Below, piece by piece: positions 1-38,078 of a DNA stretch of 38,078 bases. Both the position numbers and the translations under genes were made by a program. A model generated the notes under the pieces. It made no database searches. It was given only the letters and a program-made list of their open reading frames with translations, and was not told the DNA's origin. How positions within the stretch are numbered: position 1 is the stretch's first letter; every line of letters begins with the position of its first letter. This DNA is from a virus (taxonomy: Duplodnaviria; Heunggongvirae; Uroviricota; Caudoviricetes). The DNA is taken from the IMG/VR virus record IMGVR_UViG_2561511241_000002; one strand, given 5' to 3'.

Positions 1-1017
1 TCACACTTCTAGCGTTGCGAGGGGGTTGAATCTCAGAGCCGTCTCAAGATGATCGGGTGCTAAATGGGCATAGCGCATAGTCATTTTTATATCGTGATGT
101 CCGAGGATTTTTTGCAAAGCAAGGATATTTCCACCCGACATCATGAAGTGCGCCGCAAACGTATGGCGCAGAACGTGTGTCAGTTGACCGCGAGGGAGCA
201 CGATAGACGTTTTTTCCATCACGGATAAAAATTGAAAATAGCAGTCTGTAAAGAAATTGAACCCATCAAGCGCCATGATCTCTTCGTAAAGCTCTTTACT
301 GATAGGGATGCTTCTGTTTTTCTTCCCCTTCGTTCTTACAAAGGTAATTCGGTATTTGGTCACTTGCGAGCGGGTAAGATTTATTGCTTCTCGCCAGCGT
401 GCGCCTGTGCTTAGGCATATCTTGACTACCAGTGCCAGAATTGGGTCCTGACGTTTGCAATCAGCCAGCAGTTCAACAATCTGCTCATGGGTAAGCCATG
501 CCATCTCTTTTTCTGCGATGGTGAATTTTCGCATGTTCTCCAGTGGGTTCGGATACGACCATTCGCCCAGGCGGGATAGTTCGCTAAAAACACTACTTAG
601 ATAGCTTTGCTCCAGGTTAATGGTGACCGGGCTTGCTCCTTTCTTCCATTTCTCGCTGAAGTAGATCTCACCTGTCAGGCGTTTATCTCGATAGTGGGCA
701 AACATTTTAGAGGTTAGATCAGTTGCAAGGGGATTGCCCAGAGCGTCAACCATCAACAGCAGTTTGTCATAGACATGCTGCCCAGCTGTCAGAGATTTAC
801 CATGTAGTTTGAACCATAGCTCAATCACGTCTTTCAATGTCCGACGATCCACTGATTCGCCCAGCCAGGGCTTTGCTTCGGTTTCTTCCATCGTGTGACG
901 CTCAAAAGCCAGAGCTTCGCCTTTGGTGGCGAATTGTTTACGCACACGACGTCCACTACGTCCGGCGGGGTAACATTCGCAAAGCCATTTTCCTGTAGTG
1001 AGTTTTCGTACTGCCAT
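1..1017 (-). CDS. int: tyrosine integrase (P2/186 family)
   Basis: ORF 1..1095 (-); likely start is internal Met (MAVRKLTTGKW...) at 1017; C-terminal tyrosine-recombinase signature ...LRHTFAAHFMMSGG...HHDIKMTMRYAHL. Stop codon occupies positions 1-3. Confidence 0.9.
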   Translation of the reverse strand: MAVRKLTTGKWLCECYPAGRSGRRVRKQFATKGEALAFERHTMEETEAKPWLGESVDRRTLKDVIELWFKLHGKSLTAGQHVYDKLLLMVDALGNPLATDLTSKMFAHYRDKRLTGEIYFSEKWKKGASPVTINLEQSYLSSVFSELSRLGEWSYPNPLENMRKFTIAEKEMAWLTHEQIVELLADCKRQDPILALVVKICLSTGARWREAINLTRSQVTKYRITFVRTKGKKNRSIPISKELYEEIMALDGFNFFTDCYFQFLSVMEKTSIVLPRGQLTHVLRHTFAAHFMMSGGNILALQKILGHHDIKMTMRYAHLAPDHLETALRFNPLATLEV

Positions 1018-1046
1018 AAAAAATGCCCTCCAGTAGAGAGCATTTT

Positions 1047-1066
1047 TACTGTATGTATAACCAGTG
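1047..1066. promoter_or_regulatory. LexA-box-like sequence (CTG-N10-CAG) upstream of int
   Basis: TACTGTATGTATAACCAGTG matches the E. coli SOS box consensus TACTGTATATATATACAGTA at 16/20 positions including both CTG/CAG arms. Confidence 0.3.
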
Positions 1067-1203
1067 TCAATGTATGAAATCCTGCGACCATACATCTCAC
1101 TGAAGCCATAATGAAGTTAGCTATTTTTTGCTATGTGAGTATGTGACTTTTGCGGTTAGCCTGCGGCTCATTGTTATATTAGGCGCAGATATAAAAGCAA
1201 AAT

Positions 1204-1395
1204 TTATCGCGAGTTTTTAGTACAGATTTTTTTTGATTTACTAATAGTTCCATCATTGCAAACGAACTTTCCATCGGAGGTACAGTGAGAGACACCTCCC
1301 TTTTTCCCAGAACAAGGATAATTTTTAGCATAGGTAGTTAGTGGGTTTAATAACAAAGAGCATGATAAAACCACAAAAAATACCTTACCAAGCAT
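1204..1395 (-). CDS. small secreted cysteine-containing protein (63 aa), cargo between cI and int
   Basis: ATG at 1395 preceded by strong SD (GGGAGGA); N-terminal signal peptide [23 protein letters not shown]; four Cys in the mature part; AT-rich relative to phage backbone. Confidence 0.6.
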
Positions 1396-1410
1396 AGTTT
1401 CCTCCCGGTA

Positions 1411-1980
1411 TTACCTAACGTACTTAATTGTTAAACTTATAATTTTCCCAATTATTTCAACATCTTCTATCTTGCACTCGAAGGCTCTGTTTCCACCCTC
1501 GACGAAGATTCTTCCACCGGGTAAACGAGTAATGTCACGGATCGTTATTTCGCCATCAATACTTATTACCCATTTACCATCACGTATATCATCAAATTCC
1601 TTATCACAAATAAATTCAGAATTATTATCTGTGATTACAAAAAGATTCTTGAATGCCGACGGTAGAAATTCTCTATCGAAAATATAAAAACCGTCTTCAC
1701 ACAAGGCCCCATCAGATAATACATATTTAGCAACTTCCATAGTATTTGTATTACCTGAAGTTTGCTTTGAACCATGCCCGGTTGTGAGCCAATTAAGTGA
1801 GGTGCCTGTTTCAAGGGCGCACTGGATTACCCATTCTGCTGGGAATGAGTCACGCATGTAGCGTGTGGCGAGTGTACTTTTAGAGATTCCTAAATGATCG
1901 CACAACGCCTGTCGAGTCTTGAATCCATAAGCTTCTACCATGCGCTCTATAGCGCCTCGTCCGCCTTTCTCCAAATTCAT
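1411..1980 (-). CDS. cI: 186-type CI immunity repressor (about 189 aa)
   Basis: HTH segment RQALCDHLGISKSTLATRYMRD near N-terminus; length and position (between int and the divergent apl/cII genes) match phage 186 CI rather than the 99-aa P2 C. Start chosen at ATG 1980 (GGAG 5 nt upstream). Confidence 0.75.
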   Translation of the reverse strand: MNLEKGGRGAIERMVEAYGFKTRQALCDHLGISKSTLATRYMRDSFPAEWVIQCALETGTSLNWLTTGHGSKQTSGNTNTMEVAKYVLSDGALCEDGFYIFDREFLPSAFKNLFVITDNNSEFICDKEFDDIRDGKWVISIDGEITIRDITRLPGGRIFVEGGNRAFECKIEDVEIIGKIISLTIKYVR

Positions 1981-2009
1981 GGTCACTCCAAGTGAACTTT
2001 TATCTTGAC

Positions 2010-2085
2010 GATTTCACTGTGCGATCGTATGTTTATGGTGTTCACAAAATACAAACGATCCGTATTCGTCCTGATTAATCATCAT
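2010..2085. promoter_or_regulatory. lysis-lysogeny switch region with candidate rightward promoter and operator-like inverted repeat
   Basis: TTGACG ... TATGTT with about 17-nt spacing; imperfect inverted repeat GATCGTATGTTTAT...ATACAAACGATCCG between divergent cI and apl-like genes. Confidence 0.35.
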
Positions 2086-2105
2086 TAAACGAGGAATGTT
2101 GCATC

Positions 2106-2327
2106 ATGAGACCTAACATTTCAATCACTCTTACCACGCCTCATGTGACTATTGAACGCTATAGCGAGTTGACAGGGCTATCCATCGATACCATCAATGA
2201 CATGTTGGCTGATGGACGCCTTATCCGTCACCGTCTGCGCAAAGATAAAAAACGCGAAAAAGTGATGATCAACATAGCAGCAATGACCGTTGATGCGCTT
2301 TCAGAATGCAATCTAAACCTTAATTAG
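2106..2327 (+). CDS. Apl/Cox-like excisionase-regulator (73 aa)
   Basis: Small HTH protein ([26 protein letters not shown]) transcribed divergently from cI, first gene of the early operon. Confidence 0.6.
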
Positions 2328-2359
2328 TTCGATTCTGAAATACATCAGAGGCATTGACC

Positions 2360-2869
2360 ATGTTTGATTACCAAGTTTCCAAACATCCACATTTTGATGA
2401 AGCCTGTCGTGCATTCGCATTGCGCCACAACCTGGTGCAACTGGCAGAACGTGCTGGCATGAATGTGCAGATTCTGCGGAACAAGTTGAACCCAGCTCAA
2501 CCTCATTTATTAACCGCACCAGAAATCTGGCTGCTTACCGATCTGACTGAAGATTCAACGCTGGTAGATGGTTTTCTGGCTCAGATTCACTGCCTGCCAT
2601 GCGTACCGATTAATGAGGTGGCAAAAGAGAAACTGCCACATTACGTCATGAGTGCAACCGCAGAGATCGGGCGTGTTGCTGCAGGTGCGGTATCTGGCGA
2701 TGTAAAAACCAGTGCAGGTCGTCGTGATGCTATCAGCAGCATTAACTCTGTAACACGACTGATGGCGTTGGCTGCTGTTTCATTGCAGGCCCGTTTACAG
2801 GCTAACCCTGCGATGGCGAGTGCAGTTGATACCGTGACTGGCCTCGGTGCTTCATTCGGTTTGCTGTGA
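2360..2869 (+). CDS. cII: 186 CII-like transcription activator (169 aa)
   Basis: ATG at 2360; length and position after apl match 186 CII; HTH-like segment near N-terminus. Confidence 0.65.
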
Positions 2870-2876
2870 GGTGCTT

Positions 2877-3077
2877 ATGCTGACGAAAGAACCATCATTT
2901 GCATCGCTGCTGGTAAAGCAAAGCCCGGCAATGCACTACGGTCACGGCTGGATCATGGGTGAGGATGGAAAACGCTGGCATCCGTGCCGTTCACAAGATG
3001 AATTGCTGGCAGAACTATCTACGAAAAAACGGGGGAACAAATGGCTATTGAAGGCGCTGCGGCGACTGTTCCATTAA
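2877..3077 (+). CDS. hypothetical early protein (66 aa)
   Basis: ATG 2877 with GAGG SD; part of rightward early operon. Confidence 0.45.
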   Translation: MLTKEPSFASLLVKQSPAMHYGHGWIMGEDGKRWHPCRSQDELLAELSTKKRGNKWLLKALRRLFH

Positions 3078-3382
3078 GACCCGGTGAACGCCTGAATGGA
3101 CTTAATCATATTGCGGAGTTAAGGGCGAAAGTTTTTGGTTTGAATATTGAGTCAGAGCTTGAGCGGTTTATTAAAGATATGCGTGATCCACGGGATATCA
3201 ATAATGAACAAAATAAACGGGCACTGGCTGCCATATTCTTTATGGCAAAAATTCCAGCTGAACGTCATAGCATCAGCATTAATGAGCTGACCACTGACGA
3301 AAAGCGGGAGTTGATTAAAGCAATGAATCATTTTCGTGCAGTGGTGAGCTTATTTCCCAGACGGCTAACCATGCCGAATTAA
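3041..3382 (+). CDS. hypothetical early protein (113 aa)
   Basis: ATG 3041 preceded by GGGGA; overlaps upstream gene by 37 nt in another frame. Confidence 0.5.
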   Translation: MAIEGAAATVPLRPGERLNGLNHIAELRAKVFGLNIESELERFIKDMRDPRDINNEQNKRALAAIFFMAKIPAERHSISINELTTDEKRELIKAMNHFRAVVSLFPRRLTMPN

Positions 3383-3449
3383 CCAACTAATGAAATTAAT
3401 GGCGTAAACCCGCCGGGCATCCCTTTATCTAAATTCAGGAGAATTGCTT

Positions 3450-3683
3450 ATGCGTAATATTGAAACCCTCACGACCAAAACCGGACCGGATGATGCAGGT
3501 CTTAATCTTTTACTGACAGAGGCTCGTCTGGAAGAACGCCGGGCAAGGGCTGAAGCAATGGCTGCTCGCCTCGATAGCCTGGCGTGTCATATCACCTCCC
3601 GCCAGCTAAACCACGTCGAAGCGGCAGAACTGCTGCGTGTGACTGCTGAAGCAATCCAGAACGAAGCGCAGGAGATCCACTGA
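3450..3683 (+). CDS. hypothetical early protein (77 aa)
   Basis: ATG 3450 preceded by AGGAGA; coiled-coil-like, Ala/Arg/Glu-rich. Confidence 0.5.
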   Translation: MRNIETLTTKTGPDDAGLNLLLTEARLEERRARAEAMAARLDSLACHITSRQLNHVEAAELLRVTAEAIQNEAQEIH

Positions 3684-3910
3684 TGGCTGATGCAATGGAT
3701 CTCGTACAGCTGCGCGTTGAAGAAGAACGCCAACGCCATATCCGTGCTGCCCGTTCCAAAACGCCGGGCGTGTCCCGCGTGCTTTGCGTTGAGTGTGAAG
3801 CGCCAATTCCGCCAGCACGCCGCCGTGCCATTCCTGGAGTGCAGCTTTGCATTACCTGCCAGGAAATCGTAGAGCTGAAAGGCAAACATTACAACGGAGG
3901 TGCTGTATGA
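3683..3910 (+). CDS. TraR/DksA-family C4 zinc-finger protein (75 aa)
   Basis: CVECEAPIPPARRRAIPGVQLCITCQE: C-x2-C ... C-x2-C zinc finger typical of phage TraR-like proteins. Confidence 0.7.
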   Translation: MADAMDLVQLRVEEERQRHIRAARSKTPGVSRVLCVECEAPIPPARRRAIPGVQLCITCQEIVELKGKHYNGGAV

Positions 3911-4761
3911 GCACCATCCTGAAATGGGCGGGTAATAAAACCGCCATTATGTCCGAACTGAAAAAATACCTTCCTGCTGGCCCGCGACTGGTTGAACCTT
4001 TCGCGGGTTCTTGTGCTGTGATGATGGCGACGGATTACCCCAGCTATCTGGTTGCGGATATTAATCCTGATTTAATCAACCTCTATAAAAAGATTGCCGC
4101 TGATTGCGAAGCGTTTATATCTCGTGCCAAAGTTTTATTTGAGGAAGCAAACAGTGAGCTGGCTTATTACAACATAAGACAGGAGTTTAATTACTCAACT
4201 GAAATTACTGATTTCATGAAGGCGATATATTTCCTGTATCTCAATCGTCACGGTTACCGTGGTTTATGTCGCTATAACAAGAGCGGGCATTTCAACATTC
4301 CCTACGGTAATTATAAAAATCCGTATTTCCCTGAAAAAGAAATTCGCGCATTTGCAGAAAAAGCCCAGCGGGCAACGTTTATCTGCGCCAGCTTTGATGA
4401 AACGCTGGCGATGTTGAAGGCGGGGGATGTGGTGTATTGCGATCCGCCGTATGACGGTACGTTTTCCGGCTATCACACTGATGGTTTCACTGAAGATGAC
4501 CAGTATCACCTGGCATCCGTTCTTGAACATCGAGCATCTGAAGGACATCCGGTCATTGTTTCTAACAGTGACACGTCTTTGACCCGGTCTCTTTATCGTA
4601 ATTTCACTCACCACTACATCAGGGCGAAACGCAGCATCGGCGTTGCAGCGGGGGAGGGAAAATTTGCAACAGAGATGATTGCCACTAAATCTGCTAATTG
4701 GTTTAGTGCCGATTTTAGTAGGGGACGTGACTCTACTGTTATTTTCGGGGTGCAAGTGTGA
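3907..4761 (+). CDS. dam: DNA adenine methyltransferase (Dam-like, N6-A MTase)
   Basis: N-terminal [11 protein letters not shown]-binding motif and catalytic DPPY motif (CDPPYDGT); ATG 3907 overlaps the TraR-like stop (ATGA). Confidence 0.85.
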
Positions 4762-4766
4762 AAGAA

Positions 4767-5588
4767 ATGCACCACGGAATTCATCATTTCCATGGGACGC
4801 CTGTCTGGGGAAGTGCTGGCGACGTTCATCGTATTGCGGTGAGCGGAGCTGGCGCTTTCGTCTCCTATGTACGACCAGATCAGATTGCGGCGTCCATTCA
4901 GCACGCTCAGGTCGTCGGCATTGATAACGGCGCATTTTCTGCATGGGTGCGTGGGCTAAAAATTAACTGGAGTGATTTTTATAAATGGCTCCTGAACTAT
5001 TACCACCATCCTAAGGTCGCTTTTTTTGTCATTCCTGATGTTGTAGACGGCGGTGAACGTGACAATGATGCCCTGATAAACGAAGTTCCGAAAATGTTCT
5101 ACGGGAAGGCAACTCCCGTCTGGCATCTGCACGAGTCAATCGATCGGCTTATCGAGCTATGTCGTGAATGGCCTCGTGTCTGCTTTGGATCGTCTGGTGA
5201 ATATGCGGCTATCAGAACTGCGCACTGGCATCGTCGTATGCAGGACGCTTTTGAAGCAATTTATTGCCGACACAATTTCAAAACAGCTGTTCATGGTTTG
5301 CGCATGCTTGACGGTCGTGTGTTGGGAAATTACCCACTGGCGACTGCCGACAGTACAAATCTTGCCTGCAATGTCCCCAAATTTAATAGCAAATATCCTG
5401 AGCTTACGCGGGCTATTCAGGAGGCTGAGTATTCGCGCAATCTGACGGAAAAGGAGCTGAAAGCTGTCATTCTGAAAAACCGTTGCGCAATTTTAAAAGG
5501 TGCAATTGAAGCTGTTCGCCCACCTTCAGTTTCTGATTGGCTGTCGAATGGTTTGCAGCCTTCACAGCTCGAACTGGAGATTGCGTAA
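4767..5588 (+). CDS. conserved hypothetical protein, translationally coupled to dam (alternative GTG start at 4758)
   Basis: ORF 4758..5588; start overlaps dam stop; its stop overlaps the A start (TAATG). No motif I can assign. Confidence 0.55.
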
Positions 5589-7960
5589 TGAACTACAGCT
5601 ATTCCTGGAATGCTGAGAAAAAAGCAATCAATCCTTACGTAGGGACAGAAGAGCAATCTTCAGTTTCTGCGCTTTCAAACCTGATCGCTCTGTACGCTGC
5701 CGATAACGAGCAGGAACACCTGCGCCGCGAGGTACTGAGTGATCAGGTCTGGGAGCGTTATTTCTTTAATGAATCCCGTGATCCTGTCCAGCGCGAAATG
5801 GAGCAGGATAAGCTCATTAGTCGGGCAAAGCTGGCGCATGAGCAGCAGCGTTTTAATCCAGATATGGTCATTCTGGCGGACGTCAATGCCCAGCCTTCCC
5901 ATATCAGCAAGCCGCTGATGCAACGTATTGAATACTTCAGCAGCCTGGGCAGGCCAAAGGCTTATTCCCGCTATTTGCGTGAGACGATTAAGCCATGTCT
6001 GGAACGACTGGAGCATGTACGCGACAGTCAGCTATCCGCTTCTTTTCGCTTTATGGCAAGCCATGAAGGGCTGGATGGCCTGCTTATCCTGCCTGAAATG
6101 AGTCAGGATCAGGTGAAGCGCCTGTCTACCCTTGTCGCTGCGCATATGAGCATGTGCCTTGATGCAGCTTGTGGTGATTTGTATGCCACCGATGACGTTA
6201 AGCCAGAAGAAATCCGCAAGACATGGGAAAAGGTGGCAGCGGAAACCCTGCGTCTGGATGTTATCCCGCCTGCGTTTGAGCAACTCCGTCGGAAAAGAAA
6301 CCGCCGTAAACCCGTGCCCTATGAACTCATTCCGGGTTCGCTGGCGCGTATGTTGTGCGCCGACTGGTGGTACCGGAAATTATGGAAGATGCGTTGCGAA
6401 TGGCGGGAAGAGCAGTTGCGCGCTGTCTGCCTGGTCAGCAAAAAAGCATCTCCTTATGTCAGCTATGAAGCCGTGATGCATAAACGTGAGCAGCGCCGTA
6501 AGTCGCTGGAGTTTTTCCGTTCTCATGAACTGGTGAACGAAGACGGCGACACGCTGGACATGGAGGATGTGGTAAACGCCAGCAGCAGCAACCCTGCGCA
6601 TCGCCGCAATGAGATGATGGCCTGTGTTAAAGGTCTGGAGCTTATCGCGGAAATGCGCGGTGACTGCGCCGTTTTCTACACCATCACCTGTCCGTCACGT
6701 TTCCATTCCACGCTAAATAACGGCAGGCCCAACCCAACCTGGACAAATGCGACGGTAAGACAAAGTAGTGATTACCTGGTCGGCATGTTTGCTGCATTTC
6801 GTAAGGCGATGCACAAAGCCGGATTGCGCTGGTATGGCGTGCGGGTGGCTGAGCCGCATCATGACGGTACAGTTCACTGGCACCTGTTGTGTTTTATGCG
6901 CAAAAAAGACCGCCGCGCCATCACTGCATTACTGCGTAAGTTTGCCATCCGTGAAGACCGCGAGGAGCTGGGCAATAACACTGGGCCGCGCTTTAAGTCT
7001 GAGTTGATTAACCCGCGCAAAGGTACGCCAACAAGCTACATCGCGAAATACATCAGTAAGAACATTGACGGGCGTGGTCTGGCTGGCGAGATCAGCAAGG
7101 AAACGGGGAAATCCCTGCGTGATAATGCTGAATACGTTAATGCCTGGGCGTCTCTGCATCGTGTTCAGCAATTCCGCTTCTTTGGCATTCCGGGGCGTCA
7201 GGCTTACCGTGAACTGCGATTGCTGGCTGGTCAGGCGGCAAGGCAACAGGGGGACAAAAAAGCAGGTGCGCCGGTACTGGATAACCCGCGCCTTGATGCA
7301 ATCCTGGCTGCTGCTGATGCTGGTTGTTTTGCCACCTACATCATGAAGCAGGGCGGCGTACTGGTTCCCCGCAAATATCACCTGATCAGAACCGCTTATG
7401 AAATCAACGAAGAGCCGACCGCCTATGGCGATCACGGCATTCGTATTTATGGCATCTGGTCACCCATTGCAGAGGGCAAGATCTGCACTCATGCAGTGAA
7501 GTGGAAAATGGTTCGTAAGGCCGTTGACGTTCAGGAGGCGGCAGCCGACCAGGGCGCTTGCGCCCCTTGGACTCGTGGCAATAACTGTCCCCTTGCTGAA
7601 AATTTGTACCAACAAGGGAAAGACAAATCAGCTGATGGGGATACCAGAACGGATATCACCCGCATGGATGACAAGGAATTGCACGATTACCTGCACAGTA
7701 TGAACAAAAAAGAGCGCCGGGAACTGGCTGCAAGGTTACGCCTGGTGAAACCGAAACGGCGTAGAGACTACAAACAGCGAATTACAGATCATCAGCGACA
7801 GCAGCTCGTCTATGAACTGAAGTCCAGAGGATTTGATGGCAGCGAGAAAGAGGTCGATTTACTCCTTCGCGGTGGCAGTATTCCGTCAGGAGCAGGCCTG
7901 CGTATCTTCTATCGGAACCAGCGTTTGCAGGAAGATGATAAGTGGCGGGATCTGTATTAA
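5588..7960 (+). CDS. A: replication initiation endonuclease (P2 gpA family, rolling-circle)
   Basis: 790 aa; HUH-like motif VHWHLLCF and paired active-site tyrosines in [10 protein letters not shown] as in P2 A. Confidence 0.9.
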
Positions 7961-8052
7961 TTACGCGGGTTAACAATTCGTGCTCTTAATAATACCAGGC
8001 ATACCAGGCTGATGAACGTAAAAAAACGTTTTACATCAGTAAGATTATTATA

Positions 8053-8087
8053 TACTGTAAATATAAACAGTGGTTATGTATACAGTA
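8053..8087 (+). promoter_or_regulatory. SOS operator: tandem LexA boxes overlapping the promoter of the DinI-like operon
   Basis: Box 1 TACTGTAAATATAAACAGTG (perfect CTGT-N8-ACAG) at 8053-8072; overlapping weaker box CAGTGGTTATGTATACAGTA at 8068-8087; TTTACA/TATACT promoter-like hexamers just upstream. Confidence 0.65.
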
Positions 8088-8112
8088 TTGCTTTGGTGTC
8101 ATAGGAGGAAAG

Positions 8113-8301
8113 ATGCAGGACTATTTTTTGGAGTCTTTGAAGCTCCAGCGCATTGATTTTTTTCTTAAGCTTGTAGCGGCTAGTGAGTGTAGTGATGAAG
8201 AGAAGGGGCTGGCCCTGCAGTGGGTTTCTGAACTGACAGATGAACTCATGGCAAAAATCAGAACCCATGAATACAACCGCTCAATGGATGTCATCAGCTG
8301 A
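8113..8301 (+). CDS. hypothetical protein (62 aa), first gene of SOS-regulated operon
   Basis: ATG 8113 preceded by AGGAGGA; may correspond to the N-terminal part of a 186 Tum-like antirepressor, here as a separate ORF. Confidence 0.5.
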   Translation: MQDYFLESLKLQRIDFFLKLVAASECSDEEKGLALQWVSELTDELMAKIRTHEYNRSMDVIS

Positions 8302-8311
8302 GGTGACTTTT

Positions 8312-8545
8312 ATGCGCATTGAAATAATGATCGATAAAGAGCAGAAGATTAGCCAGTCTACACTGGACGCCCTTGAATCCGAGCTTTACCGCAATCTGCG
8401 CCCCCTGTATCCCAAAACGGTAATTCGTATCCGCAAAGGTAGCTCTAACGGTGTGGAACTGACCGGACTGCAACTGGACGAAGAAAGAAAACAAGTGATG
8501 AAAATTATGCAGAAGGTCTGGGAGGACGACAGCTGGTTACACTAG
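8312..8545 (+). CDS. DinI-family protein (77 aa)
   Basis: MRIEIMIDK...DALESEL...VWEDDSWLH parallels E. coli DinI (MRIEVTIAK...WESADDW); ATG 8312 with GAGGTG SD. Confidence 0.8.
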   Translation: MRIEIMIDKEQKISQSTLDALESELYRNLRPLYPKTVIRIRKGSSNGVELTGLQLDEERKQVMKIMQKVWEDDSWLH

Positions 8546-8551
8546 CGAACG

Positions 8552-8586
8552 TTGCGGACGATAAAACTGGTTTTTATCGTCCGCAA
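8552..8586. terminator. perfect 15-bp-arm palindrome (hairpin) after the DinI-like gene
   Basis: TTGCGGACGATAAAA-ctggt-TTTTATCGTCCGCAA; no clean U-tract, so terminator versus protein-binding site is unresolved. Confidence 0.4.
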
Positions 8587-9000
8587 GGTTGAACAACGAG
8601 CCGCGTGAGGCGTTAGAAACGGGTAGTGAAAAGTGATTTAAGAATGCCTTGTTCCCCTGAAACTTTGGCCTATGCAACAACATTCGACAGCTTTCTTGAT
8701 TATCATAAGTAACTTGAAGTTTAGGGACGATTCTGATGGTATACGTGAAAAATGTATCGTGTGTTGCTTTGGCAAAAAGGAGTTTTAGTGGACAACGGCT
8801 CAATCACCTTCTTTGATATTACTGCTTGTGGGTTTTATCGTTTAAAGAATAAACCCGAAGAGCTTGATTATAAATTCGGCGATCTTATGGGGGTTTTGGA
8901 CGATTTAGAAGGGTGACTCAAGGATAAAAATTTTGAGCAGACTCTCCCATGGAATAAAGAAGAACAACCTCTGCGAACACGAGTTTACAGTCGAGGCCTT

Positions 9001-9951
9001 GTGAGGGACAGCCAGACTAAAGATGCAGTAATTGTTTTATACCGTGAAGTGGGGAACGGTAACGGAATACATGGTATTAAGGTCGGTTCTAAAGTAAGTG
9101 GTGATAGTAAAGGAACCATTAGGGCGGGAAGAGAACATGGTGAGGATAAAATAATTTGGGGTGAACCCTGCTATTACTGGATTATTCCTGAGTTGAATAA
9201 AATAGCATCAATCAGATTCCCCCATTCTTTCGCTGATACTTATCTCTTCGCACAATACTTCATTCAGCATGTAAATAATAATAGTAAGTTAGGTAAAAGA
9301 ACGAAATCTAAGCGTACATTTGAATCAGCTAAGACCCCTGGTCGTTGTGTGGATGTCTACAATACTAAGTTTCAATATAAAGATGGCAAAAATGAGATAA
9401 ACTGTATCTTCAAGTTTGTATTGGAAGAAACAAAACTTAAAGCCGCTGAGGAAAACTTTGAAAGGTTAAGGCATAAAATTACACACACATTGATAAAGGA
9501 TACAACGGTAATAAACCAAAATGACACAAGGCAACCATTGTTGAAGCTAACAAGTGTAGCTTTAGCATCTCTGGTGGGTGAAGAAAAGCGTAATAAGCTT
9601 ATTGGGGCACCTCCTGTTTTGGAGCAGCCTCGTAAAATTGAAGTTAAAATTGACGGTGCACCATCATCGGATGAGCTTCGAAATCTCTTCTCAATGAGAG
9701 GTGAAGAGTCTGAATGGGATGTGGGTTTTTTACTGGCTGATCGTGCTAATCCGGTTTGGCTCAGTAGCTATGTAGCCAGGACTAAACTTCCTCTTCAAGA
9801 TTCGGATGGGTTTGAGCATTATTCAGCGCGTTTTTTACTGGATGAAATAAACAAAATTCGTGATGATTTGATTAGTGAAGTAAAATATGCTGAGGAAGCA
9901 TCCATTAAAGAATCTGAAGCTGCATCCACAAAAAAGATAGCGGAAGGTTGA
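9001..9951 (+). CDS. uncharacterised cargo protein (316 aa from GTG 9001), first gene of two-gene operon; frame stays open upstream to 8752/8788 apart from one in-frame TGA at 8914
   Basis: AT-rich ORF; stop overlaps the next gene start (TGATATG). Upstream in-frame segment carries a strong SD (AAGGAG, 5 nt before GTG 8788). Candidate Rx4-6H element in ERLRHKITH (weak). Confidence 0.6.
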   Translation: MRDSQTKDAVIVLYREVGNGNGIHGIKVGSKVSGDSKGTIRAGREHGEDKIIWGEPCYYWIIPELNKIASIRFPHSFADTYLFAQYFIQHVNNNSKLGKRTKSKRTFESAKTPGRCVDVYNTKFQYKDGKNEINCIFKFVLEETKLKAAEENFERLRHKITHTLIKDTTVINQNDTRQPLLKLTSVALASLVGEEKRNKLIGAPPVLEQPRKIEVKIDGAPSSDELRNLFSMRGEESEWDVGFLLADRANPVWLSSYVARTKLPLQDSDGFEHYSARFLLDEINKIRDDLISEVKYAEEASIKESEAASTKKIAEG

Positions 9952-9952
9952 T

Positions 9953-10489
9953 ATGACAGAAACGGAAGGTTTGATAATAACAGTTGCAAAACAGCAGGCG
10001 ATTAATTTTGTTGCTGTTGTTTTGTGCTGCGTTATAAGCTATTTTTCGTTCAAAAGTTTTTCCTATAATGATGCAAAAGATATTTTAGGTGCGCTTATAA
10101 ATATTTCAGCATCTATATTCACTATTGTCGGTTTATGGGTCGGTTTTTTATATCCGAATGCAATGAATAGTATTGTTAAGGATGATGTAAGTTATATAAA
10201 AAATGAGCATGACTCACCAAGAATAGAGAAATTAGTTTATACAATAATCACATCTGCTTGTGTTATGGCTGGGATTCTAATTTTCTTTTTGGTTAAGGCA
10301 GTGTTTTATGCATTACCTGTTTATCAAGCTAATAAAGACTTGTTTAAATACATTGGTATTTTCTTCATTTACTTTATTAGCTGGATGCAATTAAAATGCG
10401 TTATGAGCCTGATTTTGAGTAATTTACATTTTGTTAATCACTTACATGGACGTTTAGCAAAAGCGAAATTAGAACACTATGATGAATAA
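9953..10489 (+). CDS. small integral membrane protein with four predicted TM helices (178 aa)
   Basis: Four hydrophobic segments (INFVAVVLCCVISYFSF, ILGALINISASIFTIVGLWVGFLY, LVYTIITSACVMAGILIFFLV, YIGIFFIYFISWMQL); translationally coupled to the upstream gene. Confidence 0.7.
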   Translation: MTETEGLIITVAKQQAINFVAVVLCCVISYFSFKSFSYNDAKDILGALINISASIFTIVGLWVGFLYPNAMNSIVKDDVSYIKNEHDSPRIEKLVYTIITSACVMAGILIFFLVKAVFYALPVYQANKDLFKYIGIFFIYFISWMQLKCVMSLILSNLHFVNHLHGRLAKAKLEHYDE

Positions 10490-10633
10490 AGTGTTCGTAT
10501 TGGCAGGAGTTACTGTGGATGTTTAACCTCAACAAGAGTAAGCCTCCTTTAACATGGGAATCACCGTTCTAACAAGCTTTGCATGTCTATGCTGCATGAA
10601 TCCGCATGATCGTTTTAGGATCGTTTTTGCTGA

Positions 10634-10658
10634 GGCCCGCCAGAACTGGCGGGCTTTT
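10634..10658. terminator. GC-rich hairpin with flanking T/A runs (bidirectional intrinsic terminator)
   Basis: GGCCCGCCAG-aa-CTGGCGGGC followed by TTTT; T-run also on the other side. Confidence 0.55.
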
Positions 10659-10702
10659 GCTTATGTCATGCACCTGCATGAAAACCACTACATAAAGCGG
10701 GC

Positions 10703-10721
10703 AGGCGTGGCGGGGATACGA
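10703..10721. other. candidate cos cohesive-end core (P2/186-like)
   Basis: GGCGTGGCGGGGATACGAG: first 13 nt identical to the 186 cohesive end as I recall it (GGCGTGGCGGGGAAAGCAT), 15/19 overall; sits in a GC-richer non-coding stretch between two AT-rich cargo blocks. Confidence 0.3.
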
Positions 10722-10856
10722 GCGCGCTCTGATATGAAAATCTGAACAAAAAATTACAAAATGGTATCTTTTTGTTGCTATCATCATTTTTGATGGTAAC
10801 TTAACCTTTTCAGTTTCTATATTATAAAATTCTATCCAGAAGAAGGAATTTGTTTC

Positions 10857-12638
10857 ATGGCTGAACTATTACCGCAAACAACTTCTATACAAACTATTTA
10901 TTCATGGTTTACTGAAGGTAAGATATTTGTTAATAGACGTTATCAACGAAAATTAGTTTGGACTGCAATAGAGAAACAAAAATTAATTGAATCCATTCAA
11001 AAAAAATATCCAATTCCTGCAGTTCTTCTCGCGGAAAGGGAAAATGATCCTGGCACATATGAAATAATTGATGGCCTACAAAGATTACATGCAATAATGT
11101 CTTTCATCGAAACAGGATATGAATCACTTGATGGAAAACGTTTTAATCTGGACGCTTTTCCCACAGCGAAAAATCGAGCGGATGAAGGTAAGTTTGTTGC
11201 AGTGAAAGCTGATAATCTTTTAAGTCAGCGTGAGGTTACTCAGTTATTGGATTATTCTCTTGCAATGTCCATTATGCGTAATGCGACTGAGAACGAAATA
11301 AATGATGTTTTTGATAGAATTAATACATACGGGCATAGACTTAGTGATCAAGAAAGGCGCCAGGCTGGTATACAAAATAAATTTTCAAATATGGTTAGGG
11401 ATATTGCCTGTTCTATCAGGGGGGATGTATCTGACGACATATTGCTTTTAGAGCAAATGCCGTCTATTAGCATTGATTTGCCACTAACTAAACATGGTTA
11501 CCAAATTCAGTCGGAAGAAGTATTTTGGGTAAAACATGGGATCTTACGTTCAACAGACCTTCGTGACAGTATGGATGAGCAATGCATTGCAGATATAGCA
11601 GCTTGTATTGTTGGAGGTAAGTTAATAGATCGTTCCAAAGATGCGCTTGATCAGATTTATAATAATGAAGATGAAGAGTATAGTCGTATTAGCTCTGCTA
11701 TTAATGTTTATGGTGAAGGAAAATTTGCAGAAGAGTTTAAATTCTGCATCCAGGAAATAACAAAAGTATGTAATAGTGACGGTGAAATTAAACTCAGGGA
11801 TTTAATCTTTACTAAACGTACTACAAATGCTTTCCCAGCCATATTTGCTGTGTTATTTATTGCTTTTCATGAATTACTCATTAAAGAAAATAAGAAGATT
11901 AATAATTATAAAGGTGTAAAAGACAATCTTAATAATATAGTCACTCGACTAGATACTAAAAGATCTGCTACTGGTGGGGAAGAGAGAAGAAAGAATATTA
12001 ATTCTATCATAGGCTTGATTAAAGATAACTTTATTGATAGCGCCGATAGCAGTCATATCTATAATTCTCACAATACGGTGGATATTGAGGATATTTTACG
12101 AAGATCTGAAATAGAGCTTGCAAATTATGAACTGAAACAGGGTTTGTTGATGTTAGGCGGAGAGCGAACTATTGATGATGGCATTCATGAGAAAATATTC
12201 TCCACAATTTGTGCTATTGCTAACATCGGTAAAGGTAACAAGAACGGTGTAGTTGGTAAGTTATTGCTTGGTGTAACAGATAAACCAAGTGATACAAGTA
12301 GAGTAAAAGAGCTTGATGATATAGATGCACATGTAGTTGGTGAGAGAAGTGTTGTTGGTGTTAAAAGAGAAGCTATTAAACTCGGCATATCAATGGAAGA
12401 ATATTATAGACGTTTTTGCGATGAGTTGAAAAAATCTGCTTTGAGTGAGCCTCTTAAATCACAAGTGGTGAGTTTGATTGACTATAATGACTTTTATGGT
12501 TATGGAGTTATAGTTATTACAATTCCACTTCTAGCATCTTATTCTAGTTATGATGGGGATATTTATTATCGTGCTGGCGATAATACCGTAAAAGCAACAG
12601 TTATCGAAGCAGCAGATATTGCAACACGTTTTAAATGA
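10857..12638 (+). CDS. DUF262 (ParB/GmrS-like N-terminal domain) protein, 593 aa, C-terminal region unassigned
   Basis: N-terminal RRYQRKLVWTAIEKQKLIESI and EIIDGLQRLHAI match the DUF262 signature (FQR..vW...Q..LIdS; IIDGQQR); no H-x-x-P His-Me finger (DUF1524) motif seen in the C-terminal half. Very AT-rich. Confidence 0.8.
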   Translation: MAELLPQTTSIQTIYSWFTEGKIFVNRRYQRKLVWTAIEKQKLIESIQKKYPIPAVLLAERENDPGTYEIIDGLQRLHAIMSFIETGYESLDGKRFNLDAFPTAKNRADEGKFVAVKADNLLSQREVTQLLDYSLAMSIMRNATENEINDVFDRINTYGHRLSDQERRQAGIQNKFSNMVRDIACSIRGDVSDDILLLEQMPSISIDLPLTKHGYQIQSEEVFWVKHGILRSTDLRDSMDEQCIADIAACIVGGKLIDRSKDALDQIYNNEDEEYSRISSAINVYGEGKFAEEFKFCIQEITKVCNSDGEIKLRDLIFTKRTTNAFPAIFAVLFIAFHELLIKENKKINNYKGVKDNLNNIVTRLDTKRSATGGEERRKNINSIIGLIKDNFIDSADSSHIYNSHNTVDIEDILRRSEIELANYELKQGLLMLGGERTIDDGIHEKIFSTICAIANIGKGNKNGVVGKLLLGVTDKPSDTSRVKELDDIDAHVVGERSVVGVKREAIKLGISMEEYYRRFCDELKKSALSEPLKSQVVSLIDYNDFYGYGVIVITIPLLASYSSYDGDIYYRAGDNTVKATVIEAADIATRFK

Positions 12639-12641
12639 AAG

Positions 12642-12663
12642 AACGCCTGCTCAGGCAGGCGTT
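12642..12663. terminator. bidirectional terminator hairpin between convergent DUF262 gene and Q
   Basis: AACGCCTGC-tcag-GCAGGCGTT, 9-bp stem, 4-nt loop, 3 nt after the DUF262 stop. Confidence 0.6.
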
Positions 12664-12678
12664 AATTATAAACAGGAA

Positions 12679-13704
12679 CTACAAAATATATTTATTAAAT
12701 GTAATTATATTTTCATCTAGCCAACAATTAAGCGCTTGCATCAATTTTTGCAAAGGTAAAAGCTCATTCCGCACAAATACCTTACTAGCTTTCTCTACAT
12801 CCCCAAACCCCCCGACATTGCTAGGCATAATCCCCATCATTTGCGGCGGTACGCGATGTGCTGCCATCATGTCATCGCGGCTGACATTTTTGATATTCAG
12901 AAACTCATCCTTCGCCGCGACTTCTGACAGAGGAATGATCTGAAGCCCATCCTTTTTGCCGTTAGGCGAGTACATAAACAGGTTGCGGAAGTTACCCGGT
13001 CCTTTGGCGCTTTTCATTGCGTTGCGGAGGTTGTTCACATCCTCCTGGTTTTGCGCGGCATCGGTCATGTACATGATGAAGCCTGCATGACTGCCGTTAA
13101 TGTAATACTTCCGGCGGAACAGCGTGGCGGACTCGTTGAGCAGAGCGGATGGAATAGCAGAAAGATAGCCAGGCAGGCCGTAGATCTCCTGATTAATATC
13201 CGGTTCCATCAGATGAAAGATGCTGCCTTTCGTGAACTGATACGGCTGGGTTGCCATACCGTATTGCACAAACCAGTAGGTATCCAGGTCTAATCCGCGT
13301 CGAGTGTATTTTGCCAGGGCAGGTTCAAGGGCGATAACTTCACCGAAGCGGTTCGTGCGTTTCTCCAGGTAGGCATTACCAAATACCAGATAGTCCTGCA
13401 CAAAACGTGAAAAAGCCTGCTGGCTGAGCAACGGGTGAGGGATATAGGTGCTGGTCAGAATGTTGCACTTTACTGCAATCGGTGAGCTGTGGTGTACGGC
13501 GGCGCGGAAGGTTCGCGCCAGGCCGTCGAAACTCACTGGTGGCTCATACCAACGGTCCATCTGTACGCATTCCACATAGTCCAGCAGTTCGCGGCGGTCC
13601 AGAACAGGAACGGGATCACCGAAGCTGAATGCTTCGGCTGAAGTCTGGTTTTTATGCTGGATCTGTTTCGTCGCCGCAGCGCGGTTCTTCTTACTCTTTC
13701 CCAT
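12679..13704 (-). CDS. Q: portal protein (P2 gpQ)
   Basis: 341 aa; start ATG overlaps P stop (TGATG); synteny Q-P divergent from O-N-M. Confidence 0.9.
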   Translation of the reverse strand: MGKSKKNRAAATKQIQHKNQTSAEAFSFGDPVPVLDRRELLDYVECVQMDRWYEPPVSFDGLARTFRAAVHHSSPIAVKCNILTSTYIPHPLLSQQAFSRFVQDYLVFGNAYLEKRTNRFGEVIALEPALAKYTRRGLDLDTYWFVQYGMATQPYQFTKGSIFHLMEPDINQEIYGLPGYLSAIPSALLNESATLFRRKYYINGSHAGFIMYMTDAAQNQEDVNNLRNAMKSAKGPGNFRNLFMYSPNGKKDGLQIIPLSEVAAKDEFLNIKNVSRDDMMAAHRVPPQMMGIMPSNVGGFGDVEKASKVFVRNELLPLQKLMQALNCWLDENIITFNKYIL

Positions 13705-15470
13705 CAAAAAATCTCCACAATATTGCTGGTATTGGCGGACTCGCCCTGCAGTGGTTCGTTAAACAGTGCGTGCATTGTTGCCCAGGCCAGATCGGCATGG
13801 CTGGCTTCTTCGCTGCGGCTGGCTTCATAGGTCGGGCGGTTGCCGCTGGCGGTGGTGGCGCGACGGATTGCCATGAATGACTGCGCAATGTCGGTGTGCC
13901 CGGCGTCAAACTCAAGACGGCGGTGGCTGATAATGTCGTAGGCCTTGAGTACCAGGGCGTTTTTAACGTTGGGGTTGTAGACAAACTCCCGGACGGCAGG
14001 AAAAAACGCTTTCACGTTCTCGTAAACCCCGTGACCAACGCCGGTTGAGTCGATGCCGATATAGGTCACGTTGTACTGTTCGGTCAGTTTTTTGATGGCG
14101 TCAGCCTGGGCGCGAAAGTCCATTCCGCGCCACTGGTGACGCTCAAGAATGCGGAACTTACCGCCTGGCACGGCTGGCGGTGCCACCACCACGCATCCGG
14201 CGCTGTCGCCGTTCTGCGTACCTTTTGCCGGGTCATAACCGATCCACACTTCGCGCCAGCCAAACGGGCGCAGGGCCAGTGCATGAAAGTCGGTCCAGAC
14301 TTCCCAGCTGTCCACCATGCACGCCTGCAATTCGCTGAGCGGGAACACGGACGCGAGATCGTCCACGAACTCGCACATCAGCAAGTTCTGGTATTCGTCA
14401 GGGCTGTACTCCATGCGCAACTGGTCAAGGTCGAACAGGTTACAGCCGCCGCGCACCGCATCTTCCACGGTGACTATCTGGCGGTATTGCCCGTCTGCGC
14501 ACAGCAGGCCGGGGGCCAGATTGCTGTGGGACAGGTCGATGTCCACCTTATCGGCTCTGTTGCGCCCACGGTTGAACAGCGCACCGGACCAGAACGGATA
14601 AGCACTGTGTGTCAGACTGGATGGCGTGGAAAAATAGGTCTGTCGCCATTTCTTGTGAATAGCCATACCGGAAGCCACTTTGCGCAGCTCCTGGAATTTC
14701 GGTATCCAGAAATATTCATCCAGATACAGGTTGCCGTGGTAACTCTGGGCCGTGCGGGCATTGGTGCCGAGGAAGTACAGCGTGGCCCCGTTAGGAAGCA
14801 CCATCGGATCGCCTTTCAGCTCCACCTCCACTTCTTTGGCGAAGTCGATGATGTACTGCTTAAAGACGTGGGCTTGTGCCTTACTGGCGGAAAGGAAAAT
14901 CTGGTTACGCCCGGTTAGCAGAGCGTCAATCAGGGCTTCACGGGCAAAATAGAAGGTCGCGCCGATCTGGCGTGACTTCAGCAGGTTGCGGATGCGGTTG
15001 GTTTTTCCGGCTTCCCACCAGTGGCGCTGGTAGTTGAACATGGAGGAATGGAAGATTTCTTCCAGCTTCTCAATCTGTTCATCGGTGAAAACGTTCTTTT
15101 CCGGCTGACGGCGCGGGCCTTTGTTGCGGTTGGCGACGTTAGGGTTTAAGTCGGCTTCGTTGCCGCCATTGTTAAACTTGCCGATCCGCGCATGGCGCTC
15201 CGACTGGCGCGCCAGCAGGTCAATCTCTTTGAAATCTTTCCCTTCTTTGTGCTCCTTCATAATGAGCTGGCAGTAGCGTGCGGCGGTGGTGAGCTGCATC
15301 TGATCCAGCGGCCCATAGTCACCCCACTTGTCGCGTTTTTTCCAGCTGTGAACGGTTGCAACTTTCTCGCCCAGCATTTCAGCAATGCGGGCTACGCGGT
15401 ATCCCTGAAAGTACAGCAGCATGGCCTGCCGACGGGGATCGAGATCTGCGGGTGTCAGTGTGGTGTTCAT
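13704..15470 (-). CDS. P: terminase large subunit (P2 gpP)
   Basis: 588 aa, length and position as P2 P. Confidence 0.9.
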   Translation of the reverse strand: MNTTLTPADLDPRRQAMLLYFQGYRVARIAEMLGEKVATVHSWKKRDKWGDYGPLDQMQLTTAARYCQLIMKEHKEGKDFKEIDLLARQSERHARIGKFNNGGNEADLNPNVANRNKGPRRQPEKNVFTDEQIEKLEEIFHSSMFNYQRHWWEAGKTNRIRNLLKSRQIGATFYFAREALIDALLTGRNQIFLSASKAQAHVFKQYIIDFAKEVEVELKGDPMVLPNGATLYFLGTNARTAQSYHGNLYLDEYFWIPKFQELRKVASGMAIHKKWRQTYFSTPSSLTHSAYPFWSGALFNRGRNRADKVDIDLSHSNLAPGLLCADGQYRQIVTVEDAVRGGCNLFDLDQLRMEYSPDEYQNLLMCEFVDDLASVFPLSELQACMVDSWEVWTDFHALALRPFGWREVWIGYDPAKGTQNGDSAGCVVVAPPAVPGGKFRILERHQWRGMDFRAQADAIKKLTEQYNVTYIGIDSTGVGHGVYENVKAFFPAVREFVYNPNVKNALVLKAYDIISHRRLEFDAGHTDIAQSFMAIRRATTASGNRPTYEASRSEEASHADLAWATMHALFNEPLQGESANTSNIVEIF

Positions 15471-15516
15471 GGCACAAACCTACAGCCTTGAATGAAGGCT
15501 TTCCCCGCCTGCGGTT

Positions 15517-15534
15517 TGTGTGGTTGTCGGTACA
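15517..15534. promoter_or_regulatory. P2-type late promoter activator site (TGT-N12-ACA) in the P/O divergent region
   Basis: TGTGTGGTTGTCGGTACA within TTTGT...ACAAA. Confidence 0.5.
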
Positions 15535-15612
15535 AATACCGCGCATTGTTTCACTGCCCCCATCACCGCAACCATAAGGCTCCAGTAAGTTTTTTCTAAC
15601 GGAGCACGGCTC

Positions 15613-16446
15613 ATGACAGTGAAAGCAAAGCGTTTTCGCATCGGGGTGGAAGGTGCCACCACCGACGGACGCGAAATCCAGCGTGAATGGCTGGAACAGA
15701 TGGCAGCCAGCTACAACCCGGCGGTGTATACCGCGCTGATTAACCTTGAGCACATCAAGTCTTATCTGCCGGACAGCACCTTTAACCGCTACGGCAAGGT
15801 GACGGCGCTGTTTGCTGAAGAAATCACGGAAGGTCCGCTGGCAGGCAAGATGGCGCTGTATGCCGACGTTGAGCCAACGGAGTCCCTGGTGGAACTGGTG
15901 AAAAAAGGCCAGAAATTATTCACCTCTATGGAAGTCAGCCCGAAGTTCGCTGATACGGGCAAAGCCTACCTGGTCGGCCTGGCTGCCACTGATGACCCTG
16001 CCAGTCTGGGTACGGAAATGCTGACATTCAGCGCCAGTGCAGCCCATAACCCGCTGGCAAACCGCAAGCAGAATCCTGCCAATCTCTTTACCGCTGCAGA
16101 GGAAACGGTGATCGAACTGGAAGAAATCCAGGACGACAAACCGTCCCTGTTTGCCCGCGTCACGGCGCTGTTTACCAAAAAAGAGCAGTCCGATGACGCC
16201 CGGTTCTCTGATGTGCATAAGGCCGTGGAGCTGGTCGCCACTGAGCAGCAAAACCTGAGCGCACGCACCGAAAAATCCCTGTCTGAGCAGGAAGAACGCC
16301 TATCTGAGCTGGAGACTGCCCTGCAGGCACAGCAAACCGCCTTTAACGAACTGGTGGACAAGCTGAGTCATGAAGACAGCCGCCAGGACTACCGCCAGCG
16401 TGCAACAGGCGGTAACGCCCCCGCTGACACTCTGACCAATTGCTGA
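15613..16446 (+). CDS. O: capsid scaffolding protein (P2 gpO)
   Basis: N-terminus FRIGVEGATTDGREI...INLEH... and YLVGLAATDDPASLGTE parallel P2 gpO. Confidence 0.85.
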   Translation: MTVKAKRFRIGVEGATTDGREIQREWLEQMAASYNPAVYTALINLEHIKSYLPDSTFNRYGKVTALFAEEITEGPLAGKMALYADVEPTESLVELVKKGQKLFTSMEVSPKFADTGKAYLVGLAATDDPASLGTEMLTFSASAAHNPLANRKQNPANLFTAAEETVIELEEIQDDKPSLFARVTALFTKKEQSDDARFSDVHKAVELVATEQQNLSARTEKSLSEQEERLSELETALQAQQTAFNELVDKLSHEDSRQDYRQRATGGNAPADTLTNC

Positions 16447-16462
16447 TGGAGCACAAAACCCG

Positions 16463-17521
16463 ATGAAGAAGAATACCCGCTTTGCTTTTAACGCTTACCT
16501 GCAGCAGCTGGCGCGTCTGAACGGTGTGGCAGTTGAAGAACTGTCCAGCAAGTTCACCGTGGAGCCGTCTGTACAGCAGACGCTGGAAGACCAGATCCAG
16601 CAGTCCGCCGCTTTCCTGACGCTGATTAACGTCACGCCAGTGACTGAGCAGTCCGGTCAGCTGCTGGGGTTGGGTGTTGGCAGCACCATTGCCGGAACTA
16701 CTGATACCACCGCGAAAGAGCGTGAACCTGTCGATCCGACGCTGATGGTCGATGTGGAATACAAATGCGAGCAGACCAACTTTGACACGGTGCTGACCTA
16801 CGCGAAGCTGGACCTGTGGGCGAAATTTCAGGATTTCCAGGTGCGTATCCGTGACGCCATCGTGAAACGTCAGGCACTGGACCGCATCATGATCGGCTTT
16901 AACGGCGTGAAGCGTGCGAAAACCTCCAACCGTAGTGAAAACCCGCTGCTGCAGGATGTGAACAAAGGCTGGCTGCAGAAAATCCGTGAGGATGCACCGG
17001 ATCACGTCATGGGCAGCACCACCACAGGCGGTGAAACCACACCGGGCGCGGTGAAAGTCGGTAAAGGTGGCGAATATGCCAACCTGGACGCCGTGGTGAT
17101 GGATGCCGTCAATGAGCTTATCGACGTGGTCTACCAGGACGATGACGATCTGGTGGTGATTTGCGGTCGTGAACTGTTGTCTGACAAGTATTTCCCACTG
17201 GTCAACAAAGAGCAGGAAAACAGTGAAAAACTCGCTGCCGATATGATCATCAGTCAGAAACGCATGGGTGGCCTGCAGGCCGTGCGTGCGCCGTTCTTCC
17301 CGCCGAATGCACTGCTGATCACCCGTCTGGATAACTTGTCCATCTACTGGCAGGAAGACACCCGCCGCCGTTCAGTTATCGACAACCCGAAACGTGACCG
17401 GATTGAAAACTTTGAATCCGTTAATGAAGCCTATGTGGTTGAGGACTACCGCTGCGCCGCACTGGTGGAAAACATCCAGATTGGTGATTTCAGCGCCGCC
17501 GCAGCAGAAGCCGGAGCGTAA
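16463..17521 (+). CDS. N: major capsid protein (P2 gpN)
   Basis: 352 aa, position after O. Confidence 0.9.
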   Translation: MKKNTRFAFNAYLQQLARLNGVAVEELSSKFTVEPSVQQTLEDQIQQSAAFLTLINVTPVTEQSGQLLGLGVGSTIAGTTDTTAKEREPVDPTLMVDVEYKCEQTNFDTVLTYAKLDLWAKFQDFQVRIRDAIVKRQALDRIMIGFNGVKRAKTSNRSENPLLQDVNKGWLQKIREDAPDHVMGSTTTGGETTPGAVKVGKGGEYANLDAVVMDAVNELIDVVYQDDDDLVVICGRELLSDKYFPLVNKEQENSEKLAADMIISQKRMGGLQAVRAPFFPPNALLITRLDNLSIYWQEDTRRRSVIDNPKRDRIENFESVNEAYVVEDYRCAALVENIQIGDFSAAAAEAGA

Positions 17522-17524
17522 ACC

Positions 17525-18175
17525 ATGAGCCTGAGTCCCGCACGGCAGCATCGCCTGCGCGTTCAGGCTGAACAGGCCGCCCGTGAGGGCGGCAGTGTTC
17601 GCCACGCGTCGGGCTATGACCTGATGCTGCTGCAGCTGGCGGAAGACCGCCGCCGTCTCAAGGGCGTTCAGTCCACGGTGAAAAAAGCGGAAATAAAGGT
17701 GGAGCTGCTGCCGAAATATGCCGCCTGGGCGGAGGGCGTCCTGGCTGCCGGAGGCGCTCAACAGGATGACGTGCTGATGTACGTGATGCTGTGGCGCATT
17801 GATGCCGGAGATTATGCCGGGGCGCTGGAGATCGGGCGTCATGCCCTGCGTCATGGCTGGGTGATGCCTCTGGGTAACCGCAACGTGCAGACCGTGCTGG
17901 CAGAGGAAATGGCAGATGCAGCGCAGAGCGCAATGCTTGCCGCTACCGGCTTTGATGCCGATCTGTTGCTGCAGACGCTGGAGCTGACAGACGGTCTGGA
18001 TATGCCGGACCAGTCACGGGCGCGTCTGCATAAAGCGATTGGCGCTGTCCTGAGTGAAAGCAATCCGGCTTCCGCCCTTAATCATCTCAACCATGCGTTA
18101 CAGCTCGATCCCCGCTGTGGCGTGAAAAAAGACAAACAGCAGCTGGAGCGCAGACTGCGCAATGACAGCCGCTGA
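17525..18175 (+). CDS. M: terminase small/endonuclease subunit (P2 gpM)
   Basis: 216 aa, position after N. Confidence 0.8.
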   Translation: MSLSPARQHRLRVQAEQAAREGGSVRHASGYDLMLLQLAEDRRRLKGVQSTVKKAEIKVELLPKYAAWAEGVLAAGGAQQDDVLMYVMLWRIDAGDYAGALEIGRHALRHGWVMPLGNRNVQTVLAEEMADAAQSAMLAATGFDADLLLQTLELTDGLDMPDQSRARLHKAIGAVLSESNPASALNHLNHALQLDPRCGVKKDKQQLERRLRNDSR

Positions 18176-18270
18176 CAGAACGTGCCCCCGCGCACGGGCG
18201 GCACGGGGTGGCGAAAGGCATAGCCACATCAAAATCCCGTCCACCGTCCTCTATTTCAGGAGAAAGCAGC

Positions 18271-18735
18271 ATGAAGTTTGTTGCGCCAGAACAGGCACCG
18301 GAACAGGCGGAAATCATCAGAAATACGCCGTTCTGGCCTGATGTGGACCTGTCGGAGTTTCGCAGCGTGATGCGCACTGACGGCACGGTGACGCAGCCGC
18401 GTTTAAAGCAGGTTGCCCTGTCGGCAATTTCGGAGGTCAACGCAGAGCTGTATGAGTTTCGCAGACGTCAGCAGATGCTGGGATATGCCTCGCTGGCAGA
18501 GGTTCCGGCGGAACAGCTGGACGGCAAAAGTGAGCGCATTCAGCACTATTTCAACGCGGTTTACTGCTGGGCACGCGCCATGCTCAACGAACGATACCAG
18601 GACTATGACGCCACGGCATCCGGTGTGAAGCGGGGCGAAGAACTGGCAGAAGCCAGCGGTGATTTGTGGCGTGACGCCCGCTGGGCCATCAGCCGGGTAC
18701 AGGATGCGCCGCACTGCACAGTGGAGCTTATCTGA
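18271..18735 (+). CDS. L: head completion/stabilisation protein (P2 gpL)
   Basis: ATG 18271 after AGGAGAAAG; 154 aa. Confidence 0.8.
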   Translation: MKFVAPEQAPEQAEIIRNTPFWPDVDLSEFRSVMRTDGTVTQPRLKQVALSAISEVNAELYEFRRRQQMLGYASLAEVPAEQLDGKSERIQHYFNAVYCWARAMLNERYQDYDATASGVKRGEELAEASGDLWRDARWAISRVQDAPHCTVELI

Positions 18736-18938
18736 TGAAAGTGCGTGCGCATCAGTATGACACGGTGGACGCGCTTTGCTGGCGTCATTACGGGCGCACG
18801 CAGGGTGTCACGGAGCAGGTACTGAAGGCAAATCCGGGGCTTGCCGAATACGGCCCCTTTTTACCTCACGGGCTGCAGGTGGAGCTGCCGGACATTCCGA
18901 CCACCACCACCGTGCAGACCGTCCAGCTATGGGACTGA
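18735..18938 (+). CDS. X: tail protein X
   Basis: 67 aa, overlaps L stop; P2 gpX-like. Confidence 0.8.
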   Translation: MKVRAHQYDTVDALCWRHYGRTQGVTEQVLKANPGLAEYGPFLPHGLQVELPDIPTTTTVQTVQLWD

Positions 18939-18941
18939 ATT

Positions 18942-19157
18942 ATGACGCTTGAGCGAATCAGCGCCTTTATCACGTATTGCATCGCCGTCGTGCTGGCCTG
19001 GCTGGGCGATTTGTCCATCAAGGATGCCTCAACGCTGGGCGGCCTGATGATTGGTGTGCTGATGCTGGCTATCAACTGGTACTACAAACACAAAGCCTAC
19101 CAGCTTCTGCGCGACGGGCAGATCTCGCGGGAGGACTATGAATCCATCAATCGTTAA
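18942..19157 (+). CDS. Y: holin (two-TM, class II / pinholin-like, 71 aa)
   Basis: Two hydrophobic helices (ISAFITYCIAVVLAWLG; LGGLMIGVLMLAINWYY) and charged C-terminus. Confidence 0.65.
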   Translation: MTLERISAFITYCIAVVLAWLGDLSIKDASTLGGLMIGVLMLAINWYYKHKAYQLLRDGQISREDYESINR

Positions 19158-19650
19158 ACGCTGCCTTGTCGGGGCCGTGCTGGCTATTGCTGCCACGCTG
19201 CCGGGTTTTCAGCAGCTTCACACCTCCGTGGAGGGGCTGAAACTGATTGCCGATTACGAAGGTTGTCGTCTGCAGCCGTATCAGTGCAGCGCGGGTGTCT
19301 GGACCGACGGCATTGGTAATACATCTGGCGTCATTCCAGGCAAAACCATTACGGAACGACAGGCAGCGGAAGGACTGATCTCCAACGTGCTGCGTGTGGA
19401 GCGGTCACTGGAAAGGTGTGTGAAGCAACAGCCACCGCAGAAGGTGTATGACGCGGTGGTGTCATTTGCCTTCAACGTGGGAACGGGCAATGCCTGCAGC
19501 TCCACGCTGGTGAAATTGCTCAATCAGCGGCGCTGGGCGGATGCGTGCCGACAGTTGCCGCGCTGGGTTTATGTAAAAGGTGTGTTTAATCAGGGGCTGG
19601 ATAACCGCCGTGCGCGGGAGATGGCCTGGTGTTTACAGGGAGCAAACTGA
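19138..19650 (+). CDS. K: endolysin, lysozyme family, with N-terminal hydrophobic (SAR-like) segment
   Basis: ADYEG...TDGIGNT lysozyme-type core; N-terminal CLVGAVLAIAATLPGF is Gly/Ala-rich and weakly hydrophobic. Confidence 0.8.
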   Translation: MNPSIVKRCLVGAVLAIAATLPGFQQLHTSVEGLKLIADYEGCRLQPYQCSAGVWTDGIGNTSGVIPGKTITERQAAEGLISNVLRVERSLERCVKQQPPQKVYDAVVSFAFNVGTGNACSSTLVKLLNQRRWADACRQLPRWVYVKGVFNQGLDNRRAREMAWCLQGAN

Positions 19651-19651
19651 A

Positions 19652-20029
19652 ATGAAAAAGAAATTAATCAGCGGACTGTTTCTGATGTTATGGATGGCGC
19701 TGTTAATCGCAGCAATGGTGTATCCGCAGGGGATTTTTCCGGTACTGGCAGCGTCCGGCGTTTGGGTAGCCTGTTTGCTGACATGGGCAGTAATTCCGGT
19801 ATCACTGGCTGCGTTAATTAAGAATGGCCCGCTCTGGCAGGAGTTAAGGGCATCTTTGCTGAAGACAATTACCCGAAAAGAAAACGTATTTACCAGTTGG
19901 GTGATGCGATTGCTGATTGTTGTAAGTCTCGCCTGGACGGGGTGGGCTATTACCCTGGTCTTTTATCTACTGACCGTTATTGCCTTCTGGATCACCCGTA
20001 ATCAGATGGCGCAACAGGTAGCAGCATGA
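19652..20029 (+). CDS. lysA: LysA-like membrane protein (125 aa, 4 TM)
   Basis: ATG 19652 just after K stop; multi-TM. Confidence 0.6.
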   Translation: MKKKLISGLFLMLWMALLIAAMVYPQGIFPVLAASGVWVACLLTWAVIPVSLAALIKNGPLWQELRASLLKTITRKENVFTSWVMRLLIVVSLAWTGWAITLVFYLLTVIAFWITRNQMAQQVAA

Positions 20030-20454
20030 ACCGGTTGCTGCTGGTTGTGCTGACGTTATTACTGGCGGCGCTGGGCTGGCAGACGTGGCGGCTGGCTGAT
20101 GCCAGCCAGACCATCAGCACGCAGGCAGACGAGCTGCAGAGCAAAAGCCAGGCACTGGCAAAGAGCAACAGCCAGCTTATCAGCCTGTCCATTCTGACTG
20201 AAACCAATAACCGGGAGCAGGCGCGGCTCTATGCCGAAGCAGAACAGACCAGCGCGCTGCTGAGACAACGACAACACCGAATCGAGGAACTGAAACGTGA
20301 GAACGAGGATTTACGCCGCTGGGCTGATACTCCTTTGCCTGCTGACATTATCCGGCTGCGGGAACGTCCGGCACTCACCGGAGGTACGGCTTACCGTCAG
20401 TGGTTGTCCGCGAGTGACGCCGTGTCGGCTGGATCAGGCAACGCCGCGCACTAA
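20026..20454 (+). CDS. lysB: LysB, Rz-like inner-membrane spanin
   Basis: N-terminal TM followed by coiled-coil (QADELQSKSQALAKSNSQL...). Confidence 0.7.
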   Translation: MNRLLLVVLTLLLAALGWQTWRLADASQTISTQADELQSKSQALAKSNSQLISLSILTETNNREQARLYAEAEQTSALLRQRQHRIEELKRENEDLRRWADTPLPADIIRLRERPALTGGTAYRQWLSASDAVSAGSGNAAH

Positions 20455-20587
20455 CGGTGATCTGAACGCGTTGCTGGATGAAACGGAGGCCGCCTGGGCG
20501 GTCTGTGCAGACAAAGTGGACATGATTATTGCGTGTCAGGAGCGAAACAGTGAACAAACCACAATCCCTGCGCCACGCCCTCAATAA
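20297..20587 (+). CDS. lysC: LysC, Rz1-like outer-membrane lipoprotein spanin, embedded in lysB in +1 frame
   Basis: Lipobox LTLSGC, Pro-rich; start codon uncertain. Confidence 0.5.
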   Translation: MRTRIYAAGLILLCLLTLSGCGNVRHSPEVRLTVSGCPRVTPCRLDQATPRTNGDLNALLDETEAAWAVCADKVDMIIACQERNSEQTTIPAPRPQ

Positions 20588-20981
20588 AGCGGTGCCTTAT
20601 GTCCGCAATAACCCGGACAAACTGCATCTGTTTGTGGATAACGGTTCGCTGGTTGCCACGGGGGCCAGCTCCATGTCGTGGGAGTACCGTTACACCCTGA
20701 ACGCGGTGATTGAGGATTTCAGCGGCGACCAGAATCTGCTGATGGCCCCGGTTTTGCTGTGGCTGAGGGATAACCAGCCCGATGCCATCAATAACCCGGC
20801 GTTACGGGAAAAGCTATTCACCTTTGAGGTGGATATTCTGCGCAACGATGTCTGTGATATCAGCCTGAACCTGCAACTGACGGAGCGTGTGCTGGTCAGC
20901 ACTGACGGCAGTGTGTCGAGCGTTGAAGCTATAGCGGAACCTGATGCACCTGAAGAAATGTGGACGGTGAAACGTGGCTGA
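20550..20981 (+). CDS. R: tail completion protein R
   Basis: GTG 20550 after AGGAG; KPQSLRHALNKAV...FVDNGSL parallels P2 gpR N-terminus. Confidence 0.8.
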   Translation: MNKPQSLRHALNKAVPYVRNNPDKLHLFVDNGSLVATGASSMSWEYRYTLNAVIEDFSGDQNLLMAPVLLWLRDNQPDAINNPALREKLFTFEVDILRNDVCDISLNLQLTERVLVSTDGSVSSVEAIAEPDAPEEMWTVKRG

Positions 20982-21420
20982 ACTGCAGAAGGTGGACGAC
21001 TGGCTGAGTGCCTTGCTGGCGAATCTGGAACCAGCCACGAGAAGCCGCATGATGCGCCAGCTGGCGCAGGAACTGCGCCGGACACAGCAGCAGAATATCA
21101 GGATGCAGCGCAATCCAGATGGCAGCAGTTATGAACCGCGCAGAGTAACAGCACGTAGCAAGAAGGGGCGCATCAAACGTCAGATGTTTGCAAAGCTGCG
21201 CACCACAAAATACCTGAAAACTGCCGCCAGCGCCGACTCTGCCAGCGTACAGTTTGAAGGCAAGGTGCAGCGTATTGCCCGTGTTCACCATTACGGCCTG
21301 CGTGATCGCGTCAGTCGCAAAGGACCGGAGGTCCGTTACGCAGAGCGCCGCCTGCTGGGTGTAAATGATGATGTTGAGGCAATGACCCGCAACATGATTC
21401 TGCAATGGCTGGCGGGGTGA
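20974..21420 (+). CDS. S: tail completion protein S
   Basis: GTG 20974 overlapping R stop; 148 aa. Confidence 0.8.
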   Translation: MAELQKVDDWLSALLANLEPATRSRMMRQLAQELRRTQQQNIRMQRNPDGSSYEPRRVTARSKKGRIKRQMFAKLRTTKYLKTAASADSASVQFEGKVQRIARVHHYGLRDRVSRKGPEVRYAERRLLGVNDDVEAMTRNMILQWLAG

Positions 21421-21424
21421 TCTT

Positions 21425-21442
21425 TGTATCAGCACTGATACA
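21425..21442. promoter_or_regulatory. P2-type late promoter activator site (TGT-N12-ACA) upstream of V
   Basis: TGTATCAGCACTGATACA, fully palindromic. Confidence 0.5.
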
Positions 21443-21488
21443 AGTTGCAGCACTGCCGCCTTTCTTCCCCTGATGGCAACCTTTCCCT

Positions 21489-22067
21489 ATGAACGCACAA
21501 TTAACCGAAATCATGCGCCTTATCACCAACCTGATTCGCACAGGGGTAGTCACCGAAGTGGACAGGGAAAACTGGCTTTGCCGGGTGAAAACGGGCGAGC
21601 TTGAAACCAACTGGATTAGCTGGCTGACGCTGCGTGCCGGGAATGCCCGCACATGGTGGCGACCATCGGAAGGTGAGCAGGTGGTGCTGCTGAGTCTGGG
21701 CGGCAATCTGGAAACCGCCTTTGCGCTGCCCGCTGTCTATTCGAATCAGTTCGCACCACCGTCGACGTCGGCGGACGCCTGCGTGACAGAACATCCTGAC
21801 GGTGGCTGGTTTGAATACGAACCCGCCACCGGGCGCTGGTATGTCAGGGGCATCAAATCAATGGTCATTGAGGCCGCTGACAACATCACCATGAAAACCA
21901 GTGAGTTTGTACTGGAGGCTGACCGCACGCGCATTAACAGCGAAGTGGTGATCAATGGTGGCGTTACCCAGGGCGGCGGAGCGATGAGTTCTAACGGGAT
22001 CGTGGTTGATGCGCATCAGCATACTGGCGTCCTGAAAGGCGGCGATACAACCGGAGGCCCGGTATGA
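21489..22067 (+). CDS. V: baseplate spike/assembly protein V
   Basis: N-terminal IRTGVVTEVD...RVKTGELETNWISWLTLRAG parallels P2 gpV. Confidence 0.85.
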   Translation: MNAQLTEIMRLITNLIRTGVVTEVDRENWLCRVKTGELETNWISWLTLRAGNARTWWRPSEGEQVVLLSLGGNLETAFALPAVYSNQFAPPSTSADACVTEHPDGGWFEYEPATGRWYVRGIKSMVIEAADNITMKTSEFVLEADRTRINSEVVINGGVTQGGGAMSSNGIVVDAHQHTGVLKGGDTTGGPV

Positions 22068-22423
22068 CGCTTTATATCGGGATGAACAATACCAGCGGTA
22101 AAGCCATTACTGATATTGACCATCTGCGTCAGTCGGTGCGGGACATTCTACTGACACCGCAGGGTTGCCGCATTGCCCGTCGTGAATATGGTTCCCTGCT
22201 GTCGACACTGATAGACCAGCCACAAAATCCGGCATTACGCCTGCAGGTCATGTCGGCAGTGTATGTGGCGCTGAGTCGCTGGGAGCCACGGCTGACGCTG
22301 GATTCCATCACCATTAAAAGCAATTTTGACGGTTCAATGGTGGTGGGGCTGACCGGGCGGCGTAATAACGGTGTGCCTGTTTCCCTTTCCGTATCAACAG
22401 GAGCAGAGAATGGCAGTGATTGA
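22064..22423 (+). CDS. W: baseplate wedge protein W (gp25-like)
   Basis: 119 aa; ATGA overlap with V. Confidence 0.85.
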   Translation: MTLYIGMNNTSGKAITDIDHLRQSVRDILLTPQGCRIARREYGSLLSTLIDQPQNPALRLQVMSAVYVALSRWEPRLTLDSITIKSNFDGSMVVGLTGRRNNGVPVSLSVSTGAENGSD

Positions 22424-23318
22424 CCTTTCGCAGTTGCCTGCGCCGCAGATTGTCGATGTGCCGGACTTTGAGACGCTGCTTGCCGAACGCAAGGCCGAAT
22501 TTGTTGTGCTTCATCCGAAAGATGAGCAGGAAGCCGTGATCCGCACGCTGGAACTGGAATCTGAACCCGTCACCAAATTGCTGCAGGAGAACGCTTACCG
22601 TGAGTTGCTTCTGCGCCAGCGCATTAACGAAGCCGCGCAGGCTGTGATGGTGGCTTACGCGATGGGCGGCGATCTTGACCAGCTCGCTGCCAACTACAAC
22701 GTGAAACGCCTGACGGTGACGCCTGCTGATAATGACGCTGTGCCACCCGTTGCGGCTGTGATGGAAAGCGATGAAGCGTTACGCCTGCGTGTGCCTGCAG
22801 CCTTTGAAGGGCTTTCTGTTGCGGGGCCAACTGCCGCTTATGAATTTCATGCCCGAAGCGCCGACGGTCGGGTGGCGGATGCCAGTGCAACCAGTCCGGC
22901 ACCTGCAGAGGTGGTACTGACTGTCCTGAGTCGTGAAGGCGACGGAACAGCAGAAAAAGACTTGCTGGATGTGGTGGAGAAAGCCCTGAACAGTGAGAAC
23001 GTCCGCCCGGTGGCTGACCGTCTGACGGTTCGCAGCGCAGAAATCATCCCGTACCGTGTGGAAGCTACCATTTTTCTTTATCCGGGACCGGAAGCAGAGC
23101 CGGTAATGGCAGCGGCAAAAGTCAGCCTGCAGAGGTACATCGCCAGTCAGACGCGGCTCGGTCGGGATATTCGCCGTAGTGCTATTTTTGCCGCGCTGCA
23201 TGTTGAGGGTGTTCAACGTGTGGAGCTGGCTTCACCGCTGGCTGATGTGGTCCTGAACAAAACGCAGGCGGCATCATGTACGCAGTGGAGCGTGACCAAC
23301 GGGGGAACGGATGAATAG
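22410..23318 (+). CDS. J: baseplate protein J
   Basis: ATG 22410 after AGGAGCAGAGA; 302 aa as in P2. Confidence 0.85.
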   Translation: MAVIDLSQLPAPQIVDVPDFETLLAERKAEFVVLHPKDEQEAVIRTLELESEPVTKLLQENAYRELLLRQRINEAAQAVMVAYAMGGDLDQLAANYNVKRLTVTPADNDAVPPVAAVMESDEALRLRVPAAFEGLSVAGPTAAYEFHARSADGRVADASATSPAPAEVVLTVLSREGDGTAEKDLLDVVEKALNSENVRPVADRLTVRSAEIIPYRVEATIFLYPGPEAEPVMAAAKVSLQRYIASQTRLGRDIRRSAIFAALHVEGVQRVELASPLADVVLNKTQAASCTQWSVTNGGTDE

Positions 23319-23916
23319 TCTGCTGCCACCGGGTTCAACGCCACTGGAGCGCCGACTGGCGCAAACCTGTAGCGGGATTTCTGATCTGCAGGTGTCACTG
23401 CGTGACTTGTGGAATCCGGCAACCTGTCCGGTCAGTTTCCTGCCTTATCTCGCCTGGGCGTTCTCTGTGGATCGCTGGGACGAGGGCTGGACAGAAAGCG
23501 TCAAACGCCAGGTAGTGAAGGATGCTTTTTATATTCATCAGCACAAAGGAACCACCAGTGCCGTACGGCGGGTGGTGGAGCCGTTCGGCTTCCTGATCCG
23601 CATTATTGAGTGGTGGCAGACCGGAGAAACACCGGGCACGTTTCGTCTGGACATTGGTGTGCAGGACCAGGGCATCACTGAAGATACCTATCTGGAACTT
23701 GAGCGACTGATAAGCGATGCCAAACCATGTAGCCGTCACATGATCGGCATGTCCATCAATCTGCAGACCAGCGGCCCGCATTGGGTGGGAGCCGCCAGTT
23801 ATCTTGGCGAAGAAATCACGATCTATCCGTATATCAACGAAACAATTATTTCCGGCGGCACCGCGCATGAAGGCGGGGCGGTCCATGTTATTGACACAAT
23901 GAGAGTGAATCCATGA
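23311..23916 (+). CDS. I: baseplate/tail fibre attachment protein I
   Basis: 201 aa, position between J and H. Confidence 0.8.
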   Translation: MNSLLPPGSTPLERRLAQTCSGISDLQVSLRDLWNPATCPVSFLPYLAWAFSVDRWDEGWTESVKRQVVKDAFYIHQHKGTTSAVRRVVEPFGFLIRIIEWWQTGETPGTFRLDIGVQDQGITEDTYLELERLISDAKPCSRHMIGMSINLQTSGPHWVGAASYLGEEITIYPYINETIISGGTAHEGGAVHVIDTMRVNP

Positions 23917-25442
23917 GCACAAAATTTTATACCCTGCTGACGGATATTGGCGCGGCGAAACTTGCCAGCGCCGCCGCGCTCGGTGTGCCGCTAAAAATTA
24001 CCCATATGGCGGTGGGCGATGGCGGCGGAGCATTGCCGACGCCGGACGCAAAGCAGACTGCACTGGTAAATGAGAAACGCCGGGCTGCGCTGAATATGCT
24101 CTATATCGACCCGCAGAACAGCAGCCAGATTATTGCTGAACAGGTGATCCCTGAAAATGAGGGTGGTTGGTGGATACGTGAAGTGGGTCTGTTTGATGAG
24201 TCCGGGGCATTGATTGCCGTAGGCAACTGCCCGGAAAGCTATAAGCCGCAACTGGCTGAAGGCAGCGGGCGCACCCAGACCGTGCGCATGGTGTTGATTA
24301 CCAGCAGCACGGACAATATCACCCTGAAAATCGACCCTGCCGTCGTGCTGGCAACCCGCAAGTATGTGGATGACAAGGTACTGGAGCTGAAGGTGTTCGT
24401 GGATGATAAGATGGCAAAACATCTTGCCGCACCGGACCCGCATTCACAGTATGCACCCAAAGAAAGCCCGACATTGACCGGAACACCCAAAGCGCCAACG
24501 CCAGCGGAGGGGAATAACACCACGCAGATTGCGACCACCGCGTTTGTTCAGGCGGCACTGATGGCCCTTATTAATGGTGCGCCAGCCACACTGGATACGC
24601 TGAAAGAAATTGCCGCTGCCATTAATAATGACCCGAAATTCAGTACCACTATTAACAATGCGCTGGCACTGAAAGCGCCGCTGTCAAGTCCGGCACTCAC
24701 CGGAACGCCAACAGCCCCCACTGCCGCACAGTCGGTTAACAATACACAGATTGCCACTACGGCTTTTGTGAAATCGGCGATTGCGGCAATGGTGGGTTCT
24801 GCACCTGCGGCACTGGATACACTGAACGAACTGGCGGCGGCGCTGGGGAATGACCCGAACTTTGCCACGACAATGCTTAATGCACTGGCAGGTAAACAAC
24901 CGCTGGACAATACGCTGACTAATTTGAGTGGAAAGGATGTAGCTGGTCTTCTCGCATACCTTGGTTTGGGAGAAGGTTCTGCATTACCTGTTGGTGTGCC
25001 TGTTCCATGGCCTTCAGCCACACCGCCAACAGGCTGGCTGAAATGCAACGGTGCGGCTTTTTCTGCTGAAGAATACCCGGAACTGGCAAAGGCTTATCCG
25101 ACAAATAAATTGCCTGATTTACGTGGTGAGTTTATTCGTGGCTGGGATGACGGGCGCGGTATTGATGCAGGACGTGTTTTATTGAGCATTCAGACAGGGA
25201 TGCTGGAAAAGCACCGTCATCCTGTTGTCGCCAACGATGGGTATGACTCAAAAGAGGTATGGGAACTGGCGGCAATCTTCAGAAGAGCATATACACAGGG
25301 CAAGGGACTGGATGGTACCAGTGCAGGCGGAACTTTGATTCCATCACCAACGCTACATACACGAGGGAGTGTCGGTAATACTGGCGGGAGTGAAACCCGT
25401 CCACGAAATATTGCATTTAACTTTATCGTGAGGGCTGCATAA
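23913..25442 (+). CDS. H: tail fibre protein H (current orientation of variable C-terminus)
   Basis: Conserved N-terminus MSTKFYTLLTDIGAAKLASAAALGVPL; C-terminal part lies inside the invertible segment. Confidence 0.85.
   Translation: MSTKFYTLLTDIGAAKLASAAALGVPLKITHMAVGDGGGALPTPDAKQTALVNEKRRAALNMLYIDPQNSSQIIAEQVIPENEGGWWIREVGLFDESGALIAVGNCPESYKPQLAEGSGRTQTVRMVLITSSTDNITLKIDPAVVLATRKYVDDKVLELKVFVDDKMAKHLAAPDPHSQYAPKESPTLTGTPKAPTPAEGNNTTQIATTAFVQAALMALINGAPATLDTLKEIAAAINNDPKFSTTINNALALKAPLSSPALTGTPTAPTAAQSVNNTQIATTAFVKSAIAAMVGSAPAALDTLNELAAALGNDPNFATTMLNALAGKQPLDNTLTNLSGKDVAGLLAYLGLGEGSALPVGVPVPWPSATPPTGWLKCNGAAFSAEEYPELAKAYPTNKLPDLRGEFIRGWDDGRGIDAGRVLLSIQTGMLEKHRHPVVANDGYDSKEVWELAAIFRRAYTQGKGLDGTSAGGTLIPSPTLHTRGSVGNTGGSETRPRNIAFNFIVRAA
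24470..24915 (+). repeat. tandem duplication (about 2 x 75 codons) inside H
   Basis: Protein repeats ...LTGTPxAPT...NNTQIATTAFV...APAxLDTLxExAAAxxNDPxF... occur twice in succession. Confidence 0.5.
24949..24974. promoter_or_regulatory. hix/gix-like 26-bp invertase crossover site inside H
   Basis: TTCTCGCATACCTTGGTTTGGGAGAA versus hixL TTCTTGAAAACCAAGGTTTTTGATAA; an inverted copy of TTGGTTTGGGAGAAG occurs at 26836-26850. Confidence 0.55.
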
Positions 25443-26044
25443 TGGATAACGCCGTATTAAATAGCGAGCTTATTGCCACGAAGGCGGGGAATATTACAGT
25501 CTATAACTATGATGGTAAAACTCGGGAATATATTTCTACTTCAAATGAATATCTTGCCATTGGTGTCGGTATCCCTGCATATTCCTGTTTAGATGCCCCT
25601 GGCACACATAAGGCTGGTTATGCAATCTGCCGTTCTGCAGATTTTAACTCATGGGAATATGTGCCAGATCATCGCGGTGAAACGGTCTATAGCACCGAAA
25701 CAGGAGAATCAAAAGAAATCACCGCTCCGGGTGATTACCCTGAAAATACAACCACTATCGCCCCATTAACGCCATACGATAAATGGGATGGTGAGAAATG
25801 GGTGACGGATACCGAGACACAGCATAGCGCCGCAGTAGATGCAGCAGAAGCACAGCGCCAGTCGCTGATTGATACTGCAATGGCTTCCATCAGTCTGATT
25901 CAACTGAAATTGCAGGCCGGACGTAAACTGACGCAGGCAGAAACAACCCGACTTAACGCTGTGCTGGATTACATTGACGCGGTGACGGCAACAGATACCA
26001 GCACCGCGCCGGATGTCATCTGGCCTGAACTGCCGGAGGCGTAG
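25442..26044 (+). CDS. G: tail fibre assembly chaperone G
   Basis: 200 aa; C-terminal DYIDAVTATDTSTAPDVIWPELP motif shared with the inverted paralogue. Confidence 0.8.
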   Translation: MDNAVLNSELIATKAGNITVYNYDGKTREYISTSNEYLAIGVGIPAYSCLDAPGTHKAGYAICRSADFNSWEYVPDHRGETVYSTETGESKEITAPGDYPENTTTIAPLTPYDKWDGEKWVTDTETQHSAAVDAAEAQRQSLIDTAMASISLIQLKLQAGRKLTQAETTRLNAVLDYIDAVTATDTSTAPDVIWPELPEA

Positions 26045-26468
26045 GCCATTCAATATCTGGCGCACCGGAAGTATCGACCAGTTCCAGTGCGTCCAGGTAA
26101 TCCAGCCACAAATTATATTGCGCCAGTTCGTCACCTTTCAGACGACCAATAGCCGCTTTACCAGGCCATTGCTTACTGTTCATGTATTCGTTGGCCTGGT
26201 TAATTAGTAGCTGTCTTTCTGATTCAGTAATTTCAATAAGCTCTTCATGCGTGGGTGGAGGAATATCTGCCCACGCAGGCAGCCCATCATCTCCGGCAAT
26301 ACGGATTTTTCCTTGTGGCGGTTCAGCCATAAACTCACTGATAATATTTTGATTTACTTCCTTAGCGTCTGATAAATCCCATCCCTCTGATTTATATTTA
26401 TCAATCATATCCACAGGGAAAAAAGCATTATGCCTTGCGCTATAAACATATTCGTTCATATAAATCAC
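26016..26468 (-). CDS. alternative tail fibre assembly chaperone (G')
   Basis: 150 aa; C-terminal LWLDYLDALELVDTSGAPDIEWPTPP paralogous to G; 3' ends of G and G' overlap convergently. Confidence 0.7.
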   Translation of the reverse strand: MIYMNEYVYSARHNAFFPVDMIDKYKSEGWDLSDAKEVNQNIISEFMAEPPQGKIRIAGDDGLPAWADIPPPTHEELIEITESERQLLINQANEYMNSKQWPGKAAIGRLKGDELAQYNLWLDYLDALELVDTSGAPDIEWPTPPAVQAR

Positions 26469-26479
26469 CCTGAATAAAA

Positions 26480-26852
26480 TTACTCACCAACAGCCCACCA
26501 ACTGTAATTCATCGATACCGTGTCGCTGGTTGATGACGTTCTGTAAGCAGAATTAAAACCGGTTAATGTTGGGCCTTCTGCGGTCATCACGAATCCCCGC
26601 CCAGCACCTAAAGGCGCACCACCATCACCAGAATGAGTAAGCATGGCGCAGTCCACTTTTTTAGGAAAAGGGATGCTGAATGTAATTCTCATTGTTTGCG
26701 TCGATAATGTCGGCGTAACCGCACCACGACCATATTGCAGGATTTTCCCGTTGGGTAATTTCATCCATCCATCACCACTGGCAAAAGAGGCCATGTCCGG
26801 TATCTGATTTTCCCCTGTCCCTACATCCCGTTTTGCCGCTTCTCCCAAACCA
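26480..26852 (-). CDS. alternative tail-fibre C-terminal cassette (H'), in frame with the hix site, would replace the current H C-terminus after inversion
   Basis: Minus-strand frame reads ...VGLGEAAKRDVGTGENQIPD... through the hix-like repeat in the same phase as H (...YLGLGEGSA...). Confidence 0.6.
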
Positions 26853-26865
26853 ACGTTTAAGAAAA
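26840..26865. promoter_or_regulatory. second hix/gix-like crossover site
   Basis: TTCTCCCAAACCAACGTTTAAGAAAA; left half is the reverse complement of GGTTTGGGAGAA found at 24963-24974. Confidence 0.5.
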
Positions 26866-26914
26866 TGCAGCGATTACGACTAACTGGCATCATCCCCGAT
26901 TTTTATTCAAGGAG

Positions 26915-27487
26915 ATGATCATGCTTATTGGCTATGTACGCGTGTCAACAAATGACCAGAACACCGATTTGCAACGTAGTGCGCTGAACTGCGCGGGATG
27001 TGAGCGGATTTTTGAGGATAAAATCAGTGGCACTAAGTCCGACAGACCGGGGCTGAAAAAACTGCTCAGGACACTATCGGCAGGAGACACGCTGGTTGTC
27101 TGGAAGCTGGACAGGTTGGGGCGCAGTATGCGGCATCTTGTTACGCTGATAGAAGAGTTGCGCCAGTGTGGCGTGAATTTCCGAAGCCTGACTGACAGTA
27201 TTGATACCAGCACCCCAATGGGCCGTTTCTTTTTTCATGTCATGGGGGCCCTGGCTGAAATGGAACGCGAACTGATAGTTGAACGTACCAGGGCGGGGCT
27301 GGCTGCAGCTCGTGCTAAAGGCAGAGTAGGTGGACGCCGTCCTAAGTTGACCACCGAACAGTGGGCACAGATTGGACGTTTACTCGAGGCCGGAGAATCA
27401 AGACAGCGTATTGCACTGATTTTTGATGTGGGTGTTTCCACAATTTATAGAAAATTTCCGGCAAATAAGAGCAATGAATCCCCCTGA
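26915..27487 (+). CDS. Hin/Gin/Pin-family serine DNA invertase
   Basis: MLIGYVRVSTNDQNTDLQR...VVWKLDRLGRSM...SPMGRFFFHVMGALAEMEREL, near-identical in pattern to e14 Pin; catalytic Ser in YVRVST. Confidence 0.9.
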   Translation: MIMLIGYVRVSTNDQNTDLQRSALNCAGCERIFEDKISGTKSDRPGLKKLLRTLSAGDTLVVWKLDRLGRSMRHLVTLIEELRQCGVNFRSLTDSIDTSTPMGRFFFHVMGALAEMERELIVERTRAGLAAARAKGRVGGRRPKLTTEQWAQIGRLLEAGESRQRIALIFDVGVSTIYRKFPANKSNESP

Positions 27488-27535
27488 ATCAGCATTATGT
27501 TGATTATCCCTGCAAGCAGACAAATACCGTCATTT

Positions 27536-27553
27536 TGTATGAATAACGGTACA
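27536..27553. promoter_or_regulatory. P2-type late promoter activator site (TGT-N12-ACA) upstream of FI
   Basis: TGTATGAATAACGGTACA. Confidence 0.5.
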
Positions 27554-27629
27554 ACTGCGCTTAGCTGTTTGTCAGGCACAATCACTTCAACATAGGGCGA
27601 AGCCTAATCCAATCAGGAGGTTCGCCACT

Positions 27630-28802
27630 ATGGCTCAGGATTACCACCACGGGGTGCGCGTTGTTGAAGTCAACGAAGGCACCCGATCCATTACCACGGT
27701 GAGCACCGCCATCGTGGGTATGGTCTGCACGGGCGATGATGCCGATGCAAAAATGTTTCCTCTTAATAAACCCGTGCTGATCACTGATGTGCTGACTGCC
27801 AGCGGTAAAGCGGGTGAGTCCGGCACGCTGGCCCGTTCGCTGGATGCCATCGCTGACCAGGCAAAACCCGTGACCGTTGTTGTGCGTGTGCCGCAGGGTG
27901 AAACGGAAGAAGAAACCACGACCAATATCATCGGCGCAGTGACTGCTGAAGGTAAAAAAACAGGCATGAAAGCCCTGTTATCTGCCCAGACACAGCTCGG
28001 CGTTAAACCGCGCATTCTCGGCGTGCCAGGTCACGATAACAAAGCCGTTGCTACTGAGTTGCTGAGTGTGGCGCAAAGCCTGCGTGGGTTTGCTTACCTG
28101 TCAGCGTATGGCTGCAAGACGGTGCAGGAGGCGATCACTTACCGTGAAAACTTCAGCCAGCGCGAAGGAATGCTGATCTGGCCCGACTTTACTGGCTGGG
28201 ACACGGTGCTGAATGCCGAAGCAACGGCATATGCCACCGCCCGTGCGCTTGGTCTGCGTGCCAAAATTGATGAGCAGACTGGGTGGCACAAAAGCCTGTC
28301 CAACGTGGGCGTGAACGGTGTCACCGGAATTTCTGCAGATGTGTTCTGGGATCTGCAGGACCCGGCAACCGATGCAGGTCTGCTGAACCAGAACGACGTC
28401 ACCACGCTTGTGCGTAAAGACGGTTTCCGCTTCTGGGGTTCCCGCTGCCTGAGTGATGACCCGCTCTTTGCCTTCGAAAACTACACCCGCACGGCGCAGG
28501 TGCTGACGGACACAATGGCAGAAGCGCACATGTGGGCAGTGGACAAACCGCTGAACCCGTCGCTGGCGCGCGACATTATCGAGGGCATCCGCGCCAAAAT
28601 GCGCAGCCTGGTCAGTCAGGGGTATCTCATTGGTGGTGATTGCTGGCTGGACGAGTCGGTGAACGACAAAGACACTCTGAAAGCCGGAAAACTCACCATC
28701 GACTACGACTACACGCCAGTGCCGCCACTTGAAAACCTGATGTTGCGTCAGCGCATCACCGATCAGTACCTGGTGAATTTCGCCAGCCAGGTCAGCGCGT
28801 AA
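27630..28802 (+). CDS. FI: tail sheath protein FI
   Basis: 390 aa, position and size as P2 FI. Confidence 0.9.
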
Positions 28803-28811
28803 GGGGACAAC

Positions 28812-29327
28812 ATGGCTTTACCACGCAAATTAAAACACCTGAACCTGTTTAACGACGGGAACAACTGGCAGGGGATCGTTGAGTCGCTGACGCTGCCGAA
28901 ATTCACCCGCAAATATGAGAAGTATCGCGGCGGCGGAATGCCGGGGGCAGTGGATGTGGATCTGGGGCTTGATGACAGTGCGCTGGACACAGAATTTTCC
29001 ATTGGTGGCACTGAACTGCTGCTGTTTAAGCAGATGGGCAAAGCCACGGTGGATGGCATCCAGTTGCGCTTTACCGGCTCTATCCAGCGTGACGATACCG
29101 GGGAAGTGCAGGCCGTGGAGCTTGTGGTGCGTGGACGTCACAAAGAAGTGGACTCCGGTGAGTGGAAGACGGGCGAAAGCAACACCACCAAAGTGACCAG
29201 TACCAACAGCTACGCGAAGCTGACCATCAATGGTGAGGTGCTCTATGAAGTGGACCTTATCAACATGGTGGAAATTGTGGACGGTGTGGACCTGATGGAA
29301 GCGCACCGCAACGCCCTCGGCCTCTGA
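28812..29327 (+). CDS. FII: tail tube protein FII
   Basis: 171 aa. Confidence 0.9.
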   Translation: MALPRKLKHLNLFNDGNNWQGIVESLTLPKFTRKYEKYRGGGMPGAVDVDLGLDDSALDTEFSIGGTELLLFKQMGKATVDGIQLRFTGSIQRDDTGEVQAVELVVRGRHKEVDSGEWKTGESNTTKVTSTNSYAKLTINGEVLYEVDLINMVEIVDGVDLMEAHRNALGL

Positions 29328-29381
29328 TGTATCTGAACGGCGCGGGATTCCGCGCCAGAACCCAATTTACAGGACAACAAA

Positions 29382-29684
29382 ATGAGTGATAAGCAGACTG
29401 AAAAGACCATTCAACTGGATACCCCTATCAAGCGCGGTAAAACAGAAATTACCGAAATTGTGCTGCGTAAACCGCAGTCCGGTGCGCTGCGCGGTACACG
29501 CCTGCAGGCCATTATGGATATGGATGTGAACGCGATGATGACCGTGATCCCCCGCATCTCCAGTCCGGCACTGACTGCACAGGAAATTGCAGAGATGGAC
29601 CCGGCAGATCTCACTGCCATGTCGGTTGAGGTTGTCACTTTTTTGTTGAAGAAGTCGGTGCTTGCCGGTTTACCGACAGCCTGA
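29382..29684 (+). CDS. E: tail assembly chaperone E
   Basis: 100 aa; contains TTTTTTG slippery site near 3' end. Confidence 0.8.
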   Translation: MSDKQTEKTIQLDTPIKRGKTEITEIVLRKPQSGALRGTRLQAIMDMDVNAMMTVIPRISSPALTAQEIAEMDPADLTAMSVEVVTFLLKKSVLAGLPTA

Positions 29685-29818
29685 CGGTTGACGATCTGGT
29701 GGCTGATATCGCCACCATCTTTCACTGGCCGCCATCCGTTACTGACGTTATGCCGCTGACCGAAGTGCTGGAATGGCGGTATAAAGCGATTCAGAGAAGC
29801 GGGGCCAACGATGAGTGA
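29382..29818 (+). CDS. E+E' fusion produced by programmed -1 frameshift at T TTT TTG (29639-29645)
   Basis: Canonical X XXY YYZ heptamer in the E frame; the -1 frame is open from 29645 to a TGA at 29816-29818, which overlaps the T start; same arrangement as P2 E/E'. Confidence 0.7.
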
Positions 29819-32800
29819 TAATAACCTGCGCCTGCAGGTCATTCTTAATGCGGTTGACAAACTCACCCGCCCATTCCGTGCTGCACAGGCCAGTTCGAAA
29901 GAGCTGGCTGGCGCAATTCAGAATACCCGAAACAGCCTCAAAGAACTGAATAAGCAGGCTGGCAGAATTGATGAATTTCGCAAGACGCGCTCGCAACTAG
30001 CCATAACAGCCAACAACCTGAACGCAGCCCGCGAAGAGGCGGCAAAACTCGCCACACAATTTGCTGCCACTAACAGGCCAACCGCCGCGCAGGCAAAGTT
30101 ATTCAGTCAGGCCAAAACACGAGTACAGGAACTTCAGCAGACCTATAACGGCTTGTTGGGGGCGGTCCAGAGACAACGTCAGGCACTTAAAGAATCAGGG
30201 ATTGATACCAGACAACTCAGTAGTGCCCAGCGAGAACTTAAGAAAAATGCTGAAGAAACAAGGCAGGCACTGGAGGGCCAGCAAAAAGCACTTAAACGTC
30301 TGGGTGAACAACAGGCACGGATGAACGCTGCCAGAGAACAATACTCAAGACGGCTTGAAGTGCGCGATCGCATCGCAGGAGCCGGAGCCACTACCACGGC
30401 TGCAGGGCTGGCAATGGGTGCGCCAGTGATGGCGGCAGTAAAAAGCTATACCAGCATGGAAGATGCCATGAAAGGTGTGGCAAAGCAGGTCAATGGTCTG
30501 CGTGACGATAATGGCAACCGCACTGCACGTTTTTATGAAATGCAGGATGCCATCAAGGCTGCCAGCGAACAGTTGCCGATGGAAAACGGTGCGGTGGACT
30601 TCGCTGCACTGGTTGAAGGTGGTGCGCGCATGAACGTCGCAAACCCTGACGACAGCTGGGAAGACCAGAAACGTGACCTGCTGGCCTTCGCCAGTACGGC
30701 AGCAAAGGCGGCAACAGCCTTTGAGCTGCCAGCGGATGAACTGTCAGAAAGTCTGGGGAAAATCGCCCAGCTCTACAAAATACCTACCCGCAATATTGAA
30801 CAGCTCGGCGATGCGCTGAACTATCTGGATGATAACGCCATGTCGAAAGGGGCGGACATCATCGATGTGATGCAACGTCTGGGCGGTGTGGCTGACCGTC
30901 TGGATTATCGTAAAGCGGCGGCACTGGGTTCCACCTTCCTGACTCTGGGTGCTGCGCCGGAGGTTGCAGCCAGTGCAGCAAACGCGATGGTGCGTGAATT
31001 GTCCATTGCCACCATGCAAAGCAAGAGTTTCTTTGAAGGGATGAATCTGCTGAAACTCAATCCTGAAGTGATTGAAAAGCAGATGACGAAGGATGCGATG
31101 GGAACTATCCAGCGCGTACTGGAGAAGGTGAACGCACTGCCGCAGGATAAACGTCTGTCTGCCATGACCATGTTGTTTGGTAAAGAGTTTGGCGATGACG
31201 CGGCGAAACTGGCAAACAACCTGCCGGAACTGCAGCGCCAGCTAAAACTGACAGCGGGCAATGATGCGCTCGGCTCCATGCAGAAAGAATCCGACATTAA
31301 CAAGGACTCACTTTCTGCGCAGTGGTTGCTGGTCAAAACCGGAGCGCAGAACACCTTCAGCAGCCTGGGCGAAACGCTGCGCCAGCCGCTGATGGATATT
31401 CTGTACACGGTGAAAAGCATCACGGGGGCGTTGCGCCGCTGGGTGGAAGCTAACCCGGAACTGACAGGCACACTGATGAAAGTAGCCGCTGTGGTGGCTG
31501 CGGTTACCGTAGGCCTCGGAACCTTAGCGGTGGCGCTGGCTGCAGTGCTGGGGCCGCTGGCAGTGATCCGTCTGGGATTCTCTGTGCTGGGTATCAAAAC
31601 GTTACCTTCCGTTACGGCAGCAGTAACCCGAACCCGCAGCGCGTTGTCCTGGCTGGCTGGCGCTCCACTGGCACTGCTGCGACGCGGGTTTGCTTCATCG
31701 GGCAACGCAGCAGGTTTACTTACTGCGCCGTTGTCGTCTTTGCGCCGCACGGCATCACTGACGGGAAATGCCCTGAAAACTGTAGCAGGTGCGCCGGTTG
31801 CACTTTTGCGGTCTGGATTATCCGGTTTACGTGCTGTTGCTGTGATGTTTATGAATCCTCTGTCGGTACTGCGCGGTGGACTGGTCGCCGCAGGCACGGT
31901 GCTGCGAGTACTGGCATCTGGTCCACTGGCGATGCTGCGCGTTGCCCTGTATGCCGTATCTGGTCTGTTAGGTGCTCTGCTCAGTCCGATAGGTCTTGTG
32001 GTTACTGCACTGGCGGGCGTGGCGCTGGTTGTCTGGAAATACTGGCAACCCATCACCGCATTTCTTGGTGGCGTGGTGGAAGGATTCAAAGCGGCGGCAG
32101 GTCCCGTCAGTGCAGCGTTCGAACCGCTTAAGCCCGTGTTCCAGTGGATTGGCGACAAAGTACAGGCGCTGTGGGGCTGGTTTACTGATCTGCTGACGCC
32201 CGTTAAGTCGACCTCTGCCGAACTGCAGAGTGCAGCGGCAATGGGGCGGCGATTCGGAGAGGCACTGGCGGAAGGGTTGAATATGGTCATGCATCCGCTG
32301 GACTCCCTGAAATCCGGCGTTTCCTGGTTGCTGGAGAAACTTGGCATTGTCAGTAAAGAGGCCGCAAAGGCAAAACTGCCGGAAAGCGTGACGCGTCAGC
32401 AACCTGCGACGGTGAATGCAGACGGTAAAGTGATGATGCCATCGGGTGGTTTTCCGTCATGGGGGTATGGCTTTGCGGGGATGTATGACAGCGGCGGGTA
32501 TATCCCGCGCGGGCAGTTTGGCATCGTCGGTGAAAACGGGCCGGAAATTGTTAACGGCCCGGCAAATGTGACCAGCCGGAGAAATACAGCTGCACTGGCT
32601 GCCGTTGTTGCCGGAATGATGGGCGTTGCTGCCGCGCCAGCAGAGCTTCCACCGTTGCACCCTTTGGCACTCCCCGCGAAAGGTGGAGAAGCAATTGTGA
32701 GTCGCGCAGCCACTGTGCCGCTCGTTCAACGGATTGAGGTACCGACGCAGATCATCATTCAGACGCAGCCAGGACAAAGTGCGCAGGATATTGCTCGGGA

Positions 32801-32888
32801 GGTGGCACGCCAGCTTGATGAACGTGAACGCAGGCTGAAGGCAAAAGCCAGGAGTAACTACAGCGATCAGGGGGGATACGACGCATGA
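29811..32888 (+). CDS. T: tail tape measure protein T
   Basis: 1025 aa, Ala/Leu-rich, long helical N-terminal half. Confidence 0.85.
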   Translation: MSDNNLRLQVILNAVDKLTRPFRAAQASSKELAGAIQNTRNSLKELNKQAGRIDEFRKTRSQLAITANNLNAAREEAAKLATQFAATNRPTAAQAKLFSQAKTRVQELQQTYNGLLGAVQRQRQALKESGIDTRQLSSAQRELKKNAEETRQALEGQQKALKRLGEQQARMNAAREQYSRRLEVRDRIAGAGATTTAAGLAMGAPVMAAVKSYTSMEDAMKGVAKQVNGLRDDNGNRTARFYEMQDAIKAASEQLPMENGAVDFAALVEGGARMNVANPDDSWEDQKRDLLAFASTAAKAATAFELPADELSESLGKIAQLYKIPTRNIEQLGDALNYLDDNAMSKGADIIDVMQRLGGVADRLDYRKAAALGSTFLTLGAAPEVAASAANAMVRELSIATMQSKSFFEGMNLLKLNPEVIEKQMTKDAMGTIQRVLEKVNALPQDKRLSAMTMLFGKEFGDDAAKLANNLPELQRQLKLTAGNDALGSMQKESDINKDSLSAQWLLVKTGAQNTFSSLGETLRQPLMDILYTVKSITGALRRWVEANPELTGTLMKVAAVVAAVTVGLGTLAVALAAVLGPLAVIRLGFSVLGIKTLPSVTAAVTRTRSALSWLAGAPLALLRRGFASSGNAAGLLTAPLSSLRRTASLTGNALKTVAGAPVALLRSGLSGLRAVAVMFMNPLSVLRGGLVAAGTVLRVLASGPLAMLRVALYAVSGLLGALLSPIGLVVTALAGVALVVWKYWQPITAFLGGVVEGFKAAAGPVSAAFEPLKPVFQWIGDKVQALWGWFTDLLTPVKSTSAELQSAAAMGRRFGEALAEGLNMVMHPLDSLKSGVSWLLEKLGIVSKEAAKAKLPESVTRQQPATVNADGKVMMPSGGFPSWGYGFAGMYDSGGYIPRGQFGIVGENGPEIVNGPANVTSRRNTAALAAVVAGMMGVAAAPAELPPLHPLALPAKGGEAIVSRAATVPLVQRIEVPTQIIIQTQPGQSAQDIAREVARQLDERERRLKAKARSNYSDQGGYDA

Positions 32889-33370
32889 TGATGGTGCTGG
32901 GATTGTACGTGTTTATGCTGCGCACCGTGCCGTATCAGGAACTGCAGTATCAACGCAGCTGGCGACATGCGGCAAACAGTCGGGTAAACCGACGTCCGTC
33001 CACGCAGTTTCTGGGACCGGAAAACGACATGCTGACGCTTTCCGGTGTTCTTATGCCGGAGATAACAGGCGGCAGGCTGTCGTTGCTGGCACTGGAGCAG
33101 ATGGCAGAACAGGGGAAAGCATGGCCCCTGATTGAAGGCAGCGGCACGATTTACGGTATGTATGTGATTGAGGGACTGAATCAGACTAAAACGGAGTTTT
33201 TCCGCGACGGTATGCCGCGCCGGATTGAGTTCACCCTGTCGCTCAAACGAGTGGATGAATCCCTGTCCGATATGTTCGGTGATCTCAGTGCGCAACTGAA
33301 TAATCTGCAGGACACGGCAACGTCTGCCTTAAGCGATATCAGTAAAACGGTGGGAGGGCTGCTGTCGTGA
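32885..33370 (+). CDS. U: tail protein U
   Basis: 161 aa; ATGA overlap with T. Confidence 0.8.
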   Translation: MMMVLGLYVFMLRTVPYQELQYQRSWRHAANSRVNRRPSTQFLGPENDMLTLSGVLMPEITGGRLSLLALEQMAEQGKAWPLIEGSGTIYGMYVIEGLNQTKTEFFRDGMPRRIEFTLSLKRVDESLSDMFGDLSAQLNNLQDTATSALSDISKTVGGLLS

Positions 33371-34467
33371 ATTTCAGCTCTGAACTGCTTAACAAAGGCA
33401 ACAAAACTCCCGCATTCAGCATCAGTATTGAGGGCAGGGATATCACCACTGTGCTGGATAACCGCCTGATGAGTTTGACGCTGACGGATAACCGGGGCTT
33501 TGAAGCGGACCAGCTTGATCTGGAGCTGGATGACGCTGACGGAAAAATCGTGCTGCCGCGCCGTGGTGCGGTCATTACGCTGGCGCTGGGCTGGAAGGGG
33601 CAGCCGCTTTTCCCGAAAGGGGCATTCACAGTGGACGAGATTGAACACACTGGCGCACCGGACCGCCTGACTATCCGGGCGCGAAGTGCTGATTTTCGGG
33701 AAACGCTGAATACCCGCCGTGAAAAATCGTGGCATAAGACCACCGTCGGGGAAGTGGTGCAGGAAATTGCCGCGCGGCACAAGCTGAAGATGGCACTGGG
33801 TAAAGACCTGTCGGATAAGCCCGTGGAGCATATAGACCAGACTAATGAGAGTGACGGCAGTTTTCTGATGCGGCTGGCGAGACAGTACGGTGCCATCGCG
33901 TCGGTGAAAAATGGCAATCTGTTATTCATCCGGCAGGGGCAGGGCAAAAGCGCCACTGGTAAACCTCTGCCAGTGATCACTATCACACGCAAGGACGGCG
34001 ACAGTCACCGATTTACCCTGGCAGATCGCGGAGCCTACACGGGCGTAATTGCCAGCTGGTTGCATACCCGCGAACCTGCGAAGAAAGAAAGCACCACGGT
34101 GAAGCGTAAGCGCAGAACTAAGAAGCAGAAGAAAGAGCCAGAAGCGAAGCAGGGCGATTACCTGGTGGGTACGGATGAAAACGTGCTGGTACTTAATCGC
34201 ACCTATGCCAACCGGAGCAACGCCGAACGAGCGGCGAAAATGCAGTGGGAACGCCTGCAACGCGGCGTTGCGTCATTTTCTCTACAACTGGCAGAAGGGC
34301 GGGCAGATCTCTACACGGAAATGTCTGTGAAGGTCAGTGGTTTTAAACAGCCGATAGATGATGCGGAATGGACCATTACCACCCTGACACATACCGTCAG
34401 CCCGGATAACGGTTTTACGACCAGTCTGGAGCTTGAAGTGAGGATTGATGATTTCGAAATGGAATGA
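33367..34467 (+). CDS. D: tail protein D (late control gene D family)
   Basis: 366 aa. Confidence 0.85.
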   Translation: MNFSSELLNKGNKTPAFSISIEGRDITTVLDNRLMSLTLTDNRGFEADQLDLELDDADGKIVLPRRGAVITLALGWKGQPLFPKGAFTVDEIEHTGAPDRLTIRARSADFRETLNTRREKSWHKTTVGEVVQEIAARHKLKMALGKDLSDKPVEHIDQTNESDGSFLMRLARQYGAIASVKNGNLLFIRQGQGKSATGKPLPVITITRKDGDSHRFTLADRGAYTGVIASWLHTREPAKKESTTVKRKRRTKKQKKEPEAKQGDYLVGTDENVLVLNRTYANRSNAERAAKMQWERLQRGVASFSLQLAEGRADLYTEMSVKVSGFKQPIDDAEWTITTLTHTVSPDNGFTTSLELEVRIDDFEME

Positions 34468-34557
34468 TTCTTCGCAATGGAGAACTTTTAAGTTTGCAAA
34501 ATGGAATAATACGGTATCATTGTTGTGAATTTAGCAAAAATGGGGAGAACTCGAAAA

Positions 34558-34776
34558 ATGATGATTTGCCCACTGTGTGGAAGTGCCGCCCATACTCGCA
34601 GCAGTTTTCAGGTATCTTCATTGACCAAAGAGCGTTATAACCAGTGCCAGAACATTAACTGCAGCCATACTTTTGTTACCCATGAAACTTTTGTTCGTTC
34701 GATTGCAACACCAAAAGAGTCGAATCCAGTTCAGCCGCATCCAATGAAATCAGGACAGGTGGCGCTCTCTCTTTGA
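34558..34776 (+). CDS. ogr: Ogr/B-family zinc-finger late transcription activator (72 aa)
   Basis: CPLCGSAAHTRSS...YNQCQNINCSHTF matches the P2 Ogr C-x2-C...C-x4-C pattern; ATG 34558 after GGAGA. Confidence 0.8.
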   Translation: MMICPLCGSAAHTRSSFQVSSLTKERYNQCQNINCSHTFVTHETFVRSIATPKESNPVQPHPMKSGQVALSL

Positions 34777-34860
34777 CGCTGCCGCCATTTTGTCGCCATC
34801 GTTAAAAAACAGTGCTTCTAACATCATGATTTTAAACATCTTAAATTTCAGGCAACAAAA

Positions 34861-34905
34861 AACCCATCAACCTTGAACCGAAATGGCGGGGTTGATGGGC
34901 TCCAC
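34861..34905 (-). terminator. intrinsic terminator (minus strand) downstream of ybjL, close to the prophage-host junction
   Basis: On the minus strand CCCATCAACC...GGTTGATGGG followed by TTTTTT. Confidence 0.45.
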
Positions 34906-35011
34906 AAAATGGGGACATCAAAGAAAAGCAGTGGCACTAATTAAGACTGATGCCCTGCGGAAAAGTTCTGCGGTTGTGCAAAAAAATTTCATTTTCAGGG
35001 CAACTTCAGTT

Positions 35012-36697
35012 TTATCCTAATCCTGGCCATACCATGACGATGATTGTCCCTGCCAGCGTCAGCAGGACGTTGGCGATTGCATAGGTGCCCGCATAGCCCA
35101 GCGCCGGGATGTTACTGCGAGCTGTATCACTGATGATCTCCATTGCCGGCGCGCAGGTACGTGCGCCCATCATTGCGCCGAACAACAGCGCGCGGTTCAT
35201 TCGCAATACATAAGCACCGAACAAGAAACAGATAACCACGGGCACCAGACTGACAATCAATCCGGCAATCAACATCTGACCGCCAATCGCGCCCAGGCCG
35301 TTATTAATACCGCTACCGGCGCTCAGACCAACGCCTGCCATAAACACCATCAAGCCGAACTCTTTCACCATGCTTAATGCACCCTGCGGAATGTAACCGA
35401 AGGTCGGGTGGTTAGCACGCATAAAGCCCAGCATAATTCCGGCGAATAACAACCCGGCAGCGTTCCCCATGCCGAAACTGAATGTGCTGAACTGGAAGGT
35501 GATCATCCCGATCATCAGCCCAATAACAAAGAAGGCGCAAAATGCCAGCAGGTCAGTGACCTGGCTGTGAATCGAGATAAAGCCGATGCGATCGGCGATG
35601 GTTTTTACGCGACGGGCATCACCGCTGACTTGTAAAACGTCACCTTTGTTAAGCACGACGTTGTCATCTATCGGCATCTCAATCTGGCTACGAATGACGC
35701 GGTTAAGGAAGCAACCGTGATCGGTCAACTTCAGTTGTGCGAGACGTTTACCTACAGCGTTATGGTTTTTAACGACCACTTCTTCAGTGACGATACGCAT
35801 GTCGAGAAGGTCACGATCGAAAACTTCTTTACCGTTACGGAAGCTGGGATCGAGTCGGGCATGGGCGTCGGGATAGCCTACCAACGCTATTTCATCGCCC
35901 ATTTGTAGCACGGCATCACCGTCTGGATTTGCCAGAATCCCGTTACGTCGAATACGTTCAATGTAGCAGCCGGTTTGTCGATAAATACCCAGTTCACGCA
36001 GATTTTTGCCGTCGGTCCAGGCCACCAGCTCCGGGCCGACGCGATAGGCGCGGATCACCGGTAAATAAACCTTACGGTTGGCATCAGTGTCCAGGCCACG
36101 TTCGCGGGCGATTTGCTGGGCGCTGGTCTGTAAGTCCTGATGCTGCAATTTCGGCAAGTAACGCGCACCAACAATCAAACTCACCAGACCGATTAAATAG
36201 GTTAAGGCATACCCGAGGCTCAGATTATCCAGTGCCAGTGAGAGCTGCCTGCTTTCCATGCCGGAATGACGCAGTGTATCGCCAGCACCGACCAGAACCG
36301 GTGTCGACGTCATAGAGCCTGCTAACATACCGGCCGTCAGGCCAATATCCCAGCCAAACAGCTTACCTAACCCTAAGGCGATCACCAGCGCACTGCCAAC
36401 CATCACCAGTGCTAACATTAGGTAATTTTTCCCATCGCGAAAAAAAATGGAAAAAAAGTTCGGTCCGGCTTCAACCCCAACACAGAAAATAAACAGCATA
36501 AAGCCAAGATTAAGCGCATCGGTGTTAATGCTGAAATGTTGTTGGCCTAATAACAGCGATACGACTAAAACGCCAATGGAATTACCCAGTTGGATCGAAC
36601 CAAGTCGTAACTTTCCGAGACATAGCCCAAGCGCGAGGACCACAAATAATAACAGAATGTAATTCCCATTTAACAATTCGGCGACGTTTATATTCAC
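35012..36697 (-). CDS. ybjL: putative transporter YbjL (two-repeat membrane protein with central soluble domains)
   Basis: 561 aa; N-terminus [28 protein letters not shown]; gene order ybjL-ybjM-grxA-ybjC-nfsA as in E. coli. Confidence 0.8.
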
Positions 36698-36966
36698 GGA
36701 GGCTAACTTCTTGTTTACTAGTAAGCTGTTGAAAGAAATGGTAATTTACGATAATGTTTTTTACCAGAATTCAGGGCGCAGATTCATTCAGCGCACCTAA
36801 ACGATAGTAAAGTAACAATATATTTTACTAGTGTAATCACATTAGGTATCAACGGCTATATGAATTGCGTTGGCCTATATTAGCATGGAATGCGAAGCGG
36901 CTTTATCTTACTGAACGCCACACTGGCGAAAAATGTGTTCGATAGACGCAGTGTCAGGAGGAACGA

Positions 36967-37344
36967 GTGAAACATAAACAACGTTGGGCGGGGGCAATCT
37001 GCTGTTTTGTCCTCTTCATTGTGGTGTGCCTTTTTCTGGCGACGCACATGAAAGGCGCTTTTCGGGCTGCCGGGCATCCTGAAATCGGCTTGCTATTTTT
37101 CATTCTTCCTGGAGCAGTCGCCAGCTTCTTTTCACAGCGTAGAGAAGTCCTGAAACCTCTGTTTGGCGCAATGCTGGCGGCACCCTGTTCGATGCTCATT
37201 ATGCGGCTGTTTTTTTCACCGACGCGCTCATTCTGGCAAGAGCTGGCATGGTTATTAAGTGCGGTGTTCTGGTGTGCGCTGGGGGCACTGTGTTTCTTAT
37301 TTATCAGTAGTTTGTTTAAACCACAGCACAGAAAAAATCAGTAA
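36967..37344 (+). CDS. ybjM: inner membrane protein YbjM
   Basis: 125 aa, multi-TM. Confidence 0.75.
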   Translation: MKHKQRWAGAICCFVLFIVVCLFLATHMKGAFRAAGHPEIGLLFFILPGAVASFFSQRREVLKPLFGAMLAAPCSMLIMRLFFSPTRSFWQELAWLLSAVFWCALGALCFLFISSLFKPQHRKNQ

Positions 37345-37373
37345 AGCCCTCAACGCGAGGGCTTGTCAGACGA

Positions 37374-37631
37374 TCAGGCGTCCAGATTTTCTTTCACCCA
37401 TGCAGCAAAATCGGTATAGCCGCCGATATGTTGCTGATCGACAAAAATCTGCGGCACGGTTTCTACGGGTTTACCTGCCTTTTGTTGTAGATCTTCTTTA
37501 GTGATCCCTTCCGCACGAATATCTACATAGTGATACTGAAAATCATCGTGTTCATTGCTCAATTTCTCAGCCAGATCTTTTGCACGCACACAGTAAGGGC
37601 AACCCGGACGACCAAAAATAACGGTTTGCAT
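37374..37631 (-). CDS. grxA: glutaredoxin 1
   Basis: MQTVIFGRPGCPYCVRAKDLAEKL... with CPYC active site; 85 aa. Confidence 0.9.
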   Translation of the reverse strand: MQTVIFGRPGCPYCVRAKDLAEKLSNEHDDFQYHYVDIRAEGITKEDLQQKAGKPVETVPQIFVDQQHIGGYTDFAAWVKENLDA

Positions 37632-37790
37632 TATTTCTCTCCTCATAGATTTATGCCTGTAATGATCACGCTAAAATGTATTCGCTGAAAGTAGGTTTAA
37701 CCTGTTGCATTAATTGCTAAAAGCTATAACTGTTAAACACAATACAGTGAAAAGTTTTAGACTGAAGGCTCACTTTGCAGAGGGAAGCGT

Positions 37791-38078
37791 ATGCGCGCGA
37801 TCGGTAAATTGCCTAAAGGCGTGTTGATACTGGAATTTATCGGAATGATGCTACTGGCGGTGGCGCTGCTGTCGGTAAGCGACTCCCTGTCGCTGCCTGA
37901 GCCATTTTCTCGGCCAGAAGTGCAGATTCTGATGATTTTTCTCGGTGTTTTGCTCATGCTTCCCGCTGCGGTGGTGGTTATTCTTCAGGTGGCAAAACGT
38001 CTTGCCCCACAGCTGATGAACCGTCCACCGCAATATTCACGTTCAGAAAGAGAAAAAGATAATGACGCCAACCATTGA
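37791..38078 (+). CDS. ybjC: YbjC (DUF1418 membrane protein)
   Basis: 95 aa; stop at window end. Confidence 0.75.
   Translation: MRAIGKLPKGVLILEFIGMMLLAVALLSVSDSLSLPEPFSRPEVQILMIFLGVLLMLPAAVVVILQVAKRLAPQLMNRPPQYSRSEREKDNDANH
38062..38078 (+). CDS. nfsA: 5' end of nfsA (truncated by window edge)
   Basis: ATG ACG CCA ACC ATT GA = MTPTIE..., overlapping ybjC stop. Confidence 0.4.

Follow-up and report, generated by a model that had tools for sequence, protein, structure and literature searches.

This analysis indicated that the DNA between the immunity repressor gene cI and the integrase gene int of an E. coli prophage, which is 186-like, probably consists of a YdcA-family accessory gene carried on the immunity transcript and of an SOS-controlled int cassette made of a LexA box, a promoter (Pint) and a hairpin. 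In this reading of the window, i.e., the whole stretch of 38,078 nucleotides that was analysed, the sequence features are observed, as are their conservation and co-occurrence, and we infer that LexA binds, that the promoter is active, where transcription starts, that the hairpin terminates or masks, and what the YdcA-family protein does. The earlier note on this DNA had placed a small ORF within a cI-int operon. One part of this stood, as synteny after cI supports an accessory gene on the cI transcript, but int, with a predicted promoter and a hairpin of its own, probably does not just close such an operon.

The int gene (1..1017, minus strand, ATG at 1017-1015) encodes a 338-aa tyrosine integrase of the P2/186 type (Pfam Int_N and Phage_integrase), 56% identical to Int of phage 186, and cI (1411..1986, minus strand; RefSeq start at 1980) encodes a 186-type immunity repressor (Pfam Phage_CI_repr and Phage_CI_C), 32% identical to 186 CI. 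The likeness to 186 extends to a CII (Phage_CP76) family protein, to a gene in the position of Apl and to an operon with LexA-like operators that encodes a DinI-like half of Tum, where 186 has its LexA-repressed p95-tum. By contrast, cI and int of 186 overlap by 1 nt with nothing between them, and the sole LexA site of that phage is at p95, whereas here the two genes are parted by a cargo gene, by a predicted promoter with a LexA box and by a hairpin that bears a U-run. All of these lie in the 393 nt (1018-1410) that follow the cI stop codon (1411-1413), and the int start neither abuts nor overlaps this stop as it would in a coupling of the 186 type. The match to the int modules of other genera stops at about 1075-1080, 5-10 nt upstream of the Pint -35, and the region is made of two separate units with a module boundary near 1075-1080. 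The spacer from the YdcA-family gene to Pint (1076..1203, minus strand) is specific to the E. coli variant, and no canonical terminator downstream of the YdcA-family gene was found in it. A search of Rfam with positions 900-2400 gave no match at E <= 1.

The predicted LexA (SOS) box, TACTGTATGTATAACCAGTG, occupies positions 1047..1066 (no strand assigned), with its core CTGTATGTATAACCAG (CTG-N10-CAG) at 1049-1064, and matches the consensus TACTG(TA)5CAGTA at 16/20 positions, the very count given in the earlier note for a LexA-like box between the ORF and int. Scored with a matrix of 27 E. coli LexA sites, themselves scoring 13-27, it reached 23.6, the tied best value of the 38-kb window; the sole comparable sites were 8053-8072 (23.5) and 8068-8087 (15.6), and the next best scored 8.5. 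When this matrix was checked on phage 186, the annotated LexA site of p95 was the single top match in 10 kb (27.0; next 10.9). In 300 first-order Markov simulations of the window, neither a score of 23.6 nor a 16/20 match ever arose. As judged from its sequence, the box has the look of a genuine SOS operator of int, to which LexA would bind.

The position of this box is that of an operator within a promoter. Pint, a predicted sigma-70 promoter (1042..1070, minus strand), is composed of a -35 TTGACA (1070-1065), a 17-nt spacer and a -10 AAAAAT (1047-1042), and its scan score of 10/12 was the best within 850-2400. The -10 is only a 4/6 match (AAAAAT here, TAAATT in relatives). Across 37 distinct relatives, the -35 columns show little or no variation. 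The core CTG-N10-CAG fills the 17-nt spacer, and does so equally in the relative locus L006. The recA promoter has the form TTGATA-CTGTATGAGCATACAG-TATAAT, in which CTG-N10-CAG likewise fills the entire -35/-10 spacer. The layout of the window, TTGACA-CTGGTTATACATACAG-(T)AAAAAT, resembles it, with a weaker -10 and a different class of gene. On the opposite (plus) strand, a promoter using the box was sought and none was found. Because a start usually lies 7 nt after the -10, transcription from Pint is predicted to begin at about 1035-1034, which is the end of the 5' arm of the hairpin. Taken as a prediction, int most likely has its own promoter controlled by DNA damage through LexA, and the suggestion that the box could couple int to DNA damage gains support from its place in the spacer of the int promoter and from its fixed position in 41 loci (see below).

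The two other sites of comparable score are predicted, overlapping LexA boxes (8053..8087, plus strand) upstream of a split tum-like SOS operon. Its first ORF (8113-8301, plus strand, 62 aa) is a candidate antirepressor, in view of its position and of the literature on Fels-2 and PSP3; BLAST detected no similarity between it and 186 Tum, N-terminal half included. The second ORF (8312-8545, plus strand; Pfam DinI) is DinI-like and shares 41% identity with the C-terminal half of 186 Tum. The window, unlike 186, has Tum in two pieces, in line with the split tum described for Fels-2 and PSP3 (PMC3121763).

Conservation among int relatives was evaluated at 68 scorable loci, 41 of which carry the box, with scores of 15-27 and an end situated 27-34 nt before the ATG; these loci are phylogenetically related, and such counts overstate their independence. 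Int identity in the 41 loci goes from 99% down to 54%, and the box is present in at least 15 genera (Escherichia, Klebsiella, Enterobacter, Raoultella, Citrobacter, Kluyvera, Serratia, Yersinia, Hafnia, Rahnella, Pantoea, Pectobacterium, Mixta, Erwinia, and Brenneria). In these loci, the promoter, the box and a hairpin burying the ribosome-binding site recur together upstream of int, with stems that differ between clades. The invariant columns of the alignment are the -35 region, (C)TG and CAGT, while the N10 spacer and the leader vary. Furthermore, cI abuts int in none of the 41 loci with the box, versus 15 of the 27 loci without it (Fisher 4e-8, uncorrected for phylogeny).

These observations also bear on the possibility that the palindrome is not a LexA operator. 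It could have arisen by chance, or be the site of a phage protein (CI, Apl/Cox, or Int) or of IHF, with int expressed solely by read-through of the cI operon as in 186. Indeed, another dimeric protein could in principle use an AT-rich palindrome of 16 bp, and int is truly made from the cI transcript in 186 and HP2. We nevertheless consider this explanation highly improbable: the simulations exclude chance, conservation falls exactly on the LexA half-sites CTG and CAG and not on the drifting spacer, and the same motif marks the tum operator both in the window and in 186. The motif is moreover kept across prophages in which cI is 29-98% identical or in which no cI is found within 3 kb, and this persistence despite a differing or absent cI speaks for a factor of the host and not of the phage. 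It is kept as well in loci where int follows D-ogr. Control of int by LexA thus remains the preferred reading. In the literature searched, we found no earlier description of a LexA box at int in P2/186-like phages, and one may exist elsewhere; a comparison of P2-like regulatory regions makes no mention of LexA or SOS (PMC3448106), and a search on phage integrases and the LexA regulon brought up just one case, from Firmicutes (PMC3998124). The attP or Int arm sites were also considered as a source of the palindrome, and rejected: the attachment site of relatives lies beyond the 3' end of int.

A hairpin, AAAAAUGCUCUC-UACUG-GAGGGCAUUUUU, stands directly before the int ATG (1019..1047, minus strand; RNAfold -14.5 kcal/mol, z = -6.4) and is also present in a 211-nt fold. 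It is composed of a 6-bp GC core and an A:U extension (13 pairs by RNAfold), followed by U6. The U-run (1023-1018) lies in its 3' arm, as does GGAGG (1031-1027), the ribosome-binding site of int. The terminator scan omitted this hairpin, probably because its U-run pairs with the upstream A-run, and called the L006 version a terminator, the promoter ending there at 2974 and the terminator stem starting at 2976. Equivalent hairpins were found in 34-35 of the 37 distinct leaders with the box, with at least 8 different stem sequences. They were judged by per-sequence energies, shuffles and two negative controls; MAFFT sets the stems of different clades out of register, and a hand alignment based on the folds would be circular. 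The leaders with the box had a median energy of -11.6 kcal/mol, z < -2 in 34/37 and a paired ribosome-binding site in 35/37, as against a median of -1.9 kcal/mol and z < -2 in 1/26 for the int leaders without a box, and -2.95 kcal/mol and 4/34 for segments located 150 nt upstream.

From a mechanistic point of view, the window hairpin is terminator-like toward transcripts coming from cI and the YdcA-family gene, and it should stop or silence such read-through. A U-run is present in only 17 of the 37 relative leaders, so termination is not the universal role of the hairpin. The distance from box to ATG is just about 30 nt; a hairpin that includes the ribosome-binding site must therefore begin near the -10, and a start inside the hairpin is in part a forced geometry. 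A different arrangement, which we regard as unlikely, retains the LexA-controlled promoter with a start upstream of the stem. The Pint mRNA would then include the hairpin, which would stabilise its 5' end or act as a brake that holds Int translation low on all transcripts, and might also be a target of Int autoregulation, with no discrimination between read-through and SOS transcripts. Autoregulation by Int has reportedly been described in P2, and P2 too has a hairpin between C and int. In the window, TACAGT within the box is a 4/6 match to a -10 that would set the start before the stem, and 20 of the 37 leaders are devoid of a U-run. However, TACAGT has no acceptable -35 at 16-18 nt, while the conserved TTGACA/TTGACC is correctly spaced for the downstream -10. 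In addition, the hairpin is found together with the promoter and is missing from loci with int coupled to cI, which fits an insulating role. A start inside the hairpin is thus the reading that we retain.

On the other side of the module boundary, comparison with relatives shows that the DNA between cI and Pint is a variable cargo slot, in which the YdcA-family ORF is one of many alternative cargoes. The slot of relatives contains anti-phage defence genes, with PD-Lambda-1, PDC-S20/KAP NTPase, PDC-M18A, HEC-01, AbiU and HEPN proteins, and these neighbouring cargo genes match PADLOC models. The YdcA-family gene (1204..1395, minus strand, 63 aa) starts 15 nt past the cI stop codon, with a ribosome-binding site GGGAGG (1401-1406) situated 5 nt ahead of its ATG. 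Its predicted signal peptide covers approximately residues 1-23, with a K-containing n-region, a hydrophobic core and TYA|KN, the cleavage site being taken from the sequence and the homologue alignment, and leaves a mature part of about 40 aa; the AlphaFold model has a helix at residues 3-15. In an alignment of 20 homologues, the N-terminal hydrophobic segment varies freely and the mature part is near-invariant from (K/R)NYPCSG on, with invariant C28, C38, C46 and C58; a fifth cysteine, C12, lies inside the signal peptide and is not conserved. The strong Shine-Dalgarno sequence, the signal peptide and the four mature cysteines described in the earlier note were thus all confirmed at the sequence level. 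So was the AT-richness of the ORF (34% GC over 1201-1400 vs 45-51% in int), the 3' half of cI being just as AT-rich.

The search for homologues led to a family. The PADLOC models of defence systems gave no match to the YdcA-family protein. By its sequence matches, the ORF product is a member of the YdcA family and not an orphan: it matched NCBIfam NF007463 (116.1 bits; cut-off 93) and phrog_6000 (E = 4.6e-34), 59 of 65 homologues carry a precomputed PF27300 match, and its RefSeq name is "YdcA family protein." The resources for this family are PF27300, the NCBIfam PRK10040 models and E. coli K-12 ydcA. The local Pfam search gave just a sub-threshold chance match for this ORF, and the PF27300 model is absent from that copy of Pfam. 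The window protein is the phage-borne paralogue, since it passes NF007463 and fails NF007462 (68 vs 118 bits), which we take to be the K-12 ydcA model. For K-12 ydcA itself, only a loose link to acid and 3-hydroxypropionate tolerance is described (PMC7642389). Foldseek against viral structures returned nothing meaningful for the ORF product, and its closest solved relative is Legionella Dis2, the remaining PDB matches being noise. Dis2 (Lpg0823) is a protein of the Dot/Icm outer-membrane complex, pinned by disulfides that have been mapped (PMC8486379). It shares with the YdcA family a signal peptide followed by a conserved motif including FVCNDG..SKSK..C; Dis2 has two YdcA-type lobes and is located near the outer membrane, whereas the window protein is a single lobe.

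Among 5,426 complete E. coli genomes, at least 589 carry the arrangement of the window, with 92-100% identity, and both Haemophilus phage HP2 and other 186-like prophages have a divergent YdcA-family gene immediately behind cI. In HP2 and S2, which belong to another P2-like branch, an unannotated 60-aa YdcA-family ORF follows cI and precedes int, and in HP2 its start codon overlaps the cI stop. HP2 differs from the window in that cI, YdcA, orf1(S) and int are packed, with stops and starts overlapping or nearly so, and no intergenic room is left directly upstream of int for a promoter of the Pint type, a box or a hairpin. Relatives with cI-YdcA-KAP NTPase-int or cI-YdcA-347 aa-int, together with the 128 nt of unique spacer located in the window where a second gene would stand, could suggest that the ORF is what passively remains of a larger cargo (e.g., YdcA plus KAP-NTPase, the NTPase having been deleted), without a role of its own. 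This is quite unlikely, in view of the intact ORF, its preserved ribosome-binding site, its spread among E. coli genomes at such high identity, a mature peptide that is near-invariant from Escherichia to Moraxella and Haemophilus, and the occurrence of the family alone in unrelated phages and plasmids. The sequence data support instead a secreted cysteine protein, with predicted export, encoded by an accessory gene on the lysogenic cI transcript. Co-transcribed with cI from the lysogenic promoters, this gene would be expected to be expressed in lysogens. Its product would be exported through a cleavable signal peptide and give, in the periplasm or else at the outer membrane, a domain of about 40 residues that two disulfides most likely hold. 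Our best guess is that the lysogen gains from it at the level of the envelope, for instance by excluding other phages or by tolerating stress.

These elements can be assembled into a circuit. In the lysogen, LexA would occupy the 1047-1066 box inside the -35/-10 spacer of Pint, and Int would thus be off. Read-through transcripts from cI and the YdcA-family gene would either terminate at the U-run hairpin or have the int ribosome-binding site buried in the stem. DNA damage would lead to LexA cleavage and open two promoters together. The first, that of the tum-like antirepressor operon (8053-8545), would cause CI inactivation and switch Apl on. The second would be Pint, with transcripts starting inside the hairpin (about 1035-1034) and therefore missing its 5' arm, so that the ribosome-binding site would be accessible. 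For excision, Int would in this way be present at the same time as Apl. Such silence of int outside SOS means that leaky termination or read-through translation has to be assumed for the supply of Int after infection. More tentatively, we propose that the cassette may act as an insulator, a "promoter inside a terminator," in which the 5' arm of a terminating or masking hairpin overlaps the -10 to +1 stretch of a LexA-repressed promoter, and Int could be translated from no read-through transcript and would be made only from SOS-initiated ones. By freeing int from cI, this insulation could have opened the cI-int junction of a large P2/186-like clade to variable and constitutive cargo, i.e., defence systems or, here, a YdcA envelope protein that may be a new phage-exclusion factor.

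Guerin et al. in 2009 reportedly described LexA control of integron integrase promoters. Cambray et al. (2011; PMC3108266) deal with such control too. The predicted situation in the window is similar, with a LexA box over the promoter of a tyrosine recombinase, recombination licensed by DNA damage, and conservation across many hosts. It differs in that the recombinase is a phage integrase and not IntI, the box fills the -35/-10 spacer, and a hairpin masking the ribosome-binding site is added, as well as a LexA-controlled antirepressor elsewhere in the genome. SOS induction was already proposed to reach some phage integrases, with LexA binding to such a site in vitro (2014, PMC3998124). That work dealt with a Firmicute motif, B. 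subtilis LexA and a single metagenomic site, and includes no P2/186-like phage, promoter and hairpin anatomy or comparative series.

If confirmed, these results would mean that SOS acts at two points, antirepressor and integrase, in widespread enterobacterial P2/186-like prophages, a group which includes the prophage of E. coli B, BL21 and REL606 and of E. coli C. Such two-point control is absent from the current model of 186, and would provide a phage counterpart to the SOS-controlled integron integrase. An int gene insulated from cargo transcription would be a simple reason for the interchangeable defence genes at the cI-int junction, and the predicted promoter, operator and insulating hairpin would form a compact natural part of about 55 bp. 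Finally, the recurrent position of YdcA on the immunity transcript, together with its solved relative Dis2, offers a way into the study of a family to which a gene of E. coli K-12 belongs.

The int gene of the prophage (1-1017, minus strand; 56% identity to the phage 186 integrase) is predicted to have its own insulated SOS promoter. The LexA-like box that the earlier note had placed before int was indeed found at 1047-1066, where the 20-mer TACTGTATGTATAACCAGTG agrees with the LexA consensus at 16/20 positions and scores 23.6 with a symmetric weight matrix built from 27 E. coli LexA sites; in 300 Markov simulations, no score as high as 23.6 and no 16/20 match arose. Elsewhere in the window, high scores were confined to 8053-8072 (23.5) and the overlapping 8068-8087 (15.6), the remainder being at most 8.5. 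The matrix also passed an independent control: in 10 kb of phage 186, the annotated p95 LexA site was the single outlier (27.0, the next score being 10.9), and no LexA-matrix site was found near int. On the minus strand, the region reads cat-TTGACA-CTGGTTATACATACAG-t-AAAAAT-GCTCTC-tactg-GAGGGC-attttttATG. TTGACA, 17 nt and AAAAAT (10/12), with a modest -10 element, constituted the best match of a promoter scan of 850-2400 and face int. The CTG-N10-CAG core fills the -35/-10 spacer of this predicted promoter (Pint, 1042-1070), as the LexA core likewise does in the recA promoter. Judged from sequence, the box is very probably a genuine LexA operator, and there is a good likelihood, slightly lower, that it makes int SOS-inducible. 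Directly downstream lies a hairpin of -14.5 kcal/mol that carries GGAGG, the ribosome-binding site of int, in its 3' arm and is succeeded by U6 and then the ATG; chances slightly better than even are given to this hairpin discriminating between transcripts.

This arrangement was shared by many relatives. An Int protein scan with one genome per species gave 78 distinct loci, 68 of them scorable, and a LexA box scoring 15-27 and ending 27-34 nt before the int ATG was present in 41 of the 68. Each of these boxes had TTGACA, TTGACC, TTTACA or similar upstream and TAAAAT, TAAATT or similar downstream, in loci whose Int identity ranged from 99% down to 54% across at least 15 genera. When 37 distinct box sequences were aligned, ACATTGA (-35 region), (C)TG and CAGT were invariant and the N10 and the leader were variable, a pattern that would be expected for a host LexA operator within a promoter. 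A hairpin occurred in 34/37 box leaders (z < -2; median -11.6 kcal/mol) and the int ribosome-binding site was paired in 35/37, with at least eight different stems, including GCTCTC/GAGGGC, AGCCCTC/GAGGGCT, CCCCC/GGGGG, CACATTCTC/GAGAATGTG and ACTCTCCTAAA/TTTAGGAGAGT. As controls, int leaders without a box had a median of -1.9 kcal/mol (z < -2 in 1/26), and segments 150 nt upstream in box loci one of -2.95 kcal/mol (z < -2 in 4/34). A U-run was present in just 17 of the 37 box leaders. In Klebsiella michiganensis (L006), the predicted promoter ends at 2974 and a predicted canonical terminator stem (2976-2995) is followed by T5, with the ATG at 3001. Assuming the usual 7-nt distance from the -10 element, transcription would start towards the end of the 5' arm, or within the loop, in all clades inspected. 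Phage P2 (L097) has a different hairpin (TTCACCAT...ATGGTGAA) at about 850-876, within its 69-nt C-int gap, in which no CTG-N10-CAG was seen when read by eye.

Genome layout was associated with the presence of the box. The cI gene abutted int in none of the 41 box loci but in 15 of the 27 box-free ones (Fisher's test, 4e-8, ignoring kinship of the loci); those 15 resemble phage 186, in which the overlap of cI with int is 1 nt. In prophages of the Pectobacterium, Rahnella and Pantoea group, tail gene D and ogr precede the int cassette and share its strand; no repressor was found within 3 kb, so that the cassette is autonomous. This D-ogr-int order, observed in L026-L047 (Pectobacterium, Rahnella, Pantoea, Mixta, Erwinia), all without a cI-type repressor within 3 kb, differs from that of P2 and 186. 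Nucleotide similarity of the window to other int modules stops at 1075-1080, 5-10 nt upstream of the -35 element.

The cI-int junction, from cI up to this boundary, is a cargo slot. Among relatives (L005-L024, L048, L061, L062, L078, L081, L083-L088), it holds PD-Lambda-1 (also in the isolated phage vB_EcoM-813R9), PDC-S20 (a KAP NTPase), PDC-M18A (including in Kluyvera, L017), HEC-01 (AAA_21), AbiU, a HEPN protein and several unassigned proteins; since cargo differs among relatives, the slot is a variable accessory locus, largely of defence. To our knowledge, it is not one of the listed P2 defence hotspots. In the window, its contents are limited to a YdcA-family gene and a unique spacer of 128 nt.

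This gene, a 63-aa ORF (1204-1395, minus strand), lies between int and a 186-type cI (1411-1986, minus strand; 32% identity to 186 CI), beyond which the Apl-position gene and then cII are on the plus strand. The description in the earlier note of an AT-rich ORF between cI and int with a strong ribosome-binding site held, GGGAGG lying 5 nt ahead of an ATG situated 15 nt past the cI stop codon, and the GC content being 34%; the 3' half of cI is likewise AT-rich. The ORF is a member of the YdcA family: it matched NCBIfam NF007463 (PRK10040.1-2; 116 bits, cut-off 93) and phrog_6000, precomputed Pfam PF27300 'YdcA' was assigned to 59/65 of its database homologues, and some RefSeq copies are named 'YdcA family protein'. 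The ORF is therefore no orphan, although PADLOC offers no model for its product. Across 20 aligned members, the N-terminal hydrophobic segment varies freely and the mature part, (K/R) followed by a 31-letter protein motif, is almost invariant; the four cysteines noted earlier are fully so. For the AlphaFold model (mean pLDDT 75; 88-91 across residues 31-50), the sole credible solved relative was 7MUC/7MUD chain AN (38% identity at a Foldseek probability of 0.99; profile E = 3e-4), which we identify as Legionella Dis2/Lpg0823. Dis2 is a Dot/Icm outer-membrane cap component with no assigned function, near the outer membrane, whose two similar lobes are pinned by five disulfide bonds and for which its authors found no structural relative (PMC8486379). 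Homology between the YdcA domain and the lobe that is repeated in Dis2 supports reading the product as secreted, disulfide-bonded and envelope-located, and may be why some YdcA clusters bear the UniRef name 'conjugal transfer protein'. K-12 ydcA has been connected only loosely with tolerance of acid and 3-hydroxypropionate (PMC7642389); for the window protein, a role in exclusion or envelope protection is a guess to which we give rather low odds.

Divergent members occupy the same place in other prophages, which supports well the earlier proposal of a moron on the lysogenic transcript. The order is cI-YdcA-KAP NTPase (PDC-S20)-int in Escherichia/Citrobacter (70% identity to the window ORF), cI-YdcA-KAP NTPase-int in Klebsiella (62%), cI-YdcA-347 aa-int in Hafnia (64%) and cI-YdcA-orf1(S)-int in Haemophilus phages HP2 and S2 (73.5%, residues 27-60 only). 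The HP2 ORF (L094, NC_003315; 2486-2668, minus strand, 60 aa) is unannotated; its ATG shares a base with the stop codon of cI (TAATG), and it is followed by orf1(S), 254 aa, with a signal-peptide-like N-terminus and a Pfam tRNA_anti-like match. In S2, where the family member is likewise unannotated, the YdcA-family match was obtained by tblastn. Other family sites include the tail-gene region in Moraxella prophages, Acinetobacter phages and plasmids, Rhizobium plasmids and, in Moraxella bovoculi, a chromosomal context.

Window 1000-1450 is 100% identical to the P2/186-like prophage located beside rcdA in, among others, E. coli C and the E. coli B derivatives BL21(DE3) and REL606. Of 5,426 complete E. 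coli genomes, 825 carried part or whole of this stretch and 589 no less than 80% of it. The BL21(DE3) copy (L001, NC_012971.2 869498-877948) is decayed: cII and the replication gene bear annotations as truncated pseudogenes, and beyond the DinI-like gene lies an effector of the retron St85 family. The stretch spanning int, YdcA and cI is nevertheless intact there and shows no difference from the window.

In 186-like phages, SOS control of the tum antirepressor is well established, and integron integrases are known to be controlled likewise through a LexA box at the promoter, as reportedly found by Guerin in 2009 and as described in Cambray 2011 (PMC3108266). LexA also bound in vitro to a LexA site upstream of one Firmicute phage integrase, and it was suggested that phage integrases, too, may come under SOS control (PMC3998124). 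For P2/186-like phages, no account of an int promoter controlled by LexA turned up within an incomplete coverage of the literature, where an earlier one is possible; a comparison dedicated to P2-like regulatory regions mentions neither LexA nor SOS (PMC3448106).

The pair of overlapping boxes at 8053/8068 closely precedes a 62-aa ORF and a DinI-like one, the latter with 41% identity to the C-terminal half of 186 Tum. Window 8053-8545 thereby represents the tum SOS operon of 186 in split form, an arrangement reported for Fels-2 and PSP3 (PMC3121763). Since no similarity to 186 Tum was detectable for the 62-aa ORF, only its position suggests an antirepressor role. Downstream of this operon, a candidate defence pair, PDC-M18A/PDC-M18B (9001-9951 and 9953-10489), together with a GmrSD_N/NsnA-like protein of 593 aa (10857-12638), makes 9001-12638 a second accessory hotspot of the prophage.

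Taken together, the observation in the earlier note is confirmed and its interpretation supported, refined in three respects: the predicted insulated SOS promoter of int, the membership of the ORF in the YdcA family, and the cargo slot at the junction. In the most probable mechanism, cI and the YdcA gene would be transcribed in the lysogen from lysogenic promoters, and the hairpin with its U-run (1019-1047) would be the first terminator-like structure met by this transcript; read-through would give a transcript in which the int ribosome-binding site is buried, while LexA would occupy Pint. Upon DNA damage, LexA would leave both the tum-like operon and Pint, CI would be inactivated and Apl made from the lytic promoter. 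Transcripts from Pint, starting inside the hairpin, would have a free ribosome-binding site, and Int and Apl would then be present together for excision.

Follow-up and report, generated by a model that had tools for sequence, protein, structure and literature searches.

Genomic setting of the operon

We analyzed a stretch of DNA of 38,078 nucleotides, referred to here as the window, which represents a Fels-2-like prophage of the P2/186 family in E. coli. Its first 17.65 kb show only two differences from the prophage adjoining rcdA in the pig ETEC strain ETEC1749, and the carrier of the prophage here is a pig ETEC-like strain. The genes on both sides of the region of interest are arranged from left to right as follows:

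up to 1017, minus strand: int, the left-most gene listed
between int and cI: an ORF of 63 aa with a signal peptide
1411-1980, minus strand: cI, the gene of a 186-type CI immunity repressor and presumed target of the antirepressor (assigned by Pfam, BLAST and RefSeq annotation)
between cI and gene A, in this order: an apl/cox-like gene, cII, fil, a DksA-like gene and dam
5588-7960, plus strand: replication gene A (Pfam Phage_GPA, E 1.4e-127)
right of the SOS operon: three cargo genes, followed by the portal and terminase genes

A second conserved LexA-like box was observed within a promoter ahead of int.

The predicted SOS operon is located in a P2/186-like genome immediately downstream of the ORF with the GPA domain that ends at 7960. 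It begins about 70 nt past the stop codon of gene A, as it does in 186, PSP3 and Fels-2, and the order gene A, LexA box, tumA-like gene and dinI-like gene is common to the window, 186 and PSP3. Its elements are the following:

8030-8035, plus strand: -35 hexamer TTTACA of the predicted SOS promoter, the equivalent of 186 p95 (assigned by conservation of spacing)
8053-8058, plus strand: -10 hexamer TACTGT, which is the left arm of LexA box 1 and the same as the annotated -10 of 186 p95
8053-8072, plus strand: LexA box 1, TACTGTAAATATAAACAGTG, with a perfect CTGT-N8-ACAG core and three mismatches to the 20-nt consensus
8068-8087, plus strand: LexA box 2, CAGTGGTTATGTATACAGTA, overlapping box 1 by 5 nt and with five mismatches to the consensus
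8103-8108, plus strand: AGGAGG, the Shine-Dalgarno sequence for the 62-aa gene, which precedes the ATG by 4 nt and is kept in relatives
8113-8301, plus strand: tumA-type gene of 62 aa, a predicted antirepressor with profile homology to the N-terminal half of 186 Tum
8300-8303, plus strand: ribosome-binding site GAGG of the DinI gene, overlapping the TGA stop codon of tumA (8299-8301)
8312-8545, plus strand: tumB, a DinI-family gene of 77 aa (Pfam DinI; RefSeq start at 8312)
8552-8586, plus strand: perfect 15-bp hairpin just past the DinI stop codon, a possible partial terminator or RNA end

Promoter and LexA operators

An earlier note on this DNA had described a perfect CTGT-N8-ACAG LexA box, an overlapping weaker box and promoter-like hexamers ahead of two small ORFs, and all of these elements were found. 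The sole match to CTGT-N8-ACAG in the 38-kb window is CTGTAAATATAAACAG at 8055-8070. A match to this bare pattern is within chance (0.53 expected; at least one match in 37 of 100 shuffles). The extended core TACTGT-N8-ACAGT matches exactly at 8053-8071 (0.39 expected in a search allowing one mismatch) and is found unchanged at the equivalent position in nine phage lineages with diverged flanks. Carriers of the invariant core include 186, PSP3, Fels-2, ESSI2_ev015, Cronobacter phage ESSI-2, two Yersinia phages and ENT90. In these phages the core precedes the equivalent small ORF, and the flanking DNA is unalignable.

The hexamers TTTACA and TACTGT are separated by 17 nt, and this spacing is identical in five of six diverged Peduoviridae phages; in the sixth, a Dagavirus, the double box is located further upstream and the stretch compared ended short of its -35 region. 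The promoter of the window corresponds to the annotated promoter p95 of 186, TTCACA-18 nt-TACTGT. Moreover, the LexA box overlaps the -10 hexamer, and both are aligned with the annotated LexA site and -10 of 186, as judged from the sequence. A scan of 7800-8800 with the sigma-70 consensus returned no promoter at the threshold of the scan.

The weaker box at 8068-8087 has five mismatches as compared to three in box 1, and its left half lacks the canonical CTG. According to our own calculation, the chance of the full 31-nt double pattern in the window is about 1e-4. Among 47 distinct upstream sequences from viral contigs, strongly variable columns were confined to the two central spacer positions of box 2, which is the pattern expected of a LexA site. 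Since the scan of viral contigs for the double operator is biased by construction, we took loci anchored by the protein as the test of conservation. Loci gathered in this way showed the double box in the six phages whose promoter spacing is compared above; the genera to which they are assigned are Felsduovirus, Dagavirus, Gegevirus, Elveevirus and Wadgaonvirus. The operator of the Fels-2 group reads CTGT-N8-ACAGTGG-N8-ACAG; the junction is CAGTAG in SEN8, one of the six phages, as opposed to CAGTGG in the Fels-2-type double box. A single LexA box was found in 186, PSP3, ESSI2, ENT90 and the Yersinia enterocolitica phages.

Likeness to colicin operators

The same double-box architecture is present in promoters of the colicin, pesticin and klebicin type, which read CTGT-N8-(A/C)CAGTGG-N8-ACAGTA. 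In these operators as in the window the boxes overlap by 5 nt and share the CAGTGG junction, and comparison with the promoters of colicin Y, pesticin and Col plasmids showed that the CTGT-N8-ACAG and GTGG-N8-ACAG cores directly abut. The colicin Y promoter shares the 22-mer CAGTGGTTATGTATACAGTATT with the window letter for letter. When region 8040-8100 was compared with plasmids, many small mobilizable plasmids matched. Four of these matches were examined: two are located directly upstream of bacteriocin genes (colicin Y and pesticin), and two belong to Col-type plasmids with no toxin gene in their gene table, which is incomplete. LexA box 2 is near-identical to the operators ahead of colicin Y and pesticin and to those of other Col-type plasmids. 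Unlike the operator in the window, those of the bacteriocins drive toxin and lysis genes on small plasmids.

The double boxes of colicin promoters are bound by two LexA dimers, which results in tight and delayed expression (PMC2994835, PMC4482635), and these promoters have further co-repressors such as IscR and AsnC (PMC4482635). By analogy, a tum promoter of the Fels-2 type may, owing to its double box, respond later and under tighter control than the single-box promoter of 186. A late and tight response would be sensible for a switch that kills the host. A literature search with the operator sequence as a string returned unrelated papers only.

The DinI-family protein and the TumA-type protein

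The 77-aa ORF, which had been called a DinI homologue, matches Pfam DinI (PF06183) with an E value of 6.6e-23 and 81.3 bits (cut-off 24.2) over profile positions 1-63 of 63. Its product also matches the structures of E. coli DinI 1GHH and 7YWA (E 2.7e-6), the former over residues 1-75. The earlier note had suggested an alignment with 186 Tum. In this comparison the 77-aa protein corresponds to the C-terminal half (41% identity to residues 71-145 of Tum, E 3e-24), and the 62-aa protein corresponds to the N-terminal half by profiles and not by BLAST.

The 62-aa ORF was found at 8113-8301 behind the LexA boxes as described before. It belongs to phrog_698 (E 3.6e-38), and its dN/dS against diverged homologues is 0.08-0.12 (pS about 0.5, pN about 0.07). 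The ORF is therefore under strong purifying selection. Pairwise BLASTP of the 62-aa protein with 186 Tum and PSP3 TumA gave no alignment, and for this reason its homology was established by profiles and intermediates. The ORF also matches the Yersinia 'tum' family phrog_8554 (E 2.4e-8) and the PSP3-TumA family phrog_1993 (E 2e-3), and reciprocally the N-terminal half of 186 Tum matches phrog_698 (E 5.9e-6). Proteins of Yersinia phages, one of which is annotated as 'tum protein', bridge the two with 35.8 bits to the ORF of the window and 46.2 bits to 186 Tum. Even when the Yersinia intermediates were left out, hhalign aligned residues 5-47 of the 62-aa ORF with Tum/TumA at a P value of 7.5e-6 and a probability of 84%. 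The pattern shared in the multiple alignment is L-x-R-[IV]-x-x-[IF]-x-[RK]-L-x-A-x-x-x-C-x(7)-A-L-x-[WL]-[IV]-[AS]-[ED]-[LI]. These matches support a remote homology, which can nevertheless be demonstrated, of the 62-aa protein to the N-terminal half of 186 Tum and to PSP3 TumA.

AlphaFold predicted a two-helix hairpin for the 62-aa protein, with helices at 2-23 and 28-61 and a pLDDT of 90.8. A Foldseek search of this model against the PDB returned generic helical hairpins only, all with E > 0.9, which is functionally uninformative, and Pfam and PADLOC contained no family for the protein. In a large protein search the 120 matches listed were close relatives only (at least 81% identity), and the search was therefore of no help for distant homology. 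To our knowledge, there is no direct publication of the antirepressor activity of a Fels-2-type TumA.

Both homologies, the gene order and the 186-type CI support the earlier proposal of a LexA-controlled, Tum-like module split into two ORFs. We consider it very probable that the region is the SOS antirepressor operon of a Fels-2-like prophage of the P2/186 family. Alternatively, it could be an SOS accessory 'moron' unit that only supplies a DinI-like modulator of RecA, in which the 62-aa protein has another small regulatory role and the prophage is induced otherwise or never. The DinI gene is the only one of the two with a curated family match, and the 62-aa protein, which has no direct BLAST match to Tum, is annotated as 'hypothetical' everywhere or wrongly as 'levan regulatory protein'. 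This alternative is nevertheless improbable in view of the profile homology of the 62-aa protein to the N-terminal half of Tum, including PSP3 TumA. In addition, the LexA box and the TumA-type ORF are kept without a DinI gene in ESSI-2, YenM_324, ENT90 and YenM_06.16-2, and likewise in ESSI2_ev015. In other relatives the tumA-type gene and the DinI gene are separate ORFs, and in 186 they are fused. As several relatives lack DinI, it is the small antirepressor that constantly accompanies the LexA box, and DinI is an optional addition. A role limited to RecA modulation is also at odds with the CI of the window, in which no self-cleavage domain was detected so that an antirepressor would be needed.

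The CI repressor and its pairing with TumA

The CI protein of the window matches Pfam Phage_CI_repr and Phage_CI_C well above the cut-off, and along its full length it shares 32% identity with 186 CI (E 1e-37). It has no recognizable self-cleavage domain of the lambda type; therefore, an antirepressor would be needed for SOS induction. By analogy with 186, TumA of the window presumably acts on this CI.

Phages with a TumA that is 98-100% identical to that of the window carry CIs that are 38-54% identical to the window CI and 34-59% identical to one another. Most of this divergence is located in the C-terminal domain (21-51% identity), as opposed to 61-82% in the N-terminal DNA-binding domains within the group, which are 43% identical to that of 186. 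One TumA in combination with diverged CIs means that either the target surface is conserved or the target is another one. The pattern would fit an antirepressor that recognizes the N-terminal domain of CI and could act across CI variants; such cross-talk would resemble that of the Gifsy antirepressors (PMC3121763). If the target were different, the TumA-type protein would still be needed for induction and would act on LexA, RecA, Apl or CII instead of CI. An identical TumA alongside CIs that differ to this extent is indeed unusual for a specific pair. Nevertheless, the similarity of the CI N-terminal domains shows that a conserved target surface exists, and the homologous 186 Tum binds CI directly (PMC3121763, PMC7708051). 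We therefore judge a target other than CI to be somewhat less probable still than the DinI-only role discussed above.

Two further readings have almost no probability. For a lambda-like induction by RecA-stimulated self-cleavage of CI, with an incidental LexA operon, there is a weak match to Peptidase_S24 (PF00717) in the C-terminal region of the window CI, but this match is below threshold (E 0.006, 16.7 bits as compared to a cut-off of 23.3) and none of its segments passes by itself, the protein belongs to the 186-type families with the identity to 186 CI given above, and 186 CI is inactivated by Tum and not by cleavage according to the literature; self-cleavage was rejected on the Pfam domain result. 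In the other reading, the 62-aa ORF would be untranslated and the region would serve the DinI gene as a long 5' leader. This reading has nothing in its favour except the small size of the ORF and was rejected on the dN/dS, besides the strong AGGAGG 4 nt before the ATG, the PHROG family and the confident helical model.

Comparison with known systems

The closest known relative of the module is located in Fels-2 of Salmonella LT2, where the DNA is 97% identical over 7900-8541. The same double LexA operator is found there at the same place after gene A. The 62-aa ORF is 98% identical to STM2728, which is annotated as hypothetical, and STM2726.1 (STM2727) is annotated as 'DinI family, similar to TumB of PSP3'. 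The similarity stops at the DinI stop codon and variable cargo lies beyond it: Fels-2 has STM2726, a gene of the size of orf97, and the cargo in the window comprises a PDC-M18-like pair and a GmrSD-like nuclease. The host also differs, Salmonella for Fels-2 and E. coli for the window. The CI of the window is 40.8% identical to the CI of the Fels-2-like phage RE2010. In Fels-2, STM2726-STM2727-STM2728 behaves as an operon and responds to the mutagen MX; STM2727 was increased 5.5-14.8-fold with MX and grouped with the LexA regulon (PMC2225428). Furthermore, the lethality of a lexA null mutation in Salmonella is reported to be due to Fels-2 (Bunny et al. 2002).

In PSP3, tumA is annotated as 'similar to 5' end of 186 tum; UV induction of prophage' and tumB as DinI-like. 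Like the window, PSP3 has the split into two genes after gene A and a LexA box that overlaps the -10 hexamer. It differs in its single LexA box as compared to the double box of the window, and its TumA is about 14% identical to the ORF of the window and is assigned to phrog_1993 and not to phrog_698. The two ORFs of PSP3 are in the same frame with a stop codon between them, whereas in the window (8113 and 8312) and in Fels-2 they are in different frames. PSP3 tumA has been reported as the carrier of the antirepressor activity (personal communication cited in PMC3121763).

Phage 186 shares with the window a LexA-repressed promoter with TACTGT as the -10 hexamer, the location after gene A and a CI target of the 186 type. 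Its Tum of 146 aa is a fusion of the antirepressor N-terminal half with the DinI-like C-terminal half, whereas the window has two genes; internal starts in 186 tum give rise to truncated DinI-like forms. In addition, 186 has a single LexA box, and orf97 is located downstream. Tum of 186 is repressed by LexA, binds CI and blocks its binding to the operator (GenBank notes; PMC3121763; PMC7708051). In this phage, LexA cleavage leads to de-repression of p95, and CI is then sequestered by Tum (PMC7708051).

A similar logic has been described for the dinI-gfoA/gftA operons of the Gifsy prophages in Salmonella, in which a DinI homologue and a small antirepressor are controlled by LexA and the target is a non-cleavable repressor (PMC3121763). 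Here, however, dinI comes first so that the order is reversed, the antirepressors and repressors are unrelated in sequence to those of the window, and the phages are lambdoid. Deletion of the dinI homologue in Gifsy prophages had no measurable effect on induction (PMC3121763).

The module itself is thus already known, as it has been described for 186, PSP3 and Fels-2, and the literature already notes that tum is divided in Fels-2 and PSP3, in the phrase 'split by a stop codon'. The 97% identity to Fels-2, the presence of the module in 1124 of 5426 complete E. coli genomes and the literature on Tum all lead to this assessment. Textbooks cover the mechanism for 186, and it has also been pointed out for Fels-2 and PSP3, so that our finding contributes one more instance and no new concept.

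Proposed mechanism

For the SOS antirepressor operon we propose the following sequence of events, in which SOS-dependent expression and LexA control would follow the example of Fels-2, and antirepressor activity that of 186 Tum and PSP3 TumA. In a healthy lysogen, LexA dimers on both overlapping boxes would cover the DNA from the -10 hexamer through the probable start of transcription to about the 20th transcribed base and keep the promoter shut. After DNA damage, RecA-stimulated self-cleavage of LexA would free the promoter and a bicistronic mRNA would be made. The TumA-type helical hairpin of 62 aa would then bind the 186-type CI and stop it from binding to its operators. Once CI is blocked, the lytic promoter (Apl, CII, replication) would be de-repressed and the prophage induced without cleavage of the repressor.

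For LexA box 2 and the DinI-family protein we infer additional roles in this operon. In comparison with repair genes, the double operator would most likely tighten repression and delay induction, so that the lethal switch would fire only in badly damaged cells. The 77-aa DinI-family protein may bind RecA filaments and would probably modulate the strength or duration of the SOS signal; it is plausible that this protein tunes the SOS response of the host as well.

Implications for prophage induction

The module would explain induction by DNA damage, including SOS-inducing antibiotics, in very common prophages of E. coli, Salmonella and Klebsiella, and roughly a fifth of the complete E. coli genomes contain it. 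The double operator, the same TumA alongside diverse CIs and the LexA box ahead of int bear on the timing of induction and on the cross-talk of co-resident prophages. As a tentative joint reading, which we regard as possible though doubtful, TumA could act with broad specificity on the N-terminal domain of CI, the operator could be a double lock of the colicin type, and the int promoter P_int could be controlled by LexA. If this were true, one SOS-induced TumA could wake several Fels-2-like prophages of different immunity in the same cell. The double operator would have been borrowed from the colicin operator or have converged on it, delaying the firing, and through an int promoter under LexA control, excision would be tied to the SOS signal. 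No description of this three-part circuit (P_tum double lock, promiscuous TumA and P_int) was found for this phage group.

The downstream end of the operon

The scan of 7800-8800 also returned a single terminator-like match, at 8290-8307. It spans the stop codon of tumA and the ribosome-binding site of the DinI gene, and we do not regard it as a terminator. The hairpin at 8552-8586 has a fold energy of -28.5 kcal/mol (z -4.4). Its function as an intrinsic terminator is uncertain, since the stem is not followed by a U-tract. It occupies the position of t95a in 186, which is a partial terminator.

A putative SOS-regulated promoter of the integrase gene

In phage 186 the repressor gene cI and the integrase gene int are adjacent, whereas in the window an additional ORF is inserted between the two genes. 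This ORF is probably a moron. Owing to its insertion, int may need a promoter of its own. The following features are located on this side of the immunity region:

1204-1395, - strand: 63-aa ORF whose N-terminus resembles a signal peptide and which has several cysteines
1070-1065, - strand: perfect -35 hexamer TTGACA upstream of int
1066-1047, - strand: LexA-like box CACTGGTTATACATACAGTA with 4 mismatches to the consensus
3' of the LexA-like box and just before int, - strand: -10-like hexamer AAAAAT

The element at 1047-1070 precedes the start of int (1017) by approximately 30 nt, and the LexA-like box directly follows TTGACA and precedes AAAAAT. The same arrangement is kept in phage vB_EcoM-813R9 as well as in ESSI2_ev129. 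The box of ESSI2_ev129 matches CTGT-N8-ACAG perfectly despite different flanks. This arrangement suggests a promoter of int that would be under SOS control.

The CI repressor (1411-1980, - strand) was compared with the loci L220-L224. Among the CI proteins of the phage collection, none exceeded 53.5% identity to it, with conserved N-terminal and highly diverged C-terminal domains, whereas the region from gene A to tum shares 90-97% identity with many phages. Judged from this difference in sequence identity, the immunity region is a distinct mosaic module.

Cargo genes and differences from the ETEC1749 prophage

P2-like phages have a variable cargo or defence hotspot in the interval that separates the SOS operon from the portal gene. 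In the window it contains two genes that match the candidate defence pair PDC-M18A and PDC-M18B in PADLOC, as well as the gene of a 593-aa protein:

8788-9951: PDC-M18A match (PADLOC E 6.5e-17)
9953-10489: PDC-M18B match (PADLOC E 2.8e-18)
10857-12638: 593-aa protein gene; GmrSD_N (DUF262) domain, NsnA-like match in PADLOC

Compared with the prophage of the pig ETEC strain ETEC1749, only two differences were found in 17.65 kb. A TGG-to-TGA nonsense change at 8914-8916 affects codon 43 of the PDC-M18A-like gene. As a result, this gene may no longer be active, or its translation may re-initiate at GTG 9001. The other, A-to-C at 13904, results in Ser523Ala in the terminase large subunit.

The TumA-type ORF of phage 500465-1

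The TumA-type ORF of phage 500465-1 is located at positions 601-786 (locus L219). It contains a short internal stretch, RGWLCSG instead of KGLALQW, which looks like a compensated double frameshift. Because of this stretch, the apparent dN/dS of the ORF is raised to 0.41.

Follow-up and report, generated by a model that had tools for sequence, protein, structure and literature searches.

A recent nonsense mutation at Trp43 probably breaks the PDC-M18A gene of a candidate defence pair in a P2-like prophage

We analysed an interrupted two-gene cassette (genes A and B) in a viral sequence of 38,078 nucleotides, the whole of which is called the window here (IMG/VR record IMGVR_UViG_2561511241_000002). 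The evidence makes it very probable that a recent G-to-A nonsense mutation, W43opal, breaks gene A and that this is an ordinary broken gene with no evolved recoding signal. A sequence-only reading of the window had described a leader ORF separated by an in-frame UGA-C from a 316-aa ORF, and it had left three options for the stop: a nonsense-inactivated gene, low-level programmed readthrough or a sequencing error. The elements that it named are all present, namely ATG 8752, GTG 8788 with AAGGAG, a single TGA followed by C (8917), a frame that is then open to 9951 (TGA 9949–9951) and GTG 9001 with GAGG (8993–8996, 4-nt spacer). Gene B starts 1 nt past the stop of gene A (Table 1). The first of the three options is the one borne out, as orthologues encode a single protein of 387 aa in which TGG (Trp) takes the place of the stop.

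Table 1. Features of gene A, gene B and the surrounding prophage region, in positions of the window
Feature	Position	Strand	Basis and remarks
Replication gene A (gpA), left edge of the cargo hotspot	5588–7960	+	Pfam Phage_GPA, E 1e-127; RefSeq annotation of L006
Shine-Dalgarno AAGGAG of gene A	8777–8782	+	Sequence; 5-nt spacer (TTTTA) to GTG
PDC-M18A gene (gene A), 387 codons + stop, opal at codon 43	8788–9951	+	RefSeq, PADLOC, PHROG
Gene A 5' fragment, 42 codons + premature TGA	8788–8916	+	AEE55528.1, 42-aa hypothetical protein
TGA, Trp43 to opal; A at 8916 in place of ancestral G	8914–8916	+	Four-locus alignment
Mechanical 316-aa ORF from GTG, the Val72 codon	9001–9951	+	Gene-called as AEE55529.1; without the first 71 residues
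PDC-M18B (gene B), 178 aa, four hydrophobic (transmembrane-like) segments	9953–10489	+	PADLOC, phrog_37654, hydropathy
Cargo gene, 593 aa, GmrSD_N/DUF262 domain, separate from A-B	10857–12638	+	Profile matches; neighbour comparison
Portal gene (gpQ), right edge of the cargo hotspot	12679–13704	-	Pfam Phage_portal; RefSeq annotation

The sequence-only reading had suggested aligning orthologous loci, and the alignment revealed a sense codon, TGG, within one uninterrupted protein. A megablast search of positions 8600–10500 against 5,426 complete E. coli genomes returned seven chromosomal matches, six of them at least 99.8% identical and one, E7476, 88.5% identical. All seven carry TGG where the window has TGA, each within a single 1164-nt CDS. 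In the RefSeq records opened (L001, L002, L003 and L006), this CDS runs from the equivalent of GTG 8788 to that of 9951, and a 537-nt CDS starts 1 nt downstream of it. When the 42 codons before the TGA were compared with the 88%-identical E7476 locus, about 11 synonymous changes and one replacement were found, and the codons that flank the TGG in E7476 likewise differ mostly at synonymous sites. The continuity across the TGA that had been proposed is therefore genuine, because the 42 upstream codons correspond by homology to an N-terminus conserved across a protein family; the expected length of roughly 388 aa needs only a small correction, the intact product being 387 aa in orthologues.

The same comparison bears on where translation begins. 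ATG 8752 is absent in E7476, GTG 9001 is GTT there, and the RefSeq annotation of 7 genomes has the gene begin at GTG 8788, which is therefore the true start of gene A. The AAGGAG is unchanged in ECCWS199, D9 and E7476, and relatives of the gene A product all begin MDNGS at the GTG. The 54-codon leader from ATG 8752 thus falls away and 42 codons are left, and what had been called a well-initiated leader ORF is merely the 5' end of the broken gene A. Nor was the proposed independent start at GTG 9001 upheld: this codon encodes Val72 and is no conserved start site within the gene. In some database entries, such as WP_205729178.1 (399 aa), the intact gene begins at ATG 8752; since E7476 lacks that ATG and relatives have MDNGS from the GTG onwards, these entries probably extend too far upstream.

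The position of the stop was then compared across the protein family. A search over 5.8 billion proteins gave 49 clusters, nearly all of 375–403 aa, from Escherichia, Klebsiella, Salmonella, Enterobacter, Yersinia, Erwinia, Serratia, Pantoea, Dickeya, Pectobacterium and other hosts. Trp43 is invariant in 35 of 35 relatives in an alignment reaching down to 30% identity, and Leu44 is nearly invariant. Of the 34 invariant and 79 nearly invariant columns of this 35-relative alignment, 6 and 22 respectively fall within residues 1–71, a conservation above average, and F9, G15 and Y17 are family-invariant residues inside the 42-codon fragment. None of the relatives is split at position 43, and no family member starts near residue 72. 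Because Trp43, Leu44 and the N-terminus are conserved and no relative is split there, the stop, to judge from the alignment, interrupts a conserved domain and does not divide a leader from a body. The C at +4 opens the conserved Leu44 codon, CTC; it follows the TGA because it was inherited from an ancestral TGG-CTC. A megablast search with the locus found nothing among 50,697 phage records, and tblastn picked up two distant homologues only (25–32% identity), one from a Providencia phage and the other from a Vibrio phage.

An AlphaFold2 model of the 96%-identical relative P0003 (mean pLDDT 81) places the truncation in structural terms. With high confidence, residues 2–18 are predicted to form a long strand pair, and residues 33–44 a helix that ends at W43.

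The age and spread of the TGA allele were assessed from near-identical prophages. From position 1 to about 24,970, the window differs from the prophage of ETEC1749, a porcine ETEC strain, by two SNPs only, at 8916 (A in the window, G in ETEC1749) and at 13904. The latter is missense and alters residue 523 of the large terminase (Ala in the window, Ser in ETEC1749). Exact-sequence look-up placed the 42-aa peptide (AEE55528.1 and others) on 56 contigs, the product of the 316-aa ORF (AEE55529.1 and others) on 120 contigs (204 index blocks) and the intact 387-aa sequence on 613 contigs. All contigs read for either truncated product lie in the same prophage neighbourhood. Seven loci, from assemblies GCA_053635095.1, GCA_023555025.1, GCA_012929245.1, GCA_001615625.1, GCA_030732705.1, GCA_012928745.1 and GCA_012929405.1, were compared with the window nucleotide for nucleotide; each shows A at 8916 and hardly differs from it elsewhere. 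The shared neighbourhood and the A at 8916 in the TGA contigs read indicate that the TGA is real and of a single origin, and the allele appears to have spread clonally in one prophage lineage. The intact sister prophages derive from porcine ETEC strains. No further mutations were found in the rest of A or in B in the seven TGA contigs; at the level of these sequences, this lack of secondary damage fits a very recent origin and equally fits selection on a leaky allele.

Profile searches identified the genes as a known candidate pair. The PADLOC profile PDC-M18A matches gene A with E 4.4e-31 over residues 3–363, and PDC-M18B matches gene B with E 2.8e-18. In PHROG, A belongs to phrog_24371 (E 6e-50) and B to phrog_37654, both function-unknown families, and the PADLOC and PHROG profiles alike cover A from residue 3. 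Pfam and NCBIfam hold no family for A or B. By these profile matches, A-B qualifies as a candidate PDC-M18 defence pair under the PADLOC criterion of both profiles in adjacent genes. The pair lies between gpA and gpQ of a 186/P2-like prophage. The third cargo gene of this hotspot varies among A-B prophages, carrying GmrSD_N/DUF262 in the window and AIPR, PIN or DUF4145 elsewhere, and therefore A-B is a self-contained cassette. No experimental validation of PDC-M18 was found in the literature searched, where the name occurs in one paper only, and a literature search by protein accessions returned no papers.

Several further observations were made in this prophage. The 593-aa gene also matches PADLOC NsnA (E 8e-31) and PD-T4-2_A (E 2e-18), which makes it a second candidate defence gene, and P2-like prophages that lack the PDC-M18 pair, in E. 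coli W and others, carry it too. An A8 tract within it (10999–11006) is A7 in GCA_001615625.1 and GCA_030732705.1 (L009 and L010), which splits the gene into 69 aa and 541 or 548 aa; this is either decay of a second cargo gene in a sublineage, slipped-strand variation or a homopolymer assembly error. A 19-nt inverted repeat (8548–8590; 95% complementary, 5-nt loop) directly follows the stop of a DinI-like gene, lacks a T-tract and is kept in E7476 with small changes, and it may be a terminator-like or hotspot boundary element. A promoter and terminator consensus scan performed no better than on shuffled sequence. All remaining differences from the ETEC1749 prophage lie at 24971–27487, in the tail-fibre C-terminal region, where about 950 nt are 90% identical. 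This stretch adjoins opposed tail-fibre/assembly cassettes and a serine recombinase (26915–27487; Resolvase, E 2e-52), a layout that characterises an invertible host-range segment captured in another state or as another allele.

On the preferred reading, W43opal in an otherwise ordinary gene, the ancestral TGG became TGA by a G-to-A transition at 8916. Ribosomes would start at GTG 8788 and mostly stop after 42 residues, and the 42-aa peptide would be the main product. Re-initiation at GTG 9001, if it occurs at all, would give a 316-aa protein without the first 71 residues; this product is most likely non-functional because it would be missing the long beta-hairpin and the helix of the predicted core. 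Polarity may in addition lower the expression of B, the start of which abuts the end of A. A small share of ribosomes would read UGA-C as Trp; Trp being the ancestral residue, what little readthrough product they made would match wild-type protein A exactly. K-12 carries a weak RF2 variant, and natural isolates likely read through less. The readthrough fraction in natural isolates would thus probably lie below the K-12 reporter level of about 2–4%. The TGA allele may be a strong hypomorph and not a null. The net effect would be that PDC-M18 function is lost or strongly reduced in the TGA lineage.

The alternative that survives best is that the stop has been selected as a leaky hypomorph, a "dimmer switch" in which readthrough gives low, cell-variable amounts of wild-type A and keeps some defence. 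We consider this improbable. The sequence-only reading was correct that UGA-C is a weak terminator, C at +4 being a documented weak context for UGA termination (PMC5289835). Reading of UGA reflects competition between Trp-tRNATrp and RF2, amounts to about 2% at 37 °C and about 4% at 25 °C in K-12 reporters and varies from cell to cell (PMC10570021). These properties, the wild-type sequence of the readthrough product, the wide distribution of the allele and the otherwise undamaged state of A and B in the contigs aligned all speak for such selection. Against it, the allele arose once, within a single near-clonal prophage lineage, a stop at this place is found in no other member of the family, and the UGA-C context was inherited from TGG-CTC and did not evolve. 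No stimulatory structure accompanies the stop: the RNA 3' of it is no more stably folded than shuffled controls (z +1.14), and an Rfam scan of 8000–11000 returned nothing relevant and no SECIS element. Furthermore, a sublineage also carries a broken copy of the neighbouring cargo gene, a sign that selection on the hotspot may have relaxed, and the abundance of the allele in databases may just mirror heavy sampling of a porcine ETEC clone. An elaborated version, in which about 1% of wild-type PDC-M18A, dependent on growth state, tunes a costly Rex-like abortive-infection module, is equally hard to credit; if the dimmer switch were true, a membrane-effector abortive-infection module would cost the cell less, or provoke less autoimmunity, without being lost. 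UGA-C in place of an ancestral Trp codon offers the best setting for functional readthrough, and some wild-type protein, perhaps a useful amount, may still be made. Any TGG codon that mutates to TGA before C becomes leaky in this way, and there is no sign of selection for it here. The stronger proposal, low-level programmed readthrough that would hold a toxic protein at small amounts, found no support, since the stop is not conserved among orthologues, being confined to one clonal prophage lineage, and no recoding structure lies downstream; the leaky context is present, but its C belongs to the conserved Leu44 codon.

It is very unlikely that the region holds two genuine genes, with a 42- to 54-codon leader peptide regulating an independently initiated 316-aa protein. 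The strong Shine-Dalgarno sequence before GTG 8788, the GAGG 4 nt before GTG 9001 and the two ORFs annotated by gene callers would suit this arrangement, but orthologues make one protein of which the "leader" is the conserved N-terminus. Neither GTG 9001 nor ATG 8752 exists in E7476, and starts near residue 72 are missing from the family. Still less likely is a sequencing or assembly error in the window record. The stop is a single-base difference from near-identical prophages, as such an error might be, but A stands at 8916 in every independent TGA-allele assembly read. This makes at least seven different GenBank assemblies, in addition to the deposited AEE55528.1 and AEE55529.1, and the change is a substitution and not a homopolymer indel. 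Decoding of the UGA as selenocysteine, to which the in-frame UGA and a weak AU-rich hairpin directly after it might point, has practically no chance of being correct, as the ancestral, family-invariant residue is Trp, the fold energy is no better than that of shuffled sequence and no SECIS or Rfam match was found.

With gene A read as a W43opal allele, the deposited 42-aa and 316-aa "hypothetical proteins" would be fragments of one broken gene, and defence-system predictors will miss or mis-score PDC-M18 in strains that carry the TGA allele. ETEC1749 (TGG) and the TGA lineage form a near-isogenic natural pair, 2 bases apart in about 25 kb, for anti-phage testing of PDC-M18.

The function of the intact pair may be approached through the Rex system. 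The predicted structure of PDC-M18A may resemble lambda RexA, and CENP-N, Chl4 and Iml3 are also named, further down, in the structural comparison of the PDC-M18A model. RexA and RdgC are reported to be structural homologues, and RexB to have four transmembrane segments (PMC11077077); hydropathy gives B four hydrophobic segments, the same number as in RexB. Like A-B, lambda RexA/RexB is a prophage-borne soluble protein followed by a small four-transmembrane protein, and a RexAB-type system of a Pseudomonas putida prophage has the same soluble plus four-transmembrane layout (PMC11077077, PMC12894663). RexA is about 100 residues shorter than A. Sequence comparison did not extend this likeness: hmmscan at E<=10 gave no match to Pfam RexA (PF15969) or RexB, hhalign of the A family with lambda RexA reached a probability of 0.1%, and with an alignment of 25 RexA sequences one of 0.4%, and BLASTP of B against RexB returned nothing. 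Foldseek found no significant match in the PDB and did not recover RexA there, and in BFVD it returned only three uncharacterised Siphoviridae proteins and no RexA; the family profile, run as an HMM against PDB sequences (E<=10), also found nothing. Membership of A in the Pfam RexA family (PF15969) was rejected for want of sequence or profile similarity. That A-B is a Rex-type exclusion module is a tentative proposal to which we give somewhat less than even chances, a structural lead and not membership. The possible resemblance of the predicted structure to lambda RexA, together with the four-transmembrane partner, provides a testable lead for uncharacterised hotspot cargo.

Among the closest known systems is the PDC-M18 pair itself. 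A-B occupies the same cos-proximal cargo hotspot of P2-like phages that was described by Rousset et al. (PMC9122126), and its intact version corresponds to the pair WP_021537009 + WP_000140689, listed as "hypothetical + hypothetical" in Table S5 of that study (PMC9122126). According to the Domainator paper, PDC-M18 is "system 4" of the P4 hotspot of Rousset et al. 2022 (PMC11754643). Unlike in the intact pair, gene A is broken here.

Recoded and ordinary stops offer the remaining comparisons. The coat/A1 protein of phage Qbeta is an example of programmed UGA readthrough, and UGA-C is used in prfB autoregulation (PMC5289835). Like gene A, both have a weak-context UGA that Trp-tRNA can decode, with in-frame coding sequence downstream. 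They differ from gene A in that its stop is not conserved, arose once and recently, and cuts a conserved domain instead of separating a core from an extension. The likeness to ordinary lineage-specific opal pseudogenes is greater: these too result from a single transition, are found in one clone and leave the rest of the gene intact. The only nuance that sets gene A apart from them is that a Trp codon became UGA-C, the leakiest case, in which readthrough would restore the wild-type residue.

What the first reader, a model, noticed from the sequence alone, without database searches (positions are those of the whole stretch)
10857..12638. Stand-alone DUF262-type protein without recognisable DUF1524 nuclease domain, placed between candidate cos and portal gene
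The N-terminal ~100 aa carry the DUF262/ParB-like signature (RRYQRKLVW...; IIDGLQRL, with L replacing the usual Q of DGQQR). This domain is found in GmrSD-type modification-dependent restriction enzymes, SspE and BrxU, where it is paired with a C-terminal His-Me finger nuclease. Here the ~450 C-terminal residues show no H-x-x-P type motif, so the effector part may be novel. The gene is extremely AT-rich, has its own promoter region and is terminated by a hairpin shared with Q.
Basis: partly seen in the sequence, partly recalled or inferred. Interest (0 to 1): 0.75.

Follow-up and report, generated by a model that had tools for sequence, protein, structure and literature searches.

The report
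Prophage DUF262–Schlafen anti-phage nuclease gene
The gene is real and stands alone, but its "unknown" C-terminal half is a Schlafen-type nuclease domain, which makes it one more member of a bacterial anti-phage family (DUF262–Schlafen fusions) published in 2025–26, sitting in a known defence-gene slot of P2-like prophages.

Summary
The ORF at 10857..12638 (+), 593 aa, is real. It equals RefSeq WP_000818977.1 in a P2-like prophage of E. coli UMNK88.

This DUF262–Slfn architecture is the published class pSlfn7 (Perez Taboada et al., Nat Microbiol 2026). Its tested member, EcoSlfn7 from E. coli UC4224, protects broadly, best against T7. The only homologue I found in UC4224 is 60% identical end to end and lies in the same cos–Q slot of a P2-like prophage.

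No conserved neighbour gene was found, so it is a single-gene system. Most likely a ParB-like NTPase/DNA sensor gates a Schlafen RNase that cuts tRNA on infection. Trigger and substrate are untested.

Verdict: new member of a known kind; moderate-to-low interest.

The parts
10704..10722 (.). cos (cohesive-end site) of the P2-like prophage, GGCGTGGCGGGGATACGAG. It is the left boundary of the cargo slot.
   Evidence: It aligns to the annotated cosL/cosR of P2, GGCGAGGCGGGGAAAGCAC. The same motif lies just upstream of the cargo gene in E. coli W, ECCWS199, D9, UC4224 and a P4-like satellite. The surrounding ~150 nt (10580-10740) is 87-94% conserved in P2-like phages of Klebsiella, Salmonella and Yersinia.
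10801..10830 (+). Candidate sigma-70 promoter (TTAACC-18-TAAAAT) in the AT-rich 134-nt spacer between cos and the ATG. An AAGGA ribosome-binding site lies about 10 nt before the ATG.
   Evidence: Consensus scan, 9 of 12 matches. The count of such sites in the region equals the shuffled expectation, so this is weak evidence.
10857..12638 (+). DUF262–Schlafen fusion gene (593 aa, WP_000818977.1), a pSlfn7-class single-gene anti-phage candidate.
   Evidence: ORF. RefSeq annotation. More than 2000 homologues, the best 120 mostly ~590 aa. 273 clusters (50% identity) with E<=1e-30, and most of the listed ones are co-linear over the full length. 60% identical over its full length to the UC4224 protein.
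10902..11366 (+). DUF262 / ParB-like NTPase domain (residues 16-170). Motif I is Q30-R31-xxx-W35, motif II is D72-G-L-Q-R76 (nt 11070-11084), motif III is F152-xxx-N156.
11367..12041 (+). Mostly helical middle domain (residues 171-395) of the NsnA-C / GmrSD-M / SspE-M ('ParBDB') type. It includes a highly conserved stretch at residues 188-247.
   Evidence: The PADLOC NsnA profile matches residues 7-383 to profile positions 49-370 of 385, E=8.1e-31. Secondary structure comes from the model. The definition of ParBDB is in PMC12065111.
12042..12635 (+). Schlafen/AlbA_2 nuclease domain (residues 396-593, fold from about residue 405). The catalytic motif E420-x4-E425-x-K427 lies at nt 12114-12137.
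12642..12663 (.). Terminator hairpin (9-bp stem, 4-nt loop) between the convergent stop codons of the DUF262–Slfn gene and Q. It occupies the position of P2's tQ.
   Evidence: Sequence. Terminator scan: found on the minus strand with tail CTTTCATTTA. P2 tQ is annotated at the equivalent place. Each alternative cargo carries a different hairpin.
12679..13707 (-). Portal gene Q, the right boundary of the slot (context). RefSeq annotates it at window 12679..13704.
   Evidence: ORF. RefSeq 'phage portal protein'.

Best explanation
The gene encodes a single-protein anti-phage defence system of the DUF262–Schlafen class (pSlfn7). The P2-like prophage carries it as cargo in the variable slot between cos and the portal gene.

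**Anatomy (shown here)**
- An N-terminal ParB-like DUF262 NTPase domain with all three nucleotide-binding motifs.
- A helical domain of the type that binds DNA in SspE.
- A C-terminal Schlafen nuclease domain with an intact Ex4ExK active site.

**Mechanism (inferred)**
1. In the lysogen the nuclease is held inactive.
2. When a foreign phage infects, the DUF262 plus helical module detects a nucleic-acid or nucleotide cue, probably phage DNA and not dependent on base modification.
3. The module undergoes an NTP-dependent conformational or oligomeric switch.
4. The switch releases the Schlafen nuclease.
5. The nuclease cuts tRNA (host and phage) in the anticodon arm. Translation shuts down and phage yield falls.

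The steps rest on analogy: the switch on BrxU, SspE and GmrSD, and tRNA cleavage on RorSlfn5, SLFN11 and SAMD9.
For: - **Catalytic and nucleotide-binding residues:** QRxxxW, DGLQR, FxxxN and E420/E425/K427 are invariant across 36 homologues from Proteobacteria and cyanobacteria.
- **Stand-alone status:** E. coli W has the identical gene with a different upstream gene. The three homologues examined on long contigs (one named Achromobacter sp.) share no neighbour gene.
- **Defence context:**
  - The slot lies within the defence hotspot near cos of P2-like phages described in PMC9122126 and PMC13586616.
  - The same slot holds an AIPR-family or a PIN-domain gene in near-identical prophages.
  - A 62%-identical homologue sits between psu and int, next to cos, in a P4-like element.
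- **Experimental support by homology:** PMC13056530 reports that the DUF262–Slfn fusion of E. coli UC4224 (EcoSlfn7) reduces plating of many phages, T7 by about 540-fold. It also reports that RorSlfn5 cleaves tRNA through the same motif. UC4224 carries one detectable homologue. It is 60% identical, co-linear, and in the same cos–Q slot of a P2-like prophage.
Against: - Nothing was tested on this allele. It shares only 50% identity in the Slfn domain with the rest of the family, and its own Pfam Slfn score is below the gathering cutoff.
- The equation of the UC4224 protein with EcoSlfn7 is inferred, because the paper's supplementary tables were not readable.
- The trigger and the substrate of any DUF262–Slfn protein are unpublished.
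- The top structural match, the SAMD9 AlbA_2 domain, was crystallised with DNA, so a DNA substrate is not excluded.
- Sequence-profile searches against PDB found no Schlafen chain. The link to solved Schlafen structures therefore rests on the fold comparison alone; the Pfam match and the motif support the domain assignment independently.
Confidence: 0.75

Rival explanations
1. It is a GmrSD-like type IV (modification-dependent) restriction enzyme in which the Schlafen/AlbA_2 domain replaces DUF1524 as the DNA-cutting module. DUF262 would recognise modified phage DNA and the C-terminal domain would cleave it.
For: - RefSeq names it a 'GmrSD restriction endonuclease domain-containing protein'.
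- The N-terminal two domains resemble BrxU and SspE.
- Pfam once described AlbA_2 as a putative DNA-binding domain, and source names still say so.
Against: - No DUF1524/His-Me motif is present.
- The one prokaryotic Schlafen nuclease characterised biochemically in PMC13056530 (RorSlfn5) is a tRNase using this same Ex4ExK motif, and the paper describes human Schlafens as tRNA-cleaving.
- The tested DUF262–Slfn member is most active against T7. From my own knowledge T7 DNA is unmodified.
Confidence: 0.12
2. It is one component of a larger system together with the two upstream genes (PADLOC candidate PDC-M18A/B, 8788-10489), or it needs Menshen-like or PD-T4-2-like partners.
For: - The three genes lie on the same strand within 4 kb in the AT-rich cargo region.
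- The N-terminal 383 residues match the Menshen NsnA profile and the PD-T4-2_A profile.
Against: - cos separates the pair from the gene.
- E. coli W and about a dozen other genomes carry the identical gene without the pair.
- ECCWS199 and D9 carry the pair with other genes in the cos–Q slot.
- PDC-M18A carries a nonsense mutation in this window.
- No NsnB ABC-ATPase gene, NsnC gene or PD-T4-2_B gene is adjacent.
- The three homologues examined on long contigs have no conserved neighbour.
Confidence: 0.04
3. It is not a defence gene. It would be a catalytically silent DNA-binding or ParB-like accessory protein that serves the prophage itself, for example in cos or packaging regulation or in interference with satellites.
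For: - It lies immediately next to cos in P2-like and P4-like elements.
- ParB-family proteins often bind specific DNA sites.
- 30% of prokaryotic Schlafen genes are not near known defence genes (PMC13056530).
Against: - The nuclease and NTPase motifs are invariant.
- The gene is rare: 18 of 5426 complete E. coli genomes. In the same slot it is replaced by an AIPR-family or a PIN-domain gene.
- Homologues occur in chromosomal contexts with no phage gene called nearby.
- A 60% homologue is reported to be protective.
Confidence: 0.05

Closest known systems
EcoSlfn7, the DUF262–Slfn fusion (class pSlfn7) of E. coli UC4224 (Perez Taboada et al., Nat Microbiol 2026, PMC13056530)
   Same: - Same three-domain architecture and length: 589 aa against 593 aa.
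- 60% identity with only one 4-residue gap.
- Same motifs.
- Same location between cos and Q of a P2-like prophage.
   Different: - 40% of residues differ, mostly in the Slfn domain.
- The two genes have different upstream and terminator sequences.
- This allele is untested, so its phage range is unknown.
- The identification of the UC4224 protein (WP_028985442.1) as EcoSlfn7 is my inference.
RorSlfn5, the Slfn–Ig-like fusion and the characterised prokaryotic Schlafen tRNase (same paper)
   Same: Both have a Schlafen nuclease with the Ex4(E/D)xK active site and are single-gene systems fusing a sensor to an effector.
   Different: - The sensor there is a C-terminal Ig-like domain that binds the T5 tail assembly chaperone. 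Here it is an N-terminal DUF262 plus helical module, most likely sensing nucleic acid or nucleotide.
- Here the sensor is the more conserved half (72% against 57% mean pairwise identity). For pSlfn5 the paper reports the nuclease as the more conserved half.
GmrSD / BrxU / SspE (DUF262–DUF1524 enzymes)
   Different: The C-terminal DUF1524 His-Me finger DNase is absent and is replaced by a Schlafen domain.
Menshen NsnA and PD-T4-2 protein A
   Same: The DUF262 plus ParBDB module matches the PADLOC profiles: NsnA E=8e-31 and PD-T4-2_A E=2e-18.
   Different: Those are multi-gene systems whose effector is a separate protein (NsnB/NsnC for Menshen, PD-T4-2_B for PD-T4-2). Here the effector is fused and no partner genes are present.
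Human SLFN11/12/13 and SAMD9 (AlbA_2/Schlafen RNases)
   Same: The nuclease domain has the same fold and the same acidic motif. These proteins have an antiviral role through tRNA cleavage (PMC13056530).
   Different: They carry entirely different regulatory domains, such as a helicase, a SAM domain or STAND. Sequence identity is only 10-19%.

Membership tests
pSlfn7 (DUF262–Schlafen fusion, prokaryotic Schlafen defence proteins) | Schlafen/AlbA_2 nuclease fold | tested here: met
pSlfn7 (DUF262–Schlafen fusion, prokaryotic Schlafen defence proteins) | Catalytic Ex4(E/D)xK motif at the start of the Slfn domain | tested here: met
   E420-LANY-E425-L-K427 is invariant in 36 homologues. In homologues it aligns to the first positions of the Pfam model.
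pSlfn7 (DUF262–Schlafen fusion, prokaryotic Schlafen defence proteins) | DUF262 domain fused in the same polypeptide | tested here: met
   PF03235 matches residues 16-170, E=1.6e-22.
pSlfn7 (DUF262–Schlafen fusion, prokaryotic Schlafen defence proteins) | Confers protection against phages | not testable with these tools
   Only indirect evidence: a 60%-identical homologue in the same slot of UC4224 is reported as protective (PMC13056530).
pSlfn7 (DUF262–Schlafen fusion, prokaryotic Schlafen defence proteins) | Phage-triggered tRNA cleavage | not testable with these tools
   This was shown for RorSlfn5 only. It is not reported for any DUF262–Slfn protein.
GmrSD-family type IV restriction enzymes | N-terminal DUF262 with QRxxxW, DGxQR and FxxxN motifs | tested here: met
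GmrSD-family type IV restriction enzymes | C-terminal DUF1524 His-Me finger nuclease ((D/E)HxxP) | tested here: not met
   No Pfam DUF1524/HNH hit at E<=1. No such motif in the sequence. The C-terminus is a Schlafen fold.
GmrSD-family type IV restriction enzymes | Cleavage of modified (e.g. glucosyl-hmC) DNA | not testable with these tools
   The reported activity of EcoSlfn7 against T7 argues against a requirement for modification. That T7 DNA is unmodified is my own knowledge.
Menshen (NsnABC) | NsnA-like DUF262 plus ParBDB protein | tested here: met
   PADLOC NsnA matches residues 7-383, E=8.1e-31.
Menshen (NsnABC) | Adjacent NsnB ABC-ATPase and NsnC effector genes | tested here: not met
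   Downstream is the convergent portal gene. Upstream are cos and an unrelated gene pair. No such genes lie beside the three homologues examined on long contigs.
PD-T4-2 | Two-gene system with protein B next to the DUF262 protein A | tested here: not met
   Only the DUF262 part (residues 14-184) matches PD-T4-2_A. No second gene is present.
Defence cargo of the P2-like hotspot near cos | Variable, low-GC gene(s) between replication gene A and portal gene Q, replaced by other genes in otherwise near-identical prophages | tested here: met
   GC is 35% against 55%. The same slot holds an AIPR-family or a PIN-domain gene in prophages whose flanks are ~99% identical. The hotspot is described in PMC9122126 and PMC13586616.

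The most novel reading that the evidence does not exclude
The DUF262 plus helical module may act as a ParB-type NTP-driven switch. It would sense unmodified incoming or replicating phage DNA (or a nucleotide signal) and directly gate a Schlafen RNase. That would be the first described coupling of a ParB-like NTPase to a tRNase. Alternatively, in this lineage the Schlafen domain may cut DNA, which would make it a new kind of restriction enzyme. The sensor half is unusually conserved: 72% mean pairwise identity among 36 homologues that include Proteobacteria and cyanobacteria. This fits a universal nucleic-acid cue better than a fast-evolving phage protein as trigger.
Probability: 0.35. Interest if true: 0.6.

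Novelty: new member of a known kind. Interest (0 to 1): 0.3.

Why it matters
- **Annotation:** the RefSeq name "GmrSD restriction endonuclease domain-containing protein" is misleading. The gene belongs with the recently described bacterial Schlafen defence proteins.
- **Distribution:** this family recurs in the cos-adjacent cargo slot of both P2-like phages and a P4-like element.
- **Open question:** what a DUF262/ParB-like sensor detects, and how it switches on a Schlafen nuclease, remains unknown. This allele and its 60%-identical tested relative would make a useful natural pair for mapping specificity.
- **What it does not do:** it does not open a new category of system.

Tried and rejected
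- **Sequence searches against PDB.** I used the whole protein, the 36-sequence family profile and a C-terminal-only profile. None found a Schlafen, GmrSD, BrxU or SspE chain. Only fold comparison made the link to solved structures.
- **NCBIfam.** It gave nothing useful, only a sub-threshold ParB hit.
- **PHROGs.** It holds this exact protein as a family of unknown function.
- **Phage GenBank records.** tblastn found no full-length copy, only DUF262-only partial matches covering 31% of the query or less. I therefore do not equate the host prophage with any sequenced phage.
- **Literature look-ups.** A search for WP_000818977 found nothing. The two P2/P4 hotspot papers and the E. coli pangenome selection paper I searched do not mention DUF262, GmrSD or Schlafen.
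- **Supplementary tables of the Schlafen paper and its preprint.** They are not held, so the accession of EcoSlfn7 could not be read. I located the UC4224 gene by blastn instead.
- **Exact P2 cos sequence.** It is absent even with 3 mismatches allowed. The prophage's cos differs from P2's at five of 19 positions and was found by alignment.
- **Multi-gene system with the upstream pair.** Rejected.
- **Model coordinates.** I could not inspect them, so the spatial clustering of E420/E425/K427 with D475 was not checked.
Full report
**Where the window comes from.** Positions 8000-13000 are 100% identical to E. coli UMNK88 (NC_017641.1), a porcine ETEC strain.

The window is a P2-like prophage, with these landmarks:

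| Feature | Window position |
|---|---|
| Integrase | 1-1095 (-) |
| CI-type repressor | 1411-1983 (-) |
| Replication endonuclease | RefSeq CDS at 5588-7960 (+) (longest ORF 5537..7960) |
| DinI-like gene | RefSeq CDS at 8312-8545 (+) (longest ORF 8240..8545) |
| Portal Q | 12679-13707 (-) |
| Terminase P | 13704-15470 (-) |
| Capsid and tail genes | ~15.6-34.5 kb |
| Host genes | from ~34.85 kb |

GC falls from ~55% in the phage structural genes to 34-39% between 9 and 13 kb.

**Check of the observation.** The ORF at 10857..12638 (+), 593 aa, exists and is annotated in RefSeq as WP_000818977.1.
- The quoted strings are there: RRYQRKLVW at residues 27-35 and IIDGLQRL at 70-77.
- Pfam GmrSD_N/DUF262 matches residues 16-170, E=1.6e-22.
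- No DUF1524 or HNH family appears even at E<=1. The protein has nine histidines, none in an HxxP, HxH or (D/E)H context.
- The gene is 34.7% GC.
- The L in DGLQR is invariant in the family. The accepted motif is DGxQR (PMC12065111), so this is not a deviation.

**Position relative to cos and Q.** P2's annotated cohesive end, GGCGAGGCGGGGAAAGCAC, aligns to window 10704-10722, GGCGTGGCGGGGATACGAG.
- In P2 itself only 167 nt and the terminator tQ separate cos from the stop codon of Q.
- Here the interval is about 1.95 kb and holds this one gene.
- The hairpin at 12642-12663 lies between the two convergent stop codons and scores as an intrinsic terminator on the Q strand.
- The "own promoter" is a weak consensus match, no better than chance.

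Only the promoter remains unsupported.

**What the rest of the protein is.**
- *Middle domain.* PADLOC's NsnA (Menshen) profile matches residues 7-383, E=8e-31. NsnA consists of DUF262 plus a helical domain also found after DUF262 in GmrSD, SspE and DndB, where it is implicated in DNA binding (PMC12065111).
- *C-terminal domain by Pfam.* SLFN_AlbA_2 matches residues 445-580 below threshold (19.8 bits, cutoff 25.3). The same family is found in all 36 homologues tested (best E 7.5e-12). In homologues it scores above threshold, with the match starting at about residue 420 = profile position 1.
- *Active site.* The Schlafen catalytic motif Ex4(E/D)xK, as defined in PMC13056530, is present as E420-LANY-E425-L-K427. 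It is invariant, as are the three DUF262 motifs.

The "unknown ~450 residues" therefore resolve into a known helical partner domain and a Schlafen nuclease.

**Family and context.** More than 2000 database proteins match. The best 120 are mostly ~590 aa and 57-63% identical, apart from 89%-identical Pluralibacter copies and two shorter entries. Named sources include Pluralibacter, Pantoea, Dickeya, Xanthomonas, Paraburkholderia, Achromobacter and cyanobacteria.
- An exhaustive search of 50%-identity cluster representatives finds 273 clusters at E<=1e-30. Most of those listed are co-linear over the full length, down to about 30% identity.
- The three homologues examined on long contigs (one named Achromobacter sp.) share no neighbour. 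E. coli W carries the identical gene behind a different upstream gene. It is therefore a single-gene unit.
- In E. coli it is rare: 18 of 5426 complete genomes carry this allele.
- In prophages whose flanks are ~99% identical, the same cos–Q slot holds an AIPR-family gene or a PIN-domain gene. Each cargo brings its own terminator hairpin.
- A 62%-identical homologue lies between psu and int, next to a P2-type cos, in a P4-like element. Eight further genomes gave the same blastn match; only one locus was inspected.

**What is already known.** Perez Taboada et al. (Nat Microbiol 2026, PMC13056530; preprint July 2025) catalogued 5,930 prokaryotic Schlafen proteins.
- 1.8% of them are DUF262 fusions.
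- The DUF262–Slfn fusion of E. coli UC4224 (EcoSlfn7), expressed from its native promoter, lowers plating of a broad range of phages. The strongest effect is on T7, about 540-fold.
- Another class, RorSlfn5, was shown to be a phage-triggered tRNase acting through the same motif.

I located the UC4224 gene by blastn.
- It is WP_028985442.1, 589 aa.
- It lies in a P2-like prophage, 79 nt downstream of the start of cos and convergent with Q. This is the same slot as here.
- It is 60% identical to the window protein over the full length, with one 4-residue gap.
- That this protein is EcoSlfn7 is my inference. The paper's supplementary tables were not available.

**Mechanism.**
- *Shown here:* domain identities, intact NTP-binding and nuclease motifs, single-gene status, and hotspot location.
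- *From the literature:* a close homologue protects, Schlafen nucleases of this type cut tRNA, and DUF262 domains are NTPases that sense DNA and control an attached nuclease in GmrSD and SspE.
- *Inferred:* the DUF262 plus helical module senses a nucleic-acid or nucleotide cue from the infecting phage and, through an NTP-dependent switch, activates the Schlafen nuclease against tRNA.

Two observations bear on the trigger.
- The sensor half is the more conserved: mean pairwise identity is 72% for DUF262, 62% for the middle domain and 57% for Slfn. For pSlfn5 the paper reports the nuclease as the more conserved half and the sensor as the more variable. This fits a generic cue better than a fast-evolving phage protein.
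- EcoSlfn7's best target, T7, has unmodified DNA (my own knowledge). That argues against GmrSD-style dependence on modification.

**Rivals.**
- *DNA-cutting, restriction-like role for the Schlafen domain.* This cannot be excluded, because SAMD9's AlbA_2 domain was crystallised on DNA. It has no positive support.
- *Multi-gene system with the upstream PDC-M18A/B pair.* Rejected. cos separates them, the modules occur independently, and PDC-M18A carries a TGG-to-TGA nonsense mutation at window 8916.
- *Non-defence ParB-like role.* Unlikely, given the invariant catalytic residues and the cassette-like replacement.

**Verdict.** It is a new allele of a published, experimentally supported kind (a DUF262–Schlafen single-gene defence) in a known hotspot. 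What the DUF262 module senses, and how it gates the nuclease, remains unsolved and gives the finding residual value. Interest 0.3.

Noticed in passing
window 8788-10489 (nonsense codon at 8914-8916): The two genes upstream of cos match the PADLOC candidate system PDC-M18A/B (E down to 6.5e-17 and 2.8e-18). In ECCWS199 the A gene is intact at 387 aa; here it carries a TGG-to-TGA change at codon 43. That leaves a 42-aa ORF and a 316-aa GTG-start ORF, so it is probably a pseudogene in UMNK88. The B gene (178 aa, membrane-like) is intact.
   Followed up: yes
window 10704-12700; L003 3205-5075; L004 3205-4470; L010 7922-9840: The cos–Q interval is a cassette slot of its own, separate from the cargo on the other side of cos. 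Near-identical prophages carry DUF262–Slfn, an AIPR-family gene or a PIN-domain gene there. Each cassette has a different terminator hairpin, and the sequence at the 3' end of Q differs between the loci.
   Followed up: partly
L005 7701-9719 (E. coli Ec-FL1-1X; the same blastn match in 8 further genomes): A 62%-identical DUF262–Slfn homologue (WP_063081156.1) sits between psu and int, 250 nt downstream of a P2-type cos, in a P4-like element. The same family is therefore carried next to cos by both the helper-type phage and the satellite-type element.
   Followed up: partly
window 10857-12638 (protein residues 1-170 against 396-593): The presumed sensor (DUF262) is more conserved than the presumed effector (Slfn): 72% against 57% mean pairwise identity in 36 homologues. 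For pSlfn5 the published report is that the nuclease is the more conserved half. Residues 188-247 form an almost invariant stretch that includes a low-confidence loop (207-214) of unknown role.
   Followed up: partly
window 26016-27484: A resolvase/invertase gene (26915-27484, +) lies next to an oppositely oriented tail-fibre C-terminal fragment (26480-26890, -) and a tail-fibre assembly gene (26016-26465, -). This looks like an invertible tail-fibre (host-range) segment. The region is also lower in GC (47%).
   Followed up: no
window 34854-34932 (-), 35012-36697 (-), 36967-37344 (+): The RybB sRNA gene (Rfam, 105 bits) lies at the right edge of the prophage. Beyond it are an Asp-Al_Ex/TrkA_C transporter gene and a ybjM-family gene, so the prophage appears to be inserted beside rybB. 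No tRNA genes occur in the window.
   Followed up: no
window 10580-10740: About 150 nt of non-coding sequence around cos is 87-94% identical in P2-like phages of Klebsiella, Salmonella (SopEPhi, RE2010), Yersinia and E. coli. It is presumably the packaging recognition region.
   Followed up: partly
hits H9/H17 (NZ_CP026085.1, NZ_CM135829.1): Two RefSeq genomes labelled 'DH5alpha' carry this P2-like prophage region, with the same DUF262–Slfn gene and the same two-piece match pattern as E. coli W. From my own knowledge genuine DH5alpha (K-12) has no P2-like prophage, so the strain labels may be wrong.
   Followed up: no

Follow-up and report, generated by a model that had tools for sequence, protein, structure and literature searches.

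The G segment of phage Mu, with the invertase Gin, and the C segment of phages P1 and P7, with the invertase Cin, follow one logic. Each is bounded by 26-bp inverted sites, and the crossover falls inside the fibre gene, where a constant part, Sc, gives way to a variable part, Sv. The segments carry alternative Sv/U and Sv’/U’ modules. The invertase gene lies beside one of the sites, and an enhancer is located at the 5’ end of that gene.

The P segment of e14, a cryptic lambdoid prophage of Escherichia coli K-12, is associated with the invertase PinE. Its layout consists, in order, of the constant part of the fibre gene, a site, a tip, tfa, then tfa’, tip’, the second site, and the invertase gene.

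Fels-2 of Salmonella Typhimurium LT2 (Peduoviridae, Felsduovirus) has the gene order I, H, G, G’, H’ fragment, DNA invertase, FI, and FII. The invertase of Fels-2 is reportedly the protein called Fin in the literature; both the name and an action on the flagellar H segment are attributed to Kutsukake et al. 2006, a paper cited in PMC4272514.

Experiments on EPEC E2348/69 demonstrated inversions within two P2-like prophages of this strain, with coexisting orientations found by sequencing, and the authors read the inversions as tail-fibre switching (Goldberg et al. 2014, PMC4272514). At one E2348/69 locus, the inverted repeats number three and the variants four, as in a shufflon (PMC4272514).

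The window, defined here as the whole 38,078-nucleotide stretch of DNA that was analysed, contains a cassette with the same logic as those of Mu and P1/P7, its enhancer being a probable one. Its layout is that of e14, and its position and gene order are those of Fels-2. The window very probably holds a site-specific inversion switch of the Din family (Hin/Gin/Cin/Pin type), by which an apparently intact P2-like (Peduoviridae) prophage changes between two receptor-binding tips on its tail fibre.

Prophage context and invertible segment

The P2-like prophage of E. coli ETEC4085 and the window differ at 4 bases. In the RefSeq annotation of the ETEC4085 locus, the P2 gene order is present with P2-family proteins (Q P, then O N M L X, lysis genes, R S V W J I H G, then FI FII E E’ T U D ogr), and the annotated genes are intact. 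Tail_P2_I, Phage_tube (FII), and sheath were identified by Pfam in the tail module of the window. The cassette is located between G and FI, a slot that is occupied by fun(Z) in P2 itself. The annotation bears out both the P2-type prophage and the G-FI position that a sequence-only reading of this DNA had put forward. RefSeq labels in the region are generic (“recombinase family protein”, “gp53-like domain-containing protein”, and “phage tail protein”), the silent tip described below is called as a free-standing gene, and the invertible segment is unmarked.

A TGT-N12-ACA dyad was read from the sequence at 27536..27553 (+), approximately 85 bp upstream of FI. We take this motif to be the P2 late-promoter motif (Ogr-type activator site). 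Its distance to the FI start codon resembles that of the annotated pF activator site of P2 (83 bp). The dyad probably acts as the Ogr-type activator site for the late F-operon promoter. It bounds the G-FI slot on the downstream side.

The best inverted repeat of the region pairs 24949-24975 with 26839-26865 (27 nucleotides, 81% complementary). Other inverted repeats, 14-25 nucleotides in length with 75-100% complementarity, also occur in the region. The hix/gix consensus TTCTCNNAAACCNNGGTTTNNGAGAA, scanned with up to 3 mismatches, matches two places in the 38 kb, and these are the two 26-bp sites; 100 shuffled sequences gave 0 matches to the consensus. The left site is pix/gix-like and lies inside gene H at 24949..24974 (+). 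It is composed of TTCTCGCATACC TT GGTTTGGGAGAA, with the core at 24961-24962. The right site, at 26840..26865 (+), is composed of TTCTCCCAAACC AA CGTTTAAGAAAA, with the core at 26852-26853, and is 55 bp upstream of the invertase start codon. Since the TT and AA cores are each other’s complement, the two sites share one 2-bp core and have inverted orientations. Their inner half-sites are identical, and both sites are intact. Repeat search, consensus scan, and matching cores all support the pair of inverted hix/gix-like sites proposed earlier. The invertible segment extends from core to core (24961..26853, 1,893 bp) and holds one tail-fibre tip and one chaperone on each strand.

The two sites match the pix sites of e14 and the sites of related P2-like phages in both sequence and position. 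The T22 P2-like phage record has the same sequence at its left site, and the left site of e14 agrees with the window’s in the inner half-site and core. The right site has a single mismatch to the right pix site of e14, TTCTCCCAAACCAACGTTTATGAAAA. The gix sites of Mu agree with the window’s sites in consensus and position.

The two fibre tips and their chaperones

Gene H (23913-25442, +) encodes a fibre of 509 amino acids in the window’s orientation. Its constant N-terminal part, Hc (23913..24960, +, approximately 349 codons), lies outside the invertible segment and contains the Pfam Phage_tail_fib N-terminal domain (E 3e-65). For Hc, the identity to H proteins from the T22 P2-like phage and Fels-2 is 80-83%. 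The tip now fused to Hc is Hv (24963..25442, +), which is 159 amino acids in length. It matches Pfam Collar (E 4e-15) and the PHROG tail collar fibre protein, and shares 61% identity with the C-terminal part of StfE from e14. Hv is the tip expressed in the window’s orientation.

The silent alternative tip, H’v (26480..26851, −), is 123 amino acids in length when counted from the shared GLGE and matches Pfam Gp53-like_C (E 4e-13). It agrees at 123 of 123 residues with the C-terminal end of the fused fibre, itself full length, that phage pro483 encodes. The mechanical ORF of the silent tip (26480-26893, −) extends upstream through the right site, and this additional stretch to 26893 is not a genuine N-terminus.

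Each tip has its own Caudo_TAP gene directly downstream, and the two modules are on opposite strands. The chaperone cognate to Hv is G (25442..26044, +), a TfaE-like protein of 200 amino acids (Pfam Caudo_TAP, E 1e-32) with 93% identity to e14 TfaE. The alternative chaperone, G’ (26016..26459, −), is a RefSeq CDS of 147 amino acids (Pfam Caudo_TAP, E 2e-30); the Caudo_TAP assignment was made on the interval 26016-26468 (−). G’ is convergent with G and overlaps the 3’ end of G by 29 nucleotides. It is 98.6% identical to pro483 ORF32, the gene that follows the fused fibre gene of pro483, and 54% identical to e14 TfaP. The Pfam and PHROG assignments agree with the earlier claim of about 1.9 kb with a tip and a chaperone on each strand.

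The codons GGT TTG GGA GAA are in frame with H on the plus strand and with the silent ORF on the minus strand. Hc is fused to one of two tips, namely whichever faces it, because the left site falls within H and the two inner half-sites both supply Gly-Leu-Gly-Glu in one shared frame. An in-silico flip of the segment gave an uninterrupted in-frame H::H’ of 473 amino acids, as had been anticipated from the shared phase, and both fibre products (509 and 473 amino acids) are open. The two tips belong to different Pfam families, Collar and Gp53-like_C, which is consistent with tips that may recognize different receptors.

Invertase, orientation, and alternative readings

The Din-family serine DNA invertase (26921..27487, +) is 188 amino acids in length and matches Pfam Resolvase (E 2e-52) and HTH_7 (E 2e-15). 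Din-family members are serine recombinases of ~180-195 amino acids in which a resolvase-type catalytic domain at the N-terminus, its nucleophilic serine near position 9-10, is followed by a C-terminal HTH; their 26-bp sites show imperfect dyad symmetry. The start codon given by RefSeq is at 26921, as opposed to 26915 earlier, and with the start at 26921 the first residue falls level with that of Gin. The Mu Gin structures 3UJ3 and 4M6F give a full-length match (E 4e-91) that covers residues 1-184. The protein is 85.6% identical to e14 PinE, 85.2% to the Fels-2 invertase, 78% to Cin, and 73.5% to Gin, and its earlier description as nearly Pin-like is borne out by the first of these values. The ORF is full length. 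The catalytic Ser9 is kept, and Y5, R7, S9, D33, and the arginines of DRLGRS are the same as in Gin. In Hin, the residues specific to Fis/enhancer-dependent invertases are the basic K47, R48, and K51, together with Q151, R154, and L155 (PMC3798978). Their equivalents in the window’s invertase are K46, K47, R50, Q150, R153, and L154 (offset −1, as in Gin), so that all catalytic and Fis-contact residues are present. By analogy, the invertase would be expected to depend on Fis.

The 5’ end of the invertase gene (26939..27006, +) is probably a Fis-dependent recombinational enhancer, judging by its position and conservation. It corresponds to nucleotides 19-86 of cin, annotated as a putative enhancer in the phage P7 record. 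In most Din-family members, the Fis-bound enhancer acts in cis and is placed at the 5’ end of the invertase gene. Gapless alignments of this segment are identical at 54 of 68 positions with cin, 49 of 68 with gin, and 59 of 68 with pinE. G-N13-C 15-mers at gene nucleotides 22-36 and 71-85 are kept in five of six invertase genes, while P7 cin has the second only. The starts of these candidate Fis cores are separated by 49 nucleotides, and the centre of the second core is rich in G/C. A consensus scan called no sigma-70 promoter for the invertase.

In the proposed mechanism, invertase dimers would bind the two inverted 26-bp sites. Host Fis, bound to the enhancer in the first ~90 nucleotides of the invertase gene, would probably activate the invertase, as with Gin and Hin. 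Cleavage at the 2-bp cores (TT at 24961-2 and AA at 26852-3) and strand exchange by subunit rotation would then invert the 1,893 bp. State 1, that of the window, would produce Hc with the Collar-domain tip (the 509-amino-acid fibre), followed by the TfaE-like G. State 2 would produce Hc with the gp53-like tip (the 473-amino-acid fibre), followed by G’. The constant part of H would be transcribed together with the P2 late baseplate genes, and the arm facing away, having no upstream late promoter, would be silent. Inversion during lysogenic growth would give a mixed population, and induction would release virions with two adsorption specificities. The exchange of tips would be expected to change the receptors used, with a consequence for host range.

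Both orientations of the segment occur in natural genomes. With a query coverage of at least 80%, and with the in-silico flip as the flipped query, 54 complete E. coli genomes had the window’s orientation and 44 had the flipped one. The ETEC4085 chromosome has four places matching the cassette query. One and the same prophage lies beside ssrA in two isolates from chicken, GPEC1040 and GPEC1366, with flanks that are 100% and 99.98% identical. Their 1.9-kb segment is 99.95% identical but inverted, with the breakpoints inside the two 26-bp sites, and this inversion is essentially the sole difference between the two prophages. In pro483, the segment is on the opposite strand relative to its flanks, which is the flipped state. 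The three genomes closest to the window (at least 97.7% identical) all have the window’s orientation. The sequence-only reading had counted the occurrence of one orientation only as evidence against a switch; on that point, the genome counts and the near-isogenic GPEC pair speak for one. Inversion is presumably active in the window’s own strain as well.

It is unlikely that the cassette is a frozen switch. Under such a reading, it would come from a working system that no longer inverts here, owing to invertase substitutions, weak or no expression, or a degraded enhancer, and the silent H’/G’ arm would be a relic. The single orientation of the window and its three closest relatives fits this reading, as does the lack of a promoter call upstream of the invertase. 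The invertase also has four differences from its nearest recently inverted homologue, that of the GPEC prophages (window to GPEC, S20N, R29Q, C83R, and S185I; 97.9% identical), including Cys83 where relatives have Arg. Decayed relatives exist, such as the T22 “P2” record with a frameshifted invertase of 164 amino acids. However, the window’s invertase retains its full length and key residues, and its sites retain identical cores and inner half-sites. Both members of the silent arm are intact as well, and the tip shares 100% and the chaperone 98.6% identity with their expressed counterparts in pro483, which argues against relaxed selection.

A second role for the host-range switch, as a phase-variable asset of the lysogen, is quite improbable. 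In one form of this proposal, an orientation-dependent chimera of the StfE-like tip and TfaE-like chaperone would leak in the lysogen and mask receptors against T-even phages, as e14 StfE2 is reported to do. In the other, the invertase would act in trans on other Din-type cassettes of the chromosome and couple the switching of several prophages.

Very unlikely is a cassette that is also, or mainly, a phase-variable anti-phage device for the lysogen, in which the fibre-tip chimera formed after inversion masks outer-membrane receptors. The members of the Din invertase family are interchangeable in trans, which is in keeping with such a device, as is the likeness of the expressed tip to StfE and of its chaperone to TfaE. 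In e14, inversion of the P segment, driven by PinQ, creates StfE2, which blocks T2 adsorption (PMC12529663). Against this, the window’s prophage is P2-like and apparently complete, and its fibre gene belongs to the late baseplate operon, which would be silent in lysogens by analogy with P2; the StfE-like tip is just 61% identical to StfE.

An alternative in which the inverted repeat arose by chance between two gene pairs that converge but are unrelated, and in which the resolvase-type recombinase has its target elsewhere (for example, dimer resolution or another element), draws on nothing beyond the general frequency of short inverted repeats and is effectively refuted by the shuffled sequences, the site matches to e14 pix, P2-like phages, and Mu gix, the reading frames that agree across the core, and the GPEC breakpoints.

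Comparison with known systems

The tail-fibre switch described here has its main value for annotation, and it accounts for orientation differences between assemblies of the same prophage. It predicts two virion types in an induced lysate, which bears on how host range is predicted in P2-like phages and on tailocin or phage engineering.

Among the classical systems, e14 has the closest invertase, and its segment is of similar size (about 1.8-1.9 kb). One arm of e14 is homologous to the window, as the TfaE and StfE identities indicate, while the second arm is more divergent, as seen in TfaP and G’. The gp53-like tip has no BLAST match to e14 StfP. The lambdoid element e14 is defective and its fibre gene truncated (stfP/ycfK; stfE is annotated as a pseudogene), whereas the window contains a complete P2-type contractile-tail module.

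The constant part of H is 83% identical to that of Fels-2 over the first 259 residues, and the 26-bp sites are in equivalent places. The Fels-2 segment is longer, with about 2.7 kb between the sites, and its variable tips have no BLAST match to those of the window.

Escherichia phage pro483 (Peduovirus pro483) contains the flipped cassette. Its invertase is 84.8% identical to that of the window. The fibre shaft of pro483 is shorter, with one copy of a ~74-amino-acid repeat that is present twice in the window, and its other tip is ~60% identical to the window’s expressed tip. The same cassette is present in the P2-like records T22 “P2” KC618326, 500465-1, Cartapus, and Klebsiella phage KP12.

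The segments of Mu (about 3 kb) and P1/P7 (4.2 kb) are longer than that of the window, their tips are unrelated to the window’s tips by BLAST, and their tail modules differ. The invertase of P1/P7 is found at the opposite side, and cixL is placed at the 3’ end of cin. The three-repeat locus of EPEC E2348/69 also differs from the window, which has two sites only.

The sequence-only reading had described the cassette as grafted onto a P2-type tail. The P2-type context stands, but the implied novelty does not, given Fels-2, pro483, several other Peduovirus records, and the inversions in EPEC (PMC4272514). The mechanism, the family, and the presence in P2-like prophages are all established, and no new question is opened by this locus. 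The tail-fibre switch is real but ordinary, an already known device described in Mu, P1, and e14 and documented in P2-like prophages.

Genes and recombination sites of the cassette

The cassette is flanked upstream by the P2 baseplate genes J and I and downstream by the sheath gene FI and the tube gene FII. The sequence-only reading correctly placed it in the "Z/fun slot"; in P2 itself, fun(Z) occupies the interval from G to the pF activator site and FI. Pfam and PHROGs are concordant for all five cassette genes, and both agree with the proposed tip and chaperone on each strand. The tail-fibre gene H (23913-25442, plus strand) contains the P2-type fibre N-terminal domain (E 3e-65), with a Collar domain in its variable tip. 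The chaperones G (25442-26044, plus strand) and G' (26016-26459, minus strand) are both Caudo_TAP tail-fibre assembly proteins. The alternative tip fragment H' (26480-26851, minus strand) contains a gp53-like C-terminal domain. The invertase (26921-27487) is composed of a resolvase domain and an HTH_7 domain and belongs to the "DNA invertase" family of PHROGs.

The constant shaft of H (approximately 24465-24960, residues 185-350) contains a unit of approximately 74 amino acids duplicated in tandem, the copies reading SPTLTGTP…ALALKAP and SPALTGTP…ALAGKQP. Both copies align to a single copy in the Fels-2 and pro483 fibres (residues 185-276 of those proteins), so these phages differ in the length of the fibre shaft.

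The two sites previously described as inverted and hix/gix-like are real. The pair 24949-24975 and 26839-26865 is the top-ranked inverted repeat returned by the repeat finder between 22000 and 29000 (27 nucleotides, 81% complementary, 1,863 nucleotides apart). A degenerate hix/gix consensus allowing up to three mismatches matches exactly two sites in the whole 38-kb window, and none of 100 dinucleotide-preserving shuffles contains a match. As 26-bp sites, the left (24949-24974) reads TTCTCGCATACC-TT-GGTTTGGGAGAA and the right (26840-26865), on the plus strand, reads TTCTCCCAAACC-AA-CGTTTAAGAAAA. The TT and AA cores are complementary, and the sites are therefore inverted with the same core. Their inner half-sites are identical.

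A third site, as in the EPEC shufflon, was rejected. Scans with the full-site consensus (up to three mismatches) and with a 14-nucleotide shared core plus half-site (up to two mismatches) both return the two known sites only. The chaperone genes are convergent, with 3' ends overlapping by 29 nucleotides (26016-26044), and contain an 18-nucleotide inverted repeat (25963-25980 and 26089-26106). This repeat is not a third recombination site; it exists because both chaperones encode a similar C-terminal motif (…LDYIDAV… and …WLDYLDAL…).

The left site lies inside the 509-codon ORF of H, where GGT TTG GGA GAA (24963-24974) is in frame (…AYL GLGE GSALP…). On the minus strand the same codons are in frame with the ORF ending at 26480 (…NV GLGE AAKRD…). 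The shared phase and in-frame fusion claimed earlier hold, as in-silico inversion of 24961-26853 produces an uninterrupted H::H' protein of 473 amino acids.

Orientation of the segment in public genomes

Window positions 24400-27600, as is or flipped in silico, were used as a query against complete E. coli genomes, with a threshold of at least 80% coverage on one strand. The window orientation is present in 54 genomes and the flipped orientation in 44. Because a genome of the opposite orientation can match no more than approximately 59% of the query on one strand, the two counts represent separate populations, similar in size, and the public genomes are not confined to one orientation. Among all 5,426 complete genomes, 3,066 hold at least part of this 3.2-kb query, with a median of two matching places per E. 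coli genome and four in the ETEC4085 chromosome (NZ_CP122634.1). Whole or partial Din-type cassettes are thus abundant, and a single cell may hold several, which may cross-react.

GPEC1040 and GPEC1366, chicken isolates from one study, carry the same prophage adjoining ssrA. Their left flanks (12.6 kb) are 99.98% identical and their right flanks (12.8 kb) 100% identical, while the middle 1,914 nucleotides are 99.95% identical and inverted. The alignment breaks within the two 26-bp sites, whose sequences are the same in both genomes. This difference is the signature of conservative site-specific inversion. The GPEC invertase is 97.9% identical to that of the window.

In the Peduovirus pro483, the segment is on the opposite strand relative to its flanks. 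The last 123 residues of its full-length fibre are identical to the silent tip of the window, and downstream of the fibre gene lies a chaperone gene whose product is 98.6% identical to G'. pro483 thus supplies an actual case of the predicted fusion. By these three independent lines of public data (genome counts, the GPEC pair, and pro483), the cassette flips among its relatives.

Over window positions 4400-38078, the stretch that was compared, the sequence matches the chromosome of E. coli ETEC4085 (pig, Belgium) at all but four single bases. The RefSeq record holds a complete P2-type prophage at this locus, from replication genes to ogr, adjoining ybjL. The differences are at 6641 in the replication endonuclease gene, 8916, 25498 in G (synonymous, ACA versus ACC), and 32277 in the tape-measure gene. 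At 8916 the window has A and ETEC4085 has G, which changes Trp43 to a stop (TGG to TGA) in a PDC-M18A-like gene, so this candidate defence gene (8788-9951) is truncated in the source of the window and intact in ETEC4085. The slight difference from the RefSeq record points to a different assembly or a very near relative.

That gene is the first of three accessory genes (8788-12638, plus strand) bounded by the replication and DinI-like genes on one side and the portal gene on the other, a location that is the "old/tin" cargo hotspot of P2. The first two match PDC-M18A (E 4e-31) and PDC-M18B (E 3e-18), listed by PADLOC as a candidate defence pair, and the third, annotated as a GmrSD-domain gene, matches NsnA (E 8e-31). 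The related GPEC prophage has a reverse-transcriptase-domain gene just beyond ogr (22797-23570 in one of the two GPEC loci and 22798-23571 in the other), possibly retron-type cargo. This gene is not present in the prophage of the window, which adjoins ybjL rather than ssrA.

The invertase, its candidate expression signals and the probable switch

Residues 1-184 of the invertase align with the crystallised Mu Gin (3UJ3 and 4M6F, E 4e-91). It is 85.6% identical to e14 PinE, in accord with its description as nearly Pin-like, 85.2% to the Fels-2 invertase, 84.8% to that of pro483, 78% to P1 Cin, and 73.5% to Mu Gin. The nucleophile Ser9, the conserved Tyr5, Arg7 and Asp33, and the DRLGRS arginines are retained. 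In Hin, basic residues 47, 48 and 51 together with Gln151, Arg154 and Leu155 are conserved in Fis/enhancer-dependent invertases and not in resolvases (McLean et al., PMC3798978). The window invertase has K46, K47, R50, Q150, R153, and L154 at the equivalent positions.

The first 120 nucleotides of the invertase gene align without gaps to pinE, gin, cin, and the Fels-2 and pro483 genes. In the phage P7 record, cin nucleotides 19-86 are annotated as a putative enhancer, and window positions 26939-27006 match them at 54 of 68 nucleotides. Two G-N13-C 15-mers, at gene nucleotides 22-36 and 71-85, are shared by five of the six genes; P7 cin contains only the second. Positions 26939-27006 are probably a Fis enhancer.

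A promoter and terminator scan of 24800-27700 was uninformative, with counts not above those of shuffles, and called no promoter upstream of the invertase. The sequence TGGCAT.AT, approximately 30 nucleotides upstream of the invertase start codon and conserved across the six aligned relatives, is conjectured to form its -10 region. The invertase-FI spacer, aligned by BLAST to the P2 pF region, gave matches of 7-8 nucleotides only. A perfect TGT-N12-ACA dyad is located at 27536-27553. It precedes the FI start codon by approximately 85 nucleotides, close to the 83 nucleotides by which the annotated pF activator site of P2 precedes FI. On its motif and this spacing, the dyad probably represents the Ogr-dependent F-operon late promoter, in which case the invertase would sit between two late operons.

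The best explanation of the cassette is a Din-type switch; we infer its activity in this strain, its Fis dependence, its receptors and the size of its host-range effect. Invertase dimers would bind the two sites, probably in a complex with Fis at the enhancer within the invertase gene, and strand exchange at the 2-bp cores would flip a segment of 1,893 bp. This would join the constant part of H to one of two tip and chaperone modules, while the other would point away from the late operon and be silent. Mixed lysogen populations would release two virion types.

The main rival is a frozen switch, the cassette no longer inverting in this prophage. The three closest genomes are all in one orientation, four substitutions separate the window and GPEC invertases, and no invertase promoter was called, all of which are in keeping with it; against it, every component is intact, the silent arm included. 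A defence role like that of e14 StfE2 (PMC12529663) is conceivable, the expressed tip being 61% identical to StfE and the chaperone 93% identical to TfaE, but unlikely, as the fibre here is a late-operon gene of an intact prophage.

Relation to known systems

The finding is real and its interpretation is correct; both the type of system and its context were known before. The practical value of the finding lies in annotation and in accounting for assemblies that differ in orientation. The grafting onto a P2-type tail proposed earlier stands as a placement and not as something new, since Fels-2, pro483, and EPEC prophages precede it. Coexisting orientations were demonstrated in two P2-like prophages of EPEC E2348/69, and read by the authors as tail-fibre switching (Goldberg et al. 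2014, PMC4272514).

The same or a very similar cassette is present in pro483, the T22 "P2" record, 500465-1, Cartapus, and Klebsiella phage KP12, annotated in these five records as tail fibre, assembly protein, and DNA invertase. The T22 record (KC618326, from O157:H43 T22) is named "Escherichia phage P2" though it is a distinct Peduovirus. Its two sites (3842-3867 and 5703-5728) are exact inverted copies of each other, and its invertase (5800-6294) is frameshifted to 164 amino acids; the record appears to hold a degenerate or wrongly assembled form of the window's cassette.

The window cassette shares with the Din family a small serine recombinase, two inverted 26-bp sites with the same core, and the residues specific to Fis/enhancer-dependent invertases, and it would work in the manner of the G segment of Mu, the C segment of P1, and the P segment of e14. 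Fels-2 has the same H-G-G'-H'-invertase-FI layout. The closest in sequence is e14, with an invertase 85.6% identical, a right site differing by one nucleotide, and the TfaE arm common to both.
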